A stretch of 64,000 nt of DNA from an uncultured Bacteroidales bacterium (GTDB lineage Bacteria; Bacteroidota; Bacteroidia; Bacteroidales; FEN-979): contig CAIWTA010000046.1 in the NCBI GenBank assembly GCA_903915465.1, positions 1,364 to 65,363 on the forward strand. The letters run 5' to 3'. The notes under the pieces were generated by a model. It was not told the origin of the DNA. It did not search any database and was given only the letters and a program-made list of their open reading frames with translations. The translations under genes and the position numbers were made by a program. Below are positions 1-64,000 of this stretch, one piece after another. How positions within the stretch are numbered: the stretch's first letter is position 1; each line of letters opens with the position of its first letter.

Positions 1-2
1 TT

Positions 3-764
3 ACACTTACCATTTTTGCAAGGGATTACACGGTAGCTACGGTTTCGAAAGGTACTGCAATCATCTTCAACCTTTCCACCTTCCTTCCAATTTTGATCAC
101 TGCTTTAGGAGTTTTCCTTTTAGTAGGTAAAGGACACTCCGGTAATATCAGGATACTTGGAGCAGTGGGGTCTATCGGCGCCATCGCAATTGGCAGCTAT
201 ACAATCAGCAGATTATTACCAGAAAAAAATCCCATCTCTCCAGAGATTTTTCAACAGTTCAACCCGATTTTCATTGTGTTCATGACACCAATAATAATCG
301 GCTTGTTTGCATATTTCAGGAAATATGGCAAAGAGCCTTCTTCGCCTCAAAAAATCGGTATCGGTATGCTTATTACTGCTGCCGGGTTCCTGATCATGGT
401 TCTTGCTTCCCAGGGACTGATGAGCCCGAAAGAGCTTGCATTGCAAGGCGGAGTGTCAGACACTCTGCGTTCGCCTTACTGGCTTATCGGAACCTATTTT
501 ACTTTGACCATTGCAGAGTTATTTTTAAGTCCGATCGGTATTTCCTTTGTTTCAAAAGTGGCACCACCTCAGCATAAAGGGCTGGCACAGGGAGGTTGGT
601 TCGCAGCTACCGCAATCGGAAACCTGATGGCTGGTTTTATCGGTCCTTTCTGGGACAAATGGCAACTCTGGCAATTCTTTACGCTGTTGGTCGCATTGAC
701 ACTTCTTTCAGCGATAATCATGTTCTCCATTCTAAAACGGTTGGAAAAAGCTACAACCAGTTGA
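3..764 (+). CDS. POT/PTR family proton-dependent oligopeptide transporter (5'-truncated by window edge)
   Basis: Frame open from base 3; FQQFNPIFI, KIGIGM, AELFLSPIG.SFVSKVAP motifs typical of POT transporters; multiple TM segments. Confidence 0.9.
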   Translation, partial: TLTIFARDYTVATVSKGTAIIFNLSTFLPILITALGVFLLVGKGHSGNIRILGAVGSIGAIAIGSYTISRLLPEKNPISPEIFQQFNPIFIVFMTPIIIGLFAYFRKYGKEPSSPQKIGIGMLITAAGFLIMVLASQGLMSPKELALQGGVSDTLRSPYWLIGTYFTLTIAELFLSPIGISFVSKVAPPQHKGLAQGGWFAATAIGNLMAGFIGPFWDKWQLWQFFTLLVALTLLSAIIMFSILKRLEKATTS

Positions 765-820
765 TGCGGAAATTCCTGATCTACTTAAACTCTTTTCTCA
801 GGAATGACAGATTGTAAACA

Positions 821-1771
821 GTGAACAAAGAAGAATTTTCCTGGGGAAACAACCGCCGGTATAATTCATATTCGGAATATATCAGGAAACTCTTTGGTGA
901 GAGAGTACAAAAAGTTGCCGTGGATGCAGGTTTCACCTGTCCTAACCGCGACGGAACGAAAGGTATTGGTGGGTGTACTTATTGCGATAACGAGGCTTTC
1001 AACCCTTCCTACTGCGATCCGAAGGAATCCATTACTGAGCAGATCCGCAAAGGAATTGAATTTCATGCTGTAAGGTATCGTCGTGCTGCCCAATTCCTTG
1101 TCTATTTTCAACCCTTCAGCAACACCCATGCTTCCATTGAAGTACTGAAAGAAAAGTATGAAGAAGCGTTGCTATACCCGGGAGTTGTCGGACTTGTAAT
1201 TGGAACACGCCCGGATTGTGTGGATGATGAGAAACTCAGTTACCTTTCCGCACTGGCAAAAAATTATTTTATCCAGGTTGAATATGGCGTAGAAACAACA
1301 AATGAGGCCACCTTGACCAGGATAAACCGGGGCCATACTTTTGAATTATCCCGAAAAATAATTGAGAAAACACATTCCCTGGGAATTCGCACAGGAGCCC
1401 ATTTCATCTTCGGTTTGCCAGGTGATACCCTGGAAGGGATGATGGAAATGGCAGGTCAAGTCTCCTCTTTGCCGATCGATACAGTCAAATTCCATCAACT
1501 TCAAATCATCAAAGGAACGGTACTTGAAAAAGAATTCCAGGCTGATCACTCAGGATTCCATCTCTTTGGCCTCAATGAATACATTGATTTTATTGTGAGT
1601 TTCACAGAAAAGCTCAATCCTTCAATCGTCATCGAGCGATTTACCGGGGAAGTCCCGCCAAGGTTCATTGAAAGTCACAATTGGGGATTGTTGCGGAATG
1701 ATGAGATACTCCGGCTGATCGAGAAAGAGTTTGAGCGGAGAGATAGCTGGCAGGGGAAGAATCATATCTGA
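821..1771 (+). CDS. TIGR01212/YhcC family radical SAM protein
   Basis: DAGFTCPNRDG...GGCTYC cluster motif, IGTRPDC, RINRGH. Confidence 0.92.
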   Translation: MNKEEFSWGNNRRYNSYSEYIRKLFGERVQKVAVDAGFTCPNRDGTKGIGGCTYCDNEAFNPSYCDPKESITEQIRKGIEFHAVRYRRAAQFLVYFQPFSNTHASIEVLKEKYEEALLYPGVVGLVIGTRPDCVDDEKLSYLSALAKNYFIQVEYGVETTNEATLTRINRGHTFELSRKIIEKTHSLGIRTGAHFIFGLPGDTLEGMMEMAGQVSSLPIDTVKFHQLQIIKGTVLEKEFQADHSGFHLFGLNEYIDFIVSFTEKLNPSIVIERFTGEVPPRFIESHNWGLLRNDEILRLIEKEFERRDSWQGKNHI

Positions 1772-1839
1772 GATCTGAGCACCGAACTCCGATAGAAAAC
1801 CGGCTCTCGGATCTCGGATCTCGGATCTCGGATCTCGGA
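1767..1839. repeat. Inverted heptamer arrays: TCTGAGA-TCTGAGC (1767-1780) and (TCTCGGA)x5 (1805-1839)
   Basis: Read directly; lies between convergent yhcC-like gene and pstB; same unit as 16561-16672 and 17190-17224. Confidence 0.92.
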
Positions 1840-1856
1840 TTTGCCAGTTTCACTGA

Positions 1857-2618
1857 TCAATTGAACGTTCCGCCAAGGTACTGCTTAGTCTTCTCCATTT
1901 TCGGATTTTCAAAAATCATAAAATTTGTACCCTGTTCTATTACTTCACCCAGGTACATGAATACCACATAATCAGCAATTCTTTTCGCCTGTCGTAAAAC
2001 ATGTGTAACCAGCACGATGGTATAATCTTTTTTCAGTTCAACAAACTTCTCCTCGATGCTTTGACTTGAAATAGGATCCAATGCAGAAGTCGGTTCATCC
2101 GCCAGGATGATATCGGGACTCACTGCCAGGCCACGGGCCAGACAAAGTCTCTGCTGCTGCCCAATGGATAAGTTAGAAGCAGGTTCCCGCATACGGTATT
2201 TCACTTCCTCCCATAAATTTGCCTGTTGCAGGTAACTTACCACTTGTTTGTGCAGGTCTCTTCTTTTCTTTACACCTTTCAGTTTTAAAGCATAAGCCAC
2301 ATTATTATAAATGTTCATAGGAAGCGGATAGGGTCGCTGGGAAAGCAAACCCATGTGTTGCCGAAGTTGATAAATATCTTCTTTGGCCTCCAATACATCA
2401 TTTCCATCAATCATAACTTTACCGCTGACTTTCAACTCAGGATACAGGTCAGTCAAGCGGTTCAGGCATTTCAGCAAGGTGGTCTTTCCACAACCGGAAG
2501 GACCGAGTATTACTGTGATTTTGTTCTTTGGAATCTCAATATTGATATTTTTCAGGATTTGGGTTTTCCCGGCAGCGACATTCAGGTTAACAATGCTTAT
2601 TTTACTGGTGTTTTCCAT
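1857..2618 (-). CDS. pstB: Phosphate ABC transporter ATP-binding protein
   Basis: GPSGCGKT Walker A, LSIGQQQRLC, DEPTSALDP; operon with pstACS; alternative GTG start at 2630. Confidence 0.93.
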   Translation of the reverse strand: MENTSKISIVNLNVAAGKTQILKNINIEIPKNKITVILGPSGCGKTTLLKCLNRLTDLYPELKVSGKVMIDGNDVLEAKEDIYQLRQHMGLLSQRPYPLPMNIYNNVAYALKLKGVKKRRDLHKQVVSYLQQANLWEEVKYRMREPASNLSIGQQQRLCLARGLAVSPDIILADEPTSALDPISSQSIEEKFVELKKDYTIVLVTHVLRQAKRIADYVVFMYLGEVIEQGTNFMIFENPKMEKTKQYLGGTFN

Positions 2619-2638
2619 ATTGATTGGCACTTCCGCTA

Positions 2639-3496
2639 TTAAAAATTGATTTTTGTTTTATGATATCTTTTTCCCAATCCCCTGGAGAATAAACTTACAA
2701 TTAAAATTATCAGGGTGAGTATAAGAGCTGAAGCATAAGCACGATTTTGCACTTCAGGTACCGGTGATGCCAATTGGAAGAAGATGGATAAAGGCAAAGT
2801 GGCAACCGGTTCCATTAAAGAATTCGGAAGATTATCGGTATATCCTGCTGTAAAAAGAACTGAAGCAGCATCGCCTATGGCACGTCCAAAAGAGAGAAGG
2901 ATGGCAGTGATTATTCCGGAAAACGACTGGCGGGTAAAAATTTTAAAAGCCACTTCCGATTTATTGGATCCCAACGAATAGGATGCTTCCATCAGCCCAA
3001 CAGGAATGGTCCGGAGAATTTCATCCATGGAGCGGATCATTATGGGCAGAATAAATAATGTTACGGTCAGCATCCCAGCCAGAAGGGATGTCTGAATTCC
3101 CAGGAAAATCATCATACTGAATCCGAATGCTCCATAAACGATGGATGGAATTCCCCAAACAAGATCCAGGATAAAACGGATCACACCAACCAGCTTTTTC
3201 TTTTGAACAAGGAAGACATTCATATACAGTGCAACCGGCAAACCGATGATAAAAGCCAGAAAGGTTGCGCCAAAAGCGAGCGATAAGGATCCCAGAATAG
3301 CATTGAGTATACCACCTCCTTTTCCATAATAATAGCCGCCCGATGGAATCTGTGATATCATTTCCCATGAAATTGCTTTGATTCCTTTTTCAAAGATGCT
3401 ATAAATGATCAAAGCAAGGATAAGAAGAATAAAATAAGTCGAAAAGACCATCAGGACTTTGAAAATTGCTTCTTCTATTTTCCGGGATCTTTTCAT
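2639..3496 (-). CDS. pstA: Phosphate ABC transporter permease PstA
   Basis: GGILNAILGS, GIPSIVYG, EAS-type loop; operon context. Confidence 0.92.
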   Translation of the reverse strand: MKRSRKIEEAIFKVLMVFSTYFILLILALIIYSIFEKGIKAISWEMISQIPSGGYYYGKGGGILNAILGSLSLAFGATFLAFIIGLPVALYMNVFLVQKKKLVGVIRFILDLVWGIPSIVYGAFGFSMMIFLGIQTSLLAGMLTVTLFILPIMIRSMDEILRTIPVGLMEASYSLGSNKSEVAFKIFTRQSFSGIITAILLSFGRAIGDAASVLFTAGYTDNLPNSLMEPVATLPLSIFFQLASPVPEVQNRAYASALILTLIILIVSLFSRGLGKRYHKTKINF

Positions 3497-3498
3497 TT

Positions 3499-4389
3499 CT
3501 AGTATTTATTATAACGTGCAATGAAGAAGTGCATGATCAGGTTGAAAAACAGTGAAACGGCAAGCAGTATCAAAGCGGCAAACATTAGCGCAGAATCGTA
3601 TCGCGGGATAGAAAGCATCTCTCCATAGTTATTTGCAATAAGGGCTGGCAGAGTATATCCTGGATCGAAAACACTTTTGGGAAGCTTTACTACATTTCCC
3701 ACGACCATCAGTACGGCCATTGTTTCACCAAATGCTCTTGCCAATCCGAACCCAAATGCAGCAATTATCCCGGGGAGTGATTTCTTGATAACAACATGCT
3801 TGACTGTTTGCCACTGTGTGGCTCCCAACGAAAGTGCTGCTTCTTCCAATTCGATGGGAACAGCCTGGAAAACTTCAATCAGAATGTTCAGTATAAAAGG
3901 AATGATCATGATGGAAAGCACCAATGCCGCTGCCAGTATACTATATCCCAATGTATTCACACCAAAAAAAGGTCCCAGATAGTGGGAAATAAAAGGAATA
4001 ATCACAAGGATTCCCCAGACTCCGTAAACGACAGATGGAATTCCAGCCAATATATCAATTGCAGGGTGCATTATCCGAAGAAATCGCTTTTTGGTATAGT
4101 GCGTAACATAGATGGCTGTAAGCAAACAGATCGGTGCTGAAAGTAGCATGGCGAGCAATGTAACCCAGATAGAACCAACGATGAATGGAAAGAAACCAAA
4201 CTTTCCGATTCCCGGCTTCCATTCTTTGGAAAAAAGAAGATCAGAAAGATTATAATCGTGAATCAACAGGAAGGATTTCAGGTATAATCCTAAAAAAAGC
4301 AAAAAGGGCAAAGAAGCAACCAGCAACAGGCTGACGATCATCCAGGTATAGTTGACCCGGTGTCTTTGATTCCTGTTTAGTAAGTACAT
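3499..4389 (-). CDS. pstC: Phosphate ABC transporter permease PstC
   Basis: AGIPSVVYG, EAALSLGAT, RAFGETMAV. Confidence 0.93.
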   Translation of the reverse strand: MYLLNRNQRHRVNYTWMIVSLLLVASLPFLLFLGLYLKSFLLIHDYNLSDLLFSKEWKPGIGKFGFFPFIVGSIWVTLLAMLLSAPICLLTAIYVTHYTKKRFLRIMHPAIDILAGIPSVVYGVWGILVIIPFISHYLGPFFGVNTLGYSILAAALVLSIMIIPFILNILIEVFQAVPIELEEAALSLGATQWQTVKHVVIKKSLPGIIAAFGFGLARAFGETMAVLMVVGNVVKLPKSVFDPGYTLPALIANNYGEMLSIPRYDSALMFAALILLAVSLFFNLIMHFFIARYNKY

Positions 4390-4422
4390 TCTAAGGGATT
4401 ATTGATCACAGATGACCTGTAG

Positions 4423-5406
4423 TTATTTCAATTTAGCCAGACTGTTTTGAATTTTCTCATTGGAAAGAGTGACATACCCTGCCTCAGTTAAATACTTCTG
4501 GCCGTCTGTCAGGATCCACTGCAGGAAAGCAAGAACAATTTTATTCTGAGGTTTTCCTGCAGCAACAAGGTAAAGATCACGGGCAGGTGGAGAAGGATAA
4601 ATTCCACTCTGAATGGCTTTCATCACCTGATCAAGGGTTTTGTAAATGCTTTCTTCCTGATCAATTTTCCCATTCCCATTCAAATCAATTGGAATAACAG
4701 CCAGCCCTGGATAGACTTTACGGGTGTTCATGTCGAAAATAAAGTTCAGGTTATTGAACCCGATTCCATTCTCAGTTTTGCGAATTGCATCAGCAACACC
4801 CGGGTCACCGTTCACACCTAACCCGAGCAAATCCTCTTGCTTCTTTCCCATTAAATATTTAGCCCACATTTCTGCTGCACCGCATGCATCCGAGCGGGTA
4901 AATGGCTGCAGTGTAACTTTTGAACTATTATTTACCGCGGAACCCCAAGTTGTGATCTTCCCGGAAATAAAAATATCAAAGAATTTCTGTTTTGTCAACC
5001 CTTTTGATAAGAGATCCTTCAATACAGGATTACGCGCATTTACTGTAGGTAGTACAGCATCCCTTGCAACTCCGATATACCACGCACCTTTGGCTCTTTC
5101 TTCAGGGCTTAATTCCTTGGAATACATCCCAAGATCGACCATTCGTGATAAGGCATCTGCCATTCCTTTTCCAGCACCTCCTGCAGAGATATTTATGGTC
5201 ACGTGAGGATGAAACTTTTTAAATTCCTCCGCCCATCTCACAGTCATTGGGTAAAGCGCAAATGCGCCGGAAATGGTGATTTTCCCTTTCATATCGTCAG
5301 ACTTCTGGCCAGCTTTGCTCCCTTCCTGAGTATTGCAGGAAATAAGAATACATGAAAATACAAAATATGCCAGAAAGATTCCGATGAAAAGACATTGTTT
5401 ATTCAT
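4423..5406 (-). CDS. pstS: Phosphate ABC transporter substrate-binding lipoprotein
   Basis: Lipobox-like LISC, ISGAFALYP, AGGAGKG, YP..RDLYL; first gene of pst operon. Confidence 0.88.
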   Translation of the reverse strand: MNKQCLFIGIFLAYFVFSCILISCNTQEGSKAGQKSDDMKGKITISGAFALYPMTVRWAEEFKKFHPHVTINISAGGAGKGMADALSRMVDLGMYSKELSPEERAKGAWYIGVARDAVLPTVNARNPVLKDLLSKGLTKQKFFDIFISGKITTWGSAVNNSSKVTLQPFTRSDACGAAEMWAKYLMGKKQEDLLGLGVNGDPGVADAIRKTENGIGFNNLNFIFDMNTRKVYPGLAVIPIDLNGNGKIDQEESIYKTLDQVMKAIQSGIYPSPPARDLYLVAAGKPQNKIVLAFLQWILTDGQKYLTEAGYVTLSNEKIQNSLAKLK

Positions 5407-5489
5407 AGAAGCTGACTTTTACCTGAAAGCAAAATATTTCTCCTTCTGGATTGAAAGAAATTGGTTTATTTCAAAAAACACAAAATTCA

Positions 5490-6464
5490 TTAAATGAGTT
5501 GATTGATGATGTCTTCAACCTTAATACCATCGGCTTCAGCTTTGTAATTCTTGACTAACCTGTGTCGCAAAACAGCAGTAGCCACAGCTTTTACATCTTC
5601 GATATCAGGAGAATACTTTCCGTTCAGTGAAGCATGACATTTAGCACCAAGAATAAGGTATTGGGAAGCTCTCGGACCGGCTCCCCAGATAAGATATTGA
5701 TTTGAAATAGGGGCAGCAGCATGTGTTTTTGGTCTGGTTTTGGACACCAGTTCAACTGCATAGTGATAGACATTATCGGGGACCGGAATTTTCAATATTA
5801 ACCCCTGAAAAAAAAGAATCTCTTCAGAATTCATTACAATCTGAGGTGATATCGATTGGTTGGATGTTGTGGATTTGACAATTTTGATCTCCTCATTAAA
5901 TGAAGGGTAATCCAGCCAGATATTGAACATAAACCGGTCCAGTTGGGCTTCCGGCAACGGATAAGTTCCTTCCTGTTCGATCGGGTTTTGGGTGGCAAGA
6001 ACAAAAAATGGTTCCTCCAGTATATAAGAAAATCCAGCCACGGTGACGGATTTTTCCTGCATCGCTTCCAGCAATGCCGACTGTGTTTTTGGAGGAGTTC
6101 TGTTGATCTCATCGGCCAGGATGATATTGGCAAAAACAGGGCCTTTGATGAATCTGAATTTGCGATTTTCATCCAGGATTTCTGTTCCAATGATATCAGA
6201 AGGCATAAGGTCAGGGGTAAATTGAATCCGGCTATAATGTAACCCCAACGCTTTGGAAAGCGTGTTTACCATCAATGTTTTTGCCAATCCTGGAACACCG
6301 ACAAGAAGACAATGTCCTTTGCAAAAAATTGAGATTAAAAGGTTTTTTACGACCTCATCCTGCCCAACAATTACTTTGGCAATTTCAGATTTCAGCTGAT
6401 TGTATTTTTTAACCAGTGCTTCAACAGCTTCGACATCAGAAGAAAAGTTCATAGTTTTTTCCAT
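5490..6464 (-). CDS. MoxR family AAA+ ATPase
   Basis: GVPGLAKT, RIQFTPDLMPSD, DEINR, ATQNPIEQEGTYPLPEAQLDRF; ATG overlaps upstream TAA (TAATG). Confidence 0.95.
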   Translation of the reverse strand: MEKTMNFSSDVEAVEALVKKYNQLKSEIAKVIVGQDEVVKNLLISIFCKGHCLLVGVPGLAKTLMVNTLSKALGLHYSRIQFTPDLMPSDIIGTEILDENRKFRFIKGPVFANIILADEINRTPPKTQSALLEAMQEKSVTVAGFSYILEEPFFVLATQNPIEQEGTYPLPEAQLDRFMFNIWLDYPSFNEEIKIVKSTTSNQSISPQIVMNSEEILFFQGLILKIPVPDNVYHYAVELVSKTRPKTHAAAPISNQYLIWGAGPRASQYLILGAKCHASLNGKYSPDIEDVKAVATAVLRHRLVKNYKAEADGIKVEDIINQLI

Positions 6465-7825
6465 TATTTTTTTTGCCAGGACCTTTGGAATTCGCAATTG
6501 GCATAAAGTCCTTTGATACTGATATAAGTTCTGCTTATCTTTCTATTGATCCATCCATTAATCACATCCGATTTTTTTGTTTCCAGCGCCCATTGCTGCA
6601 GCTTATCATAATCCTGCTCAGGATTGGCCTTATGAGGAAGTGTCCTCTCTTTTAAATAGTAGATTCTGAATTCATCCTTTCCACGATCAGTCTTGTACAT
6701 GACTGTGGAAGAGATATCCCCTACTTTCATTTTATCAATAACAAGAAAAATTTTCGGATCCAATTGACTCGCATCAAACTTGCTGTTGCCATTGGCCCCA
6801 TTGATAATCAGTCCCCCATTGTTTTTGCTCAGATCATCGGAGAATTTCGTTACGGCATCTGAAAATGCGATCTTTTTATTCCGGATCACCTTCCCTAAAC
6901 TGTCGAGAAGCGATTTCGCCTGGTTCATACTTTGATTGGAGAATTTAGGTTGAAGGAGGATATGCCTGACGTTGATGTATTCTCCTTTTCTTTCAATCAT
7001 CTGAATAAGATGAAAACCATCTTCTGTCTCCACGATGTCGGAAACTTCGCCGGGTTTAAGTTTAAATGCAGCTGCCTCAAACTCTGTCCGCATTTCACCT
7101 CGTTTAAAAAGTCCCAGTTCACCACCTTTTTTTGAAGAACCCGGATCCTCAGAATAGAGAATTGCCAGTGTCGAAAAATCATCTCCATTCTTTATCCTTT
7201 CCTTGAAACTCTTCAATTTTGCCTTTACAGTTTCTTTTTCCTGCTCTCCCAAAACAGGGTGTTTTGCAATCATTCCTATTTCATATTCTGCGGATACTTC
7301 AGGAATACTGTCCTTGGGCAATTTCCTGTAGAAAGTTTTGACCTCAGAAGGTGTCACAGTTACATCTTTTGTGATTTTTTGCTGCGTCATTTCTATCATC
7401 ATTTGTTCTTTAATGATTTCCCGCATCTCATTTTTGAATTCCACCATTGTTTTTTGATAGTATTCCTCTAACTTTTCCTGCGACCCTGCCTGTGACAGCA
7501 AGTAGCGTAACCGCCGATCCATCTCTGATTCAACCTGGATATCATTAACTTTTGCGCTGTCTATCTGCGATTGGTTCAACATCAGTTTCTGGAAAAGTAA
7601 ATTTTCAAAGATCTGGCACTTTACCTTCTCAGCGCTACCTTTGATATTTCCCTGCATCCTGTATTGAAGATATTGTGCTTCAACTTCTGATTTCAGCACT
7701 ATATTGGCACCCACAACAGCGACTACTCCATCAATCACAGAATCATTAACCGACTGCGCAGGGATGGCAGAGGCGACAACCATTAACAGGAAAATATAAA
7801 TTGAACAATTCAACAATTTCTTCAT
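6464..7825 (-). CDS. SurA-type peptidylprolyl isomerase/chaperone
   Basis: Signal peptide, IDGVVAVVG N-domain, parvulin motifs YSEDPGS..GGELG, GFHLI; start chosen at MKKLLN. Confidence 0.88.
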   Translation of the reverse strand: MKKLLNCSIYIFLLMVVASAIPAQSVNDSVIDGVVAVVGANIVLKSEVEAQYLQYRMQGNIKGSAEKVKCQIFENLLFQKLMLNQSQIDSAKVNDIQVESEMDRRLRYLLSQAGSQEKLEEYYQKTMVEFKNEMREIIKEQMMIEMTQQKITKDVTVTPSEVKTFYRKLPKDSIPEVSAEYEIGMIAKHPVLGEQEKETVKAKLKSFKERIKNGDDFSTLAILYSEDPGSSKKGGELGLFKRGEMRTEFEAAAFKLKPGEVSDIVETEDGFHLIQMIERKGEYINVRHILLQPKFSNQSMNQAKSLLDSLGKVIRNKKIAFSDAVTKFSDDLSKNNGGLIINGANGNSKFDASQLDPKIFLVIDKMKVGDISSTVMYKTDRGKDEFRIYYLKERTLPHKANPEQDYDKLQQWALETKKSDVINGWINRKISRTYISIKGLYANCEFQRSWQKK

Positions 7826-7850
7826 GTATATTTTTTTAACGATAACCCTG

Positions 7851-8690
7851 TCAGAATATTTCAAAATCGTTATTTTTCAAGGCTTTCTCATAAATGTCGT
7901 TATGCATTTTCTGGATAAGGTCAATTTTCCTTTTATTTATGATTATGTTCTTTACCCTTTCTTTCTCAAAGCTTAAAGGAGAAATGGATTCCTTGATTTT
8001 AAAATCGCGGAATCTGACCAAATAGGTGTACAAAGAGTCCTGGTATTCAAGATCCCGGTGGTTCTTCAGAAACTCTTCCTGGTTATACGTTTTTATAGGA
8101 ATCTGCTTCAGCAAATCATTAAATAAAAGCCAATTCTGATCATCCAGAAAATAATCTGCCGCGTACTTCTCGCATTCTTCTGCAAAATGGGTCCTGTCTG
8201 AGGAGTTATCGGCATTAAGAAGCTTTTTAAACTGTTTTATATGGGTAGATTTGATTGGGATTTTCACATATTGTATCTGAACGATATTGTCTTTTAAGAG
8301 GAAGTTCTGCTGGTTTGCGGAATAATAATTTTCAACCTCTTCATCCGAAACCAAAGTATCAAGTTTCTGTTTGACTAATTCATTCTCGTAAGTAAAGGTG
8401 ATCAATGAATTCCTGTAATTCTTCAATTGTTGCGAAAATTCCATTTGTTCGCTGGAAAGGTTTTTCTCTGCCTGATGAATGATCAGACGCTGATGAATCC
8501 AGGTTTCAATATAATTTTTTGCGAGAGTTAAGCTGTCCTTTGCATTAGTACCAACAGGAATCACACCTTTCAGGTCAGATTCATACAGATAATCATCATA
8601 AACTTTTGCCAGAGGTCTTTCGGTTTTCATTTTGAAAAAGCCTGAACAGCCACAAAGAAGAACCAGTGTAAGAAGCAGAATCTTTTTCAA
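7851..8690 (-). CDS. PPIase-like lipoprotein of the Bacteroidota guaB-surA cluster
   Basis: Lipobox LCGC, LAKVYDDYLY, position between two parvulin genes; TTG start. Confidence 0.75.
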   Translation of the reverse strand: MKKILLLTLVLLCGCSGFFKMKTERPLAKVYDDYLYESDLKGVIPVGTNAKDSLTLAKNYIETWIHQRLIIHQAEKNLSSEQMEFSQQLKNYRNSLITFTYENELVKQKLDTLVSDEEVENYYSANQQNFLLKDNIVQIQYVKIPIKSTHIKQFKKLLNADNSSDRTHFAEECEKYAADYFLDDQNWLLFNDLLKQIPIKTYNQEEFLKNHRDLEYQDSLYTYLVRFRDFKIKESISPLSFEKERVKNIIINKRKIDLIQKMHNDIYEKALKNNDFEIF

Positions 8691-8696
8691 ATCAGC

Positions 8697-10724
8697 CTAT
8701 TTAATTTGAGAAAACACTTCTTTTTTTACATTTACCGGATACTTTTGGCGTAGATACTGGATCCAGATTTTTTCAAGGTAATTCTGGTAGTCGGCTGTGA
8801 TGAGGCCCCGTGCTTCATTTAAGGTTTTATTCGCAGGCAATAGCAAGCTCCGGATATTTATCATAACTACCGAAGAGTCGGAAGTTATGTCGTTTGAAAG
8901 GCCAATATTCCAAGGAACCATGTCAATGAATTTGTTGTCTTTCCTTGAGTATTTGCCATTTTCAACGGTAAGGATCTTATGAGGGTCTGTATTGATTTCT
9001 TTCAATACAGCATCATCAGTCAGACCTGATTTTATGAAGTTTCTAACCTTCTGCGACAGCTTCAAATCCTTTAATGTAAAGATGGAAGCTTCCACGCGAT
9101 TACCCCAGACATAATTTTTTTTGTTATTTTCATAATATTGTTTTAGTCCAACTGTATCCTTGACGGCTTTGGACCAAACTTTCTGATCTGTCAGGTCAAA
9201 AAGTAGAATTCCATCCCTATATTCTGTCATCAGGTTACGGAAGTCAGGGTATTTTTGCTCAAGGTGTGCATTTTCCCATTTCATGAGGCTTTCATTGACG
9301 TACTCTTTGTAGGATTTGTTCACGAATGCGGGGATCTTGTCTTTTTCACTTTTCTTTTGTTTTGAAACCAGGTATTGTGCAAAATCCTGTTGTTTGAAAA
9401 GCATATTTCCCAACTTGAATAGCGGTTTGGTCAGACCTTTGGCCTCGTTGATGTCCCATTTTCCAACAAAGATGCTGTCGGTGACCACTGTATAGAAATC
9501 GGTTTTGGATTCAGGGAATTCAGTGAAGTTGTATTCTTTTTTTATCATATTATAAACCATATCCACTGCGATTTGATGACGTACATCTTTAGAAATACGT
9601 TGTTTCAAATCAGCTTTTTCATCAGGAAATGTACCCGGAAGTTTTCTTTCTACCAACCGGATGATGTGCCAGCCGTATGGAGTTTGAACAGGAGCTGAAT
9701 AATCTCCCGGTTTTTCCATTTTGTATATGGCATCGACAAATTCGGGGACCATACGGTTCACACCAAATTTGGGTAGAACTCCACCTTTTGAAGCACTTCC
9801 TTTATCATCTGAATATTGTTTCACCAATGTATCCCAGGCACTTCCTTGCTGAAGTTTCTGGTAAATTGAATCAATCCGTTGTTTAATAAGCGCTGAATCT
9901 TCTTTTGATGCATCCTTCTTCATCATTAAAAAGAGATGAGCCACCGTAACTTTTCCCAGTGCTGATCTCTTATCAGTCAATTTAATAATATGATATCCAT
10001 AATCAGTTCTGATTACAGGAGCGACTTTCCCAACTTCTACATTGTAAGCTCCGTTCTCGAATGGATATACCATGTCGAATACGGTAAAGTATCCAAGATC
10101 TCCATGATTGCCATGAATGAATGCATGCTGCTGATTGGATTCACGGTCTCTTGCAGATGGATCATCAGATTCTTCAACCGCAAGTTTTTCAAATGATTCT
10201 CCTTTCATCAACCTGTCACGGATCATCTGTGTCCTGTTAAAAGCGGCGAGTGAATCCTCTGGCGCGGCATCAGGCCCAATACGAACAAAAATATGACTGG
10301 CGCGGACGTCATAATGTTCACGGTCGAATGCTTCCTGAACAAGCTTGTCGATGGTAGGCTCATCGATAAAATACGGTTTGGCCAGTTGATCACGGTAACC
10401 ATTCAATTCAGTTTTAAAAGAAGTCAGTGTATCTAGTCCGAGATCTTCAGCTTCCCTCACTTTCAATTTAAAGTTGATATAGAGCTCAAGGTATTCCAAA
10501 AGATTCTGTTTGTTTATAATTTCTCCTTTCCTGATAACTTTATTTCCTAAAGTATCCGCTTTGGGATTGTTTTTCAGGTAAATTGACATAAACTCACCAA
10601 CTGTGACATTCTTTCCACCGATTGTCATCAGGGTGGATTCATTGTTTATCTGGGCATGGAGGGATGGCATTGCCAACCCAAAACAGATCAAAGACATTAA
10701 AAAATTAACCTTCAAGCATTTCAT
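8697..10724 (-). CDS. Peptidylprolyl isomerase (two parvulin domains)
   Basis: VRASHI, SDDPSA..GDLGYF, YGYHIIK; second domain VAHL, SDDKGS, YGWHIIR; signal peptide. Confidence 0.9.
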   Translation of the reverse strand: MKCLKVNFLMSLICFGLAMPSLHAQINNESTLMTIGGKNVTVGEFMSIYLKNNPKADTLGNKVIRKGEIINKQNLLEYLELYINFKLKVREAEDLGLDTLTSFKTELNGYRDQLAKPYFIDEPTIDKLVQEAFDREHYDVRASHIFVRIGPDAAPEDSLAAFNRTQMIRDRLMKGESFEKLAVEESDDPSARDRESNQQHAFIHGNHGDLGYFTVFDMVYPFENGAYNVEVGKVAPVIRTDYGYHIIKLTDKRSALGKVTVAHLFLMMKKDASKEDSALIKQRIDSIYQKLQQGSAWDTLVKQYSDDKGSASKGGVLPKFGVNRMVPEFVDAIYKMEKPGDYSAPVQTPYGWHIIRLVERKLPGTFPDEKADLKQRISKDVRHQIAVDMVYNMIKKEYNFTEFPESKTDFYTVVTDSIFVGKWDINEAKGLTKPLFKLGNMLFKQQDFAQYLVSKQKKSEKDKIPAFVNKSYKEYVNESLMKWENAHLEQKYPDFRNLMTEYRDGILLFDLTDQKVWSKAVKDTVGLKQYYENNKKNYVWGNRVEASIFTLKDLKLSQKVRNFIKSGLTDDAVLKEINTDPHKILTVENGKYSRKDNKFIDMVPWNIGLSNDITSDSSVVMINIRSLLLPANKTLNEARGLITADYQNYLEKIWIQYLRQKYPVNVKKEVFSQIK

Positions 10725-10779
10725 CGTTCAACAGATTTGATAATTTGACAATGGTTGAGTTATATAAAAATATACTAAT

Positions 10780-12246
10780 TTATCGGCTATAATTCGGTGC
10801 TTCATGGGTGATTGTCACATCGTGCGGATGGCTTTCGACTACTCCTGCTGAAGTGATTTTCAGGAACTTTGCTTTCTGAAGTTCTTCAATCGTTCCTGCG
10901 CCTGTATATCCCATTCCAGAACGTAATCCGCCAACCATCTGGTAGATAACTTCAGAAAGAGATCCTTTGTAAGGAACTCTTCCGACAATACCTTCAGGAA
11001 CGAATTTTCGCACATCATCTTCCATATCCTGGGAATAGCGGTCTTTTGATCCTTGCTGCATGGCTTCGATGGATCCCATCCCCCGATAGGTTTTAAATTT
11101 CCTGCCTTCCATAATGATGGTTTCTCCCGGTGATTCATCCACTCCGGCAAACAAAGAGCCAGCCATGACCGAATGAGCTCCTGCAGCTATAGCTTTAACG
11201 ATATCACCAGTATAACGGATTCCTCCATCAGCTATTGCAGGTATGTTGGCTCCTTTAAGCGCTTTTGTCACTTCATAGATAGCCGACAACTGAGGAATTC
11301 CGATTCCGGCAATTATTCTGGTAGTGCAGATAGAACCCGGGCCTATCCCGACTTTTACGGCATCCACTCCGATTTTGGCCAATGCTTTTGCGGCATCACC
11401 GGTACCGATATTCCCAACGATCAGGTTAAGGTCTGGAAAAGTTTTCCTGACCATTTTTGCAACATCCATCACATTTTTCGAATGACCATGGGCAGTATCT
11501 ATGATGATTGCATCAACATCTTCATTAACAAGCGCGGTAACCCGTTCGAGTGTATCTGCACTGACGCCAACAGCAGCAGCAACACGAAGGCGTCCCCTCG
11601 AATCTTTACAAGCATTAGGACGTGCTTTGATCTTGATGATATCTTTGTATGTGATTAATCCAACCAGTTTGTGTTTGTTATCGACTACAGGCAGCTTCTC
11701 AATCTTGAATTGCTGAAGCATTCCCTCAGCATTTGAAAAGTCAGTAAATTCGGCAGTAGTGATTACTTCTTTAGTCATTACTTCGGTAATAGGTCGTGTA
11801 AGGTCGCGTTCGAAGCGAAGATCGCGGTTGGTCACTATACCCACCAGTACATTTTTTTCATTTATAACAGGAATACCACCAATGTTGTATTCTTTCATGA
11901 GGTTGAGCGCATCACCAACCAAACCGTTTTCATTAATTGTAACAGGATCAAGGATCATCCCGTTTTCTGCCCGTTTAACTTTCCGCACTTGCAGTGCCTG
12001 GGCGGCAATTGACATGTTTTTGTGCAAAACTCCGATACCCCCCTCCTGCGCAATCGCTATGGCCATCACAGATTCGGTAACAGTATCCATGGCTGCAGAA
12101 ACAATCGGGATGTTGAGCTTGATATTTTGGGTAAGAAATGTTGTCACATCCACGTCACGGGGAAGAACTTCAGAATAAGCAGGGAGCAACAAAACATCAT
12201 CGTATGTAAGCCCTTCCCCCTGGAACTTATCTCCATCCATGAACAT
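10780..12246 (-). CDS. guaB: IMP dehydrogenase
   Basis: [11 protein letters not shown] pair, [11 protein letters not shown] catalytic loop, YRGMGS. Confidence 0.98.
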
Positions 12247-12266
12247 AATGTGGAAAATTTGGATTG

Positions 12267-12274
12267 CAAATGTA
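12267..12274 (-). promoter_or_regulatory. Bacteroidota sigma-70 -7 element (TACATTTG) for the guaB-PPIase-moxR operon
   Basis: Matches TAnnTTTG about 20 nt upstream of guaB ATG. Confidence 0.6.
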
Positions 12275-12286
12275 CAAAAAAATAAA

Positions 12287-13777
12287 TTACGGATACAACA
12301 CCCGATGGCACTCTGTACAGTTGTAATTTTTCCAATTGTCTTTTATATCAATTGGATGAATGAATCCCAAAACTTCGTTAATGGAAGAGTATTGAATTTT
12401 CCCGGTTGGACCTTCGGCAACGATGGTATGGCACAAATTACAATCCTTTGAAATAATCCTCCCTTTTTCAGATTTATGACGGTTGGAATGGCAACGGAAG
12501 CAGCCATCTGATTCCTGGTGGCCAATGTGGTTAAGGTAACTGCTGGAAATTGCACGCATATAAGGAAAGACATTCAGATTAAAAGATTCCTGGATGCCTG
12601 CTATGGCTGTATTTATGGATTCCCTGCGGGATTTGAAAATTTGTGGATATGAAATCCTGTAAAAATTCGTAATGCTGTCGCGGATATAAGTCAACGCTGA
12701 ATCTTTCTGCGTAAAAGGTCCCTTCAGCACATTCATGGCAATCTTTTTGATAAAAGGCAGATCATTGGGAATTTTTCCACTTACCATGGCATTATCAACA
12801 AAGACGGGAGCAGATTTATATGAATGTGAAGGCCGGTTGTGACAATCCATACAGTCCATTTTCCGGTGTTCAAGAGTATCCATCGCTTTTTTACTCAATA
12901 CATTCGCAGTATCGCAAAAAATCTGTACTTCCCCGGTTTTCAGGTTGGTATATTTTAACCATGGAATACTTTCTCTGTCTTTCGTTCCTGCTATATATTC
13001 AATTTTCACATTCGGGTTGATGTGCCAGTGGATGCCTTCCATTAAACCGAGGGAACTAAGGTTTGGCCCGATCTTCATCAACATCGAAATGTTCCATTCG
13101 GTATTTATTGAGTCGGTCAGATATCCTTTTTGAGTAATTAATTTCCTTGCATAAAATTTCTGCGGCCAATGACATCTTTCGCATGTTTCCGCTGCCGGAC
13201 GCAAGTTCTTGAGTGGCGTTCCGATTGGTTGAGGATACTTATGAAAAATTACAGAATAGACCTGGTAGAGACCTGATAATTTCGATTTTACATACCAATC
13301 GGCACCTTCCCCCACATGACACTCAACACAGGCAACTCTGGCATGCGGAGAATGCAGGTAAGTGGTATATTCAGGTTCCATAACCTTATGACAAAGTTTC
13401 CCGCAAAATTCTACAGATTCGGTATAATTGAATGCTTCATAACTTCCCATCGCGGAGACTATGAGAAATAAAAAGGTAAAAATCGAAATGACAATCAGTT
13501 TTTGGCGTGAACGGGGATTATTCAAATCAAGTACCGGCCAGCGCTGCTCCATTGATCTACTTTTCTTTCTTCTTATCAGAATTCCTATTGGGATCATGAG
13601 AAGCCCAATTACCATAATGACCGGTAAAATGATGTAGGCGAAAATTCCATTGTAAGGATTTGGATGAGCTGTAAGTAAGGATTGGACAAAAAGTGCCAGT
13701 ATCAGGATGGCACTGTTTACGGCAAAAATGAACCCAAGGATACTTACCCAGTTATAGATTGATTTTGATATCTTCAT
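12287..13777 (-). CDS. Membrane-anchored multiheme cytochrome c, NapC/NirT family
   Basis: 3 N-terminal TM helices; CGKLCH plus CVECH, CERCH, CMDCH, CFRCH, CNLCH, CTECH. Confidence 0.88.
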
Positions 13778-13987
13778 AGAATGCGGTTTTTAGCAGATCT
13801 GTTTGAAAAGTTAAATTTCATGCTTAAAATTACAAATAATACCAAAACAAACTAAAAAAGGACAAAAAAACCTCAATTCAAAGGATCGTTGTATGGAAAT
13901 TGATCATTCACTTCAATTTTCGTAAATTCGCAAAGAATTTCCTAATGCAGGAATCTTCAATTGATTGTTACACTGCACAGATTATCT

Positions 13988-15271
13988 ATGCTACAGCAAA
14001 TTCTCATAATTATAACCCTCCTCCTGATAAATGGCTTTTTTGCCATGTCAGAAATTGCGATTGTTTCATCCAGAAGGTCACGGCTGGAAGAACTGCTCAG
14101 GAAAGGACACAAGAATGCAAAGCTGGTACTTAAGCTTTCAGAAACGCCCAATCGTTTTCTTTCTACTGTCCAGGTTGGTGTTACACTGATCGCCATTATG
14201 ATCGGGGTTTTCAGTGGTGGTGATTTCTCACACAGGTTTGCGAAGTTCTTTCTTGACCAGGGTCTTGTTGAACCTTATCCCCAAAGACTCTCAATTACCC
14301 TGATCGTTCTTGTGATAACGTTCTTTTCAATTATCATTGGCGAACTTGTTCCCAAAAGAATCGGGATGAGTAACCCTGAAAACATTGCTATGCTGGTTGC
14401 AAAACCAATGTTGCTTATCTCAAGGATAATTACGCCTTTTGTCTGGCTTCTTAGCATTTCCACGGATTTTCTTGTAAAATTGTTTAACATCAAACCCAAA
14501 ACAGCCTCCCAGGTTACTGAAAATGAAATTAAAGCCTTATTGGAAGAGGGAACTGAATTCGGAACTATCCAGGAGATCGAGCAGGATATCGTGGAACGAG
14601 TGTTCCACCTGGGGGATCAAAGGATCGGCGCCCTGATGACAAACCGGAACGATATTATCTGGCTTGATATTGAGGACCCGGTGGAGGAAAATCTTAGAAA
14701 AATAACTTCCAGCACACATTCGATATACCCGATCAGTGAAAAAGAGCTGGATGATCTTCTTGGGATAATTTATTCCAAGGACCTGTTGCTGGCCGTCATC
14801 AACAATCCCAATCTGGAATTAAAAGAGCATATCAAACCTGTGAATATATTTCCCAGCGACCAAAATGTTTACCAGGTCCTGGAAAAATTCAAGGAAACAT
14901 TTATTCATTATGGTGTTGTTGTAGATGAATATGGATCTGTAGAAGGAGTGATCACCCTGAACGACATCATGGATGGTTTGGTTGGAGACATTACCGATAT
15001 GGATGAACCGGAAGTCATCCAACGTTCGGAAGACAGCTGGCTGATTGATGGAAAACTTGCCTTCTTTGAGTTCCTTCATGAATTTGAAATCCACAATGAC
15101 GATTTCACGGATGCCCAGTTTCACACAATCGGGGGGTTTGTGATCCACCAGCTACAGGCTATTCCTAAAACCGGTACTACATTTGATTGGAATGGATATC
15201 GTTTTGAAATTGTTGATATGGATGGAAACAGGATCGATAAGATCATGTTGACCAAACTGTCTTCAGGCTAA
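13988..15271 (+). CDS. HlyC/CorC (CNNM-CBS-CorC) family membrane protein
   Basis: NGFFAMSEIA, FLSTVQVG, GELVPK, CBS pair VVDEYG, C-terminal DMDGNRIDKI. Confidence 0.92.
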   Translation: MLQQILIIITLLLINGFFAMSEIAIVSSRRSRLEELLRKGHKNAKLVLKLSETPNRFLSTVQVGVTLIAIMIGVFSGGDFSHRFAKFFLDQGLVEPYPQRLSITLIVLVITFFSIIIGELVPKRIGMSNPENIAMLVAKPMLLISRIITPFVWLLSISTDFLVKLFNIKPKTASQVTENEIKALLEEGTEFGTIQEIEQDIVERVFHLGDQRIGALMTNRNDIIWLDIEDPVEENLRKITSSTHSIYPISEKELDDLLGIIYSKDLLLAVINNPNLELKEHIKPVNIFPSDQNVYQVLEKFKETFIHYGVVVDEYGSVEGVITLNDIMDGLVGDITDMDEPEVIQRSEDSWLIDGKLAFFEFLHEFEIHNDDFTDAQFHTIGGFVIHQLQAIPKTGTTFDWNGYRFEIVDMDGNRIDKIMLTKLSSG

Positions 15272-15302
15272 TATTTAATTGTCAACATTTTTTTTGAACA
15301 AA

Positions 15303-15393
15303 GAATATTGATCAACGATTTTTGATTTAGGAAGTAATAGTCAGGAGGAAAGGTCAAAACACATCTGAATTCAAAAATCGTTAATCAATATTC
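15303..15393. repeat. 23-bp imperfect inverted repeat with 7-nt periodicity
   Basis: GAATATTGATCAACGATTTTTGA (15303-15325) vs TCAAAAATCGTTAATCAATATTC (15371-15393), 1 mismatch. Confidence 0.85.
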
Positions 15394-15408
15394 GATATTC
15401 AATTTCGT

Positions 15409-16593
15409 ATGAATTCATCCGGCCGGTCTCAACTGAAAAGTATCTTCAATCCGGTCAGGGAACTGGCCGAAAATGGAAGATTATCAGGAATCCTTCTGAT
15501 AATGGCAACCCTATTTTCAATCATTTTCAGCAATACGGGAAACGCCTCTTCATACCTACAGATATGGCACTCAGAAATTGGCCCAACTTTTCTATCCAAG
15601 TCTATTTTACACTGGATTAACGATGGATTAATGCCGTTTTTTTTTCTATTGGTAGGAATTGAGATTAAGAGGGAAATGGTATCCGGCGAACTTTCGCAGT
15701 TTCGCCAGGCAATACTTCCGGGATTTGCAGCCATAGGAGGAATGTTAGTTCCTGCATTCATTTATATTTTCTTCAATAATGGAAATCCGGAAACAAGCCA
15801 CGGATGGGCTATACCAACTGCCACCGACATTGCCTTCTCGCTCGGACTGCTTTCTTTATTGGGGAAAAGAGTCCCATTTGCATTGAAAATATTCCTGACA
15901 GCGCTTGCCATCATTGATGACCTTGGAGCAATTATCATCATTGCAGTATTCTATACAAGCAGCCTGAATCTGTTGATGCTGGTAATGTTCCTCCTGATCT
16001 TTGTTTTATTGCTGATTTTAAACCGTTTCAAAGTCCGGTTCATGTTCCCTTACCTTCTTTTGGGAACGATGCTCTGGTATTTTGTCATGAAATCAGGAAT
16101 TCATCCTACAATTGCCGGTGTTCTTATGGCTTTCTCCATACCTGTAACCATTGCTGAGAAACTGGAAGAAAAGCTGACAAAAGCTGTGTATTATTTCATT
16201 CTTCCTCTTTTTGCTCTGGCCAATACGGCTATCCCGCTGTCGTTCGACATGGCAGCGAATCTGCTTTCACCCATGTCAATGGGAATTATTTTGGGATTGT
16301 TGATCGGTAAGCCTGTAGGGATTGTTCTTTTCACTTACATCCTTGTGAAGACAAGAATCAGCGAAATGCTGGCGGGGATCAAATGGAAACAGATGATTGG
16401 AATCGGGATGGTAGCAGGGATCGGGTTTACCATGTCGATCTTTATTGCATCCCTTTCATTTTCCTCCGGTTTCCTTTCGGACATATCAAAACTTGCCATC
16501 ATTGGAGGGTCGGTACTTTCGGCCATTGTCGGGTTGTTAACTCTGTGGAGATCATTCAGATCTGAGATCCGAGATCCGAGATCCGAGATATGA
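15409..16593 (+). CDS. nhaA: Na+/H+ antiporter NhaA
   Basis: WINDGLM, EIKRE, GWAIPTATDIAF, LAIIDDLGAI, GIGFTMS; last residues derive from the heptamer repeat. Confidence 0.96.
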   Translation: MNSSGRSQLKSIFNPVRELAENGRLSGILLIMATLFSIIFSNTGNASSYLQIWHSEIGPTFLSKSILHWINDGLMPFFFLLVGIEIKREMVSGELSQFRQAILPGFAAIGGMLVPAFIYIFFNNGNPETSHGWAIPTATDIAFSLGLLSLLGKRVPFALKIFLTALAIIDDLGAIIIIAVFYTSSLNLLMLVMFLLIFVLLLILNRFKVRFMFPYLLLGTMLWYFVMKSGIHPTIAGVLMAFSIPVTIAEKLEEKLTKAVYYFILPLFALANTAIPLSFDMAANLLSPMSMGIILGLLIGKPVGIVLFTYILVKTRISEMLAGIKWKQMIGIGMVAGIGFTMSIFIASLSFSSGFLSDISKLAIIGGSVLSAIVGLLTLWRSFRSEIRDPRSEI

Positions 16594-16672
16594 GATCCGA
16601 AATCTGAGATCCGAGATATGAGATCCGAAATCTGAGATCCGAGATCCGAGATCCGAGATATGAGATATGAGA
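16561..16672 (+). repeat. Heptamer tandem array, 16 units of TCCGAGA/TCTGAGA/TATGAGA/TCCGAAA
   Basis: Counted directly; overlaps nhaA 3' end. Confidence 0.95.
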
Positions 16673-16692
16673 CAAATAATAATCAGGATTCT

Positions 16693-17076
16693 TCATTTTA
16701 TCCCAATTTTTTCTTTCATTTTTCTCTTTATTGAGTTGAATATTCTGACAAGCTGATCAACCTCATCGTGTATATTCTTGATTTCATCTGTTGACAACAT
16801 GTTGATCCTCAAAAGATATTCAAGCCAGAAAAGTGTTTCATCGCACTCTTCAGTTACAATACATATTTTTGAAAAGAATTCTGCATTTGATCTTGCTCTT
16901 GTCGCTGCACTGAAGTTGGCAGCAACCGATGAAGAGCTTCTAATTATTTGACTGACTGTTGGGTTGGTCAGGAAAGTCAACTTTTTTGATTGAAAAAGAC
17001 CATTGATATTTATAGCCATCTTCATTGTTCTTTCCCGAAGCATCTGATTGTATCTATCCTTTTCCGAATTTGTCAT
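16693..17076 (-). CDS. Four helix bundle protein (TIGR02436 / 23S-IVP, Avd-like fold)
   Basis: QIIRSSSSVAANF..A.RARS.AEFFSKI.IV.EECDETLFWL signature, 127 aa. Confidence 0.92.
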   Translation of the reverse strand: MTNSEKDRYNQMLRERTMKMAININGLFQSKKLTFLTNPTVSQIIRSSSSVAANFSAATRARSNAEFFSKICIVTEECDETLFWLEYLLRINMLSTDEIKNIHDEVDQLVRIFNSIKRKMKEKIGIK

Positions 17077-17189
17077 GTTTGATTTTCCCCTTAATCATGG
17101 AAAATCAAAAAAGTCATACATTTAATGAATCGAAAATTCAGAAATAAGAATTCCAAAAGAATAAAGCTAAAAACTGAGTATTTTTCAAT

Positions 17190-17224
17190 TCTCAGATCTC
17201 GGATCTCGGATCTCAGATCTCAGA
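17190..17224 (-). repeat. Heptamer tandem array, 5 units (TCTCAGA/TCTCGGA on +), inverted relative to 16561-16672
   Basis: Read directly; contains the stop codon of the 17220-18398 gene. Confidence 0.93.
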
Positions 17225-18398
17225 TCTGTCTCACCAACATAACCGTTCCCTTATTGCTGACCTTGGCCTTTTTGTTGTCTTCGTAATAGATTGCCCAGCA
17301 ATAGATTCCTTCCGGGCACTGTTGTCCATTCATTTTTCCATCCCATGATTCAAGGATGTTGGTGGAAGTGAAAACAACCTGTCCCCAACGATTGAATATC
17401 TGAAGATTATATTTTGTGATATTCTCTACAGGAAGTCCGACAATCCTGAATTCATCATTAACACCATCACCATTTGGAGTAAAACCGTTCGGGATCCTTG
17501 GCAAAACAACTACTGTTACAGTAGTGTCGAATTGTTCTCCGAGGCAAAGTGTCATAGTGGCCCTGTAAGTAGTGGTTTGAGAAGGAACAACGGTGATACT
17601 TTGTTCATTACTGATGAAGCTGGAGCCTTCGTACCAGCTATAACTGATCTTGTTTCCGGGAACCAGTGGTTCAAGATGAAAAGGTACGGAAGAGATTGCA
17701 AAACTATCTACAGGAATAGGATTATACTGCCATCCCTCCTTCTCAGCAGACCACGAAGTTGCATTTCTTCCCGGAACTGCAAACCCGATCATGCCGGTCT
17801 CATTCTGTACTCCAAGGGTTCCTTTATAATTGTCGGGACATTGGGGCTTCCTGAAAATCTGATTCTCGATTGTGTTAATTCCTTCATGAAGAATGATCTG
17901 GAATGTAGCAACCAGGTCAGTTGGACACCTAAACATTGGCGTTTGGCACCACATAACGACCAATTTCCGGTTTGGCGATTCTCCTATCGTCAGGTAGTAA
18001 ATATAATTTCCTAAAGCATCGGGGAGCAAGTCGACAAATGGTCCGAGAATGCAGATTTTAGGATTGTACAGGACGCTGCTCGGGACTGCAAAAACAGTTC
18101 GGATCCCCGCAGAGCTTACATTGGGAATGAAGCTGATCCATCCATTGGCACCAATCCAGAATTGGTGGTAAATATTTCCAAAGAACATGAAATCAAATCC
18201 AATCGGGAAAGGACCTTCCACTCCGTCATCATCAGTAGTAACAGGAATCCCAATCTCACCATACGTGGCGGTAAGTGTCACAGGAACACCCTGATTGATT
18301 GTATCATTTGGTCCTGCAGAAAATTGTGCATGGCATATCAGAGAGTACAAGCAGAAGCAGGGGATGATAAGGATCAGTTTGATCAGTCTGCTTTTCAC
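17220..18398 (-). CDS. Secreted protein with gliding motility-associated (T9SS type B) C-terminal domain
   Basis: Signal peptide; IPNGFTPNGDGVNDEF...IFNRWGQVVF...WDG. Confidence 0.88.
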   Translation of the reverse strand: MKSRLIKLILIIPCFCLYSLICHAQFSAGPNDTINQGVPVTLTATYGEIGIPVTTDDDGVEGPFPIGFDFMFFGNIYHQFWIGANGWISFIPNVSSAGIRTVFAVPSSVLYNPKICILGPFVDLLPDALGNYIYYLTIGESPNRKLVVMWCQTPMFRCPTDLVATFQIILHEGINTIENQIFRKPQCPDNYKGTLGVQNETGMIGFAVPGRNATSWSAEKEGWQYNPIPVDSFAISSVPFHLEPLVPGNKISYSWYEGSSFISNEQSITVVPSQTTTYRATMTLCLGEQFDTTVTVVVLPRIPNGFTPNGDGVNDEFRIVGLPVENITKYNLQIFNRWGQVVFTSTNILESWDGKMNGQQCPEGIYCWAIYYEDNKKAKVSNKGTVMLVRQI

Positions 18399-18475
18399 TT
18401 GATTTCAGGTTTTGAAACTGATAATACTTTTCTCATTTTCCCTACAAAATTGATCAATAAATTTGAAATAAGTCT

Positions 18476-18483
18476 TACTTTTG
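18476..18483 (+). promoter_or_regulatory. Bacteroidota sigma-70 -7 element (TACTTTTG) for glyA
   Basis: TAnnTTTG match upstream of glyA. Confidence 0.55.
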
Positions 18484-18539
18484 TTTATTAAATCTCCTGA
18501 TTCGGTTCCAGCGGATCCGAATTTCTAAAAAATCTATCT

Positions 18540-19820
18540 ATGAAAAAAGACATTCAGGTATTCAATGTCATTAAAAAAGAATTGCATCGCCAAACCAATG
18601 GTATTGAGCTGATCGCATCCGAGAATTTTGTCAGTGACCAGGTATTGAAAGCTATGGGGTCCTGTCTTACAAACAAATATGCCGAAGGATACCCGGGAAA
18701 AAGGTATTACGGAGGATGTCAGTTTGTAGATGAATCCGAACAGCTTGCCATCGACCGTGCAAAGGAATTGTTTAACGCCGAATGGGCCAATGTACAACCA
18801 CATTCAGGTGCACAGGCCAACATGGCTGTATTGATGACAGTCCTGAAACCCGGAGATTCATTCATGGGGCTGGATCTTGCGCATGGAGGCCATCTTTCGC
18901 ATGGATCGCCGGTAAATTCATCAGGAATATTGTATCGTCCATTCGCTTACCAGGTTGAAGAATCAACAGGTATGATCAACTATGATAAGATGGAAGCCCA
19001 GGCCGTTCTAAACAGACCCAAGCTTATCATTGCGGGTGCTTCTGCTTATTCCCGCGACTGGGATTATAAACGAATGCGGCAGATCGCCGATAAGGTCGGA
19101 GCCATTCTGATGGCTGATATTGCTCATCCGGCAGGATTGATTGCACGTGGATTGCTCAATGATCCTGTTCCATGGTGTCACATCATTACTACAACTACAC
19201 ATAAGACGTTGCGTGGGCCAAGAGGCGGAATGATCCTGATGGGAAAAGATTTTGAAAATCCATGGGGAGTAAAAACGCCAAAAGGGGAAACGAAAATGGT
19301 TTCAGCCATGCTGGATTCTGCGGTATTCCCAGGAATTCAAGGCGGTCCCTTAGAACATGTTATAGCTGCTAAAGCTGTTTCTTTCTACGAAGCACTTTCT
19401 GATGAATACATGGACTATATACTCCAGGTTAAGAAAAATGCCACAGTAATGGCAAAGGCCTTTGTTGACAAAGGATACCATGTAATCTCCGATGGCACTG
19501 ATAACCATCTCATGCTGATCGACCTCAGGAAGAAATTTCCAGACATCACAGGAAAACAGGTAGAGAATACACTCGTGAAAGCTGATATCACGGTGAACAA
19601 AAACATGGTTCCTTTTGATAGCCGTTCTCCATTCCAGACATCCGGGCTAAGGGTTGGAACACCTGCAATTACGACACGCGGATTAAAAGAAAAACACATG
19701 CCGGCGATTGTTGACCTGATCGATGAGGTAATAAGTGATATTGAAAATGAAGCCAGGATTGCCAAAGTTGCAAAGAAAGTAAATGAAATGATGGAAGAGT
19801 TTCCTTTGTTTGCATACTAA
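18540..19820 (+). CDS. glyA: Serine hydroxymethyltransferase
   Basis: [37 protein letters not shown] lysine. Confidence 0.98.
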
Positions 19821-19839
19821 TTGTGCTTATTATGAAAAT

Positions 19840-20337
19840 ATGAAAACCCTTTATTTGGCGCGTCACACAAAATCCTCCTGGGAAATGGAAGGTATCGACG
19901 ACTTTCACCGGCCATTACTGGATAAGGGGATTGAAAAAACAAAAAAAGTAATTAAATATTTAAATCATTTACAAATCAACGTTGATAAAATCATTTCAAG
20001 TCCTGCCGTAAGAGCGCTGGAAACAGCCAAACTCATTGCTGCAGGCATTGATTTTCCGAAAGAAAAGATCCTGATTGAACCAAGGATATATGAAGGATCT
20101 GTCGACAGAATAGTAGATCTAATCTACGCTACAGAAGATACGTTTGATTCTTTGATGATATTTGGGCACAATCCCGCCATCACTTACCTGGCTAACCTTT
20201 TTTTAAATCCCGGAGTCGAATTCATACCAACAATGGGAATAGCCTGCGTTTCCTTTGATACAGACAAATGGTCGGAAATCCCTCTGGCAGAGACTAAAAA
20301 CGAATTCATACTGTTTCCGAAATCGCTACCAGATTAA
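19840..20337 (+). CDS. SixA-type histidine phosphatase family protein
   Basis: LYLARHTKSSW, D..RPL, SSPAVRALETA, FGHNP; start chosen at MKTL. Confidence 0.88.
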   Translation: MKTLYLARHTKSSWEMEGIDDFHRPLLDKGIEKTKKVIKYLNHLQINVDKIISSPAVRALETAKLIAAGIDFPKEKILIEPRIYEGSVDRIVDLIYATEDTFDSLMIFGHNPAITYLANLFLNPGVEFIPTMGIACVSFDTDKWSEIPLAETKNEFILFPKSLPD

Positions 20338-22410
20338 ATGGGAAAGAACAAAAAAATACAAATCCTTAACCGGGAAATCAGTTGGCTAAGTTTTAATGGC
20401 CGGGTGCTCCAGGAGGCAGCTGATTTTGATAATCCAGTTATTGAGCGACTGAAATTCCTTGGCATTTTTTCGAACAACAGGGATGAGTTTTTCCGTGTCC
20501 GGGTGGCAACATTGAGCAGGATGACAACGATGGGAAGTGTCAGGACTGATTACAAAATCAATCCGAAAAAAGTACTGAAAGAAATTAATGAGATTGTAGT
20601 ATCCCAGGAACGGGAATTTATGGCCATTTATCAGCAAATCGTGACTGAGCTGGCAGAGCAAAATATTTTTATCGTAAATGAAACTGAGCTTAACGAGGAA
20701 CAAGGCATCTTCGTTAAAAAATACTTCCATGAGAAAGTTCGTGTTTGTCTTTTCCCTATTATGATCGGGAGCCTCCAGGCTATTTCATCCTTACGGGACA
20801 AGTCGATCTATTTAGCCGTAGCGCTTGGCAAAAATGAAAAGCCTTCCAAAAAAGACATTGCATTGATCGAACTCCCGACAAAAATGGTGTCAAGATTTCT
20901 TGTTCTTCCCTCTGCCGGAGAAAAGAAATTCATCATCCTTCTGGACGATATCATCAGGTATTGCCTTTCGGAGATTTTCTCCATTTTTGGATGGAATAAT
21001 TTCAGCGCATATACCATCAAAATCACACGAGATGCGGAGATCGACCTCGATACGGATGTGTCCAAGAGTTTTGTCGAGATCATGACGCAGAGCCTGAAAC
21101 AACGTAAACGTGGAAACCCCGTCAGGTTTGTTTATGATAAAGCTATTCCGGATTCCTCCTTAAAGATTATCACAAAAAGGCTTGGAATAAGCAAAGAGGA
21201 TCCGATCCGTGGGGGTGGCCGGTACCATAATTTTAAGGACTTCATGAATTTCCCGAACCTTGGTTCAAAAATCCTTGAGTATACTCCACGCGTTCCTTTG
21301 TTGCATAAAGATCTTCCCACAAATAAAAGCATCCTGGCTTCTATCCGCCAGAAAGATGTGATGCTGCATTATCCCTACCAGTCATTTCAATACATTATCG
21401 ACCTTCTGCGCGAAGCATCTATCGATCCAATGGTGCGGTCAATCAAGATGACGATCTACCGGGCAGCAAAAAATTCAAGTGTGATCAATGCACTGATCAA
21501 TGCAGCAAGGAACGGTAAATATGTTACAGTTTTTATGGAATTACAGGCCCGCTTTGACGAAGAAGCCAACATCCTCTGGACTGAACGTCTGCAGGAAGAA
21601 GGCGTAAAAGTCATCCAGGGAATTCCCGGATTTAAAGTTCACAGCAAACTGATTTTAATCCGGAGAAAAGAAAACAATAAAAACATCTTTTATGCAAATA
21701 TCGGAACGGGGAATTATAATGAAGATACTGCCCTGGTCTATGCCGATGATAGTCTTTTGACCGCCAATCCTGACATTACTGCCGATGTCGAGAATGCCTT
21801 CCACCAAATGGAAGCCAACTATCAACCGCTAAAGTACAAGACACTTGTTGTTGCCCCTTTTCATATGCGAAACTATTTTCTTAGCCTGATTTCCAGCGAG
21901 ATTCAGAATGCAAAAAAATGGAAAGAAGCTTGGATAATAATCAAACTGAACAACTTAGTTGACGAAAAAATTGTTAACAAGCTTTATCTTGCCAGTAATG
22001 CCGGAGTAAAGATTAAACTGATTATCCGGGGGATATGTGTTCTTATTCCAGGAATCCCCGGAATGAGCGAAAACATAGAAGTCATAAGCATTGTAGACAG
22101 GTATCTTGAACATTCCAGAGTCCTCGTTTTCTGCCATGGAGGAAATCATAAATATTTCATTACTTCCGCTGATTGGATGATCCGGAATTTTGATAACCGT
22201 ATCGAGATAGCTTGTCCGATCTATGACAAATCCATTCAATATGAATTGATGAAAATGCTGGAAATACAACTGTCAGATAATACGAAAGCAAGGATCATCG
22301 CCGCTGATAAAGCAAATAACTACAAACGGACCGACGACGATCCGATTCGTTCTCAAAATGAGATTTATGATTACCTGAAAGAAATGGCCAGCAATAATTG
22401 CTTATTTTAA
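20338..22410 (+). CDS. ppk1: Polyphosphate kinase 1
   Basis: NREISWLSFNGRVLQEA, ARFDEEANI, KVHSKL, GTGNYN, RYLEHSR. Confidence 0.97.
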   Translation: MGKNKKIQILNREISWLSFNGRVLQEAADFDNPVIERLKFLGIFSNNRDEFFRVRVATLSRMTTMGSVRTDYKINPKKVLKEINEIVVSQEREFMAIYQQIVTELAEQNIFIVNETELNEEQGIFVKKYFHEKVRVCLFPIMIGSLQAISSLRDKSIYLAVALGKNEKPSKKDIALIELPTKMVSRFLVLPSAGEKKFIILLDDIIRYCLSEIFSIFGWNNFSAYTIKITRDAEIDLDTDVSKSFVEIMTQSLKQRKRGNPVRFVYDKAIPDSSLKIITKRLGISKEDPIRGGGRYHNFKDFMNFPNLGSKILEYTPRVPLLHKDLPTNKSILASIRQKDVMLHYPYQSFQYIIDLLREASIDPMVRSIKMTIYRAAKNSSVINALINAARNGKYVTVFMELQARFDEEANILWTERLQEEGVKVIQGIPGFKVHSKLILIRRKENNKNIFYANIGTGNYNEDTALVYADDSLLTANPDITADVENAFHQMEANYQPLKYKTLVVAPFHMRNYFLSLISSEIQNAKKWKEAWIIIKLNNLVDEKIVNKLYLASNAGVKIKLIIRGICVLIPGIPGMSENIEVISIVDRYLEHSRVLVFCHGGNHKYFITSADWMIRNFDNRIEIACPIYDKSIQYELMKMLEIQLSDNTKARIIAADKANNYKRTDDDPIRSQNEIYDYLKEMASNNCLF

Positions 22411-22440
22411 CGAAGACAGGCTGTGGGAAAAAACATATAG

Positions 22441-22749
22441 ATGGTTAAAAAAATATTTTCTTTCTTCATTAATAAATACTTCCTTATAACGGTTGCCTTT
22501 GTTGTCTGGTTAATCTTCTTTGACAGCAACAACATCGTAAACCGACTACGTTACAACGATAAATTAAAGGAGTTGAAACAGGAAAAGCATTTCTATCTTG
22601 ATGAAATAAGAAATGATTCTATTCTTGCCCAGAAACTTTTAACTGACAGCCTTGAGCTGGAAAAATTTGCGCGCGAAAAGTACATGATGAAGAAGGACAA
22701 GGAAGATGTGTATATCGTTATTGATTCTACTGTGGATCGACGTCAATGA
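22441..22749 (+). CDS. FtsB/DivIC septum formation initiator family protein
   Basis: NKYFL..WLIFFD TM, coiled coil, LEKFAREKYMMKK..EDVY. Confidence 0.85.
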   Translation: MVKKIFSFFINKYFLITVAFVVWLIFFDSNNIVNRLRYNDKLKELKQEKHFYLDEIRNDSILAQKLLTDSLELEKFAREKYMMKKDKEDVYIVIDSTVDRRQ

Positions 22750-25228
22750 TTAATTTAACCGAATTGTGATCCTTGTTTCTGAAGAAATCTTCTATTACTT
22801 TGACAACCCGTATTTTCATCTCCGTTTGCGATGAATTCCGCTCAATTTTGATCATGATTTGTTTCATGTAATAATTCTTGATCCTTGAAACAAGAGGATA
22901 TTCCGGGCCCAGGACGCGCTTTCCCAAAATCATTCTAAAACCTGCTGCCAGTTTTTCGGCAGCGCTGTTCAGGACTTGTGGATCCTTATGTTTGACCTTG
23001 ATCTGCACCAAGCGGTAGTAAGGCGGGTAATTAAATTTTCTCCGGTCGACAAGTTCGTGTTGATACATGGAAGTATAGTCATGATTGACAACATCAAGGA
23101 TGATCGGGTGTTTGGGGTTTCTGGTCTGGATGATCACTTTCCCCCGGTTATGTTTTCTTCCGGCTCGACCGCTAACCTGCGACATCAGTTGAAAACTGCG
23201 TTCAGCGGCCCTGAAATCAGGAAATGAAAGCATATTGTCGGCATTCAGAATGCTGACAGTACTTACATTTTCAAAGTCCAGCCCTTTGGTAACCATCTGC
23301 GTACCGACAAGGATATCGATTTTCTTTTGTTCAAAGTCGTGGAGGAGTTTCAGATGAGCTTGTTTGCTGTGCATGGTATCCAGGTCCATCCGCATAATCT
23401 TTGCCTCTGGCAGCAATGTTTTCAGTTCTTCTTCTACTTTTTCAGTTCCGAAGCCTTTCATCCGGATGTCGGTATTTTTACAGACCGGGCATTTATCGGG
23501 GATTCTGGAATTATATCCACAATAATGGCACCGGAGCTGATCGCTGGCTTTGTGGTAAACCAGGGTCACATCACAGTTTTTGCAAGAGGGCATCCAGGAG
23601 CAGGATTCACATTCGAGACGCAATGAAAAACCTCTGCGGTTTTGGAACAGGATCGCCTGCTGATGCGATTCCATTGCATCTTCAAGTTGTTTCATCAATA
23701 CGGAAGAAAAATGAGATTTCATCTTCTTCCACCGCATCTCATCCCGGATATCGACTACTTTAATTTCCGGCATCTCCATGTTTCCGTATCGTTCCTTCAT
23801 TTCAACCAAGGCATATTTTCCTTCCTGGCAATTGAAGTAACTTTCGATGGAAGGCGTGGCTGATCCGAGAATCGCTTTTGCCTTGTGCAGGTGCGCCAGG
23901 TATAACGCGGCATCTCTTGCATTATAACGGGGAGAAGGATCATATTGCTTGAATGACGGATCATGTTCTTCGTCAATAATTATCAGACCTAATTTTGAAA
24001 ATGGAAGGAAGAGGGCTGAACGCGCACCCAGGATAATATCATAATTGCTTTTTTCATGGGTGGACTTTTTTCCTGCAGATAATACCTTATTCCAGATTTC
24101 AAACCTTTCATTTTCATTGAACCTGGAGTGATAAACACCGATTCTTTCCCCGAAATATTTTTTCAGGCGAATGATGATGTGCGAAGTCAGGGCAATTTCA
24201 GGAAGCAGGTAAAGAACCTGTTCGCCACGGTCCAATGCTTCCTGAATACATTTGATATAGATTTCTGTTTTCCCGCTGGAAGTTACACCGTGCAGTAAAA
24301 CCACTTCCTTAGATAAAAATGATTGCCGTATTTTCTCCAAAGCGCTCTTCTGCAGCTCATTTAAAATAATTGAATCCACACTACAATCTGCTACTCCGAA
24401 ATTGATCCGGCTGATCACTTTTTCATGGATTTCAAGCACCTTCTTTTTGACAAGGCCATCGAGCACAGTTCCGGTGGTGTGGGCGCTCTGAAGAAGATCT
24501 GCCCGGGTAACTTCTTCTATCTTTCCGGATCCATATTTTGACAACACCAGAAACGACATCAGTAAATCGAGTTGTTTCCTGGCTTTTTTTTCAAGTTCCA
24601 GGAATAGCGGTTCAAATTTCTTTTCATCCTCCAGATATGCAACATTCAGAAAAACATAATTTTCCATTTTCGGCTTGTACCGGTCAGAAAGTTGCTCCTC
24701 CATCAATACAATTCCTTTCTCCAATAGGGTGTTGATGACAGGGATAACTTTCTGTTGATTCAGGATTTTATTGACTTCTGAAATTTCGATGGATTTCCTG
24801 TTGTGGAGTGCTTCAACCAATAATTGTTCCTTTTCATTCAATACGGAGAAATCTACTTCCACCGAAGGATGAAGCATAATCCTTGATTCGCTGGCCAATT
24901 TAAAAGCTGAAGGAAGCGCTGCATTCATCACTTCGCCCTCATGGCACAGGTAATAGGATGCAATCCATTGCCAGAACTTTAACTGAACAGGAACGACAAT
25001 TGGATTTGGGTCAAGCGCAGAAAGAATATCCTTTGGCTCATAACCTTTCGGAGCACAATCGTTCAAATCCACCACCAGGGCGGTATACAACTTTCTTTTC
25101 CCGAACTGGACAACAACTCTTCCTCCAGGAATAACATTCTGGACTAAATCTTCCGGAATACGGTAAGTAAAAGTTCCGCTAACCGGCAACGGGAGCAAGA
25201 GTTCGGCAAAATTACGGGCAGTTTCCAA
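22727..25228 (-). CDS. priA: Primosomal protein N'
   Basis: HGVTSSGKTE, DEEH, four CxxC zinc motifs, QVSGRAGR, IDVDP end. Confidence 0.97.
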   Translation of the reverse strand: METARNFAELLLPLPVSGTFTYRIPEDLVQNVIPGGRVVVQFGKRKLYTALVVDLNDCAPKGYEPKDILSALDPNPIVVPVQLKFWQWIASYYLCHEGEVMNAALPSAFKLASESRIMLHPSVEVDFSVLNEKEQLLVEALHNRKSIEISEVNKILNQQKVIPVINTLLEKGIVLMEEQLSDRYKPKMENYVFLNVAYLEDEKKFEPLFLELEKKARKQLDLLMSFLVLSKYGSGKIEEVTRADLLQSAHTTGTVLDGLVKKKVLEIHEKVISRINFGVADCSVDSIILNELQKSALEKIRQSFLSKEVVLLHGVTSSGKTEIYIKCIQEALDRGEQVLYLLPEIALTSHIIIRLKKYFGERIGVYHSRFNENERFEIWNKVLSAGKKSTHEKSNYDIILGARSALFLPFSKLGLIIIDEEHDPSFKQYDPSPRYNARDAALYLAHLHKAKAILGSATPSIESYFNCQEGKYALVEMKERYGNMEMPEIKVVDIRDEMRWKKMKSHFSSVLMKQLEDAMESHQQAILFQNRRGFSLRLECESCSWMPSCKNCDVTLVYHKASDQLRCHYCGYNSRIPDKCPVCKNTDIRMKGFGTEKVEEELKTLLPEAKIMRMDLDTMHSKQAHLKLLHDFEQKKIDILVGTQMVTKGLDFENVSTVSILNADNMLSFPDFRAAERSFQLMSQVSGRAGRKHNRGKVIIQTRNPKHPIILDVVNHDYTSMYQHELVDRRKFNYPPYYRLVQIKVKHKDPQVLNSAAEKLAAGFRMILGKRVLGPEYPLVSRIKNYYMKQIMIKIERNSSQTEMKIRVVKVIEDFFRNKDHNSVKLIIDVDPQ

Positions 25229-25247
25229 GGAGATTGTAAGAAAACGA

Positions 25248-26228
25248 TTATAATGCTAAGATCCGCGACATCTCAAGTAATTGCCGGTTGATGTCTTTAT
25301 GATGTTTAATGGCTTTTTCGAACGGAGTGAAGACCATTTCCTTGTCCATAATTCCGGCCATAACACTTCGCTGGCCATTGAGTAATCCTTTCACTGCGGC
25401 ATAACCTAAAGTACTTGCCAATACCCTGTCGTACGCACTTGGTGAACCGCCACGCTGGATATGTCCGAGTATCGTAACACGCGTATCCAGTTCAGGAACT
25501 CTTTCTTTCATTTTTGCGGCGATTTCATAGGCTCCTCCGGCATCATCCCCTTCAGCCACGATAACAATACCTGAAGTTTTACTTTTCCTCCAGTCATGCT
25601 TGAGCAACCGGGCAAGGTTGTCGATATATGTTGTGGTTTCGGGTACCAGGATGAATTCAGCGCCGCAGGCAATACCACTTCGTAAGGCAATGAATCCGGC
25701 ATCACGCCCCATCACTTCGATAAAAAAAAGGCGGTCGTGTGAGGTAGCTGTGTCACGGATTTTATCAGCCGCTTCTACAACGGTGTTGACAGCAGTGTCG
25801 TACCCGATTGTTGCATCCGTTCCAAACAGATCATTATCAATTGTTCCAGGCAATCCGATGATCGGGAAATCAAATTCCTTATCAAATTCACATGCACCGG
25901 TAAATGTGCCATTTCCGCCAATTGCAACGATGGCATCGATCTTATGATTTTGAAGATTCTGGTAAGCCAGCAGCCTTCCTTCTTTTTCCATAAACCTTTT
26001 GCTGCGTGCGGTCTTCAGGATTGTTCCTCCGCGCTGAATGATGTTGGAAACAGAGTTGCTGTACATCTGCTCGATCTGTCCATCGATCATCCCCTCATAC
26101 CCCCTGTAGATACCGAACACTTCAAGGTTTTCGAAAATCGCAGTACGCACGACTGCACGGATGGCGGCATTCATCCCCGGTGAATCACCGCCTGATGTAA
26201 AGACACCGATTCTGCTAATTCTAGACAT
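25248..26228 (-). CDS. pfkA: ATP-dependent 6-phosphofructokinase
   Basis: TSGGDSPGMNA, PGTIDND, EVMGR, LGHIQRGG. Confidence 0.97.
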   Translation of the reverse strand: MSRISRIGVFTSGGDSPGMNAAIRAVVRTAIFENLEVFGIYRGYEGMIDGQIEQMYSNSVSNIIQRGGTILKTARSKRFMEKEGRLLAYQNLQNHKIDAIVAIGGNGTFTGACEFDKEFDFPIIGLPGTIDNDLFGTDATIGYDTAVNTVVEAADKIRDTATSHDRLFFIEVMGRDAGFIALRSGIACGAEFILVPETTTYIDNLARLLKHDWRKSKTSGIVIVAEGDDAGGAYEIAAKMKERVPELDTRVTILGHIQRGGSPSAYDRVLASTLGYAAVKGLLNGQRSVMAGIMDKEMVFTPFEKAIKHHKDINRQLLEMSRILAL

Positions 26229-26300
26229 AACTTTTCTTTATTTTAAATTTTTTTACCACTGAGGCACTAAGATCACTCAGAATCTCTAAGAAGACTAGTG

Positions 26301-26364
26301 ATCAACTCATCAACTCATCAACTCATCACCCCATCAGCTCATCACCTCATCAACTCGTCAATAC
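26301..26364 (+). repeat. Octamer tandem array (ATCAACTC consensus), 7 units plus a degenerate eighth
   Basis: Read directly; same unit at 33312-33355 and 38034-38065. Confidence 0.9.
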
Positions 26365-27491
26365 ATCTCAAACTTCACAAACCTGCATTCCAGTGGTCCG
26401 TTGTAAAGAATGATCTTTTTCGACGGATGAAGACCGATAAACTTTAAGGCTTTCAGGTCCGATGAGATGAACCATGCCTGGTAACCTTTATATTTTTTCT
26501 TCAGCACATCTCCGATGGTCTTGTAAAAGCCAATGATGTCGTCCAGCTGCAAACGCTCATCATACGGTGGGTTACAAACAATAGTTCCTGGCGCTACCGG
26601 AGCGTCCGCATCTTCGAAGGATGTTTTCTTTATCGTAATATCATCCAGCAGATTTGCAAAACTCAGGTTCTCCTTTGCATTTTCGATTACCCGGGAGGAG
26701 ATATCAGAACCGATGATTGGAACCGAATTGCGGATGATCCCGGAATCGGCCTGATCCTTTACGGAAGACCACAGATCTGCATCATAATCCACCCATTTCA
26801 TAAATCCAAAATCATCCCTGAAGTATCCTGCAGGAATAGCTTTTGCAGCCATGGCAGCCTCTATTAAAATCGTTCCCGAGCCACACATCGGATCGTAAAA
26901 CAATGATTTTTTATCCCAACCTGAAAGAATAACCAACCCGGCGGCTAGCACTTCGCTAAGAGGGGCAATCCCTTGATTTTTCCGGTATCCTCTTTTATGC
27001 AAAGAAGGACCAGAGCTGTCAAGCGAAACCGTACAAGATTCTTTGTATATATGAACATTGATTCGGAGATCAGGATTGTCGAGGCTCACGGATGGCCGGG
27101 AGCCGGTCTTTTCCCTGAAACGATCCACGATTGCATCTTTGGTCTTCAGCGAAATGTACTGCGTATTAGTAAAAACAGAAGTGCTGTTCACTGCATCCAC
27201 TGCCAATGTTTTGCCTGCATCCAGATAATTTTCCCAGGGAAAATCGAGCATATTCTGGTAAAGATCTTCCTGCTTAACAAGTGAGAATGTCAATACCGGT
27301 CTTAAAATCCTTAACGCTGTCCTGCAGGAATAGTTTGCCCGGTACAGCAGCTTCTTATCACCCAGGAAGGTGACGGCCCGCTTTAGAACCTGAGTATTCT
27401 GAGCACCAAGTTCATCGAGTTCGGATTTCAGGGTTTCTTCAAGCCCGGCAACGGTTTTAGCGGTATATGTGTTCAATTCTTTCGGATTCAC
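26358..27491 (-). CDS. THUMP-domain RNA methyltransferase (RlmL/YpsC-like)
   Basis: AKT..GLEE, LDSSG.SLHKRGYR, DPMCGSGT, NPPY. Confidence 0.92.
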   Translation of the reverse strand: MNPKELNTYTAKTVAGLEETLKSELDELGAQNTQVLKRAVTFLGDKKLLYRANYSCRTALRILRPVLTFSLVKQEDLYQNMLDFPWENYLDAGKTLAVDAVNSTSVFTNTQYISLKTKDAIVDRFREKTGSRPSVSLDNPDLRINVHIYKESCTVSLDSSGPSLHKRGYRKNQGIAPLSEVLAAGLVILSGWDKKSLFYDPMCGSGTILIEAAMAAKAIPAGYFRDDFGFMKWVDYDADLWSSVKDQADSGIIRNSVPIIGSDISSRVIENAKENLSFANLLDDITIKKTSFEDADAPVAPGTIVCNPPYDERLQLDDIIGFYKTIGDVLKKKYKGYQAWFISSDLKALKFIGLHPSKKIILYNGPLECRFVKFEMY

Positions 27492-27559
27492 AAGCCTGAA
27501 TTTACGATTCGAAAATTACAAATTTTTTTTGAAGAGAATTGAATAATAAAAATCATTCC

Positions 27560-27567
27560 TATCTTTG
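27560..27567 (+). promoter_or_regulatory. Bacteroidota sigma-70 -7 element (TATCTTTG)
   Basis: TAnnTTTG upstream of the 27620 gene. Confidence 0.55.
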
Positions 27568-27619
27568 AATTGTACTAAAATACCTGATTCTGCTTTCCAA
27601 AATCTTCAACTTCATCCGT

Positions 27620-30124
27620 ATGCATTTTAAATTCTTTGGTTTTATTCTGATTCTGTTGATGGCTGCAGGGCCTAGTGGCTTCAGCCAGGAATATTACAAT
27701 ATCTCCGGGAAGGTTATGGACTCAAAAACGCAGGAACCCTTAGCGTTTGTAAATATAGTTATCAACAACAGTATGAATGGAGGAACTACTGACATTGATG
27801 GGAAATTTAAGCTCCAGTCTCCCGATAAAATCCTCTTCCTCCATCTTTCCTATGTTGGATTTAAACCACTGACTTATACTGTCGGACTCAAAACTGAAAA
27901 TCTTCAGATCCAGATGATCAGGACGGAAATCGAGCTCAAGGAAGTAGAGATCCTCCCCGGTATTAATCCGGCACACCGGATCATCAGAAATGCAATTGAA
28001 AACCGCGAAAACAACGACCCGGAAAAGTTGAGGTCCTTTTCGTATACTTCTTATGAAAAAGTAGTTTTCACGGTAGATTCTGCTTCAGCAGATGGCGGTG
28101 TTCAAAAAGATTCTACCAAAAAAGAGAAAAGAGTTGTTATTTATTCGAGCGAAAAAGGAGTTCCTGATTCTGTCAGAAAATCCATGGTGGATTCAAGTGA
28201 GATGTTTCTCGCCAAATTTTTAAGTCAGCAGTACCTGTTCCTGATGGAGAATGTGACCAAAAGGAAATTTCTGGCTCCTGAGAGGAACTATAATCAGGTG
28301 ATTGCAACCCGGATGTCGGGATTTAAAGATCCGATTTTTGTTTTTCTGACAACCCAGATTCAATCATTTTCTTTTTACAAACCTTTTATTTCAATCTTTC
28401 AGAGTACATATATCAACCCAATCAGCAGCGGAAGTCTCAATAAGTACTTTTTTAAACTTGAGGATACGATTTATTCCGGGAAAGACACGGTTTTTATCAT
28501 CTCTTTCCGGCCACACAGAGGAACAAACTTCGATGGATTAAAGGGTGTGATTTCCATCAGCACGCATGGATGGGCGATCCAGAATGTGATTGCTGAGCCT
28601 TACAACAAAAGCCAGGCCATTCAAATCAAGATCCAGCAGATGTACAAATTGTTTGAAGGAGAACACTGGTTTCCTATCCAGCTGAATTCTGATGTAACAT
28701 TACAGATGCTGTCAATTGGTCAGCATCAAGTGATCGCCAAAGGAAGGAGTTATATCCGGGATATTGTTCTCAATCCGGAGCTGGTCCGAAAAGAATTCAA
28801 CCACCTTGATGTGGAAGTCGATAAGGCCGCAACTGAGCGTGATGAAGGATTCTGGAACGAATACCGGACTGACAGCCTGACGGTAAAAGACAGAAAAACT
28901 TATCAGGTCATTGACAGTCTTGGAAAAGAGGCCAACCTCGACAAAAAGGCCAAATCTTTGCAGACATTGCTCTCTGGTCGGATTCCATGGAAGATCATTG
29001 ATTTTGATATCAACCGGATACTGGGTTACAACACCTACGAGGGTTTGATCCTGGGATTGGGCATTCATACAAATGACCGGCTTTCCGAATGGTTTAAAAT
29101 CGGTGGATTTTACCAGTATTCCTTTGCGATCTCGACATCCAAATATGGTGGTGATGTAAGATTTTTACTCAACCGCCGTAACGATGTCACAATCAGGGGT
29201 GGGTATTCTTACGACCTGATCGAATCCGGCGGAGTCAGATTTTTTGATGACTACGAATCCATCCTGGGGGGAAATTTCAGGCCTCTTTTTCTCAAAAAGC
29301 TTGACCGCACTGAGAATGAGAACATCTCACTTACTTTCCGTGCACGAAAATACTGGTTGTTTAATGTCGGGATCTCAAGATCATTTAAACGTACAACCAC
29401 CGACGATCTTGTCCTGAACGTGGGGAATGTCACAGTTCTTGAAAATGAATTTCACTTTACAGAGCTGACGGCAGCGCTAAAGTGGGCCTATGGCGAAAAA
29501 TTCATTCAGACAATCCATAATAAAATCTCGCTGGGAACAAAGTATCCTGTGGTCTGGCTGCAATATACCAGGGGAATTAAAGATTTCCTGGACGGACAAT
29601 TCGATTACAACCGTGTGGACATGAAGATCCGAAAGACTTTTAAAATAAAATTTCTTGGCAAACTTACTGTCCAGGTAGCCGGAGGTTATATTGATCAGGC
29701 GATTCCTGCCTGCAACCTTTATTACGCGCCGGCAAGTTTCAGGACTTTTACGCTTTATTCTCCTTATAGTTTTACAACGATGAGGATGAATGAGTTTCTC
29801 TCAAACAAGTATGCTTCACTCTTTATTTATCACGATTTCGGATACTTGCTATACAAAGGGAGAAAATGGTTCCATCCGGAATTTGCCCTGGCGCAGAGCG
29901 TAGGGTTCAGCTGGCTCGATCATCCTGAGAATTATATCAATGCACAGGGATCTCAACGATCCATGGATCTGGGATACTATGAATCCGGAATTCTGATCAA
30001 TAACCTGATCAACCTGAGAGTTTACAAGGTCGGTGCAGGCGCCTTCTATCGTTGGGGACCTTATTCATTCGAATGGGCTGGCAACAACTTCTCTTATATG
30101 TTAAGTATCGTCTTCCCGTTCTGA
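27620..30124 (+). CDS. Outer-membrane protein with carboxypeptidase-like regulatory domain (DUF5686-type)
   Basis: Signal peptide, ISGKV.D.KT.EPLAFVNI...GTTDIDGKF, YN..EG barrel start, C-terminal Phe. Confidence 0.8.
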   Translation: MHFKFFGFILILLMAAGPSGFSQEYYNISGKVMDSKTQEPLAFVNIVINNSMNGGTTDIDGKFKLQSPDKILFLHLSYVGFKPLTYTVGLKTENLQIQMIRTEIELKEVEILPGINPAHRIIRNAIENRENNDPEKLRSFSYTSYEKVVFTVDSASADGGVQKDSTKKEKRVVIYSSEKGVPDSVRKSMVDSSEMFLAKFLSQQYLFLMENVTKRKFLAPERNYNQVIATRMSGFKDPIFVFLTTQIQSFSFYKPFISIFQSTYINPISSGSLNKYFFKLEDTIYSGKDTVFIISFRPHRGTNFDGLKGVISISTHGWAIQNVIAEPYNKSQAIQIKIQQMYKLFEGEHWFPIQLNSDVTLQMLSIGQHQVIAKGRSYIRDIVLNPELVRKEFNHLDVEVDKAATERDEGFWNEYRTDSLTVKDRKTYQVIDSLGKEANLDKKAKSLQTLLSGRIPWKIIDFDINRILGYNTYEGLILGLGIHTNDRLSEWFKIGGFYQYSFAISTSKYGGDVRFLLNRRNDVTIRGGYSYDLIESGGVRFFDDYESILGGNFRPLFLKKLDRTENENISLTFRARKYWLFNVGISRSFKRTTTDDLVLNVGNVTVLENEFHFTELTAALKWAYGEKFIQTIHNKISLGTKYPVVWLQYTRGIKDFLDGQFDYNRVDMKIRKTFKIKFLGKLTVQVAGGYIDQAIPACNLYYAPASFRTFTLYSPYSFTTMRMNEFLSNKYASLFIYHDFGYLLYKGRKWFHPEFALAQSVGFSWLDHPENYINAQGSQRSMDLGYYESGILINNLINLRVYKVGAGAFYRWGPYSFEWAGNNFSYMLSIVFPF

Positions 30125-30185
30125 TCTCAAAATCTATTGACAGTTGCATTATTTTCAACTACGTTTGTATTAAAAAAGAAAGCTT

Positions 30186-31295
30186 ATGAGCGAGCTCTAT
30201 GCAAAGAACAAATTGTTCTTCCTGATCCTTATCTTGGGAGTAACCGGATTTTTAGCCTGGTATTTTCTTGAAATCATCATTTGCATCCTTGTAGCTGGAG
30301 TCATTTCTATTATCGGATATCCATTGGTTGAATTTTTCGACAAGGTTAAAATAGGGAAAGTCAGATCTCCACACGCTCTGAGTTCAATCCTAACCCTTTT
30401 GATTATCATCATTTTCTTTTGTGCACTCTTAAGTTTTTTCGTTCCGCTAATCATTCGTGAAGCCTCGATCATCTCTGCCATCGATGGAAAAAAATTGGTG
30501 GAATTCTATGCCAAAGAGATCCATTGGCTGGAATATAACATGACTCAATTGGGGATCATTAAAAAAGGAGCAACGATCGAAACAATTCTCAAGGTGAATA
30601 TCTCAAAGGTCCTTGATCTGGGAATTTTTACAAACATCATTTCCCGCATACTTTCTTTCACCGGAACTTTTTTCTTTAATGCTTTCACCATCCTGTTCCT
30701 GTCGTTTTTCTTTCTTTTCGACAATAAAATGCTGCCCCGGTTCATCCTGTTGCTGATCCCTGAAAAGTATGCCGAACAAACACGTAATGTAATGTCAAAA
30801 AGCAAGAAACTTCTTTCACGCTATTTCCTCGGGCTTATTCTCAATGTCCTGGTGATGATGATCTCATACACAATTGCGCTGAGTATTGTTGGTGCAAAAG
30901 GAGCAATCGTCATCGCGTTTTTTGCCGGAATTGTCAATATCATTCCATACATTGGTCCGATTATCGGTGTGATCATGGGAATATTACTCGGGGTGACAGG
31001 CATGGTCAGTGAAGGATTGTATGGCGGGATCTGGTCAATGGCTTTGAATATTGGCATTGCAATGACAACAGTCATCCTCCTTGATAACTTCATTTACGGT
31101 CCTTTGATACAGGGCAGAAGCGTGAAAGTCCATCCGGTTGAAATTTTCCTTGTGATTATTGCAGCAGGCAGCGTTGGCGGGATTCCGACGATGATCATTG
31201 CCGTCCCTTCTTATGCTTTCCTTCGAATCGTTGCCGGCGAATTCCTCAGTCAATTCCGGCTGGTTCAGTCGTGGACGAAAAAGGGTGAGGAATAA
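30186..31295 (+). CDS. AI-2E family transporter
   Basis: NIIPYIGP, VHPVEI, multiple TM segments. Confidence 0.9.
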   Translation: MSELYAKNKLFFLILILGVTGFLAWYFLEIIICILVAGVISIIGYPLVEFFDKVKIGKVRSPHALSSILTLLIIIIFFCALLSFFVPLIIREASIISAIDGKKLVEFYAKEIHWLEYNMTQLGIIKKGATIETILKVNISKVLDLGIFTNIISRILSFTGTFFFNAFTILFLSFFFLFDNKMLPRFILLLIPEKYAEQTRNVMSKSKKLLSRYFLGLILNVLVMMISYTIALSIVGAKGAIVIAFFAGIVNIIPYIGPIIGVIMGILLGVTGMVSEGLYGGIWSMALNIGIAMTTVILLDNFIYGPLIQGRSVKVHPVEIFLVIIAAGSVGGIPTMIIAVPSYAFLRIVAGEFLSQFRLVQSWTKKGEE

Positions 31296-31340
31296 TAATC
31301 AAAAATGATCGTTAACTTCGTACTATGTAAATCTAAGTTT

Positions 31341-31580
31341 ATGGCAAATAAAAGTTCCAAACTATTATTGGCCGGAGTGGCCGGCATTGTTGCCGGAGTG
31401 GCACTCGGGATATTGTTCGCCCCGGCCCGGGGTTCCAAAACCAGAAAACGCCTGAAGAAAGGGATCGAGGAAATGTCTGGAATGGAAGGAAAGGATTTTT
31501 CTGAAAAACTCAAATCTTTTACATCCATCTTTTCATCAAAGAAAGAGGATAAAGAAGACGAGGAATCTTCAACTTTATAA
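31341..31580 (+). CDS. YtxH domain-containing protein
   Basis: GVALGILFAPARGSKTRKRL motif; start chosen at MANK. Confidence 0.88.
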   Translation: MANKSSKLLLAGVAGIVAGVALGILFAPARGSKTRKRLKKGIEEMSGMEGKDFSEKLKSFTSIFSSKKEDKEDEESSTL

Positions 31581-31589
31581 TTTCGACCT

Positions 31590-31961
31590 ATGGAATCCAA
31601 AAAAATCTCAGATAATTTTTCCGAAATAACGGAGAACATTAAAGAATACGTTAATCTGAAGATCGACATTCTGAAACTCACACTCACTGAAAAGTTCGCC
31701 CGCCTGGCTTCTTTTATTGTGATCATGCTGATCTTTTTTATCATTTTCCTGTTTTTTTCTCTGTTCGTTTCGCTGGCTTTCATCTTCTGGTTCCGTGACC
31801 ATGCCGGCCCGGCATACATCGGAGCCCTTATTGTAGCCGCATTTTATCTCATCCTGGGAGGATTGATATATCTCTTGCGAAATACTCTTTTTATTAATCC
31901 TTTGGTCGCACAGTTATCACAAATTCTATTAGAGGAGGACACCAATGAAAATGAATCATAA
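31590..31961 (+). CDS. Phage-holin-like (YqjE-type) membrane protein
   Basis: KEYVNLKIDILKL..EK followed by two TM helices; follows YtxH gene. Confidence 0.75.
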   Translation: MESKKISDNFSEITENIKEYVNLKIDILKLTLTEKFARLASFIVIMLIFFIIFLFFSLFVSLAFIFWFRDHAGPAYIGALIVAAFYLILGGLIYLLRNTLFINPLVAQLSQILLEEDTNENES

Positions 31962-32268
31962 ACCTCATCATAAAATACGCAAGCTTAGTACACTTCATGA
32001 ATTGGAGCTTGAAAAAGTCCGGCTGAAATTTGAAGCGCTGAAGAAAGAAGATCAGATAAAAGACAATTACAGAAACATTGTTGATGCACTTTCTTTCAGG
32101 AATTTACTCCAGCATTTGTCAAATGAAATTTCTACGACAACATCAGCTGTTTCGACAGCTTTTTCAGTCGGAAAAAATCTTCTCGAAAAGTTTAAAAAGA
32201 AGAAAAAAAACAAGGATAAAATAACGACAATTTCTCCGCCAATCACTGAGATAGATGTTGTTGAATAG
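31945..32268 (+). CDS. Hypothetical protein (third gene of YtxH cluster)
   Basis: 107-aa ORF overlapping upstream gene; helical, Lys-rich tail. Confidence 0.65.
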   Translation: MKMNHKPHHKIRKLSTLHELELEKVRLKFEALKKEDQIKDNYRNIVDALSFRNLLQHLSNEISTTTSAVSTAFSVGKNLLEKFKKKKKNKDKITTISPPITEIDVVE

Positions 32269-32307
32269 CTTCAAAATTTATCATTCACCTTCCATAATTC
32301 GTGCTTT

Positions 32308-33306
32308 TTGCTGATCAGAAAGTCATTCAATCTCCTTCAAATCATCTTGGGATATTTTTTATCGAGGATTACCCGAAATGTCATTCATTGGGGAAATCCT
32401 GTCAGCATATCTATAGAACCAACCAATTCATGCAATCTCCATTGCCCGGAATGTCCCAGCGGACAGCGGATTCTCACAAGAAAGAAGGGTTTTATTGAAG
32501 ACAGTCTTTTCAACAAAATTATATCAGCGGTTTCCGGCAGGCTGTTCTTCCTGACCTTCTATTTCCAGGGCGAACCCTATCTCCACCCCGGTTTTACAAA
32601 AATGGTCAAAATTGCAAAATTGAAAAAGATCCGTGTCAGTACCTCTACAAACGGTCATTTTCTGAATTCTGAAAATGCAAATTCAACAGTACAATCAGGT
32701 CTCGACAAGCTGATTATCTCATTGGATGGCACTGATCCTGATACTTATTCTTCTTATCGTATCGGTGGTTCATTTGATAAAGTAATTGAAGGAATCCATG
32801 AGATAGTCCGGCAAAAAAAAGAGGTTGGATCGTCAAAACCTAAGATAATACTGCAATTCCTAGTTCTGAAGACCAATGAACATCAAATAGCTGAAGTAAA
32901 AATTCTCGGCCACCGTTTAGGTGTTGATGCTGTGGAAATTAAGACAGCTCAGTTTTACGATTTTGAGAATGGGAATCCACTCATGCCAGTTAATCACCGG
33001 CATTGCCGTTATGTTTCCACAGAAACAAGATCCGGGAAAAACATTTATCACATACGGAACCAGATGCCACGCCATTGTTTTCGTATGTGGAGCTCATGTG
33101 TGATTACGTGGGATGGAGATGTAGTTCCTTGTTGCTACGACAAAGATGCAAAATACAGGATGGGTAATTTAGCTGATAAATCCTTTGATGAAATCTGGAA
33201 AAGTGAAAAATACCGTGAATTCCGCCGTAAGATCCTGCATTCCCGCGAAACCATTGATATTTGCAGAAATTGTTCAGAAGGAATTGGGATTACCAGAATA
33301 ATCTAA
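32308..33306 (+). CDS. Radical SAM/SPASM domain protein
   Basis: CNLHCPEC; C-terminal CFRMW...VVPCCYD...CRNC. Confidence 0.9.
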   Translation: MLIRKSFNLLQIILGYFLSRITRNVIHWGNPVSISIEPTNSCNLHCPECPSGQRILTRKKGFIEDSLFNKIISAVSGRLFFLTFYFQGEPYLHPGFTKMVKIAKLKKIRVSTSTNGHFLNSENANSTVQSGLDKLIISLDGTDPDTYSSYRIGGSFDKVIEGIHEIVRQKKEVGSSKPKIILQFLVLKTNEHQIAEVKILGHRLGVDAVEIKTAQFYDFENGNPLMPVNHRHCRYVSTETRSGKNIYHIRNQMPRHCFRMWSSCVITWDGDVVPCCYDKDAKYRMGNLADKSFDEIWKSEKYREFRRKILHSRETIDICRNCSEGIGITRII

Positions 33307-33311
33307 ACTAT

Positions 33312-33355
33312 ACTCATCAACTCATCAACTCATCAACTCATCAACTTATCAACTC
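33312..33355 (+). repeat. Octamer tandem array ATCAACTC x5
   Basis: Read directly in the intergenic gap before cutC. Confidence 0.92.
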
Positions 33356-33369
33356 TTAAATTACAAAAA

Positions 33370-34110
33370 ATGATCCTCGAAGCATGTGTGAATTCAGCCA
33401 TTTCTGCTGTCGAAGCGGAGCATGGCGGCGCCGACCGGGTTGAATTATGTGAAAACATGGCGGATGGCGGATGTACTCCCGGTTATGGTTCAATTCTGTT
33501 TGCCAGGAAACAGCTAAAGATTGATTTATTCGTGATGATACGTCCAAGGGGCGCGGATTTTCTCTATTCTGCAGGGGAATTTGAGATCATGAAAAACGAC
33601 ATTCGTATGGTAAAAAAATCGGGTGCCAACGGGGTTGTTTTTGGTATCCTGAACCCGAGTGGTGCGATTGATAAAACCCGGATGGAAATACTGTCAGAAC
33701 TGTCGCGCCCAATGAGCATAACTTGTCACCGGGCCTTCGATATGACGGCAGATCCATTTCAGGCCATGGAAGATCTCATAAATTTAGGTATCAACAGGAT
33801 CCTGACATCCGGGCAACGTGAAAACGCATTGCTTGGAGCATCACTTATCAAAAACCTGATCAGCAAGGCAAAAGGAAGAATTTGCATAATGCCCGGCGGC
33901 GGAATAAAAGAACATAATATCAAAGAAGTAATAACCACCACAGGTGCAAATGAATTTCATGTGTATCTCCCAAAATCTGTTCATTCCCAAATGACCTTCA
34001 CCAGGCCGAATATTAACATGGGAAGAACTAATTCCCGGGAATACGAGTCAACGATCATTGACACGGAAAGGATCAAAAGAGTGAAAGAAATAATTAAGAT
34101 GAATTCCTAA
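33370..34110 (+). CDS. cutC: Copper homeostasis protein CutC family
   Basis: GGADRVELC, GGCTP, MIRPRGADF, HRAFD, RILTSG. Confidence 0.95.
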   Translation: MILEACVNSAISAVEAEHGGADRVELCENMADGGCTPGYGSILFARKQLKIDLFVMIRPRGADFLYSAGEFEIMKNDIRMVKKSGANGVVFGILNPSGAIDKTRMEILSELSRPMSITCHRAFDMTADPFQAMEDLINLGINRILTSGQRENALLGASLIKNLISKAKGRICIMPGGGIKEHNIKEVITTTGANEFHVYLPKSVHSQMTFTRPNINMGRTNSREYESTIIDTERIKRVKEIIKMNS

Positions 34111-34116
34111 TGTAAG

Positions 34117-34124
34117 TAAGTTTG
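34117..34124 (+). promoter_or_regulatory. Bacteroidota sigma-70 -7 element (TAAGTTTG) for GH20 gene
   Basis: TAnnTTTG about 30 nt upstream of ATG. Confidence 0.55.
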
Positions 34125-34155
34125 CAACCTTTTCACCACTAAAACTGTTCGAACA

Positions 34156-36504
34156 ATGAAAGGAAAAATACTGATTATCCTGATCTGCATTTTGTGTTCA
34201 TTTTCTGCCGGAGCAACCGGAAATTCTGTGATCAATATTGTTCCAAAACCTGCAAAAATGAAAATTTTTCAGGGGAATTGTGAACTCAGGGAGAAGATGG
34301 AAATATGTTATCAATCGACTAATCCTGAGCTAGCGCAGATTGCCAGGTTTTTTACTGATCGTGTCCTTCTTGCAGGAGGTCCTTCATTAAATATCACCAG
34401 TCAACCCAACGAATCCAAAAAGAAACCGGAGATCTTTATAACCATAAAGGTCGGACAGCTTCCAGCAGAAGGTTACAAACTGGTTGTGAAAAGCAACAGT
34501 ATTCTGATCACCGGTGGTAGTGAAGCAGGTGTTTTTTATGGCATACAGACGTTGTTACAACTTTTACCAGCAGAAGTGTTTGGAAAAGGAACCAGTAAGT
34601 CAAATATAAGGTGGATCGTTCCTTGTGTCGAAATTAAAGATCAACCGCGATATTCCTACCGGGGTATGCATCTTGATGTTTCCCGTCATTTTTTCCCCAA
34701 AGAATTTATCAAAAGATACATAGACCTGATGTCGATGTATAAAATGAATACTTTTCACTGGCATCTGACGGATGATAACGGATGGAGAATTGAAATTAAG
34801 AAATATCCGAAACTCACGCAGATCGGGGCCTGGCATGTAGACCGTGAAAATCTGCCATGGAAAGAGCGCCCGCCGCAACAAACCGGTGAAAAAGCAACAT
34901 ATGGCGGTTATTATACACAGGATGAAATCAGGGAAATTGTTGTTTATGCAAAAGAACGATTTGTTACTGTGATTCCTGAAATAGAAATGCCGGCTCATTC
35001 GCTGGAAGTGCTGGCCGCCTACCCGCAATTGTCGTGTACCGGAGGACCATTCACCGTGCCTCCCGGCAGCTACTGGCCAAACAATGATATTTTATGTGCA
35101 GGAAATGATTCAACTTTCACTTTTATTCAGGATGTCTTGTCTGAAGTGATCGCCCTCTTTCCTTCGGAATATATTCATATCGGCGGTGATGAAGCAGACA
35201 AAGCGCAATGGAAATTGTGTCCCAAATGCCAATTGAGGATAAAGAACGAAGGTCTGAAAGATGAAAAGGAATTACAAAGTTATTTTATTAAGAGAATTGA
35301 GAAATTCCTGATCTCGAAAAACCGGAAGATGATCGGGTGGGATGAAATTCTCGAAGGTGGCCTGGCACCTGAAGCTACCGTTATGTCTTGGCGAGGGGTA
35401 GAAGGAGGAATTTCAGCTGCAAAGCAAGGTCATGATGTGATTATGACACCAACAACATTTTGTTATTTCGACTATTACCAGGCAAATCCCAAAACAGAAC
35501 CAAAGGCAATCGGTGGAATGCTGACCCTGAAAAAAGTCTATTCATTTGAACCAACACCGCGGGAATTGACCCATGATCAGGCAAAACATATTTTGGGTGC
35601 ACAAGGAAATCTGTGGGCTGAATACATCCCTACCGAAGCACATGCCGAATATATGGCAATTCCCAGGATGCTTGCCCTGGCAGAAGTTGTATGGTCCCCA
35701 AAAATACAGAGAAACTGGCAAGATTTCCGTTCACGGATCACAGCTCAGTTCAGAAAACTCGACCAGATGCATGTCAATTATTGCAAAGGATCTTTTAAGG
35801 TTGATGTCAGCACATATTTTGACAAAAAGCTCAATTCGCTTCAATGCAAACTCGAATCTGAACAACCGGATTGGCCGATAGTCTACACACTTGATGGAAA
35901 TAATCCTGTGTCTAAATCTCCGGTTTATTCACAACCCTTCGAGATAAATAAAAATTGTTACATCAAAGCGGGAATATTTCGAGATAGTAATGCGGAAGAT
36001 TCATTTACCGAACGCACCATTCTTAATCATCATGCCATTGGAAAGAGAACCAATTACCTTCAGCCATACAGTTACAGGTACACAGGAGGTGGTGATGGCG
36101 CCCTTACAGATGGTCTTCGCGGTTCTTCCGATCATCGCGATGGAGGCTGGCAGGGATTTTTAGGAAATGATATGGAAGTTGTGATTGACCTGGGGAAAGT
36201 GGAACCTGTCAGGTCGGTTGCCATTACTTTTTTGCAGAATAATGCCAGTTGGATCTTTTTACCTGATTCTGTGATCTTTTCCTTATCTCCAAATGGCAAG
36301 AGATTTCATTCCATCAACGAAGTTGGAAATTCGATAACCAAAAAAACCGACCGGCCGATCATCCAGGAATTCTCTCAGATTTTCCCTGATACTCCGGCAA
36401 GGTATATAAAAGTTCGCGCTAAGAATGCAGGTGTTTGTCCATCCTGGCATGAAGGCGCCGGGGAATCCTGCTGGGTGTTTGCAGATGAGATAGTGGTGTA
36501 TTGA
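34156..36504 (+). CDS. GH20 beta-N-acetylhexosaminidase with C-terminal Fn3-like and F5/8-type domains
   Basis: RGMHLDVSRHF, HWHLTDD.GWR, HIGGDE catalytic motif, signal peptide. Confidence 0.95.
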   Translation: MKGKILIILICILCSFSAGATGNSVINIVPKPAKMKIFQGNCELREKMEICYQSTNPELAQIARFFTDRVLLAGGPSLNITSQPNESKKKPEIFITIKVGQLPAEGYKLVVKSNSILITGGSEAGVFYGIQTLLQLLPAEVFGKGTSKSNIRWIVPCVEIKDQPRYSYRGMHLDVSRHFFPKEFIKRYIDLMSMYKMNTFHWHLTDDNGWRIEIKKYPKLTQIGAWHVDRENLPWKERPPQQTGEKATYGGYYTQDEIREIVVYAKERFVTVIPEIEMPAHSLEVLAAYPQLSCTGGPFTVPPGSYWPNNDILCAGNDSTFTFIQDVLSEVIALFPSEYIHIGGDEADKAQWKLCPKCQLRIKNEGLKDEKELQSYFIKRIEKFLISKNRKMIGWDEILEGGLAPEATVMSWRGVEGGISAAKQGHDVIMTPTTFCYFDYYQANPKTEPKAIGGMLTLKKVYSFEPTPRELTHDQAKHILGAQGNLWAEYIPTEAHAEYMAIPRMLALAEVVWSPKIQRNWQDFRSRITAQFRKLDQMHVNYCKGSFKVDVSTYFDKKLNSLQCKLESEQPDWPIVYTLDGNNPVSKSPVYSQPFEINKNCYIKAGIFRDSNAEDSFTERTILNHHAIGKRTNYLQPYSYRYTGGGDGALTDGLRGSSDHRDGGWQGFLGNDMEVVIDLGKVEPVRSVAITFLQNNASWIFLPDSVIFSLSPNGKRFHSINEVGNSITKKTDRPIIQEFSQIFPDTPARYIKVRAKNAGVCPSWHEGAGESCWVFADEIVVY

Positions 36505-36508
36505 GAGA

Positions 36509-36631
36509 ATTTACGATTGGACGATTTACGAATGAAGTTTGTTATTTACGATTTTATATTCCTATGAACTCACTTGATAAATTGTCAATCATTAACTTTA
36601 ATCGTCAATCATAAATCGTCCAATCGTAAAT
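36509..36631. repeat. 23-bp inverted repeat built from ATTTACG-like units between convergent genes
   Basis: ATTTACGATTGGACGATTTACGA (36509-36531) vs TCATAAATCGTCCAATCGTAAAT (36609-36631), 1 mismatch. Confidence 0.87.
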
Positions 36632-36658
36632 AAGTAGGGTTTCTTCTTCTTTGCAGTG

Positions 36659-37222
36659 CTAAACGGTAAGAATGTCTTTTTCTTTTATTTCGATGATCTT
36701 GTCAACCTTACTGCTAAATTCATCCGTTATTTTCTGAATATCCAGTTCCAGCTTTTCTACTTCATCTTCAGGAGTACCGTCTTTCTTTAATTGTTTGGCT
36801 GTTTCATTGGCAATCCGGCGAATGTTACGGATGCTGATTTTGGCATTTTCCGCTTCAGTCCTGGCTCTTTTTACCAGTTCTTTCCTTCGTTCTTCTGTCA
36901 AAGAAGGTACAACGATGCGAAGGATCTCTCCTTCATTTTTCGGATTAAAGCCCAGGTTTGCAGCAAGAATAGCCTTTTCAATCAATCCAAGAACGCTCTT
37001 ATCCCAGGGTTGAACGATGATCTGCCGTGCATCCGGAGATGAGATATTAGCAGCCTGGTCAAGGGGAGTCATTGATCCATAGTAATCGATTTTAACGCCT
37101 TCGAGCATCATTGGACTGGCTTTCCCTGCCCTTACTTTTTGTAACTCTTTTTCAAGATGGAAGATAGCGTGATTCATGCCTTCTTTGGCCTCTTCAAGGC
37201 ATAATACAGTGTCGTCGTTCAT
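36659..37222 (-). CDS. frr: Ribosome recycling factor
   Basis: RAGKAS, DYYG, QPWD, LTEERRKELVK, IRNIRR. Confidence 0.97.
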   Translation of the reverse strand: MNDDTVLCLEEAKEGMNHAIFHLEKELQKVRAGKASPMMLEGVKIDYYGSMTPLDQAANISSPDARQIIVQPWDKSVLGLIEKAILAANLGFNPKNEGEILRIVVPSLTEERRKELVKRARTEAENAKISIRNIRRIANETAKQLKKDGTPEDEVEKLELDIQKITDEFSSKVDKIIEIKEKDILTV

Positions 37223-37294
37223 GCTTTTTCAGATATAATTATTTTACAAAAATAGCAAATCTACCTGATCGATGAAAGCTAATGCAATCAAAGG

Positions 37295-37999
37295 TTATCT
37301 CACAATAGTACCAATTTTTTCTCCACTCAATAATTTGAGAAGATTCCCTTTCTTGTTCATATCGAAGACCACCACAGGCATGTTATTTTCTTTGCAGAGA
37401 GTGAAGGCTGTGAGATCCATGATCTTTAATCCCTTTTCATAAGCTTCGTCAAAACTCAGGCTGTCGTACTTCAGAGCATTTGGGTCTTTCTCGGGATCAG
37501 CAGTATATACTCCATCCACACGTGTTCCTTTAAAAATAACATCGGCCTGGATTTCCAATGCCCGTAAAGCAGAGGCAGAATCGGTTGTAAAATATGGATT
37601 TCCCGTACCTCCTGCAATGATTACAACAAATCCTTTCTCAAGATAATTAATCGCTCTTTTTCTGCTCATTGTTTCACAGATCGGATCAACTGCTATTCCA
37701 GAAAGGATTTTCGATTTAACGCCCTGGTTTTCCAATTCTCCCTGAATTGCCAGACTATTGATCAAGGTTGCCATCATCCCCATATAATCACCCTGCACGC
37801 GGTCAATTCCGTGATTGGTTCCCTGCACTCCGCGGAAAATATTTCCACCACCGATTACAACAGCGACCTGAACTTTTTTATCGGTTGCTGATTTAATTTC
37901 GGTTGCATAATCAGCCAGACGAATCGCATCTATTCCATATTGCTGCTCACCCATCAGGGCTTCACCACTGAGTTTGAGCAGAATCCGTTGATAAACCAT
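37295..37999 (-). CDS. pyrH: UMP kinase
   Basis: LLKLSGEAL, GGGNIFRG, GTGNPYFTTD, DGVYTADP. Confidence 0.97.
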   Translation of the reverse strand: MVYQRILLKLSGEALMGEQQYGIDAIRLADYATEIKSATDKKVQVAVVIGGGNIFRGVQGTNHGIDRVQGDYMGMMATLINSLAIQGELENQGVKSKILSGIAVDPICETMSRKRAINYLEKGFVVIIAGGTGNPYFTTDSASALRALEIQADVIFKGTRVDGVYTADPEKDPNALKYDSLSFDEAYEKGLKIMDLTAFTLCKENNMPVVVFDMNKKGNLLKLLSGEKIGTIVR

Positions 38000-38033
38000 C
38001 TGATTTTATTTAAGTTACCAATTGCGACATTTC

Positions 38034-38065
38034 ATCTCTCCATCAACTCATCAACTCATCAACTA
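38034..38065 (+). repeat. Octamer tandem array ATCAACTC (about 4 units)
   Basis: Read directly, just past the secA stop. Confidence 0.8.
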
Positions 38066-38068
38066 AAT

Positions 38069-41000
38069 TCACTCTCCTACCCCGTGACAATTCTTAAACT
38101 TCTTACCACTTCCACATGGGCATATATCATTCCTCCCGACACGTTTTTCCACCTTAACTGGCTGCGGTTTTGATTTGTCTTGTGTATTGGAATTGGCTTG
38201 AGAAAGAAGGTCAGAGCGTTCCTCTTTCAATCGACTCCGGTCAGTGCGCTTAGGCGCTTGAGCTTCATGAACATTCTGTACCTGTATTGGCACATCCGCT
38301 TTTACAAGAAATGAAGTAATTTCTTTATTGGTTCGTTGGACCATCGCCTTGAATAATTCGAATGATTCGAATTTATATATCAATAACGGATCTTTTTGCT
38401 CATAAGCCGCATTCTGCACAGATTGTTTCAGTTCATCCATTTCCCTGAGATGCTCTTTCCATGCATTATCGATCATTCCGAGGACAATACCTTTCTCAAT
38501 TGAGAGAGGAACTTCTTTTCCTTTATCGTTGTATGCTTTCTTCAGATTGGTAATGACCTGCATGGTTTTTATCCCGTCAGTTACCGGAATGCCAATATTT
38601 TCATATTGGCTGTTGTCTTCATAAACATCCTTAATAATAGGAAAAGTTTTGTTGGCAATGGTTTCATTTTTTAATTTGTACCTTTTATATACGTGAGAAT
38701 AGAGGTTATCGGTGACCTCGTCGGCACGAATCGAATAAAAATCATTTTCACTGAAGGGAGGATCGGTGATAAACTCCTTCACAAGTTCCAGCTTGAAGCC
38801 AGTAAAATCGCGTCGTTCCTGGTAATCAAGTACGACAGTTTCGCAGACATCATAGATCATATTGCTGATATCCACTGCCAGTCTTTCTCCAAACAAGGCG
38901 TGGTGTCTTTTTTTATAAATAGCTTCACGCTGGATGTTCATCACGTCATCATATTCCAGCAACCTTTTCCGGATTCCGAAGTTGTTCTCTTCAACTTTTT
39001 TCTGCGCACGTTCGATAGATTTGGATATCATCGAATGCTGAATGACCTCTCCCTCGTCAATTCCCATGCGGTCCATGATCTTGGCAATACGGTCTGAACC
39101 AAACATTCTCATCAGGTCGTCTTCCAGCGAAACAAAGAACTGCGAACTGCCGGGATCTCCCTGACGTCCGGCACGTCCGCGCAACTGGCGGTCAACACGT
39201 CGGGATTCATGCCGTTCTGTTCCAATAATCGCCAATCCTCCTGCTTCTTTTACTCCTTTACCCAGCTTGATGTCAGTACCACGACCAGCCATGTTGGTTG
39301 CGATGGTGACAGTTCCTGCCTGACCTGCTTCCAGAACAATTTCAGCTTCTTTTTGGTGAAGTTTAGCATTCAGCACATTGTGTTTTATATTTACCCGCTT
39401 CAGCATGCGGCTCAGCAACTCGGAAGTCTCCACAGAAGTTGTTCCGACCAGCGAAGGTCTGCCGATGGAAATAAGATGTTCAATCTCGGCAATCACCGCA
39501 TTGAATTTTTCGCGCTTTGTTTTGTATACGAGGTCTTGTCTGTCATCGCGGATGATCTTACGGTTGGTAGGAATTACAACTACATCAAGTTTATAAATAT
39601 CCCATAATTCACCTGCTTCAGTCTCAGCAGTTCCGGTCATACCTGCAAGCTTTTTATACATGCGGAAATAATTCTGCAGGGTGATGGTTGCATAAGTCTG
39701 GGTGGCCGCCTCAACTTTCACACTTTCCTTGGCTTCAATAGCCTGGTGAAGGCCGTCGGAATAACGTCTTCCTTCAAGGATACGGCCGGTTGATTCATCA
39801 ACGATTTTGACCTTATTGTCCATCAGCACATATTCGACATCCTTTTCAAAAAGGGCGTACGCTTTTACGAGCTGGTTAACTGTATGAACCCGCTCCGATT
39901 TCACAGAGTAATCGATCATAAGCTGGTTCTTCTTTTCCAGCTTTTGTTCTTCCGAAAGCGTCTGGCGTTCAAGCTCAGCCATTTCATTTCCGATATCAGG
40001 CAGGATGAAAAGAGAAGCATCTCCAAAAGACTCTGCCAGCAGGTCAATACCTTTGTCGGTCAATTCAATGGTGTTGTTTTTTTCATCAATAACGAAGAAC
40101 AATACATCATCGATGATATGCATGTTTTTGGACTGCTCGGCCATATAGAAATTTTCCGTTTTCTGGAGCAGTGCCTTCATTCCCATTTCGCTGAGGAACT
40201 TGATAGTCGGTTTATTTTTAGGAAGGCCACGGTGGGCACGTAACAATTGCTCCCCGGCTTTTTTGGCATTTTCTGAATTTTCCAGATCTTCAGAAAGAGA
40301 CTTTGCTTCTGCAAGAAGTTTAGTCACAAGGTTACGCTGTGCATTGTACAATTTGACTACTTCAGGTTTGAGCGATTCAAAAGCCTGATTATCGCCTTTT
40401 GGTGTAGGCCCTGAGATGATCAGCGGAGTCCGGGCATCATCGATCAATACAGAGTCCACTTCATCAACGATCGTAAAGTTATGCGGACGTTGAACGAGTT
40501 CTTCAGGATTCCCTGTCATATTGTCGCGGAGATAGTCGAACCCGAATTCATTGTTTGTACCAAAAGTCACATCTGCGTTATACGCATTCCTTCGGGCATC
40601 CGAGTTGGGTTCATACCTGTCAATGCAATCCACTTTCAGTCCATGAAACTCATAAAGTACACCCATCCACTCAGAGTCACGTTTGGCCAGGTAATCATTC
40701 ACAGTTACTATATGAACACCTTTGCCAGGCAGCGCATTCAGGTAAACCGGAAGTGTAGCAACGAGAGTTTTTCCTTCCCCTGTCCCCATTTCAGCAACTT
40801 TTCCCTGGTGAAGGACGACTCCGCCAATCAGCTGAACATCATAATGTATCATATCCCACCGGATCATGTTGCCACCTGCAACCCAACTGGTCTTGAACCG
40901 GGCCATATCATCGACAATATCCACATTGGCCTTCTTTGCTGCCATATCACGATCCATCTGGGTAGCAGTGACTTCGACAAATTCGTTTTCAACAAACCGA

Positions 41001-41353
41001 CTGGCTGTTTCCTTCATCACGGCAAAAGCCTCCGGAAGGATCTCATCCAAAATCTCCTGGGTTAGGTCGTAGGATTCTAATTCCAGCTTATCAAGGACAG
41101 CATAAAGTTTCTCTTTCTCCTCGACATCAATCTCATCAGAATCAAGTGAAACTTTTAATTCCTGGATCTCTTTTTCCTTAGCAGAAAGATGATTGCTGAT
41201 GCGCTGCTTAAAATCAATTGTTTTAGCCCGAAGCTCATCGTTGCTCAAATTCCTGAATTCTTCTCCGAATCCAAGCGCAGCATGAACAACAGGCATAATA
41301 GACTTTATATCCCTTTGGGATTTGTCTCCCAGAAAATGTTTAAGAATATTCAT
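38069..41353 (-). CDS. secA: Preprotein translocase subunit SecA
   Basis: [51 protein letters not shown]; start chosen at MNIL because a TAATTTTG promoter element lies at 41386-41393. Confidence 0.98.
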
Positions 41354-41430
41354 AATTTCAAAAAAATAAACCTTCAAATACTCAACAAAATTAACTAAAA
41401 TCCTCGAATCAGCGGTATTAATACCCGGAA

Positions 41431-42822
41431 TTAAGGATTCAACAGCTTTTCAATTGAAGCCTCCAGGCCTTTGCCGGGAAAGTCAGCCGGATAACTATAA
41501 ATATTACCGGAGCCATCTATCAACACAAATAACGGATAAGACTTAACATCATACTCTTTCAATAATTCAAGCTGATCTCCAATATGCAGAAAAGTCCATG
41601 TAAAATCCTTTTTCAGATCGATAAAAAATAACATCTTCATGAATTCCCTGTCGGCACAAATGCTGACAAAGTTCATCCTGTTCCCATATTTGGCATACAA
41701 ACTTTTCATGGCCTCCATTTCGCTCAGGCAGCCCTGGCAATAAGTCGTCCAGAAACTAAGCAAGACTGGCTTCCCTTTCAGACTACTGAGTGTTACTGTT
41801 TTTCTGTTCCTATCCTGTAAAGTAAATTCGGGTGCAGGTGTCCCAGTTTTCAGGTATGTCAGAACTTTGCTGATATTCTCTGCTATCAAACGAGTTGCAG
41901 GGTACTTACTTTGGCTGGCAACCGTTTTTATCAACGCAAGGATGTTTTCCTGGTTATACCCAGGAAGGTAGTAAATTTCCTTCAACCCTTTGAGCATCAC
42001 AAGTTCCCGAAGTTGTTGCTTTTTCAGAAGTGTATCTGCTTCCAAAGCTTTCATCAAGGCCTCATAGCTTGATTGACCTTTGAGAATTGTAGCATAATCA
42101 ATAAATTTCAGGCTCCTGGAAGTTGCTATCATATACTTCGTAAAATACTGATTAAAAAAATTCATGTATTCCGCATTTTCATATAGAACCGGGGGATCTG
42201 AAAAATACCGCTTTGCAAGCTGGGCCGGGCTGAATGCTTTGGCCACTTGTTCGAGAGAAGCCATCTTGTATTTGACATAAACGGCAAAATAATTGTTGTG
42301 TGTAGAAACAAAACTGCTGACAATCTCAAATCTGAAAGTATCAAGTAAAGCAATGTTCCGATCGCGATAGAGGTCATTAAAATGTTTGAGCAAAAAATTA
42401 CTATGAAGAATGCTGAACTGCTGAATCAGGGCATTCAGTTCCTCAGGATCTTCATTCCTGAAATCCACCTGTAGATTTTCCGATTGGATGAATGGGTTGA
42501 CTTCTATGGTTGAGTTATAATTCATCGGTGCAATATCAAGCTTATATGATTTCCCAGGCTCCAGGAACATCTCCACCCGGTGAAAATCGATAGAAAGACT
42601 GGCAGAAACGGTGTTGGTAATATCTACTGATAACGAAAATTGGCCTGCTGAATCAATTCTTGTTTTAGCAACTTCTTCTTCTAGGAAAGTGATAAAATCT
42701 TTCGTGACAAATACACGGACCGACTTACCTTCAGCACCAAGAGCCGTTCCGGTTATTCTGACAGGTTGGGAAATTCCAAAAATCGGAAAAAACAAAACGA
42801 GAGCAAATATGAAACCCCGCAT
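41431..42822 (-). CDS. TlpA-like thiol:disulfide oxidoreductase (thioredoxin fold at C-terminus)
   Basis: Signal peptide; APEFTL...[17 protein letters not shown]; YP.FVLID. Confidence 0.85.
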
Positions 42823-42842
42823 GAATAAAGTATTATTTTTTA

Positions 42843-43304
42843 TTATTGTATCTTGATTCCTTTCGGGATAAACTGACCTACATCTCCACCATTTTTATGG
42901 ATTTCCCTGACAATTGATGAACTTATTGCTGCATATTCATTGGAACTCAGAAGAAAGATTGTTTCAACTTCAGGATTGAGGGCTTTATTCATCAAACCAA
43001 TCGTACGTTCAAATTCAAAGTCTGCAGATGTCCTGAGCCCTCTGAGAATGTATCCGGCATGTATTTTCCTGCAAAAATCGACAGTCAGCCCACTATATTG
43101 CTGAATGCTGATCCTGGGTTCCTTTTTAAATGCTTTCTCCAACCATTCGATCCTTTTATTCAGCGGGAAGAAAGATTTTTTACCGGAGTTTTCACCCAGA
43201 GCCACAATAATTTCATCAAATATCGGCAGGGCTCTCAGGAGTATTGATTCATGTCCCCGGGTAATGGGATCAAACGAACCAGGGAAAACTGCGATTCTGT
43301 TCAT
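42843..43304 (-). CDS. coaD: Pantetheine-phosphate adenylyltransferase
   Basis: FPGSFDPITRGH, RGLR...DFEFE, ISSSIVRE. Confidence 0.97.
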   Translation of the reverse strand: MNRIAVFPGSFDPITRGHESILLRALPIFDEIIVALGENSGKKSFFPLNKRIEWLEKAFKKEPRISIQQYSGLTVDFCRKIHAGYILRGLRTSADFEFERTIGLMNKALNPEVETIFLLSSNEYAAISSSIVREIHKNGGDVGQFIPKGIKIQ

Positions 43305-43481
43305 GCAGAGATATATTTATCACAAAATAAATTCTGCGACAAACTTACGCAGAAACTAGAGTAATCCGACCCATTCCAAAGAAATAATAGAGCCAAAATG
43401 TACTGCAGAAACTAACACTGCAATTGAAACTTTTTTCAATACTGACGATCAACTTAGGAAATTGATGTAAGGTAAAGCCAC

Positions 43482-44270
43482 TTATTCGAAAGTCAGCGAG
43501 ATTTGGAAAATTTTTGATTTCAGGGATTCGATTGCATCAGTATAGATGTTGTTTTCACGTTTGAGAATGTCAAGTAATCCATATTGCATCTTAAATTCGA
43601 CTCCGAATTTGAACCATTCATTATAGAAATCAAACCCCACACCAGCTTCGGCATAAACATCATTCTGCTTGAACTTCACTATTTTCTGATCGGCATTTTT
43701 CTGTTCTCTTTTTTTTGCTTGTGAAGCAAGATCAAGGGTATATTGAACGCCCCCCATCAGGTATGCCCTGAAATTATTGTACCGTTTTGATTTGAATTTG
43801 AATTCGAGCGGAAAATTGATATAAGTGGAAGGAACGCTTTTCGTGATGTTGCCGGTTAGTGAGCTTTTCCCCTTCCTGTAGGTCTGAACGGAGTATATCA
43901 AGCTCCTGTCACCAAAAGAGAGGGATGGAACAAACCGCAAGTCAAAATTATCACCTAAATGCAGATTACTCACGATGCTGATAACAAATCCCGGGGTTGG
44001 TGTTGAGGTGATTGACAAAACCCTTGCGGAATCAGGTAAAGGCAAGATATCAGGGATATATGTGGAGTCGAAAATATGCGAACCAAGGTCTTGGATCGGC
44101 CTGATGGTAACATAACTCATATCGCCTCCCAGAACGAAACCAAAATGAAAAAGAGATTCGTGGTCATAAGTTGGCATATTTACTACCATTCCTCTCTGTC
44201 CATTGCTCTTTTGGGCCATGAGCAAAAGGAAAAGGATCAGATAAATGCAGATGAGTTTGCGGCAGTTCAA
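43482..44270 (-). CDS. porT: PorT/SprT family outer-membrane beta-barrel (T9SS-associated)
   Basis: YD...FHFGF, DLRFVPSLSF, KFKS.R.NN.R.Y, C-terminal FE; downstream of menG as is usual in Bacteroidota. Confidence 0.8.
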   Translation of the reverse strand: MNCRKLICIYLILFLLLMAQKSNGQRGMVVNMPTYDHESLFHFGFVLGGDMSYVTIRPIQDLGSHIFDSTYIPDILPLPDSARVLSITSTPTPGFVISIVSNLHLGDNFDLRFVPSLSFGDRSLIYSVQTYRKGKSSLTGNITKSVPSTYINFPLEFKFKSKRYNNFRAYLMGGVQYTLDLASQAKKREQKNADQKIVKFKQNDVYAEAGVGFDFYNEWFKFGVEFKMQYGLLDILKRENNIYTDAIESLKSKIFQISLTFE

Positions 44271-44336
44271 AAAAAAGTTGCTAATTGTTTTACTAATAAC
44301 GCTGGGCCAATGGTTTTATTTTAAACATTTCTGCAT

Positions 44337-45047
44337 TCAGGGTTTCGGTAAACCGGGTTTTTCTCCTGAATAAATGCTTGAAATACCGAATGTAAGGGGA
44401 ATATACGAAGTATTTTTCATTCCGCTTTTTTCCATAATTATTAAAAAATCCTTCCCTGAAGGAAATGTTGCAACTGATTCAGGCAGATAAGAATAGGCTG
44501 TAGTATTTTTCGAAATGACTTTTCCCGCAAAAGGAATAATAAACCGGCTATAGAATTCATAAATTTGCTTAAATGGCATCGATCCGGGATGCGAAAATTC
44601 AAGAATTTGCATGATACCACCTGGTTTTAAAACACGTTTCATTTCGGATAAACCTTTTTCGAGGTTTTCGAAGTTTCTTACGCCATAGGCAACTGTTACA
44701 GCATCGAAGAATTCATCAGGAAAAGGAATAGTTTCGGCATCTCCGGATTCAAAAAAGACTTGATCAGTAAGCTTTTTCTTTACAATTTTCTTTCTCCCGA
44801 TATCCAGCATCTGGTTGGCAATATCAATGCCGATGATCTTTTCAGGAGATAATGCCACCATTGCAATGGCCAGATCGCCAGTGCCTGTTGCTACATCAAG
44901 GATCAAACGGGGTTTTTTTTCTGCCAAAACGGTAACGAATTGTTTCCTCCACCAGTGATCGATCCCGAAGGATAGAAAATGATTGAGAAAATCATATCGG
45001 CCGGAGATTTCGTTAAACATGGTACGGACTGATTCTTTTTCTGCCAT
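44337..45047 (-). CDS. menG: Demethylmenaquinone methyltransferase (UbiE/MenG)
   Basis: YDFLNHFLSFGID..WR, LDVATGTGDLA, GVRNF, RVLKPGG, YLPESV. Confidence 0.95.
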   Translation of the reverse strand: MAEKESVRTMFNEISGRYDFLNHFLSFGIDHWWRKQFVTVLAEKKPRLILDVATGTGDLAIAMVALSPEKIIGIDIANQMLDIGRKKIVKKKLTDQVFFESGDAETIPFPDEFFDAVTVAYGVRNFENLEKGLSEMKRVLKPGGIMQILEFSHPGSMPFKQIYEFYSRFIIPFAGKVISKNTTAYSYLPESVATFPSGKDFLIIMEKSGMKNTSYIPLTFGISSIYSGEKPGLPKP

Positions 45048-45119
45048 AATGGTTCTTATGTTTAATCAATGATCGTTCTCAAGTAGGACGGGCCTTTTCA
45101 CTACAACGCAGCAATGCCT

Positions 45120-45149
45120 GTAGCTGGCGCGCGTTTGTAACGCGTGCCA
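45120..45149 (+). repeat. GTAG-led REP-like palindrome
   Basis: GTAG-C-TGGCGCGCGTT-tgt-AACGCGTGCCA, 11-bp stem with one G.T. Confidence 0.6.
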
Positions 45150-45192
45150 TGATATTCATCTATTCCTTTATTAGTTTCTTCTAAATAATTTT

Positions 45193-45310
45193 TGCGCTCA
45201 AGCCGCGCCGCTTCATCACCACAACGCAGCTGCGCCTTCTTCTATCTCACTTCGTTCGATTTCCGGCTTCACCGGAACCGAAGAAGCCAAGGCTGCTAAT
45301 GTGGTGACTG
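45193..45310. repeat. Structured dispersed repeat, copy A (~118 bp)
   Basis: Aligns end to end with 62085-62203; most substitutions in the inner stems are compensatory. Confidence 0.88.
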
Positions 45311-45329
45311 ATAATCAAATCTCAAGAAT

Positions 45330-45364
45330 AAAAAAAGGATCACCTGTTATTTCAGGCAATCCTT
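45330..45364 (-). terminator. Rho-independent terminator of the rplM-rpsI-rpsB-tsf operon
   Basis: Minus strand AAGGATTGCCTG-aaataa-CAGGTGATCCTT followed by a T run, 20 nt after the tsf stop. Confidence 0.8.
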
Positions 45365-45384
45365 CTTCTTATAATAGAATTGGG

Positions 45385-46221
45385 TTATGCTCCCAGCATG
45401 AGCCTGATAAATCCTGTAACAGTAAGGTCTTTATCATTTTCAGAAAGGAATTGACGAACAGTCTTTTTAGAATCTTTAATATAATCCTGATTGAGCAGCG
45501 TATTGTCTTTGAAAAATTTGTTTAGTTTCCCGATTGCTATCTTTTCAAGCATTTCTTCAGGTTTTCCTTCTTCCCGGGCTTGTTCTTTACCGATTTCGAC
45601 TTCACGGTCAATGATTTCCTGAGAAACATTTTCTTTATCCACTGCAATAGGGCTCATGGCTGCAATCTGCATGGCCAATTCATGCCCTATTTCCATTAAA
45701 TTCTTAACATCTTTTTTATTCAGGCCAAGAATAGTGGCAAGGCGGTTTCCATGATGGTTATATGCTGCAACAGCAGGCCCTTCAATGAATTCGTAATGTG
45801 CGATTTGAATTTTTTCACCGGTCTTTCCCAACATTTCGTTGAGTTTTTCCTCCACTGACAAACCCGGAAGGCGCAATGAACTTAGTTCTTCAATAGTTTT
45901 AGGTTTATTTTTAACTCCCAGGTCAATGATATCCTTGGCAAACTGAATAAATTCATCCGTTTTACCTACGAAGTCCGTTTCGCAGTTGAGCATGAGGATT
46001 GCGGCATAGGTATGGTCGGCATTTGTTTTGGCGATTACATAACCATGGTTTGCTTCACGATCGGCCCGTTTGGCAGCGACTTTCTGCCCTTTTTTACGCA
46101 GGTAGTCAATGGCTTCTTCAAAATCACCGTTTGTTTCCTGTAGTGCTTTCTTGCAATCCATCATTCCGGCGCCAGACATTTGTCGTAGCTTGTTAACGTC
46201 AGCAGCAGTTATATTGGTCAT
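45385..46221 (-). CDS. tsf: Elongation factor Ts
   Basis: LRQMSGAGMMDCKKAL, NCETDFV. Confidence 0.98.
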   Translation of the reverse strand: MTNITAADVNKLRQMSGAGMMDCKKALQETNGDFEEAIDYLRKKGQKVAAKRADREANHGYVIAKTNADHTYAAILMLNCETDFVGKTDEFIQFAKDIIDLGVKNKPKTIEELSSLRLPGLSVEEKLNEMLGKTGEKIQIAHYEFIEGPAVAAYNHHGNRLATILGLNKKDVKNLMEIGHELAMQIAAMSPIAVDKENVSQEIIDREVEIGKEQAREEGKPEEMLEKIAIGKLNKFFKDNTLLNQDYIKDSKKTVRQFLSENDKDLTVTGFIRLMLGA

Positions 46222-46254
46222 CTTAAATTACTAATTATGAATTAAAATTATGAA

Positions 46255-47190
46255 TTATTTCTTTGTGGATTTGCCAACTGGTTTGCTGATTCTTTTTCGC
46301 GGCGCTTTTGCCTTTTCTGCTTCCTGCTCTTCGAGGGTTTTCAGTTTGGTGACTTTCGAATCCACGAAATCTTTTTTCGTTACTTTCAGCCCATCTTCTT
46401 CCTCCTCAGCATCTAATGCGGCAATAGATCTCAAACCTGATTCTTCTTCGCCTTCAATACGGTCTTCGTGATCTTCTTCAGCTGATTTCTTATCGCGATC
46501 AAGTTTTCTTTCCATGAGTCCTTCTTCGATTGCCTTAACCATTGCATCAACAATAAGAGCGATGGATTTGGAGGCATCATCATTAGCGGGAATAGGGAAA
46601 TCAACTTGTCTGGGGTCAGAATTGGTATCAACAATTGCGAAGGTAGGAATATTCAATTTTTTTGCTTCAGCAACAGCAATGTGTTCTTTCAGGATGTCGA
46701 CGATAAAGATGGCAGCGGGCAGACGGTTAAGGTCGGCGATGCTACCAAGGTTCTTTTCAAGTTTTGCGCGCTCACGAGTGATCGTAAGTCTTTCCTTTTT
46801 TGATAAATTATTATACGAAGGACTTGAAATAAGTTTATCGATGGAGGCCATTTTACGGACTGCTTTGCGGATTGTGGCAAAGTTGGTCAGCATACCGCCC
46901 GGCCAGCGTTCGGTAACGTATGGCATATTCACGCGCTTGACGAGTTCGGCAACAATTTCTTTCGCTTGCTTTTTGGTAGCAACAAATAAAATACGTTTAC
47001 CGGATTTTGAGATCTGTTTCAGTGCGGAAGCTGCTTCATCAATCTTAGCCATTGTTTTATAAAGATCGATGATATGAATCCCATTGCGCTCCATAAAAAT
47101 GTAGGGAGCCATGTTGGGGTTCCATTTTCTTCTCAGGTGGCCAAAATGCACACCTGCATCCAATAAATTATCAAAAGTGGTTCTTGACAT
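46255..47190 (-). CDS. rpsB: 30S ribosomal protein S2
   Basis: AGVHFGH, RWPGGMLTN, DTNSDP, PANDD; charged C-terminal extension. Confidence 0.98.
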   Translation of the reverse strand: MSRTTFDNLLDAGVHFGHLRRKWNPNMAPYIFMERNGIHIIDLYKTMAKIDEAASALKQISKSGKRILFVATKKQAKEIVAELVKRVNMPYVTERWPGGMLTNFATIRKAVRKMASIDKLISSPSYNNLSKKERLTITRERAKLEKNLGSIADLNRLPAAIFIVDILKEHIAVAEAKKLNIPTFAIVDTNSDPRQVDFPIPANDDASKSIALIVDAMVKAIEEGLMERKLDRDKKSAEEDHEDRIEGEEESGLRSIAALDAEEEEDGLKVTKKDFVDSKVTKLKTLEEQEAEKAKAPRKRISKPVGKSTKK

Positions 47191-47214
47191 AATGTATGTG
47201 ATGTAAAAAAACTA

Positions 47215-47601
47215 TTAACGTTTACTAAACTGGAATCTTTTCCTTGCTTTTTTCTGGCCGAATTTCTTGCGTTCTACCATACGGGGATCTCTTCGCATCA
47301 ATCCTTTTGCTTTCAGTGCCGGACGATGTTCTTCACTGATTTTGCAAAGGGCGCGGGAAATTGCATGACTCAAAGCTTCAGCCTGGCCGGTGATACCACC
47401 GCCATCAAGGTTCACTTTAACATCATATTTCCCTATGTTGTTGGTTACCTGAAAAGGTTCAATAACCTGATATTGTAGGATAGCAGTGGGAAAATAGTTT
47501 TTGTAATCGCGGTCGTTGACCGTGATGGTTCCCTGACCTTCCTTTACATAAATTCTCGCTACGGCAGTCTTTCTTCTGCCAAGGGCCATAATGACTTCCA
47601 T
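47215..47601 (-). CDS. rpsI: 30S ribosomal protein S9
   Basis: GRRKTAVAR, GGGITGQ, ERKKFGQKKARKRFQFSKR. Confidence 0.98.
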   Translation of the reverse strand: MEVIMALGRRKTAVARIYVKEGQGTITVNDRDYKNYFPTAILQYQVIEPFQVTNNIGKYDVKVNLDGGGITGQAEALSHAISRALCKISEEHRPALKAKGLMRRDPRMVERKKFGQKKARKRFQFSKR

Positions 47602-47602
47602 A

Positions 47603-48058
47603 TTATTTAATTGAATTTAGGTTAATCGTTTTGGGTTGCTGTGCCTGATGCGGGTGTTCTGGCCCGGCATAAACATAAAGATTACGGAACAGCTCACGGC
47701 CTAACCGGTTCTTTGGAAGCATCCCTCTGATGGCCTTCTCAACCACGGAAATAGGTTTCTTGGCTAACAATTCTTTGGGCGTTGCAAAACGCTGCCCTCC
47801 TGGATAACCAGTGTGCCGGACATATACCTTATCATCCATTTTTTTTCCGGTGAGGATTATCTTCTCAGCATTGATGATGATCACATTATCACCGCAATCA
47901 ACATGAGGTGTATAATTGACCTTCAGCTTGCCTCTCAATAATCGCGCGGCTTTGGTGGAAAGCCTGCCAAGAACCTGATTTTCTGCATCAATAAGCACCC
48001 ATTCCTTGGTCACCGTTGCCTGGTTTGCGCTTATTGTTTTGTAACTTAATGTATTCAT
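47603..48058 (-). CDS. rplM: 50S ribosomal protein L13
   Basis: LGRL, YTPHVDCGD, HTGYPGG, GMLPKN. Confidence 0.98.
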   Translation of the reverse strand: MNTLSYKTISANQATVTKEWVLIDAENQVLGRLSTKAARLLRGKLKVNYTPHVDCGDNVIIINAEKIILTGKKMDDKVYVRHTGYPGGQRFATPKELLAKKPISVVEKAIRGMLPKNRLGRELFRNLYVYAGPEHPHQAQQPKTINLNSIK

Positions 48059-48102
48059 GAATTCGGACTGGTTTCTAATTCATTATTTTTTTAAAAGGAG
48101 TG

Positions 48103-48134
48103 CAAAGATATATTTTGTTTTTTGATCTGACAAG
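48103..48134 (-). promoter_or_regulatory. Bacteroidota sigma-70 promoter of rplM operon
   Basis: Minus strand TTG (-33) about 20 nt before TATCTTTG (-7). Confidence 0.7.
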
Positions 48135-48240
48135 CAATTCCATGAATAACTTATCAATTATTTTAGTTATCCCTTATTGTGTTACATTATTTAGTACTTT
48201 TATACTTGATTATGACGTAAGTTAGTGAATTAAAATAAAA

Positions 48241-48331
48241 AAGGGTTCCCGCTGAGTTTCGCAGATAGTATTAGTATTTGAAAATCAGCGTGAATCTGCG
48301 CTTAACTCTGCGAAAATCTGCGTGAACCCTT
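48241..48331. repeat. 25-bp imperfect inverted repeat with internal ATCTGCG units
   Basis: 48241-48265 vs 48307-48331, 3 mismatches; AAAATCWGCGTGAA occurs twice. Confidence 0.8.
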
Positions 48332-48356
48332 GAAATCTTTCGGTTAATATCACTGT

Positions 48357-49706
48357 ATGGATAGACAGATCTCAAAAAAGCTGGAAGACTGGGAATCAAC
48401 AAAAGAAAGGAAAGTCTTGCTTTTTCAAGGTGCCCGGCAATCCGGTAAAACCCATTGTATCAATGATTTTGCCAAAAGATTTGATCAATACCTCTATTTC
48501 GATCTTTCAAACCAAAAAGACTGGCAGATTTTCAAAAACAAATCATCATTTGCAGATCTTCTGCAGGCAATGTTTTCCATCAGGGAAAAACAAAGAAATG
48601 GTTTGCGGAGCCTGATCTTCCTGGATAATATTTCAGATTCTCCTTCGGCTATGAACTGGCTGCCATCATTTCACAAAGAAGCAAACGATCTTTTTGTGAT
48701 CGCATCGTCATCAAGGGATCTGAAATCAATTTATAAAGAAGAAAAAGATTCTGATTCCGGTATAGAGTCTCTACTAATTTATCCTTATAATTTCAGCGAA
48801 TTCCTGGCTGTTCTGGGCGAAGACTCATCCCGCAATGCTTTCAATGAAGTTCCATTCCCGAATAACTCTTTTGATAAACTGATCCGATTTTTTCATCTCT
48901 ACACACTGATCGGCGGAATGCCAGAAGTTGTGGAAAATTATTCAAAAGACCGGGAACTGGCAGACCTGCAGCCAATTTATGAAAAAATCATGAGCCTGTT
49001 CCAGGAAGAGTCAGATACTATTTCTCCGTCAAAGAAAAGCAGGGAACTCAACCGGGATACTTTTCAAAACGCCTTTCCTTATGCCTCGATGCGAATCAGT
49101 TTCCACCATTTCGGGAATACATCGTCACGAAGCCGTGAAACAGGCAGGTCATTCCGCACGCTGGAAGAGTTGCTTCTCCTGAACCTGGTCTATCCGTGCA
49201 CATCAACAATAATGCCAACCCATCCCGACAAAAAGAAATCTCCCCGGTTGCAGTTGATTGATACCGGACTCGTCAACTACTCAACCGGCATCCAGAAACA
49301 GATCTTTGAGGTTAACGACCTGCTTTCAATCTTCGACGGACAAATTGCCCGTCATGTGGTTGGACAGGAGATCCTTGCAGTGGGAAACGGGGATGCAACC
49401 GGGCTTCATTTCTGGGTTCGCGACAAAGCACAATCAACTGCTGAAGTCGATTTTATTATTCTCTATGAAGATTTAATAATTCCCGTGGTTTTGAAATCCG
49501 GTGAACCGGGAAGATTGCGTTCGCTTCATCAATTCATGGACGCTGCACCACATCCTTTTGCAGTAAGGCTTTGGGCACATCAGCTTTCCATCCAGCAAGC
49601 AAAAACAATAAAAGGAAAGAAATTCTTCCTGATAAGTCTGCCGTATTTCCTGGCGGGTAGGATTGCGGAGCATCTGGAGGGGTTTATAAGGCTGGTGAAG
49701 AGTTAA
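48357..49706 (+). CDS. AAA_14 + DUF4143 ATP-binding protein (degenerate motifs)
   Basis: GARQSGKT, IGGMPEVV, DTGL, FW.R...AEVDF, KSG..G.LRSLHQF. Confidence 0.88.
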   Translation: MDRQISKKLEDWESTKERKVLLFQGARQSGKTHCINDFAKRFDQYLYFDLSNQKDWQIFKNKSSFADLLQAMFSIREKQRNGLRSLIFLDNISDSPSAMNWLPSFHKEANDLFVIASSSRDLKSIYKEEKDSDSGIESLLIYPYNFSEFLAVLGEDSSRNAFNEVPFPNNSFDKLIRFFHLYTLIGGMPEVVENYSKDRELADLQPIYEKIMSLFQEESDTISPSKKSRELNRDTFQNAFPYASMRISFHHFGNTSSRSRETGRSFRTLEELLLLNLVYPCTSTIMPTHPDKKKSPRLQLIDTGLVNYSTGIQKQIFEVNDLLSIFDGQIARHVVGQEILAVGNGDATGLHFWVRDKAQSTAEVDFIILYEDLIIPVVLKSGEPGRLRSLHQFMDAAPHPFAVRLWAHQLSIQQAKTIKGKKFFLISLPYFLAGRIAEHLEGFIRLVKS

Positions 49707-49854
49707 GGCAAAAGGTAAGGTTATACTTTTGGCTATTTTGGATCTGTCTTGCCATTTTAGATTTACCATTTTACATCTTACGTACGGTCAGGGTAAAAAC
49801 ACATTGATGTGTATATTTCATGCAAGCTTCCTCATTCAATCAAAAGTATACTGC

Positions 49855-51507
49855 ATGAAACGTCTACCGCTCCCAAGCTTTACAGTGATTTGCACAGCTT
49901 TTTTCATATTAATATTCTGCTCTGCCGCTGCTCAGTTTTTCACTGAAATATTAGGCCGACCAACGGATTCCTCAATTTCTATAAACTTCCTGGCTGATCA
50001 GAACACAGATGTATATTGGGAATACGGCACTTCTCCGGGATCTTATAGTCTTTCCACGACTCAGTTTGCCGTTGAGAAGGATTCAGCGATTGAAGTTGAT
50101 TTCACAAACCTTCTTCCCGATACAAAATATTTTTACAGAACACGGTACAGGGCTGGCGGCAGCTCAACCTCATTCCTTTCAGGCACGGAACATCATTTCA
50201 ATACACAGCGGGCATCCGGAAGTACTTTCACATTTACAATTGAAGCAGATGAGCATCTGTATGATAAAAAAGGGGTCTGCAGCTTACACCAGGTATGTAT
50301 TGCAAACCAGGCAACGGATGATCCGGATTTCATGCTCACCCTGGGTGACATTTTCGGAGACGATCATCATCCTTATGACATCACAGCTTCCGAAATGGAT
50401 TCCTTGCACAAATTTTACCGGCCCTATCTCGGCAGTATCTGTCATTCGGTTCCTCTCTTCATCTGCCTCGGAAATCATGAAGGAGAAAAAGATTTTTACC
50501 TGCATCAGACTCCCCCTGAAAATATCGCAGTCTATGCAACACTTTCCAGGAAGTCATATTATCCGAATCCATCTCCGAATAACTTCTATAGCGGCAATCC
50601 TGACACAGAGCTCTTTGGAATGGGAAATCCGGAAAATTACTACGCATGGACATGGGGAAATGCCTTGTTTGTTGTGTTGGATGTTTACAGATATGACTCT
50701 GATACTTCCGCTAAACCAACAAACTGGGAATGGACGCTGGGTTTTCCTCAATATACATGGCTGAAAAACACGCTGGAATTGAGCGATGCACAGTACAAAT
50801 TTGTTTTTGCACATCATACGCGGGGAGAAGGAAGAGGCGGGATCACGACTGCCAGGTATTTTGAATGGGGCGGTTATGAAGCAAATGGCACTACATGGGG
50901 ATTCTCCGCCAACCGCCCGGGATGGGTCAAACCCATTCATCAGTTATTTGTTGATAACGGGGTCAATATTTTCTTCCAGGGACATGACCATCTTTTTGCT
51001 CATGAAGTTTTGGATGGTGTTGTTTACCAGGAAGTTCCGATGCCAAGTGATTCCACCTACGAAATCGGGATGCTGGCAAATGCGGGTGCCTATGTTTCCG
51101 ACACAATAGGTGGTTCCGGACATTTGAAGGTCACGGTTTCTCCGTCGTGTGTCCAGGTAGATTTCATCAGGGCCTATCTGCCGGCTGATACATTGAACGG
51201 AAATCATCACAATCGTGAGGTTGCATTCAGTTATACAATCGGGACATGTCCCTCTCAGGGAATCGATGATCAGATTGAAACCCCAATAGTTAACGTTTTT
51301 CCAAATCCGGTAACAGATAAAATAACAATAAGTTTATCAGAAGATATTAAACACTTTCAAATCAGTTTGATCAATACTTTAGGCCAAGTCCTTCTGCAAA
51401 CACAATCAAAAACTGTTGATGTGGGTAGGATTCAGAATGGGATTTATTTTTTACATGTCAGAGCAGCTAATTTTGATGTGAAAAAAAAGCTGATTATTTA
51501 TCGGTAA
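49855..51507 (+). CDS. Secreted metallophosphoesterase (purple acid phosphatase-like) with T9SS type A CTD
   Basis: ADEH, LGDIF, GNHE, AHH, GHDH metal ligands; N-terminal Fn3-like part; VFPNP...KKLII end; start chosen at MKRL. Confidence 0.87.
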   Translation: MKRLPLPSFTVICTAFFILIFCSAAAQFFTEILGRPTDSSISINFLADQNTDVYWEYGTSPGSYSLSTTQFAVEKDSAIEVDFTNLLPDTKYFYRTRYRAGGSSTSFLSGTEHHFNTQRASGSTFTFTIEADEHLYDKKGVCSLHQVCIANQATDDPDFMLTLGDIFGDDHHPYDITASEMDSLHKFYRPYLGSICHSVPLFICLGNHEGEKDFYLHQTPPENIAVYATLSRKSYYPNPSPNNFYSGNPDTELFGMGNPENYYAWTWGNALFVVLDVYRYDSDTSAKPTNWEWTLGFPQYTWLKNTLELSDAQYKFVFAHHTRGEGRGGITTARYFEWGGYEANGTTWGFSANRPGWVKPIHQLFVDNGVNIFFQGHDHLFAHEVLDGVVYQEVPMPSDSTYEIGMLANAGAYVSDTIGGSGHLKVTVSPSCVQVDFIRAYLPADTLNGNHHNREVAFSYTIGTCPSQGIDDQIETPIVNVFPNPVTDKITISLSEDIKHFQISLINTLGQVLLQTQSKTVDVGRIQNGIYFLHVRAANFDVKKKLIIYR

Positions 51508-51596
51508 ATTTTAATGTCCAACTGAATCTTTTGTGGCGTAATACCCATCTTCATCTGAGAAATTCGTCTGACTACACAGAGTAACTAATCTGATAC

Positions 51597-52160
51597 ATGG
51601 AAGATGCAGCATTAATTGGGAAGTTAAAAACTGGCGACAAAACCGGTTTTACTGAATTGATGCATCTCTATTCCGGCAGGGTGATCAACACCTGCTACAA
51701 ATTCTTACTGGATAAAGAAGATGCAGAAGATCTTTCACAGGAAGTTTTCATTGAAGTGTTTCAGTCCATCCGTTCATTTCGCGGGGATGCAAAATTGTCT
51801 ACCTGGATTTACCGAATCGCAGTATCAAAAAGCCTGGATGAAATAAAAAGACGGAAGCGACAAAAACGCATCACATCCATTGGGAAAATATTACATCTCG
51901 ATGAAGTTGCTCAATGGATTGCAGGAGGTGTAATGCCAGATAAATTGATGGGAGAAAAGGAAAACATGAGGGAAATCATGGAGGCTTTAAATAAACTTCC
52001 TGATAGTCAGCGGGTGGCATTTACATTGAGCAAAATTGATGGATATACCAACAAGGAAATTGCAGAAATCATGAAATCCACAACCGATGCTGTTGAATCG
52101 CTTGTATTTCGTGCAAAGAAGAAGATGACACGGGAGCTTGAAATAATTCTGAAAAAATAA
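51597..52160 (+). CDS. ECF-type RNA polymerase sigma factor
   Basis: DAEDLSQEVF, STWIYRIA, LP..QR.AF.L, EIAEIM, VESL.FRAKK. Confidence 0.95.
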   Translation: MEDAALIGKLKTGDKTGFTELMHLYSGRVINTCYKFLLDKEDAEDLSQEVFIEVFQSIRSFRGDAKLSTWIYRIAVSKSLDEIKRRKRQKRITSIGKILHLDEVAQWIAGGVMPDKLMGEKENMREIMEALNKLPDSQRVAFTLSKIDGYTNKEIAEIMKSTTDAVESLVFRAKKKMTRELEIILKK

Positions 52161-52207
52161 TCGTAAAAAAGTGCCGGCATAGAAGTTTTTTATCGTCAAA
52201 TAAAACA

Positions 52208-52519
52208 ATGATGAAAGATTCAGCATCACATAGCAAAGCAGAACAAGCACTCCGGACGTTTGAATCGCTCGGGAATATTCAGCCATCCGCTGGCTGGGAC
52301 CAGTCGCTGATGATAAAACTTTCATCTGCAAAGCCCTCTTCAAATTCAAGATCATTAATCACAGGTTATACCTTGATCCTTCTGTTTTTTGTGCTCATGA
52401 ACATTGGATTCTTTCTGGGAGCAGTGATTCATGATTCGCATAAAAGTATTTACCGGAACAATGAACTCCAGATAATTTCAAATGAGCTATTGATTAATCC
52501 GACTTCTTTAAACAATTGA
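52208..52519 (+). CDS. Small single-TM protein, putative anti-sigma factor
   Basis: Directly after ECF sigma; soluble N-terminus and one TM helix. Confidence 0.6.
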   Translation: MMKDSASHSKAEQALRTFESLGNIQPSAGWDQSLMIKLSSAKPSSNSRSLITGYTLILLFFVLMNIGFFLGAVIHDSHKSIYRNNELQIISNELLINPTSLNN

Positions 52520-52522
52520 CCC

Positions 52523-53014
52523 ATGGACATTTTCAAGCAGAAAAAAAATTTGGTTCTCATCATCATTGTCCTCTCTTTGCTGAATTTATTTATGATTGGT
52601 GCTTTTATGCTGAAGGATTTTTTCCATAAACCGCCACCGCCTTTGCATTCGCAGGATCAACATGAAGTATCCAATATTTTGCAGAAGGATTTGGGCTTAA
52701 CAGAAAAACAGGCTGAACAGATAGATAAGCTGCGGTCTGATTTTTTCGAAAAAGAGCAATTTTTATCCGCTCAGATAAGCGCCGGAAGGGATTCAATGAA
52801 TATGGCAATGTTTAATAAAATCACAGATGAAGATCTGGTCAAGTCTTTGGCAAAAAAAATTGCCGACAATGAATACAGGATGGAGTTATTACGATTTGAG
52901 CAGGCAAAACAATTCAAATTAATCTGCACACCTGAACAGATGGATAAATTTGAAGGGTTGGTCAAAGAAGTTCGCGACTATTTCAAACCCGAAAATCAAC
53001 CAAAACGAAAATGA
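52523..53014 (+). CDS. Spy/CpxP/ZraP-like periplasmic heavy-metal sensor family protein
   Basis: N-terminal TM with LLN, LGLTEKQ and CTPEQ (LTxxQ) motifs, helical. Confidence 0.85.
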   Translation: MDIFKQKKNLVLIIIVLSLLNLFMIGAFMLKDFFHKPPPPLHSQDQHEVSNILQKDLGLTEKQAEQIDKLRSDFFEKEQFLSAQISAGRDSMNMAMFNKITDEDLVKSLAKKIADNEYRMELLRFEQAKQFKLICTPEQMDKFEGLVKEVRDYFKPENQPKRK

Positions 53015-53071
53015 TTTTTTCCTATTCTCATCAAAAAATAAAAATGTGTTAACCCAACTTAGACTTTACTT

Positions 53072-54865
53072 ATGAAAAAAATTCTTTTCCTTGCAGGTTT
53101 TTTCCTTTTTGCAATTTCCTCTTTTGCCCAGGAATGTTTCATGGTATCCACTGAAACCAGGTATTGGGACAATGCAGGAACCTATTCCGGGTATACCTTA
53201 TTCGGAACCCGCGGAACATCTTACTTAATAGATTTTGAGGGATATGTAATCCACACCTGGAACATTGGTACGAACCCGCGCTTTACAGAAGGGGGAACAC
53301 TACTTGATGCAGTTGGCGGCAACCCAAGCAATCAGAATGTGTGGAAAGAGCTTGACTGGGCCGGCAATGCATTATGGCAATATTCCGAAACCCGCTCAAA
53401 TTATCATGGGCACCATGATTTTGCCAAGATATACAATCCCAAACTCGGAGACTCAACTTTCATCTACATTGCGAATAAAGACCTTACCGCACAACAATGT
53501 CTTGATGCCGGATGCGACCCTTCACACAATTACACCGGAGCCCAGATGGATGCGATCGTAGAAGTTGATATGCAGGGAAATGTCGTTTGGGAATGGTGCT
53601 TCTTTGACCATGTAGTTCAGGATATAGACCCAACTAAACCCACTTATGGGGTCATTGCAGATACTCCCGGCAGGATTGACCTGAATTTGCGGGGCAATCC
53701 GGTAAAAAGTGATTGGATGCACTGCAATTCCCTTGATTATAACCAGACTCTCGATTTAATGGTCGTTAATTCGGTTCATGGCGAATTTTATGTGATTGAT
53801 CATGGAAACACATTTGTTCCTAACAATCCGGTTAGCAGTATTGCACTTGCTGCCAGTAGCCTGGGTGACTTTCAATATCGTTTCGGCGATCCTGCTAAAT
53901 ACGACCAGGGCGATCCTCCTTCGGTACTGGATAACTGGGAGAAAGCAACAGCAGGAAATAAGCAACTTGGAGGTTCTCATGATATCCAATGGATAAAGAC
54001 AGGATTGCCCGGTGAGGGGAATTTTCTGGTTTTTAACAATGCAGAAAACCTTTTTGAACTTACACCGCAGTCATACATAATAGAAATAAACCCCTTTTTA
54101 AACGCTGTAGGAGTAAATACGGGCAATTTCGTCAATCCTCCAGATGCCGGTTACAACATTGTAAACTCTCCTGATGCCAATCTTATGAAGGAAAAGAAAA
54201 ATATTTCAAAACAGGTTGTCTGGAGATATTCCAGTAAAAATAACACCTCCTTCTACAGTACTATCGGCTCAAGTGCTCAGCGATTACCCAATGGGAATAC
54301 CCTGGTTTGTTCCATGAATGATGGACATTTCTTTGAAGTAGCACCCACTGACACCGCCATTGTCTGGGAATATATCAATCCAATGACCCGTGATGGAATA
54401 AAGAAAATAAAAGTGGATAATTATCCTACTTATAACGGTGTCTTCAGAGCGTACAGGTACGCAGCCGATCATCCTGCGCTTGTTGGTCATGACCTGACTC
54501 CTGGTCCCACAATGACCGGAGCAACGCCAAATTACTGGACCCCGGGAGACATCACTGCCGTTAAGAATGAGGAACATCGGGTTATCCAAGACGATGTTCT
54601 TGACCAGAACTATCCAAACCCGTTTACCTATTCAACTACCATAGAATTCGAAATTGCTGAATCCAAACAGGTAAGTGTCGTGATCTATGATTTTTCCGGA
54701 AATCATGTTAAATCATTGCTGAATACAAGATATCCAAAGGGGAAATATTCCCTGACCTGGGACGGTACCAATGACAATTCCCAGCACGTGGCAAGCGGTA
54801 TGTATTTTTATATTCTGATGGCTGACAATCACACTTTGAGTAAGAAAATGATCTATTGCAGGTAG
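53072..54865 (+). CDS. Arylsulfotransferase (ASST)-like beta-propeller with T9SS type A CTD
   Basis: GYTLF, HHDF, DWMHCNS, SHDIQW, AQRLPNGNTL; QNYPNPF...WDG...KKMI. Confidence 0.85.
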   Translation: MKKILFLAGFFLFAISSFAQECFMVSTETRYWDNAGTYSGYTLFGTRGTSYLIDFEGYVIHTWNIGTNPRFTEGGTLLDAVGGNPSNQNVWKELDWAGNALWQYSETRSNYHGHHDFAKIYNPKLGDSTFIYIANKDLTAQQCLDAGCDPSHNYTGAQMDAIVEVDMQGNVVWEWCFFDHVVQDIDPTKPTYGVIADTPGRIDLNLRGNPVKSDWMHCNSLDYNQTLDLMVVNSVHGEFYVIDHGNTFVPNNPVSSIALAASSLGDFQYRFGDPAKYDQGDPPSVLDNWEKATAGNKQLGGSHDIQWIKTGLPGEGNFLVFNNAENLFELTPQSYIIEINPFLNAVGVNTGNFVNPPDAGYNIVNSPDANLMKEKKNISKQVVWRYSSKNNTSFYSTIGSSAQRLPNGNTLVCSMNDGHFFEVAPTDTAIVWEYINPMTRDGIKKIKVDNYPTYNGVFRAYRYAADHPALVGHDLTPGPTMTGATPNYWTPGDITAVKNEEHRVIQDDVLDQNYPNPFTYSTTIEFEIAESKQVSVVIYDFSGNHVKSLLNTRYPKGKYSLTWDGTNDNSQHVASGMYFYILMADNHTLSKKMIYCR

Positions 54866-54889
54866 TCCTAACCCATAACTCATTATACC

Positions 54890-57800
54890 ATGAAAACAAT
54901 TATCCTCATCTTGATTTTTGGATTGCTTGCAGAACTTTCCATTTCACAAGAAATGCCCGTAAACAAAGTATCCGATTCCGGGAAAACCCAAACAAAATTA
55001 TCTATAAAAGCCGGCCAGTCGCTGACCTTTCAAACCATCAATGAATCCCTGATTCCAAAGGGAGATTATGTGATGGGAGACCATTTCGGTTTTGTCGATC
55101 CAAATCATCCCAGTGATGAGACGCCCATCCATACGGTGTCGATCGATTCATTTTACATGGCCAAGAACCTGACCACCAACCAGCAATTCCTTCTCTTCCT
55201 GAACTCGATGCTGGCTGCCGGTTCCATCCATGTGCAGAACAACCGGGTTTACATGACCGGTGATACCAATACGCTCTGTTATACATATCAGTATGCCTAC
55301 TATTACAGCATCGGCTATAACGGGACCTCTTTCAGCATTGCCGATTTCAGAGCGAATCACCCGGTTGTTGGTGTGATGTGGTACGGCGCAGCGCTATACT
55401 GCAACTGGCTGAGCCAGCAGAACGCGTTGCAGAGCTGTTACAACACCCAGACCTGGATCTGCGATTTCATAAAGACCGGATACCGGCTTCCCACGGAGGC
55501 CGAATGGGAATATGCGGGACGGGGCGGACATACGAACCCTTACTACAACTATCCGAACGGAAATTCAATCGACGTAACAGAGACAAACCTGCCGGATTCG
55601 GGAGATCCTTACGAAACCGGCGCCTATCCATTGACAACACCAGTAGGGTTTTATGATGGAATGTTGAAATATAAATCTGACTACAACTGGCCAGGAAGTA
55701 TGACAAGCTACCAGACATCAGCCGGTGTCAATGGTTTTGGCCTTTATGATATGGAAGGAAATGTGTGGCAATTTGTCAACGACTGGTACAGCCAGAACTA
55801 TTACAGTGTAAGTTCAACAGATAATCCGACAGGTCCTTCAACAGGAAGCACCATGCCCGATGGCAAATCATACAGGGGTATGCGCGGAGGAAACTGGTAT
55901 AATGGCGATGTTATCAGTGGTGTAAATGACGGACATTCGCGGATTTCAAACCGCAATCCCTCCTACTATCGCGGACCGCAGGATCCGTATCATCCGTGGT
56001 ACCATGTAGGTTTCCGGGTCGCCAGAGGGTTTACAAGCACTTCTCCCGGTACAACCAATACTGTCGGCCTGTTCCTGAATGATACCATAAATGCTTGTGC
56101 CGGTTATACTTTATTTGCGCCCAAGCACAACACTATGACTTACCTGATCAATAATGAGGGAAGAAAAGTTCATCAGTGGACGGCAAGTACCTACAATCCG
56201 GGACAATCTGTTTACCTTCTGGAGAACGGCAATCTGCTCAGGACATGTCAGGTTATGGGACAGCTCGGTTCAGGAGGCGGTGAAGGCGGCAGGCTCGAAG
56301 AATATAACTGGAACGACAGCCTGGTCTGGCAGTTTAACTATTCCACTGCCAACTACACGCAGCACCATGATGTGAAACGTCTGGCAAACGGGAATATCAT
56401 TATGCTGGTAGTGGAGAAAAAACTATATGCAGATTTGATTGCAGCAGGATTTAATCCGAGTAACTTCCAACCGGATATCCAGCAAAAAGGATACATGCTT
56501 CCCGATTATGTGGTAGAGATACACCCGACACCACCGCTTGGGGGAACCATTGTGTGGGAATGGCATGTTTGGGATCACTTAATACAGGATTATGATGCCA
56601 CAAAATCAAATTACGGGGTCGTCAATGCTCACCCTGAACTGATTGATTGTGATGGTGACCGCCGGAAACTTCCATTATTCTGGAACCACATGAATTGCAT
56701 TGATTATAATCCGGTACTTGACCAGATTGTTTTAAGTGTGAGAGGGAACAGCGAATTGTGGGTAGTGGATCACAGCACTACAACAGCACAATCTGCATCT
56801 CATAGTGGCGGCGCGCACGGCAAAGGCGGCGACCTTCTTTACCGATGGGGAAATCCTCTGACATATGGCGCCGGAAACGTAAGCAATGAAAAATATTTTG
56901 AACAACACGATGTGGAATGGGTCAAACCTGGTTGTCCGGGGGCAGGTAACTTAACCTGTTTTAATAATGGTGTCGGCCGGAATTACTCCACTATTGATGA
57001 GATCACTCCACCGGTTGATGCGAATGGCAACTATACACTGGCTTCAGGATCTGCATTTGGCCCAACTGCTCTTTCATGGACCTATCAGGCAACTCCTCCA
57101 TCATCCCTTTTTGCTCATGATATATCCGGAGCACAGCGTTTACAAAACGGGAATACCTTGATTGATGACGGACCTACAGGAACATTTATTGAAGTCACAT
57201 CAGCCGGAGCTGTTGTATGGAAGTATATCAACCCCACCACAAATTCCGGGCCTGTCACCCAAGGTGACACTTTACCACATGATCCTACCCATCCGGAAGA
57301 AACAATGAATTCTGTGTTCAGGGTTTACAGATATGCTCCAAGTTATCCGGCATTTAGTGGGAAAGATATGACGCCAGGTGATTTTATCGAACTTTACCCG
57401 TCAAAAACAGTAAATATGACAATCCTGCTTGAAGGACTCTATGCAGGAAATGGGACAATGAACCAGGCGCAAGATGCTATCGGACCTCACTGGACAAGCC
57501 CAATTGTGGATAAAATTACAGTCGAATTGCACAGCGGGTCAAATTATGCAAACATCCTTTATAGTACTTCGAATGTCTCTTTAAATGCAGATGGAACAGC
57601 TTCTTTTACTTTACCATCATACTATTCAGGGAATTATTATGTGACGATTAAGAACCGTAACCATATCCTGACTTCAACCGCGCTGCCGGTATCTTTTGGG
57701 TCTTCGGCAGTCAGCTATAAATTTGATGCCCCGGCGAAATCATACGGGCCCAATATGTTACTGATGGGAGACGGTGCCTATGCATTCTACGGAGGCGATG

Positions 57801-57976
57801 TAAACCAGGATGGACTTGTGGATGGAGGAGATTTATCTGACATCGCTAATCTTTCCACATTAGCTGCCAGCGGGTATCTGCCGGAAGATGTAAATGGGGA
57901 TGGGCTGATTGATGGTTCCGACTTGTCTGCTGCCGGCAACAATGCTGATATTGCTATTGGAGCACTTACTCCATAA
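54890..57976 (+). CDS. Secreted fusion: FGE/SUMF1-like domain + ASST-like domain + dockerin/EF-hand-like C-terminus
   Basis: RLPTEAEWEYA, NGFGLYDMEGNVW, GFRVAR; HHDV, HMNCID, QHD; GDVNQDGLVD/DVNGDGLID. Confidence 0.87.
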   Translation: MKTIILILIFGLLAELSISQEMPVNKVSDSGKTQTKLSIKAGQSLTFQTINESLIPKGDYVMGDHFGFVDPNHPSDETPIHTVSIDSFYMAKNLTTNQQFLLFLNSMLAAGSIHVQNNRVYMTGDTNTLCYTYQYAYYYSIGYNGTSFSIADFRANHPVVGVMWYGAALYCNWLSQQNALQSCYNTQTWICDFIKTGYRLPTEAEWEYAGRGGHTNPYYNYPNGNSIDVTETNLPDSGDPYETGAYPLTTPVGFYDGMLKYKSDYNWPGSMTSYQTSAGVNGFGLYDMEGNVWQFVNDWYSQNYYSVSSTDNPTGPSTGSTMPDGKSYRGMRGGNWYNGDVISGVNDGHSRISNRNPSYYRGPQDPYHPWYHVGFRVARGFTSTSPGTTNTVGLFLNDTINACAGYTLFAPKHNTMTYLINNEGRKVHQWTASTYNPGQSVYLLENGNLLRTCQVMGQLGSGGGEGGRLEEYNWNDSLVWQFNYSTANYTQHHDVKRLANGNIIMLVVEKKLYADLIAAGFNPSNFQPDIQQKGYMLPDYVVEIHPTPPLGGTIVWEWHVWDHLIQDYDATKSNYGVVNAHPELIDCDGDRRKLPLFWNHMNCIDYNPVLDQIVLSVRGNSELWVVDHSTTTAQSASHSGGAHGKGGDLLYRWGNPLTYGAGNVSNEKYFEQHDVEWVKPGCPGAGNLTCFNNGVGRNYSTIDEITPPVDANGNYTLASGSAFGPTALSWTYQATPPSSLFAHDISGAQRLQNGNTLIDDGPTGTFIEVTSAGAVVWKYINPTTNSGPVTQGDTLPHDPTHPEETMNSVFRVYRYAPSYPAFSGKDMTPGDFIELYPSKTVNMTILLEGLYAGNGTMNQAQDAIGPHWTSPIVDKITVELHSGSNYANILYSTSNVSLNADGTASFTLPSYYSGNYYVTIKNRNHILTSTALPVSFGSSAVSYKFDAPAKSYGPNMLLMGDGAYAFYGGDVNQDGLVDGGDLSDIANLSTLAASGYLPEDVNGDGLIDGSDLSAAGNNADIAIGALTP

Positions 57977-58064
57977 AATAATTATTGAAACCCTGCTTCT
58001 TGAATTATCAAAAAATTATTGACCAAGATGTAAATTTGGAAAAATATACTTTTAACATTTATCC

Positions 58065-59726
58065 ATGAAGTACTTTTCATTATTTATTTTTATGCTATCT
58101 GCCAGCAGCAATCTAATCTTCAGTCAGAATTTCACTGAGATATTAGGCCGCCCAACGGATTCCTCAATTTCTATAAACTTCCTGGCTGATCAGAACACAG
58201 ATGTGTATTGGGAATATGGCTTCTCTTCAGGTGCCTATCCTTTTTCCACTGGCAACTTTGTTGCGGTAAAGGATACAACTCTTGAAGCTGATTTTACCGA
58301 CTTGATGCCTGATCATAAATATTATTATAGAACAAGGTACAGAGTGAACGGCAGTTCAGCTTCCTTTACAAATGGCCCGGAACATACTTTCCATACTTCC
58401 CGGATACCTGGATCTACATTCACCTTCGCAATTGAGGCCGATCCGCACTTAGACACCAATTCAATACCTGCCGCCTACTCATTGACACTTCAAAACATAC
58501 TGGTAAAAAATCCCGATTTCCTGCTCGACCTCGGGGATATCTTCATGTCGGAAAAGTTTCCGCCCGTTACTCAACAAACAATCACCGCCCGTCACCTGCT
58601 TTACAGGTCTTACTACGGCTCGGTTTGCCACTCTGTTCCGCTTTTCATCGTGATCGGAAATCATGAAGGAGAGAATGGTTGGGTCCTTAACGGAACCGCA
58701 GATTGTCTGCCTGTGATGGCCGCAAATACCAGGAAAATGTATTATCCGAATCCATTCCCCGATGGATTTTATTCGGGTGATACAATTGCCGAAAACTTCG
58801 TAGGGCTTCGTCAGAACTATTATGCATGGGAATGGGGAAATTCATTGTTCATTGTTTTGGATCCATACTGGTACACAATTACCAAGCCGGAATGGGGATG
58901 GACACTGGGAGAAGACCAGTACAACTGGTTTAAGAATGTTATCACGACGAGCCATGCAAAATTCAAGTTTATCTTCTGTCATCAATTAGTTGGTGGAGAT
59001 GGCAACGATGGCCGCGGTGGAACAGAATACTCCGGCTTCTTTGAAATGGGTGGAAAAAATGTTGATTCATCCTGGGGATTTGATACGCACCGTCCGGGCT
59101 GGGGCAAAACTATTCATGAACTGATGGTTGAAAGTAATGCAACAATCTTCTTTCATGGACATGATCATTGCTATGCAAAACAAGACATGGACGGAATCGT
59201 GTACCAGGAAGTACCTCAGCCTTCTTCAAGAAATATAACAAATATTACTGGCACACAATACGGTTATGTGAATGGCGTCCTGATGCCAAGCCGGGGCTAT
59301 CTTCTCGTCACAATCACAGATTCAAGCGCAAAAGTCGATTATATCAGGACATTTCTTCCCAATGAGGAGAGTGCATCTCATACCAATGGCGAAATAGCCT
59401 ATTCTTATACCATTGCCTCCCATCCTTCTGCAATTGAAGAAAAAAAAGATGAATCATCATCATTTCAGCTATCTCAGAATTGTCCGAACCCATTTAATCA
59501 GGAAACATCAATAAATTATAAAATCCTGCAGGCTGAAAAAGTTCAGATAAAAGTCTATGATTTGTTTGGAAGAGAAATTTCGACACTTGTTGATCAATAT
59601 CTGCAACCCGGAAATTATGCTGTTCCGTTAAGTTCAGAGAAATCATCACTGAGAGGAGGAATCTACTGTTACCGGATTACCTGCGGAAATTATTCGAAGA
59701 GTATGAAAATGATTTGTATTAAATAA
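58065..59726 (+). CDS. Secreted metallophosphoesterase with T9SS type A CTD (paralog of 49855-51507)
   Basis: ADPH, LGDIF, GNHE, GHDH; QNCPNPF...KMI. Confidence 0.87.
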   Translation: MKYFSLFIFMLSASSNLIFSQNFTEILGRPTDSSISINFLADQNTDVYWEYGFSSGAYPFSTGNFVAVKDTTLEADFTDLMPDHKYYYRTRYRVNGSSASFTNGPEHTFHTSRIPGSTFTFAIEADPHLDTNSIPAAYSLTLQNILVKNPDFLLDLGDIFMSEKFPPVTQQTITARHLLYRSYYGSVCHSVPLFIVIGNHEGENGWVLNGTADCLPVMAANTRKMYYPNPFPDGFYSGDTIAENFVGLRQNYYAWEWGNSLFIVLDPYWYTITKPEWGWTLGEDQYNWFKNVITTSHAKFKFIFCHQLVGGDGNDGRGGTEYSGFFEMGGKNVDSSWGFDTHRPGWGKTIHELMVESNATIFFHGHDHCYAKQDMDGIVYQEVPQPSSRNITNITGTQYGYVNGVLMPSRGYLLVTITDSSAKVDYIRTFLPNEESASHTNGEIAYSYTIASHPSAIEEKKDESSSFQLSQNCPNPFNQETSINYKILQAEKVQIKVYDLFGREISTLVDQYLQPGNYAVPLSSEKSSLRGGIYCYRITCGNYSKSMKMICIK

Positions 59727-59743
59727 ATTTAACCGGAACCTTT

Positions 59744-62008
59744 ATGATTTGCTTAAAACAAAAAATGATCATCGCAATAGTAATTGCCGGATTATTTTCC
59801 CCGCAGGGTTTTGCGCAGAAACTTCTTCCATTCAGGCTGTCTGATTCAGGACAAACCGGCAGCTACACCTCAACCCCGGGAGAAGATGCTGATTTCATCA
59901 TGAATCCTTTATCATTTACCGATAACGGGGATGGAACCATCACTGACAATAACAGTTTATTGATGTGGCAGAAAACCGATGGCGGTGAAATGACCTTTGA
60001 AAATGCAGTCACATATTGCAGTGATCTGACGCTGGGAGTCTTCAGTGACTGGCGACTTCCCACGAGCATCGAATTATTCAGCATCAACCATTACAACCAT
60101 CTCAATCCTGCGCTTGACACGAACTATTTTACGAAAACCTTAGCACAGTATTGGTGGACCAGCGAGACACAAGTGGATGATCCTTCAAAAGTGTGGGTTG
60201 TCAATGCCGGAGGTGGAATCGGGGCGCATCCGAAAACAGAAACTTTGAGTGCCGGAGGAACAAAGCTGTTTCATGTGAGAGCTGTAAGAAATCCTGTATC
60301 AACAACGTTTCCAGTATCTCACTTTACTGACAACGAAAACGAGACTATCACCGATAACTTTACAGGACTGACCTGGCAGAAAATCCAATCCTCAAATGCC
60401 ATGACCTGGGAAGAAGCGCTCGCATACAGCAACAGCTTATCATTTGCAGGTAAATCAGATTGGAGATTACCCAATGTCAAGGAGTTGCAATCTTTGAATG
60501 ATGTTGCATTATTCAAACCATCCTTCAATAAAAATTATTTCACTAATGTACTTTCAGGAAATTACTGGTCTTCAACGACAATGATCAACGCATTATCGAG
60601 AGCATGGGACATCAATGTTGACTATGGGATTGTTTCATACAATGAAAAAACAGTTCCGGAAAATGTAATTGTCGTAAGGGGCGGGCTTGACAACAAGGAA
60701 CTCAATATCAATGAAGTGTCCGTTCCTGGCGGTGAATATGAAATGGGTGACCACAATGGCCACTACGATCCCAGTCATCCAAATGATGAAATACCGGTTC
60801 ATCTGGTAAAAGTTGATTCCACTAATATGTCGACGACTGAAACAACGAATCAGCAGTTCCTGGCATTTCTGAATTCATCTTTGTTATCCGGAATAATTGA
60901 AGTTAGCAACAACCGTGTGCATCTTACCGGAGATACCAATACCTTATATATCACCCATCAGAATGCTTCATATTACAGTATTGGTTTTGACGGGAATGTA
61001 TTTTCAATGTCTGATTTCAGGGGAAACCATCCTGTTGTGGGTGCAATGTGGTTTGGCGCTGCTGCTTTTTGCAACTGGTTAAGCAATAATAATGGATTGC
61101 AGGAATGTTATGATCTTCCTTCGGGAGATTGCGATTTTTCGCTTGATGGTTATCGACTTCCGACGGAAGCAGAATGGGAATATGCAGGAAGAGGCGGTCA
61201 TTTGAATCCATATTATAAATTTCCTAATGGGAATGTGGTTGATGTTACCCAGGCAAACCTGCCGAATTCGGGCGATCCTTATGAAACAGGAGATTATCCG
61301 TTGACGACCCCTGTTGGATTTTATGATGGAAATCTTAAGCTGAAGTCAGAATATAACTGGCCTTCAGGTGCGACAAGTTATCAGACATCCAATAGTGCAA
61401 ATGGTTTCGGATTGTTTGATATGCAGGGGAATGTCTGGGAGTTTTTGAATGACTGGTATGGCAACGACTATTACAGCAGCAGCCCCTATGATAATCCCAC
61501 AGGTCCTGCCACAGGATCGATCATGCCGGATGGTAAGCCATACAGGAGCATGCGAGGTGGAAACTGGTACAATGGTATCGATTCGAACAATGTAAATGAC
61601 GGGCATTCGAGAGTATCCAACCGCGATCCTTCCTATTTCCGCGGTCCCCAGGATCCAAACCACCCCTGGTATCATGTTGGATTTCGTGTGGCAAGAAATT
61701 ATTCACCGCTGACAGGAATTGGTGAAAATGGGAATGCACAGCCCGAAACATTCAAGCTGGCACAAAATTACCCGAATCCATTTAACCGCCTGACAACCAT
61801 TCGGTTTTATGTTCCGTATGTTTCAGATATTATCATAAAAGTCAGCAATACATTTAACCAGGAAGTTACAAGATTGGTTGATGGGATGAAGAGCCCGGGA
61901 TGGTATTCAGTTGCATGGGATGGCAGCAGGGTCAGAAGTGGAGTTTACTTTTGTACATATTCTGATGGAACTCATCAGTCGACCATTAAGATGATTGTGA
62001 TAAAATAA
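59744..62008 (+). CDS. Secreted fusion: two DUF1566 (Lcl-type) domains + FGE/SUMF1-like domain + T9SS type A CTD
   Basis: FTDN..TITD...L.WQK, DWRLP...EL, YWS/YWW twice; RLPTEAEWEYA; QNYPNPFN. Confidence 0.87.
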   Translation: MICLKQKMIIAIVIAGLFSPQGFAQKLLPFRLSDSGQTGSYTSTPGEDADFIMNPLSFTDNGDGTITDNNSLLMWQKTDGGEMTFENAVTYCSDLTLGVFSDWRLPTSIELFSINHYNHLNPALDTNYFTKTLAQYWWTSETQVDDPSKVWVVNAGGGIGAHPKTETLSAGGTKLFHVRAVRNPVSTTFPVSHFTDNENETITDNFTGLTWQKIQSSNAMTWEEALAYSNSLSFAGKSDWRLPNVKELQSLNDVALFKPSFNKNYFTNVLSGNYWSSTTMINALSRAWDINVDYGIVSYNEKTVPENVIVVRGGLDNKELNINEVSVPGGEYEMGDHNGHYDPSHPNDEIPVHLVKVDSTNMSTTETTNQQFLAFLNSSLLSGIIEVSNNRVHLTGDTNTLYITHQNASYYSIGFDGNVFSMSDFRGNHPVVGAMWFGAAAFCNWLSNNNGLQECYDLPSGDCDFSLDGYRLPTEAEWEYAGRGGHLNPYYKFPNGNVVDVTQANLPNSGDPYETGDYPLTTPVGFYDGNLKLKSEYNWPSGATSYQTSNSANGFGLFDMQGNVWEFLNDWYGNDYYSSSPYDNPTGPATGSIMPDGKPYRSMRGGNWYNGIDSNNVNDGHSRVSNRDPSYFRGPQDPNHPWYHVGFRVARNYSPLTGIGENGNAQPETFKLAQNYPNPFNRLTTIRFYVPYVSDIIIKVSNTFNQEVTRLVDGMKSPGWYSVAWDGSRVRSGVYFCTYSDGTHQSTIKMIVIK

Positions 62009-62084
62009 CATTATCTGCGAAACAACTATATAACTAATTGGAAAAGATTAATAACCAAGCATCTACAATTCTTCTATTTACACA

Positions 62085-62246
62085 TGCGCTCAGGCCGCGC
62101 GGGCCTCGTCACCCCAACGCAGCTGCGCCCAGTGCTATCTCACTTCGTTCGATTCACGCCTTCGGCGTGACCGCACTGGTCAAGGCTGCTTATGTGGTGA
62201 CTGGTATTTTCTTTCGTTCTTTCTTTTGGTGGAAGCAAAAGAAAGT
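62085..62246. repeat. Structured dispersed repeat, copy B (62085-62203) plus terminal hairpin CTTTCTTTTG/CAAAAGAAAG
   Basis: Homologous to 45193-45310 with covarying stems. Confidence 0.88.
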
Positions 62247-62389
62247 ACAATTGACCAAAAAGTTATTATTCTTGATGTTCCTCTATTTTTCTATAGGTGG
62301 GCCACTCTGGGAGAAACTAAATACCGATTATATACCAACAATCTAGCATCAGGAAGAAAGTCAATAATTGTAACTAAACAGAGGATCTT

Positions 62390-64000
62390 ATGAAAACGAA
62401 AATCATTTTTGCCACGATCATAGCTTTGGGAATTGGATCAGCTTTCGGGCAAACCAGAACTCTCGGCCTGTTCATTAACGATACTGTGAATGCTTTCAAA
62501 GGCTATACCTTATTCGCACCCAAACATAATACAATGACTTACCTTATCGACAACGAAGGACGGAAATGTCACGAGTGGTCTGCAAGCACTTATAATCCCG
62601 GGCAATCTGTTTACCTCCTTGAAAACGGCGACCTTCTGAGAACCTGTCAGGTTATGGGGTCGCTTGGTTCTGGCGGAGGTGAGGGCGGAAGAATCGAAGA
62701 ATATGACTGGGAGGATAACCTGGTCTGGCAATTTGATTTTTCAACTGACAACTATACCCAACACCATGATGTAAAAAAGCTGCCGAACGGCAATATTATC
62801 ATGCTGGTGGTGGAGAAGAAACTTTATGCAGATGTTATTGCAGCAGGGTTCAATCCCAACAATTTCCAGCCTGAGATTCAGCAAAAAGGATATATGCTTC
62901 CCGATTATGTGGTGGAAATACATCCGACACCACCTGTTGGCGGGACTATTGTGTGGGAATGGCACGTATGGGATCATCTGATTCAGGATTATGATGCCAC
63001 CAAATCAAATTATGGCGTTGTAACTTCTCATCCAGAATTAATTGATTGTGACGGCGATCACCGGAACCTGCCACTTTTCTGGAATCATATGAACTGTATT
63101 GATTACAATCCGGCTTTTGATCAGATCGCATTAAGCGTAAGAGGAAACAGCGAAGTATGGATCATTGATCACAACACAACAACAGCACAAGCAGCCGGTC
63201 ATACCGGAGGCGCGCATGGAAAAGGTGGTGATCTTCTTTACCGTTGGGGAAATCCGTTGACCTATGGCGCAGGGAACATCAATGATCAGAAATATGATGA
63301 ACAGCATGATGCAGAGTGGGTGAAACCTGATTGCCCGGGAGCAGGAAATATTACCTGTTTTAATAATGGTGTGAACAGGAACTATTCTTCAATTGATGAG
63401 ATAACACCTCCGGTTGACCTGAGCGGCAACTATACTTATGTTTCCGGATCAGCATTTGGCCCGGCAAACCTTACATGGACATACGTTGCAACTCCTCCGG
63501 AATCACTATTTGCCCATGACATCTCAGGTGCCCAGCGTCAGCAGAATGGGAATACGCTGATCTGCAACGGCCCTCTCGGTACTTTTACGGAAGTCACAAC
63601 AACCGGAGATATCGTATGGAAATATGTCAACCCCGTTGACAATACCGGTCCGTTATATCAGGGTGATACAGTTCCACATGATCCAACACATCCCGAAGAG
63701 ACACTGAATTCAGTATTCAGGGTATACAGGTATCCTCCGGATTATGCAGGGCTCCTTGGTAGAGATTTGACTCCGGGAGATTATATCGAATTGTATCATG
63801 TAGGGATTGGGGATGCCATCAATAATAATTCAGGGTTCAGGCTGGATCAGAACTTCCCGAATCCTGTTTCTTCCTCAACCTTCATCACGTTTCATCTTGG
63901 AGAAAAAAGCCATATCTGTCTGGCATTAAAGAATGTCTTTGGACAGGAATTGGCTGTTTTTGTTAATGGTACAATGAATGCCGGGGATCACAAAATCAAA
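62390..64000 (+). CDS. ASST-like secreted protein with T9SS type A CTD (3'-truncated by window edge; absent from ORF track)
   Basis: Manual translation MKTKIIFATIIALGIGSAFGQ..., GYTLFAPKH, QHHDV, FWNHMNCID, EQHD, ending ...LDQNFPNPV...; close paralog of the ASST domain of 54890-57976. Confidence 0.88.
   Translation, partial: MKTKIIFATIIALGIGSAFGQTRTLGLFINDTVNAFKGYTLFAPKHNTMTYLIDNEGRKCHEWSASTYNPGQSVYLLENGDLLRTCQVMGSLGSGGGEGGRIEEYDWEDNLVWQFDFSTDNYTQHHDVKKLPNGNIIMLVVEKKLYADVIAAGFNPNNFQPEIQQKGYMLPDYVVEIHPTPPVGGTIVWEWHVWDHLIQDYDATKSNYGVVTSHPELIDCDGDHRNLPLFWNHMNCIDYNPAFDQIALSVRGNSEVWIIDHNTTTAQAAGHTGGAHGKGGDLLYRWGNPLTYGAGNINDQKYDEQHDAEWVKPDCPGAGNITCFNNGVNRNYSSIDEITPPVDLSGNYTYVSGSAFGPANLTWTYVATPPESLFAHDISGAQRQQNGNTLICNGPLGTFTEVTTTGDIVWKYVNPVDNTGPLYQGDTVPHDPTHPEETLNSVFRVYRYPPDYAGLLGRDLTPGDYIELYHVGIGDAINNNSGFRLDQNFPNPVSSSTFITFHLGEKSHICLALKNVFGQELAVFVNGTMNAGDHKIK

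Follow-up and report, generated by a model that had tools for sequence, protein, structure and literature searches.

A four-helix-bundle gene enclosed by inverted heptamer arrays between nhaA and a T9SS cargo gene in an uncultured Bacteroidales bacterium

Locus layout and the enclosed protein

The window analysed here, a stretch of 64,000 nucleotides from an uncultured Bacteroidales bacterium, contains a small gene placed between two arrays of short tandem repeats and, outside them, two convergent genes. The first of these is nhaA (15409..16593, + strand), an ORF coding for a Na+/H+ antiporter (TIGR00773, 392.7 bits; PF06965, 447 bits), and the second a T9SS cargo gene with a type-B sorting domain (CHU_C; TIGR04131, PF13585) at 17220..18398 on the - strand. 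The left arm (16558..16666, unstranded), on the 3' side of the enclosed gene, was delimited by sequence inspection, TRF and regular expressions and is made of the heptamers AGATCCG, AGATCTG, AGATATG and AAATCTG, arranged in a higher-order repeat of 28 nt. The period-7 row of TRF gives 14.6 copies (16558-16659) and its period-14 row extends to 16666, equivalent to 15.6 heptamers; the regular expression counts 15 consecutive units in this arm and 4 strict units in the other. The right arm (17190..17227, unstranded; TRF, inverted alignment and RNA fold), lying on the 5' side of that gene, comprises 5.4 heptamers TCTCAGA / TCTCGGA (TRF, period 7), the reverse-complement unit of the left arm, and is complementary to the outermost units of the latter. 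A first, sequence-only reading had described inverted heptamer arrays around a single 127-aa gene, set between convergent nhaA and T9SS cargo genes; the 15-16 and 5.4 units obtained here, together with the agreement of ORFs and family scans, confirm that description. Both arms reach into the adjacent genes: the left array encodes the last 12 codons and the stop codon of nhaA, and the outermost right-arm unit contains the stop codon of the T9SS cargo gene. The NhaA orthologue in metagenome contig L106 likewise has a tail that terminates within the array of that contig.

The only ORF between the arms is the four-helix-bundle gene (16693..17076, - strand; 127 aa), assigned by family scans, AF2 and Foldseek to TIGR02436 / PF05635, the S23p or 23S rRNA intervening sequence (IVS) protein family. 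Its stop codon is followed by a trailer of 26 nt (16667..16692, - strand) that ends at the left arm, and its start codon is preceded by a leader of 113 nt (17077..17189, - strand) that begins at the right arm and whose ~45 nt adjoining the ATG are conserved in the alignment with L106. No sigma-70-like promoter site was found on the - strand of the leader and no TAnnTTTG box within it, and no intrinsic-terminator-like site was found between the T9SS stop codon and the four-helix-bundle gene. A hairpin just before the start codon was considered and discarded, being no better than shuffled sequences (z about -0.9) and pairing differently in L106. The locus lies outside rRNA, flanked as it is by nhaA and the T9SS cargo gene: Rfam returned no rRNA family match in 16300-17500 and, with Gut-1 included, only sub-threshold chance matches. 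PADLOC and PHROGs gave no match. The five neighbouring ORFs scanned with Pfam (13961-20337) code for CNNM/CorC, NhaA, the T9SS cargo protein, SHMT and a histidine phosphatase. Elsewhere in the window, between convergent ORFs, a gene-less mini-hairpin of the same AGATCYG unit family (1767..1840, unstranded; TRF, sequence and neighbouring ORFs) consists of ~2 units, a 24-nt loop and 5.7 inverted units.

The protein belongs to its family, scoring above the curated cut-offs of both models (TIGR02436, 69.9 bits for a cut-off of 24; PF05635, 51.3 bits for a cut-off of 33.8). Its AF2 model (pLDDT 96.6) has helices at residues 3-29, 38-58, 64-90 and 96-124. A Foldseek search with this model retrieved the solved S23-family homologues 2rld (E = 7e-5, TMt 0.83) and 2gsc (TMt 0.82), which have five chains each, and a profile search of PDB sequences retrieved 2rld at 5e-29. 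The fold is also that of Avd (4dwl; 8ub7 in the diversity-generating retroelement, or DGR, ribonucleoprotein), with a Foldseek probability of 1.00 and TM-scores of 0.70-0.81, although sequence identity is only ~14% and no reverse transcriptase, as would be expected of a DGR, occurs among the five Pfam-scanned neighbouring ORFs. Avd is a component of the solved DGR ribonucleoprotein structures. The published literature describes XCC0516 (2gsc) as a homopentamer and PF05635 as homologous to Avd (PMC10053308), and gives GxxRxxxSxxxNxxE as the family motif (PMC3936711). Visual comparison with this motif places R46, S50 and N54 in the window protein and Ala at the position of its Glu, the same holding for L106's orthologue and L025; across 56 sequences, residues Q43, S50, N54 and E80 vary little or not at all. 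The seven paralogs aligned within the genome have no conserved stretch in common. The closest paralog in this genome is the C19 pseudogene (48% identical, 5'-truncated, with two stops), located ~200 nt from an AGATCYG mini-hairpin; this association is ambiguous because a tRNA-Arg gene stands between the two.

Inverted arrays and the gene family

When the TIGR02436 genes of this genome were collected and their flanks inspected, as the sequence-only reading had proposed, inverted heptamer arrays proved far commoner there than beside other genes. They bracket 5 of the 9 TIGR02436 matches, or 5 of the 7 intact genes for which both flanks are available, and each of the five bracketed paralogs has a different repeat unit. 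Among 3,023 crude ORF-genes, 9 are bracketed by inverted same-unit arrays, of which 5 are TIGR02436 genes (Fisher p about 1e-12), the others being 4 of about 3,014 ORFs. Similarly, an inverted flank alignment score of at least 36 is reached by 10 small genes (n=664), half of them (5) TIGR02436 genes. The units of four of the five cassettes correspond to the first, second, fourth and fifth commonest 7-8-nt array families in the genome (51, 35, 20 and 19 loci), and the same units are present elsewhere as gene-less hairpins and solo arrays. In this assembly no four-helix-bundle gene goes with the abundant AATGCAG(G) and AATTCAG(G) array families, and the ORF that they bracket is an unrelated, lipoprotein-like one. 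One could argue for mere coincidence or a generic terminator, gene ends in this genome being so often accompanied by heptamer arrays that a small gene would fall between two by chance: the genome contains ~170 such array loci, and they are enriched in convergent gaps (5/14 for AGATCYG and 14/31 for AAAGTCG, against 13% of all gaps). We consider such a coincidence very improbable, since inverted same-unit bracketing is almost confined to the TIGR02436 family, the design recurs in unrelated genomes and phyla, and L106 has conserved the cassette as a whole.

That recurrence was examined by searching genomes of relatives with the family models. A strict test for inverted arrays was passed by 18/29 loci of relatives and by 11/29 order-wide loci, 23 of the latter 29 having arrays on both sides, and an inverted flank alignment score of at least 36 characterised 43/67 cassettes versus 5/659 non-family small genes; related loci within these counts are not statistically independent. 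Arms in relatives and order-wide typically have 4-6 units, and the G-rich arm comes first in 40/42. Variants also exist, with direct instead of inverted arrays or with an array-gene-array-inverted-array order (L046, L060, L070 and L088). Of 13 annotated plasmid loci, distributed over Cyanobacteriota, Bacteroidota, Pseudomonadota and Gemmatimonadota, 9 passed (10 by eye). The Azospirillum lipoferum locus, with arms of GAGGACG type, is a genuine IVS, the surrounding gene being that of 23S rRNA (RF02541, 906 bits). S23p-type genes within cas operons are mentioned in the literature (PMC3936711), and the cassette design occurs in rRNA genes as well as in cas operons. The layout of gene plus repeats is, hence, a property of the whole gene family, true 23S rRNA IVS included, and the earlier claim that repeats and gene form one unit holds in this genome, in relatives, in other phyla and in the IVS alike. 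GxxExxY, an unrelated cargo family, uses the same inverted-array design; therefore, the arms do not require a four-helix protein in cis.

The repeats themselves differ much from one genome to another. Three consecutive copies of GAGGTCA match 36 and 43 times in two genomes and 0 times in three, and three of CACCCTGT match 48 times in one genome and 0 times in four. The number of gene copies ranges from 0 to 22 per genome in 21 relatives, and internal stop codons interrupt 34 matches among those listed (12 in one family search and 22 in the other). These counts indicate that unit families are specific to individual genomes and that units and paralogs turn over quickly.

The association of gene and inverted arrays is apparently undescribed, no paper stating it having been found in main texts. 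Cyanobacterial STRR repeats are comparable dispersed repeats, and Elhai et al. reportedly described in 2008 small dispersed repeats in Nostoc, which may bear on prior art. Intergenic 7-nt tandem arrays, GGGAATC in Xanthomonas and GGGGAYT in Nostoc, often forming convergent inverted pairs and proposed to adopt G-quadruplexes, were reported by Rehm et al. 2015 (PMC4692102). They resemble ours in being abundant and intergenic, but arrays of the window type are tied to a specific gene family; the words S23 and intervening are absent from the searched text of that article (PMC4692102), which therefore draws no link to this family.

Age, orientation and movement of the cassette

Metagenome contig L106 allows an estimation of the age of this copy. 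Gene order is the same there, NhaA, the T9SS protein and the four-helix protein being 77%, 73% and 73% identical to their counterparts, and the cassette occupies the same nhaA/T9SS site, its interior (leader, gene and trailer, so that the trailer inverts with the gene) being inverted and its flanks collinear with those of the window genome (G000). The units are still GAGAT-type, retaining the GAGAT core of the repeat. Synonymous sites are saturated (pS 0.74), and dN/dS is 0.056 for the four-helix gene versus 0.075 and 0.053 for its neighbours. These alignments show that the four-helix protein is under purifying selection, that this copy already occupied the nhaA/T9SS site, and has been passed on there, from a time before synonymous sites saturated, and that its interior has flipped once between the arms. 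The cassette is thus an old, selected, invertible resident module and not a fresh insertion.

The sequence-only reading had instead seen in arms and gene a candidate transposase-less mobile cassette, a unit that spreads or is excised as a long stem-loop. In a purely selfish form of this reading, the unit would move via unknown or trans-acting machinery and the protein would serve nothing but the spread of the element. Several observations agree with mobility over evolutionary time. Occurrence is patchy and multi-copy, and there are the interrupted matches mentioned above; the closest intact homologue in the genomes of the 21 relatives (L025, 55% identity) occupies an unrelated locus; and in genome G003 nhaA adjoins the T9SS gene and the cassette is absent. 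Furthermore, ~27 gene-less hairpins have an idiosyncratic terminal inverted repeat in common with the C237 cassette of this genome. In this respect, these gene-less copies of 90-260 bp, which conserve the terminal inverted repeat of the gene-bearing one, are similar to MITEs, from which they differ because a parent with a transposase and a defined target-site duplication are lacking and the termini are made of tandem units. Against a selfish cassette, the orthologous copy has persisted to saturated synonymous divergence with a dN/dS as low as that of host genes. In none of the contigs is nhaA connected to the T9SS gene with the cassette missing. No cassette contains a transposase, and that of the window has no nuclease either; the tandem-repeat nature of the ends prevents any target-site duplication from being defined. 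The candidate helpers fare no better. Y1 transposases were rejected as mobilisers, the 5 loci examined (6 PF01797 matches) being devoid of heptamer arrays, and the GxxExxY nuclease as an obligatory helper, G008 having four-helix-bundle cassettes but no GxxExxY match and G014 and G016 showing the reverse. Overall, we regard a selfish cassette as unlikely, and neither spread nor excision of this copy was observed: movement is visible only over evolutionary time, in the homologue at another locus, the gene-less copies and the flipped interior.

A comparison can also be made with REP/REPIN elements, which carry RAYT transposases. As in those, a gene copy is accompanied by inverted copies of a short dispersed repeat, with its own repeat family for each paralog; the cargo here, however, is a four-helix bundle and not a Y1 HUH transposase, and the repeats are tandem arrays and not single palindromes.

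The sequence-only reading had suggested looking for filled and empty alleles at the 3' end of nhaA, and was to be abandoned if heptamer arrays were no more frequent at TIGR02436 genes than at other gene ends and the locus invariant across relatives. The arrays are enriched at these genes and the locus does vary, G003 being without cassette; an empty allele, on the other hand, was not found among the metagenome contigs covering the locus. These contigs stop within the arrays, so that none extends across the whole cassette. The inverted interior of L106 relative to G000, with collinear flanks, and the nature of the arms as inverted repeats of 38-109 bp would fit an invertible, phase-variable segment in which the arms flip the gene so that it is read either from nhaA or from the T9SS gene. 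Nevertheless, the sole contig crossing an arm into the gene (run X5, from another study) has the orientation of the window, others breaking at the arrays; no invertase gene occurs among the five neighbours scanned; and any inverted repeat would, given long enough, produce one fixed inversion, making phase variation improbable. The X5 allele of the left arm is shorter by 42 nt (6 units). In run X1, a joint on opposite strands has only 32 letters on its short side, situated in near-palindromic units, and was discarded as unreadable.

Arm pairing and the relation between protein and repeat

The inverted alignment of the two arms has 39 columns with 37 matches, and in the predicted fold of the 706-nt sense RNA (z = -6.2) the arms form the closing stem, of ~40 bp, with the S23p ORF in the loop; the earlier suggestion that they can pair is thus well founded. 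The genome also encodes RNase III (186 bits). Selection on the stem at the RNA level is not supported by a wobble test: mismatches between arms are G.U-type in 44 cases and A.C-type in 45, with 88 transversions. Complementarity may therefore be maintained in the DNA itself or through conversion of one arm by the other.

Arms resemble each other more when the proteins that they enclose do. Arm 5-mer similarity is 0.024 for proteins less than 25% identical, 0.076 at 45-60%, 0.38 at 60-80% and 0.71 above 80%, and the spacer control is flat across these classes. For pairs below 60% identity the Mantel r is 0.19, a value reached by 0/3,000 permutations, and ATTTACG arms are shared by a pair of proteins with 48% identity that come from different families of the order. 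The arms of L025 are unrelated 8-mers of GGTAAAAT type; therefore, the relation of protein to unit is loose. The suggestion of the sequence-only reading that the protein may bind the repeats gains indirect support from the correlation and from the GAGAT core and purifying selection seen with L106, the fold match to Avd pointing the same way, and meets a counter-example in L025; the protein probably works on its own repeats.

ORF-bearing IVSs of 23S rRNA are known in Leptospira as well as in Coxiella. In the report on Coxiella burnetii, the IVS (helix 45) has a 28-bp stem cut by RNase III, 3-4 tandem heptamers GACAGAT before the S23p ORF, and an S23p that its authors thought is not made (PMC4990558). 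Such IVSs and the window cassette have in common a PF05635/TIGR02436 protein in the loop, terminal inverted repeats forming a long stem and tandem heptamers in the arms. They differ in that the window cassette sits between protein-coding genes and has long microsatellite-like arms (15 and 5 units), RNase III excision having been shown for IVSs only; and whereas the Coxiella S23p is thought not to be made, the window gene shows the signature of strong purifying selection. The best explanation, which we favour with some reserve as somewhat probable, is an IVS-type hairpin cassette outside rRNA, a self-contained module in which two inverted arrays of a single short unit (AGATCYG) close off an S23p gene together with its leader and trailer. 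According to this explanation, the arms would pair over ~40 bp in a read-through transcript, probably from the T9SS gene, and the stem would be a substrate of RNase III, as in rRNA IVSs, separating the cassette RNA from the host message. The putatively pentameric, Avd-like protein would act on its own units, as RNA or single-stranded DNA, and constrain their sequence. The arrays would change length by slippage, recombination between arms would invert the interior and, over long times, the module may be gained, lost and relocated, or decay into gene-less arrays.

Alternatively, the system might serve the host, the pentamer being a repeat-reading RNA-binding regulator, with dispersed arrays as its regulon, autoregulatory arms and no mobility. 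TRAP-like regulators offer an analogy for such a repeat-reading pentamer. The strong selection on the protein and conserved unit core, the cognate arrays filling short gaps beside the start and stop codons of many genes, and the 4-6 units of typical arms next to the five chains of solved homologues would all suit a regulator. Yet turnover of units and paralogs is rapid and each genome has its own, pseudogenes are frequent, and the occurrence of the design within cas operons and rRNA genes is more in keeping with an inserted element than with a regulon, so that we find a dedicated host regulator rather unlikely.

The IVS-type cassette would have consequences for two puzzles. TIGR02436/PF05635 is a large family with solved structures and no assigned function, known only as an rRNA-IVS ORF, a relative of DGR Avd and an unexplained guest in cas operons; the over-representation of heptamer microsatellites between bacterial genes is a second, old puzzle. 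Demonstrating that the two go together, or that selection keeps them paired, would give each a concrete testable partner, and rRNA IVSs would become one habitat of a much wider cassette. The evidence obtained here consists of the conserved protein, the conserved repeat core and the fixed G-rich-first polarity. Although more speculative, and in our opinion doubtful as a whole, each TIGR02436 pentamer might be a sequence-specific reader of its own tandem unit, in which case cassette and dispersed arrays would compose a two-part system comparable to RAYT/REPINs or to a ring protein and its repeat regulon, and this system, extending from CPR bacteria to cyanobacteria and into rRNA genes, would be the source of the long-noted excess of heptamers in bacterial intergenic DNA. 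The G-rich-first rule would then reflect the strand used by the protein or the array-making process. From a practical point of view, short-read assemblies are interrupted at these arrays, and host proteins such as the NhaA of this genome acquire tails encoded by them.

A repeat-armed cassette between nhaA and a T9SS cargo gene

Our analyses show that the entire gap between the convergent genes nhaA and a T9SS cargo gene is occupied by a small cassette, best read as a module of the rRNA intervening sequence (IVS) type located outside rRNA. The sequence-only reading had claimed arrays on both sides enclosing only a 127-aa gene between these two host genes, and TRF and ORF calls bear this out. 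The left arm (16558-16666) contains 15-16 heptamers of the forms AGATCCG, AGATCTG, AGATATG and AAATCTG (by TRF, 14.6 copies to 16659 or 15.6 to 16666), and the right arm (17190-17227; TRF) 5.4 units that are the reverse complement of the left unit. The four-helix-bundle gene (16693-17076, minus strand) is the sole ORF between them. Both host genes end inside the arrays, nhaA (15409-16593, plus strand) with its last 12 codons and stop in the left one, and the T9SS type-B sorting-domain gene (17220-18398, minus strand) with its stop in the outermost unit of the right one.

The encoded protein scores 69.9 bits against TIGR02436 (cut-off 24) and also belongs to PF05635. Its AF2 model is a four-helix bundle (pLDDT 96.6) for which Foldseek ranks 2rld (BT_0352) and 2gsc (XCC0516) first, both solved with five chains, followed by Avd (4dwl) and DGR ribonucleoprotein structures (probability 1.00). 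Homology of PF05635 to Avd has been described (PMC10053308). Across 56 sequences N54 never varies, and Q43, S50 and E80 hardly do. A Pfam scan of five neighboring genes revealed no reverse transcriptase, nuclease or invertase. The 113-nt leader has neither a sigma-70-like site nor a TAnnTTTG consensus box, and a terminator-like site is likewise missing between the T9SS stop codon and the four-helix-bundle gene, making transcription by read-through from the T9SS gene plausible.

Comparison with other genomes allowed us to trace the history of this locus. An nhaA orthologue occurs in only 5 of 12 genus genomes (58-63% identity), and in one of them (G003) it is followed after ~105 nt by the T9SS orthologue, with neither cassette nor arrays. 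A metagenome contig, L106, is a much nearer relative and carries the cassette at the same site; it has the same gene order (nhaA, cassette, T9SS gene, SHMT), and its NhaA, T9SS and four-helix-bundle proteins are 77%, 73% and 73% identical to those of the window. The heptamers in its arms are still of the GAGAT type (GAGATTT and variants), and NhaA once more terminates within an array. In L106 the four-helix-bundle gene lies on the opposite strand. Its leader, coding region and trailer match the minus strand of the window while the flanks are collinear, so the interior has been inverted between the arms. At pS 0.74 synonymous divergence has reached saturation; dN/dS is 0.056 in the four-helix-bundle gene, compared with 0.075 and 0.053 in nhaA and the T9SS gene, respectively. 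Judged from these sequence comparisons, the orthology, saturation and low dN/dS imply that this copy is old, vertically inherited and under selection. A recently inserted or decaying element does not fit such an orthologue; of the mobile cassette proposed earlier, repeats and gene forming one unit is supported, and spread or excision of this copy is not. Less likely readings of the module are a selfish mobile element, a repeat regulon, an invertible switch and, least of all, coincidence. Another genus relative (G002, locus L040) has solo arrays built from different heptamers (CCGACTG x8, TCATGTG x4) downstream of nhaA, so that one gene end attracts differing arrays in different genomes.

Public metagenome contigs holding the locus come from lake and pond water in three studies, all of them DNA, and break at the arrays. 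One, of 571 nt, matches the cassette interior. Another, from run X5 of a different study, reads across the left arm in the same orientation as the window but is shorter there by 42 nt (six units; 16559-16602), a polymorphism in unit number. Among these short-read contigs, which are blind to orientation and to empty alleles, none joins nhaA directly to the T9SS gene.

Recurrence of the armed gene family

The sequence-only reading had proposed testing TIGR02436 genes for flanking inverted arrays. The window's own genome (4.07 Mb in 329 contigs) abounds in short arrays, with 391 period-7 and 292 period-8 TRF rows, and even so inverted arrays are commoner beside these genes than beside others in two tests. 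Inverted arrays of one unit bracket 9 of 3,023 genes, taken from crude ORF calls, and five of the nine are TIGR02436 genes (Fisher p ~1e-12); the others are three large genes lying between two separate hairpins and one weak AT-rich match. A TRF-free check, in which the 260-nt flanks of each of 664 small genes were aligned locally in inverted orientation, yields ten genes at or above the threshold score of 36, including five TIGR02436, two Y1-transposase and one GxxExxY gene. The inverted arrays around TIGR02436 genes are thus not due to chance. The family has nine matches in this genome, five of them bracketed, every one by its own unit: AAAGTCG/AAAGGC, ATTTACG, the 8-mer TGATGAGT, AGATCYG, and AATGTCT with AATTATTCT. 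The remainder are two intact unbracketed genes (on contigs C82 and C155, the latter near the contig end), one gene severed by a contig end and one truncated pseudogene. The paralogs are just 14-33% identical to the window protein.

The family is present in 18 of 21 relatives' genomes, with up to 22 copies per genome, and 18 of the best-scoring 29 loci pass the same TRF test with a unit particular to each locus. Across the order, the strict test is passed by 11 of 29 loci drawn from 29 other genomes, and 23 of these 29 are flanked by arrays on both sides; several show an array-gene-array-inverted array order or direct arrays. The alignment test is passed by 43 of 67 cassettes. Of 29 plasmid records matched by tblastn, we sampled 13 with the gene annotated as "four helix bundle protein" or "S23 ribosomal protein" (Nostoc, Anabaena, Trichormus, Calothrix, Pseudanabaena, Geminocystis, Stanieria, Riemerella, Azospirillum and Gemmatirosa); of these, nine attain the alignment score, and inverted 7-8-nt arms can be seen by eye in at least 10 of the 13. 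As many compared loci are kin and not independent, these counts describe a pattern and are not proof. In plasmid AZO_p2 of Azospirillum lipoferum 4B (13792-15330), inverted arms of the GAGGACG type enclose an unannotated S23p-type ORF within a 23S rRNA gene (RF02541, 906 bits), which is therefore a genuine IVS with the same heptamer-array arms. For the Coxiella IVS, RNase III cleavage of a 28-bp stem is described, along with 3-4 tandem heptamers preceding the S23p ORF (PMC4990558); rRNA insertions of CPR bacteria also contain ORFs of the TIGR02436/PF05635 family (PMC11270868). By analogy with these rRNA IVSs, the stem formed by the arms might be cut by RNase III.

No paper that we found describes enclosure by inverted tandem-repeat arms as a general feature of S23p/TIGR02436 genes; PMC8491059 and PMC8700078 offer incidental mentions, and the passages of PMC4692102 on heptamer repeats of Xanthomonas and Nostoc do not refer to the family. 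The presence of the family in cas loci, as well as its motif, is already published, with no mention of repeat arms in the relevant passages (PMC3936711). Such cassettes do lie within CRISPR-cas operons. In two order relatives (L046, L062) the position is immediately upstream of a cas2-like ORF (by eye); on Anabaena sp. 90 pANA02 and on a Pseudanabaena galeata plasmid it is the gap separating annotated cas6 from cas4. In Nostoc edaphicum plasmid pNe_5, an AGTAGGG/TCCCTAC-armed cassette separates the genes for the two ribonucleotide reductase subunits and lies on the strand opposite theirs.

Arms of this design also enclose a second cargo. Genes of GxxExxY (TIGR04256), an unrelated family of small proteins, likewise lie within inverted arms, made of ~10-11-nt tandem units, in all three intact cases of this genome (C144:31231-31608, C291:150-497 and C124:27050-27379), and 5 of 12 relatives' loci (L094-L105) reach the alignment score.

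Arm properties and gene-less arrays

In the predicted fold of the 706-nt sense RNA, the right arm pairs with the outer left arm over ~40 bp (MFE -217.5 kcal/mol, z = -6.2) and the surplus left-arm units fold on themselves. Arm mismatches show no G.U-compatible excess (44 vs 45 of A.C type; 88 transversions), leaving selection for sense-RNA pairing unsupported. Among 44 cassettes from this genome, relatives and plasmids, the G-rich arm comes first on either strand in 40 of 42 (binomial p = 4e-10) and the purine-rich arm in 33 of 41, the opposite configuration being almost never found; because an inverted repeat is identical on either strand, this rule concerns hairpin configuration and not gene orientation. 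Similarity of arm 5-mers climbs with protein identity, from 0.024 below 25% identity through 0.076 at 45-60% and 0.38 at 60-80% to 0.71 above 80% (Mantel r = 0.19 for pairs below 60% identity, reached by 0 of 3,000 permutations, and 0.13 below 45%, by 1 of 3,000), with a spacer control flat near 0.14; examples are two 48%-identical proteins that both have ATTTACG arms, a GATTGA clade and a GTGA clade. This covariation, together with the unit core conserved at saturated divergence, favors a sequence-specific role for the units, and the four-helix-bundle protein may act on its own repeats. A simple one-protein-one-unit code must be warned against, given the GxxExxY cargo, array families lacking a cassette, and L025, the nearest intact homologue among the 21 genomes of relatives that were searched (55% identity, between unrelated genes), whose GGTAAAAT-type 8-mers are unlike the window unit.

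Four cassettes are flanked by units that rank with the commonest 7-8-nt array families in this genome: ATTTACG (51 loci), AAAGTCG (35), AGATCYG (20) and ACTCATCA (19). AATGCAG(G) (24 loci) and AATTCAG(G) (18), also abundant, are without a four-helix-bundle gene in the assembly. The arrays occupy intergenic DNA, with enrichment where the neighboring genes converge, and the gene-less ones could derive from cassettes. The ATTTACG family consists mainly of 90-260-bp hairpins that resemble MITEs, having in common with the gene-bearing copy a single idiosyncratic terminal inverted repeat. This repeat, ATTTACG units with a fixed GG/CC interruption, bounds the cassette at C237:25565-26161, and 27 hairpins were listed (e.g. 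C12:9286-9426, C124:1126-1271, C243:5169-5303). Solo arrays at unrelated loci make up most of the AAAGTCG, ACTCATCA and AGATCYG families, and arrays of different families frequently adjoin. Unit families are genome-specific: across five genus genomes (reversed-pattern controls = 0), GAGGTCA x3 occurs 36 and 43 times in two and is absent from three, CACCCTGT x3 occurs 48 times in only one, and CGTGACG x3 occurs 133, 63, 10, 5 and 2 times.

A 166-aa lipoprotein-like ORF (C92:26137-26637) is bracketed by AATGCAG/AATTCAG arrays plus a 25-bp unique inverted repeat. In the window, a gene-less AGATCYG mini-hairpin (1767-1840; ~2 units, a 24-nt loop and 5.7 inverted units) occupies the gap between convergent ORFs 1439-1771 (plus) and 1857-2618 (minus). 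Three solo ACTCATCA-type octamer arrays (26301-26361, 33312-33355 and 38041-38064), whose unit flanks the cassette on C205, lie in short intergenic gaps, 3-73 nt from adjacent ORFs.

Follow-up and report, generated by a model that had tools for sequence, protein, structure and literature searches.

A structured repeat of about 127 nt, probably transposon-borne, in an uncultured Bacteroidales bacterium and its relatives

The window, by which we mean the whole stretch of 64,000 nucleotides analysed here, belongs to contig C46 of the assembly G000, a genome of 4.07 Mb in 329 contigs. It holds two copies of a structured repeat, which we call the element (Table 1). Copy A lies between tsf and ubiE, the identities of these flanking genes being taken from Pfam, and its minus strand is the sense strand of both neighbours. 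The genes flanking copy B are on the + strand, so that this copy has the opposite orientation to its neighbours. Because A and B are oriented oppositely in this respect, one consistent cis-regulatory role is unlikely, and we rejected it as a candidate. Where a crude map of open reading frames gave the arrangement of the genes flanking copies of the element, 10 were opposite/opposite, 10 opposite/same, 7 same/opposite and 3 same/same.

Table 1. Features of the window at and around the two copies of the element
Feature	Position	Strand	Basis
Degenerate copy of the P0-to-P2 part (5′ arm) of the element, left of the REP	45077-45117	+	Local alignment
REP-like GC-rich hairpin GTAG CTGGCGCGCG TTTGTAA CGCGTGCC	45123-45150	+	Regex scan
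Copy A	45189-45314	- (favoured folding strand)	Covariance model R1, 133.2 bits; folds; pairwise alignment
tsf intrinsic terminator AAGGATTGCC...GGTGATCCTTTTTTT (minus strand)	45328-45371	-	Comparison of 10 same-genus intergenic regions
Composite insertion of ~345 nt holding copy B	62019-62364	+	Congener comparison, common left flank
Copy B	62081-62207	- (favoured folding strand)	Covariance model R1, 131.3 bits; alignments; folds
Hairpin module TTCTTTCGTTCTTTCTTTTGG...CAAAAGAAAGTACAA, right of copy B	62209-62256	+	Comparison with MITE copies

Copy A is one of several repeats at its site. A REP that belongs to a separate repeat family of about 54 loci lies 38 nt to its left, and nine of 73 copies of the element, copy A among them, have this REP at most 80 nt upstream. 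To the left of this REP lies the fragment of the element's own 5′ arm, which gives a local alignment score of 43, compared with 17.0 ± 2.9 (maximum 27) for shuffled sequences; C312 and C246 are two other contigs with the same layout of fragment, REP and full copy. The distance from the tsf terminator to the start of ubiE is about 20-25 nt in four congeners (G011, G006, G005 and G003), versus about 280 nt of repeats, copy A included, in the window's genome. Copy A is absent from the orthologous site in 10 congeners, some of which have different repeats there.

The insertion that holds copy B is likewise composite. From left to right it comprises a module that is also present at seven or more other copies, then the element, then a hairpin module that corresponds to the internal hairpin of TIR-bounded MITEs on contigs C72, C264, C32, C120 and C242, and also on C322 and C76. 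The site is empty in G011 and G010, where the gap between the genes is 25 nt versus 381 nt here. Neither copy has a TIR within 80 nt upstream or a 16-mer match with up to three mismatches nearby on the contig, and no target-site duplication is evident at A or B. Contigs from four DNA runs over positions 44400-62900 of the window showed repeat breaks and chimeric joints derived from other copies, and none bridged an empty site. Copies A and B are TIR-less mosaics, and both are insertions relative to the congeners.

An earlier note on this DNA had described two copies of an element of about 118 bp with a common fold. The covariance model R1 finds both copies, in each case on the + strand, with the fold they share. 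The element is about 127 nt long, some 10 nt more than had been noted. Pairwise alignment of A and B bears out the helices as they had been drawn: P1 is TCACCACA/TGTGGTGA, with a C.T as the single mismatch in copy B; P2 is GCAGC/GCTGC; P3 is CTTCTTC/GAAGAAG versus CCAGTGC/GCACTGG, with four compensated pairs; and P4 is TTCCGG/CCGGAA versus TCACGC/GCGTGA, with three compensated pairs. The seven compensated base pairs that had been claimed between the two copies are therefore real. P5 has the same sequence in A and B and displays tandem G.A pairs and a GAA loop when read on the minus strand. Copy B belongs to a CCAGYGC/GCRCTGG subfamily together with copies on contigs C76, C242, C246 and C137.

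In the plus sense, the element begins with an extra domain 5′ of P1, termed P0, which had been missed earlier; it is followed by P1, P2 and P3 and then by a three-way junction that carries P4 and P5. P0 comprises two hairpins, GCSC-N7-GSGC and AGGCC-N4/5-GGCCT, which are mutually exclusive and which both covary. Compensated variants of the first are GCCC/GGGC, GCGC/GCGC, GTCC/GGAC and TCGC/GCGA, and the second has the compensated variant AAGCC/GGCTT. Simultaneous formation of both hairpins as an H-type pseudoknot was considered and rejected by reasoning as sterically doubtful, with no more than 0-1 nt left for the third loop; the hairpins are taken as alternatives.

Single-sequence folding recovered P1 to P5 in both copies and on both strands; the z-scores range from -2.2 to -5.4. 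For copy A, the RNA fold of the minus strand has an energy of -51.6 kcal/mol versus -44.3 kcal/mol for the plus strand, and the corresponding DNA folds have -30.7 versus -25.6 kcal/mol. For copy B, the values are -53.4 versus -52.2 kcal/mol for RNA and -32.6 versus -26.5 kcal/mol for DNA. Among the copies of the window's own genome, 56 cells of the alignment are G.U-compatible on the minus strand versus 23 on the plus strand. Across genomes these numbers are 38 versus 21, a bias that is weak when counted by pairs (16 versus 15). On the minus strand, G.U, G.A and U.U are tolerated at positions that would read C.A, C.U or A.A on the plus strand. Together with the fold stability and with the sense strand of the transposase genes in related insertion sequences (see below), the G.U-compatible cells agree with the earlier preference for the minus strand as the better candidate for the strand that folds.

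The two copies in the window are members of a large family. A blastn search of the genome gave 92 HSPs, and an nhmmer profile gave 108 matches on 87 of the 329 contigs, 61 of which span at least 110 model positions. For as many as 42 of the 108 matches, a contig end is no more than 150 nt away, so many breaks in the assembly are due to the element. Strong conservation is seen in the basal helices and in the internal loops (UGCGC / CCAAG); the distal stems vary but remain paired. Copies of the largest subfamily have only Watson-Crick pairs in P5 (ATCTCAC-TTC-GTGAGAT) and carry two mismatches in P3 and one in P1.

Compensatory change maintains the helices well beyond the pair of copies from which this had been proposed. 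In a set of 47 distinct copies from the window's genome, 90.3% of the cells are paired versus 86.4 ± 0.2 in shuffles. Double-sided changes occur in 20 of 43 pairs of these copies; 500 column shuffles gave 8.3 ± 2.1 and none of them reached 20, and sliding of the pairing partners, our second null model, gave 7-9. Across genomes, in 31 rows from 14 genomes, double changes are seen in 31 of 39 pairs, as against 15.9 ± 1.9 in shuffles and 6-12 with slid partners; the alignment behind these values is model-guided, i.e., fitted to R1. Because of this fitting, and since many of the changes were inherited by whole subfamilies, the cell counts overstate the number of independent events.

The comparison with Rfam that had been called for places the element in no known family. 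At gathering thresholds, Rfam 15 gave no match in the entire window, and around copy A only chance-level matches were obtained, the best of them with E = 0.79.

Elsewhere in the genome, the element is frequently associated with MITEs. Among 73 copies that include the 5′ part, 33 have the TIR GAGACTGTTTAAA 24-27 nt upstream. This 13-mer occurs 239 times in the genome when up to two mismatches are allowed, and 23 pairs of it are inverted and less than 1.5 kb apart; 10 of these pairs enclose the element and measure 197-560 bp. The flanks of the pairs are mostly TWA. Identical 3-nt flanks (TAA or TTA) are found at 12 of the 23 pairs and, when only pairs with TWA on both sides are counted, at 12 of 16, about 8 being expected by chance. 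Many other MITE families carry the same TIR without the element. Copies that lack the TIR are mosaics, some of them linked to REPs, others to a long palindromic module or to further repeats. One left module is common to a group of eight copies, copy B included, and other copies follow tandem CAACTCATCAA repeats. Different subfamilies have had their right-hand modules shuffled, presumably by recombination between copies, and in a MITE copy on contig C177 the whole P2-P5 body is gone through a deletion between two CTG repeats. In sum, the element is small, non-coding and present in 108 nhmmer matches, and its presence varies among relatives, as is usual for a MITE.

A cognate transposase for these MITEs is missing from the assembly. 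A tblastn search of the window's genome with a transposase from the related genome G013 (see below) gave no match, PF13751 had no matches, and none of the six PF01609 matches has a GAGACTGTTTAAA TIR within 2.5 kb. As the assembly consists of 329 contigs and repeats often stay unassembled, the gene may still exist in the genome. In six congeners, the search for this transposase gave a single match, with 28% identity.

G013, a complete genome from another genus of the same family, offers a different setting. Here the element lies inside six identical repeats of 1855 bp with unique flanks, each of which encodes a transposase with the Pfam domains DUF772, DDE_Tnp_1_6 and DDE_Tnp_1. For three insertion sequences of this kind, the transposase scores 384, 378 and 375 bits with NF033551 (IS1182 family), well above the cut-off of 270. 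At the right end, the transposase stop codon is followed by about 40 nt, the reverse complement of the element, an A-run and the terminal hairpin or TIR. We scanned 58 loci encoding relatives of the G013 transposase with R1. In five of them (L192, L205, L230, L199 and L212) the element lies 29-46 nt after the stop codon on the strand opposite to the model; of the other matches, one (L214) lies upstream of the gene and one is weak. In the five insertion sequences, the minus strand of the element is therefore the sense strand of the transposase gene and, as it lies between stop codon and right end, the fold would form in the 3′ untranslated region.

The distribution of the element among these insertion sequences is patchy. 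In a transposase tree of 39 rows, a six-member clade with a support of 100/100 holds four of the five element-bearing insertion sequences; all four testable members carry the element, the other two having no 3′ flank. The fifth, L230, falls outside the clade, and the tree thus requires at least two gains or losses, so that the insertion sequences may have captured the element instead of inheriting it from their common ancestor. When 27 tails, 110-202 nt in length, were folded, the four with the element gave -66.9 to -87.4 kcal/mol, and the remaining 23, which are AT-rich, gave -18.2 to -35.9 kcal/mol. The ends of the insertion sequences are 16-bp inverted hairpins, GAGGCTGTCTCAAAAG and its complement, inside which the element lies. 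They are flanked by an A-run on one side and a T-run on the other, without a duplication. According to PMC5678879, insertion of IS1272, a member of the IS1182 family, replaces a target inverted repeat or stem-loop and leaves no duplication; flanks such as those seen here would be expected after replacement of a terminator stem-loop in this way. Because the TIR and the TWA flanks of the MITEs differ from these ends, the partner of the MITEs may be IS5-like rather than IS1182. By eye, the other end of the MITEs shows no similarity to the left end of the G013 insertion sequence beyond the TIR.

The element has a narrow distribution. A DNA search found it in 8 of 41 related genomes, G000 included, with matches in six of the 12 congeners and in a single genome from a different genus; among 151 genomes sampled from the order, R1 matched four. 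A search with an exact 5′-arm pattern yielded 37 stretches from 18 metagenome-assembled genomes, 14 of which are labelled Bacteroidales, Bacteroidetes, Bacteroidota or Porphyromonadaceae; the other four bear different labels and are possibly mis-binned. In other genomes, most copies are free-standing, without an adjoining TIR or an obvious duplication, and no conserved synteny was seen around them, another repeat module being all that they have in common.

These observations agree with the earlier proposal of a dispersed, MITE- or REP-like structured repeat, in that MITE and mosaic copies are found genome-wide and the helices are compensated. The element is probably a transposon-borne structured module of about 127 nt. 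As a whole, we consider the best explanation, and a reasonably probable one, to be a mobile structured cassette of a narrow environmental group of Bacteroidales, with a role for the minus-strand RNA. In the window's genome the element would have been amplified mainly as MITE cargo, the MITE copies spreading through mobilisation in trans by a DDE transposase; in five relatives it forms part of the tail of IS1182-family insertion sequences. Later reshuffling would have come about through recombination between copies, nesting and palindrome-driven deletion. The fold on a minus-strand transcript might then act like the hairpins of REP, ERIC, Correia and bcr1 repeats. By this analogy, it may be a structure of the 3′ UTR or of intergenic RNA, protecting or terminating the transcript to the benefit of the carrier transposons; we offer this last part tentatively, as it is rather less probable than the rest. 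An RNA role is favoured because the transposase is encoded in the sense of the minus strand, and because this strand accepts G.U, G.A and U.U and folds more stably. Against it stands that the element is dispensable for transposition, since many MITE families with the same TIR and 23 relatives of the insertion sequences do without it.

Of the other ways to read the data, the earlier note had proposed one in which the minus strand folds as single-stranded DNA and serves as a REP-like substrate mobilised in trans by a RAYT or IS200-type HUH enzyme. As DNA, mini-hairpins with CGAAG loops are stable, and so are tandem G.A pairs; the minus-strand DNA folds have z-scores of -3.8 and -5.4, and the genome does encode six Y1_Tnp (HUH) matches on five contigs. 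Moreover, true REPs stand close to nine copies, as described for copy A, some copies (C246, C235) have a REP inserted in the region of P5 or P3, and the free-standing copies carry no TIR or obvious duplication. The co-located genes, however, do not support this link: by blastn, four of the five Y1_Tnp contigs are devoid of the element, and all that the fifth contains is a partial copy at a distance of about 24 kb. The RAYT-like genes have their own short REPs instead. The one on C93 is flanked by inverted copies of a 21-nt REP (GCGCGCGTTTGTAACGCGTGC) that differs from the element and is of the family found left of copy A; it gives 58 regex matches at 54 loci. Another REP again flanks the Y1_Tnp match on C144. 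All visible signatures of mobilisation are of the DDE type, the element being tied to TIR- and TWA-bounded MITEs here and to IS1182-family insertion sequences in relatives, and with 127 nt and five helices it far exceeds the 20-40 bp given for REPs in PMC3733652. We therefore regard mobilisation by an HUH enzyme as highly improbable. Equally little credence is given to the element as an RNA from the end of an insertion sequence that would regulate or guide the transposase, the genomic copies being orphan RNA genes, an idea that draws on analogy with IS110 bridge RNA and IS605 omega RNA. The position of the element, 3′ of a recombinase gene, in gene sense and at the end of the mobile element, resembles that of omega RNA. 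Conserved basal helices and internal loops with variable but paired distal stems are a pattern typical of protein-bound RNAs, and covariation in both of the exclusive 5′ hairpins is suggestive of a conformational switch. Yet the element is missing from most relatives of the insertion sequences and from most MITE families that share the TIR, and in four insertion sequences inspected by eye the loop CCUUGG is constant while the TIR varies. Neither a Bacteroidetes-type promoter (TAnnTTTG) at the conserved TTTG of the 5′ edge nor a terminator after P1 was consistently present by eye, and DDE transposases are not known to be guided by RNA. A related model, in which the cassette is a functional RNA domain of the IS1182 lineage, with the 5′ hairpins as a switch and an internal loop binding the transposase or a host factor, is likewise very unlikely.

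Two further explanations do without an RNA function, and both are unlikely, although less so than the preceding ones. In one of them, the element is a cruciform- or hairpin-prone DNA site that attracts structure-seeking transposons and REPs and is captured by them through alternative ends. This would explain why it lies just inside the ends of different transposons, and it fits with two kinds of transposon carrying it, with a transposase tree that calls for two or more gains or losses, with the interruption of its hairpins by REPs and with the predominance of free-standing copies in other genomes. The relatives of the insertion sequences lie between an A-run and a T-run, as after replacement of a terminator stem-loop, and IS1182-family members target stem-loops, at least in the case of IS1272 (PMC5678879). 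However, all 33 TIR-linked copies have one and the same spacer, which argues for a single capture followed by amplification and not for repeated targeting. The six identical copies with unique flanks in G013 show that the element moves as cargo of an insertion sequence, and the tolerance of G.U, G.A and U.U on one strand favours a single-strand fold over a symmetric cruciform. The other explanation, which we hold to be about as improbable, invokes no selection at all: compensation would result from quasi-palindrome mutation by intrastrand template switching, combined with the subfamily structure of selfish copies. Template switching is well established as a mutational process that corrects quasi-palindromes. 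Whole subfamilies have inherited many of the double changes, so that cells outnumber events, the youngest and largest subfamily accepts its mismatches in P1 and P3, and the loss of the P2-P5 body on C177 demonstrates the instability of the palindrome. On the other side, the architecture has been kept across 14 genomes, in insertion sequences whose transposases are only 62-100% identical. Double-sided changes affect 7 of 8 pairs in P1, 4 of 5 in P2 and 7 of 7 in P3, and distal stems have been replaced by other paired stems. The unpaired nucleotides of the junction are conserved as well, which template switching does not explain.

The mobile structured cassette that we favour has close counterparts in the bcr1 repeats of the Bacillus cereus group. 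As portrayed in PMC3184786, bcr1 is a dispersed, intergenic, non-coding repeat of 100-160 nt with tens to a hundred copies, is distributed differently even in related genomes, and has a multi-stem fold with compensatory pairs; it is transcribed, and its structure is kept through compensatory changes. The element differs from repeats of the bcr1 type in its own sequence and fold and in its Bacteroidales host. Its structure is, moreover, not formed by TIRs but by an internal cassette that is also found in full insertion sequences or without TIRs. ERIC, NEMIS/Correia, RUP and BOX are similar structured, MITE-like repeats. BOX repeats are modular, like the mosaics of the element. With REP/BIME and RAYT systems, the element shares the mosaic palindromic clusters in intergenic DNA, and a true REP family adjoins copy A, but REPs are single hairpins of 20-40 bp with a GTAG or CGTC tag (PMC3733652), whereas the element has 127 nt and five helices and flanks no Y1 transposase gene. 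A CGTC does precede P1; a CGTC-tagged REP was nevertheless rejected, as size and architecture are unlike those of a REP.

Similarities to known transposons are also apparent. The carrier insertion sequences belong to the IS1182 family by their transposase, and their 16-bp hairpin ends, their A-run and T-run flanks and the lack of a duplication fit the stem-loop-replacing insertion of IS1272 (PMC5678879). A tail of the element's type is, however, missing from the 23 other tails that were folded, and no such transposase was found in the window's genome. In the openly accessible literature searched, we found no description of a five-helix 3′-tail domain for IS1182, nor of this element. The IS5-family repeats BrickBuilt and MITE-PgRS of Porphyromonas gingivalis have a TIR that starts with GAGAC, GAGACCTTTGCA(AAA) in BrickBuilt/ISPg1 (PMC4596501). 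The MITEs here have a TIR with the same beginning, GAGACTGTTTAAA, and are alike in their modular interiors, some with minisatellites, and in having several MITE families on one TIR. The TIR sequence differs, however, TWA flanks are seen here, no partner transposase was found, and the P. gingivalis elements lack the cassette as far as they are described. Bridge RNA of IS110 (PMC11208160) and omega RNA of IS200/IS605 are comparable in being a structured, covarying end of an insertion sequence next to a recombinase gene. The gene here encodes a DDE transposase, unlike the DEDD recombinase or TnpB/IscB of those systems, and most relatives of the insertion sequences do without the element. In the four insertion sequences inspected by eye, neither complementarity of a loop to target or end nor covariation of loop and TIR was seen. 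Going by its sequence, and as judged against Rfam and the literature searched, the element is a new family within the class of structured MITE- or REP-like repeats.

For this metagenome-assembled genome, the element explains a large share of the fragmentation. More generally, the covariance model serves to mask or annotate a repeat in environmental Bacteroidales that would otherwise be mistaken for a novel ncRNA or riboswitch. Should the very unlikely model of an RNA domain of the IS1182 lineage be true, the domain would control transposase expression, cis-preference or the choice of ends, and the hundred genomic copies would be decoys or regulators. What the element presents is a well-supported multi-helix fold as the cargo of two kinds of DDE transposon. 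If this fold has an RNA function for the insertion sequences, it would provide a tractable case of a transposon 3′-UTR element; if it has none, it would be a clear example of strong covariation arising in selfish repeats.

The gene pair that flanks copy B of the element is duplicated: the contig also carries a paralogous copy of the pair, about 6 kb upstream. Between the two pairs, the beginning of the arylsulfotransferase-like gene is 79% identical, and the end of the gene before it 72%. Around copy A, the short stretch that separates the tsf terminator from ubiE forms a hot spot; at the orthologous sites of five congeners (G001, G002, G007, G009, and G012), other repeats, among them AATCGTAAATCG-type tandem repeats, take the place of the element.

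The terminal inverted repeat (TIR) GAGACTGTTTAAA has 239 matches genome-wide in G000, the genome containing the window, and bounds many unrelated MITE families there. Several of these MITEs are nested end to end, and the interiors of some consist of TTTACGATT-type minisatellites, a filling that recalls BrickBuilt of Porphyromonas gingivalis. In one 197-bp MITE copy, on contig C177, the entire P2–P5 body of the element is cleanly absent between two CTG repeats; this loss exemplifies deletion mediated by palindromes or microhomology.

Both in G000 and in the congener G001, the element is followed about 55 nt downstream by a long, imperfectly palindromic module (CCGCC..GAAATTCATG..AAAATCGAGGA..). 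Its arms measure about 60 nt, and it is itself highly repeated and frequently found at contig ends. A REP family distinct from the element, with the unit GCGCGCGTTTGTAACGCGTGC, occupies about 54 loci in G000, frequently as tandem arrays. On contig C93, two inverted copies of this REP enclose a 192-aa Y1_Tnp (RAYT-like) ORF, which is the classic layout of a REPtron. Contig C144 has another RAYT-like gene, a 196-aa ORF, but the REP on either side of it is not this one; it reads CCGTGGGTTTCAGCCCACGG. Immediately downstream of that gene come several further repeat families.

Coordinates of repeats, insertion sites, and duplicated genes
Feature	Location	Positions
Paralogous gene pairs	window	~55631-56701 vs 61301-63100
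tsf terminator–ubiE spacer	window	45048-45327
GAGACTGTTTAAA-bounded MITEs (examples)	G000	C58:6375-6622; C81:6178-6381; C292:4961-5428
MITE copy lacking P2–P5	G000	C177:48-244
Palindromic module	G000	C257:12857-12946; C120:52323-52501; C205:9031-9231
Palindromic module	G001	L038:1677-1878
GCGCGCGTTTGTAACGCGTGC REP	window	45123-45150
GCGCGCGTTTGTAACGCGTGC REP	G000	C93:23745-24485; C2:27851-28031; C246:241-435; C124:19846-19954
CCGTGGGTTTCAGCCCACGG REP flanking RAYT-like gene	G000	C144:35815-35834 and 36382-36404
IS1182-family elements between A-run and T-run	other genomes	L186:1222-3076; relatives L199, L205, L230, and others

In Bacteroidota, elements of the IS1182 family have an A-run on one side and a T-run on the other, and both of their termini form hairpins. 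Directly past the right end, TT or TTT is present in most of the relatives (n = 32 with the right end found). It looks as if these elements had taken the place of an intrinsic terminator's stem-loop, in the manner reported for IS1272 (PMC5678879).
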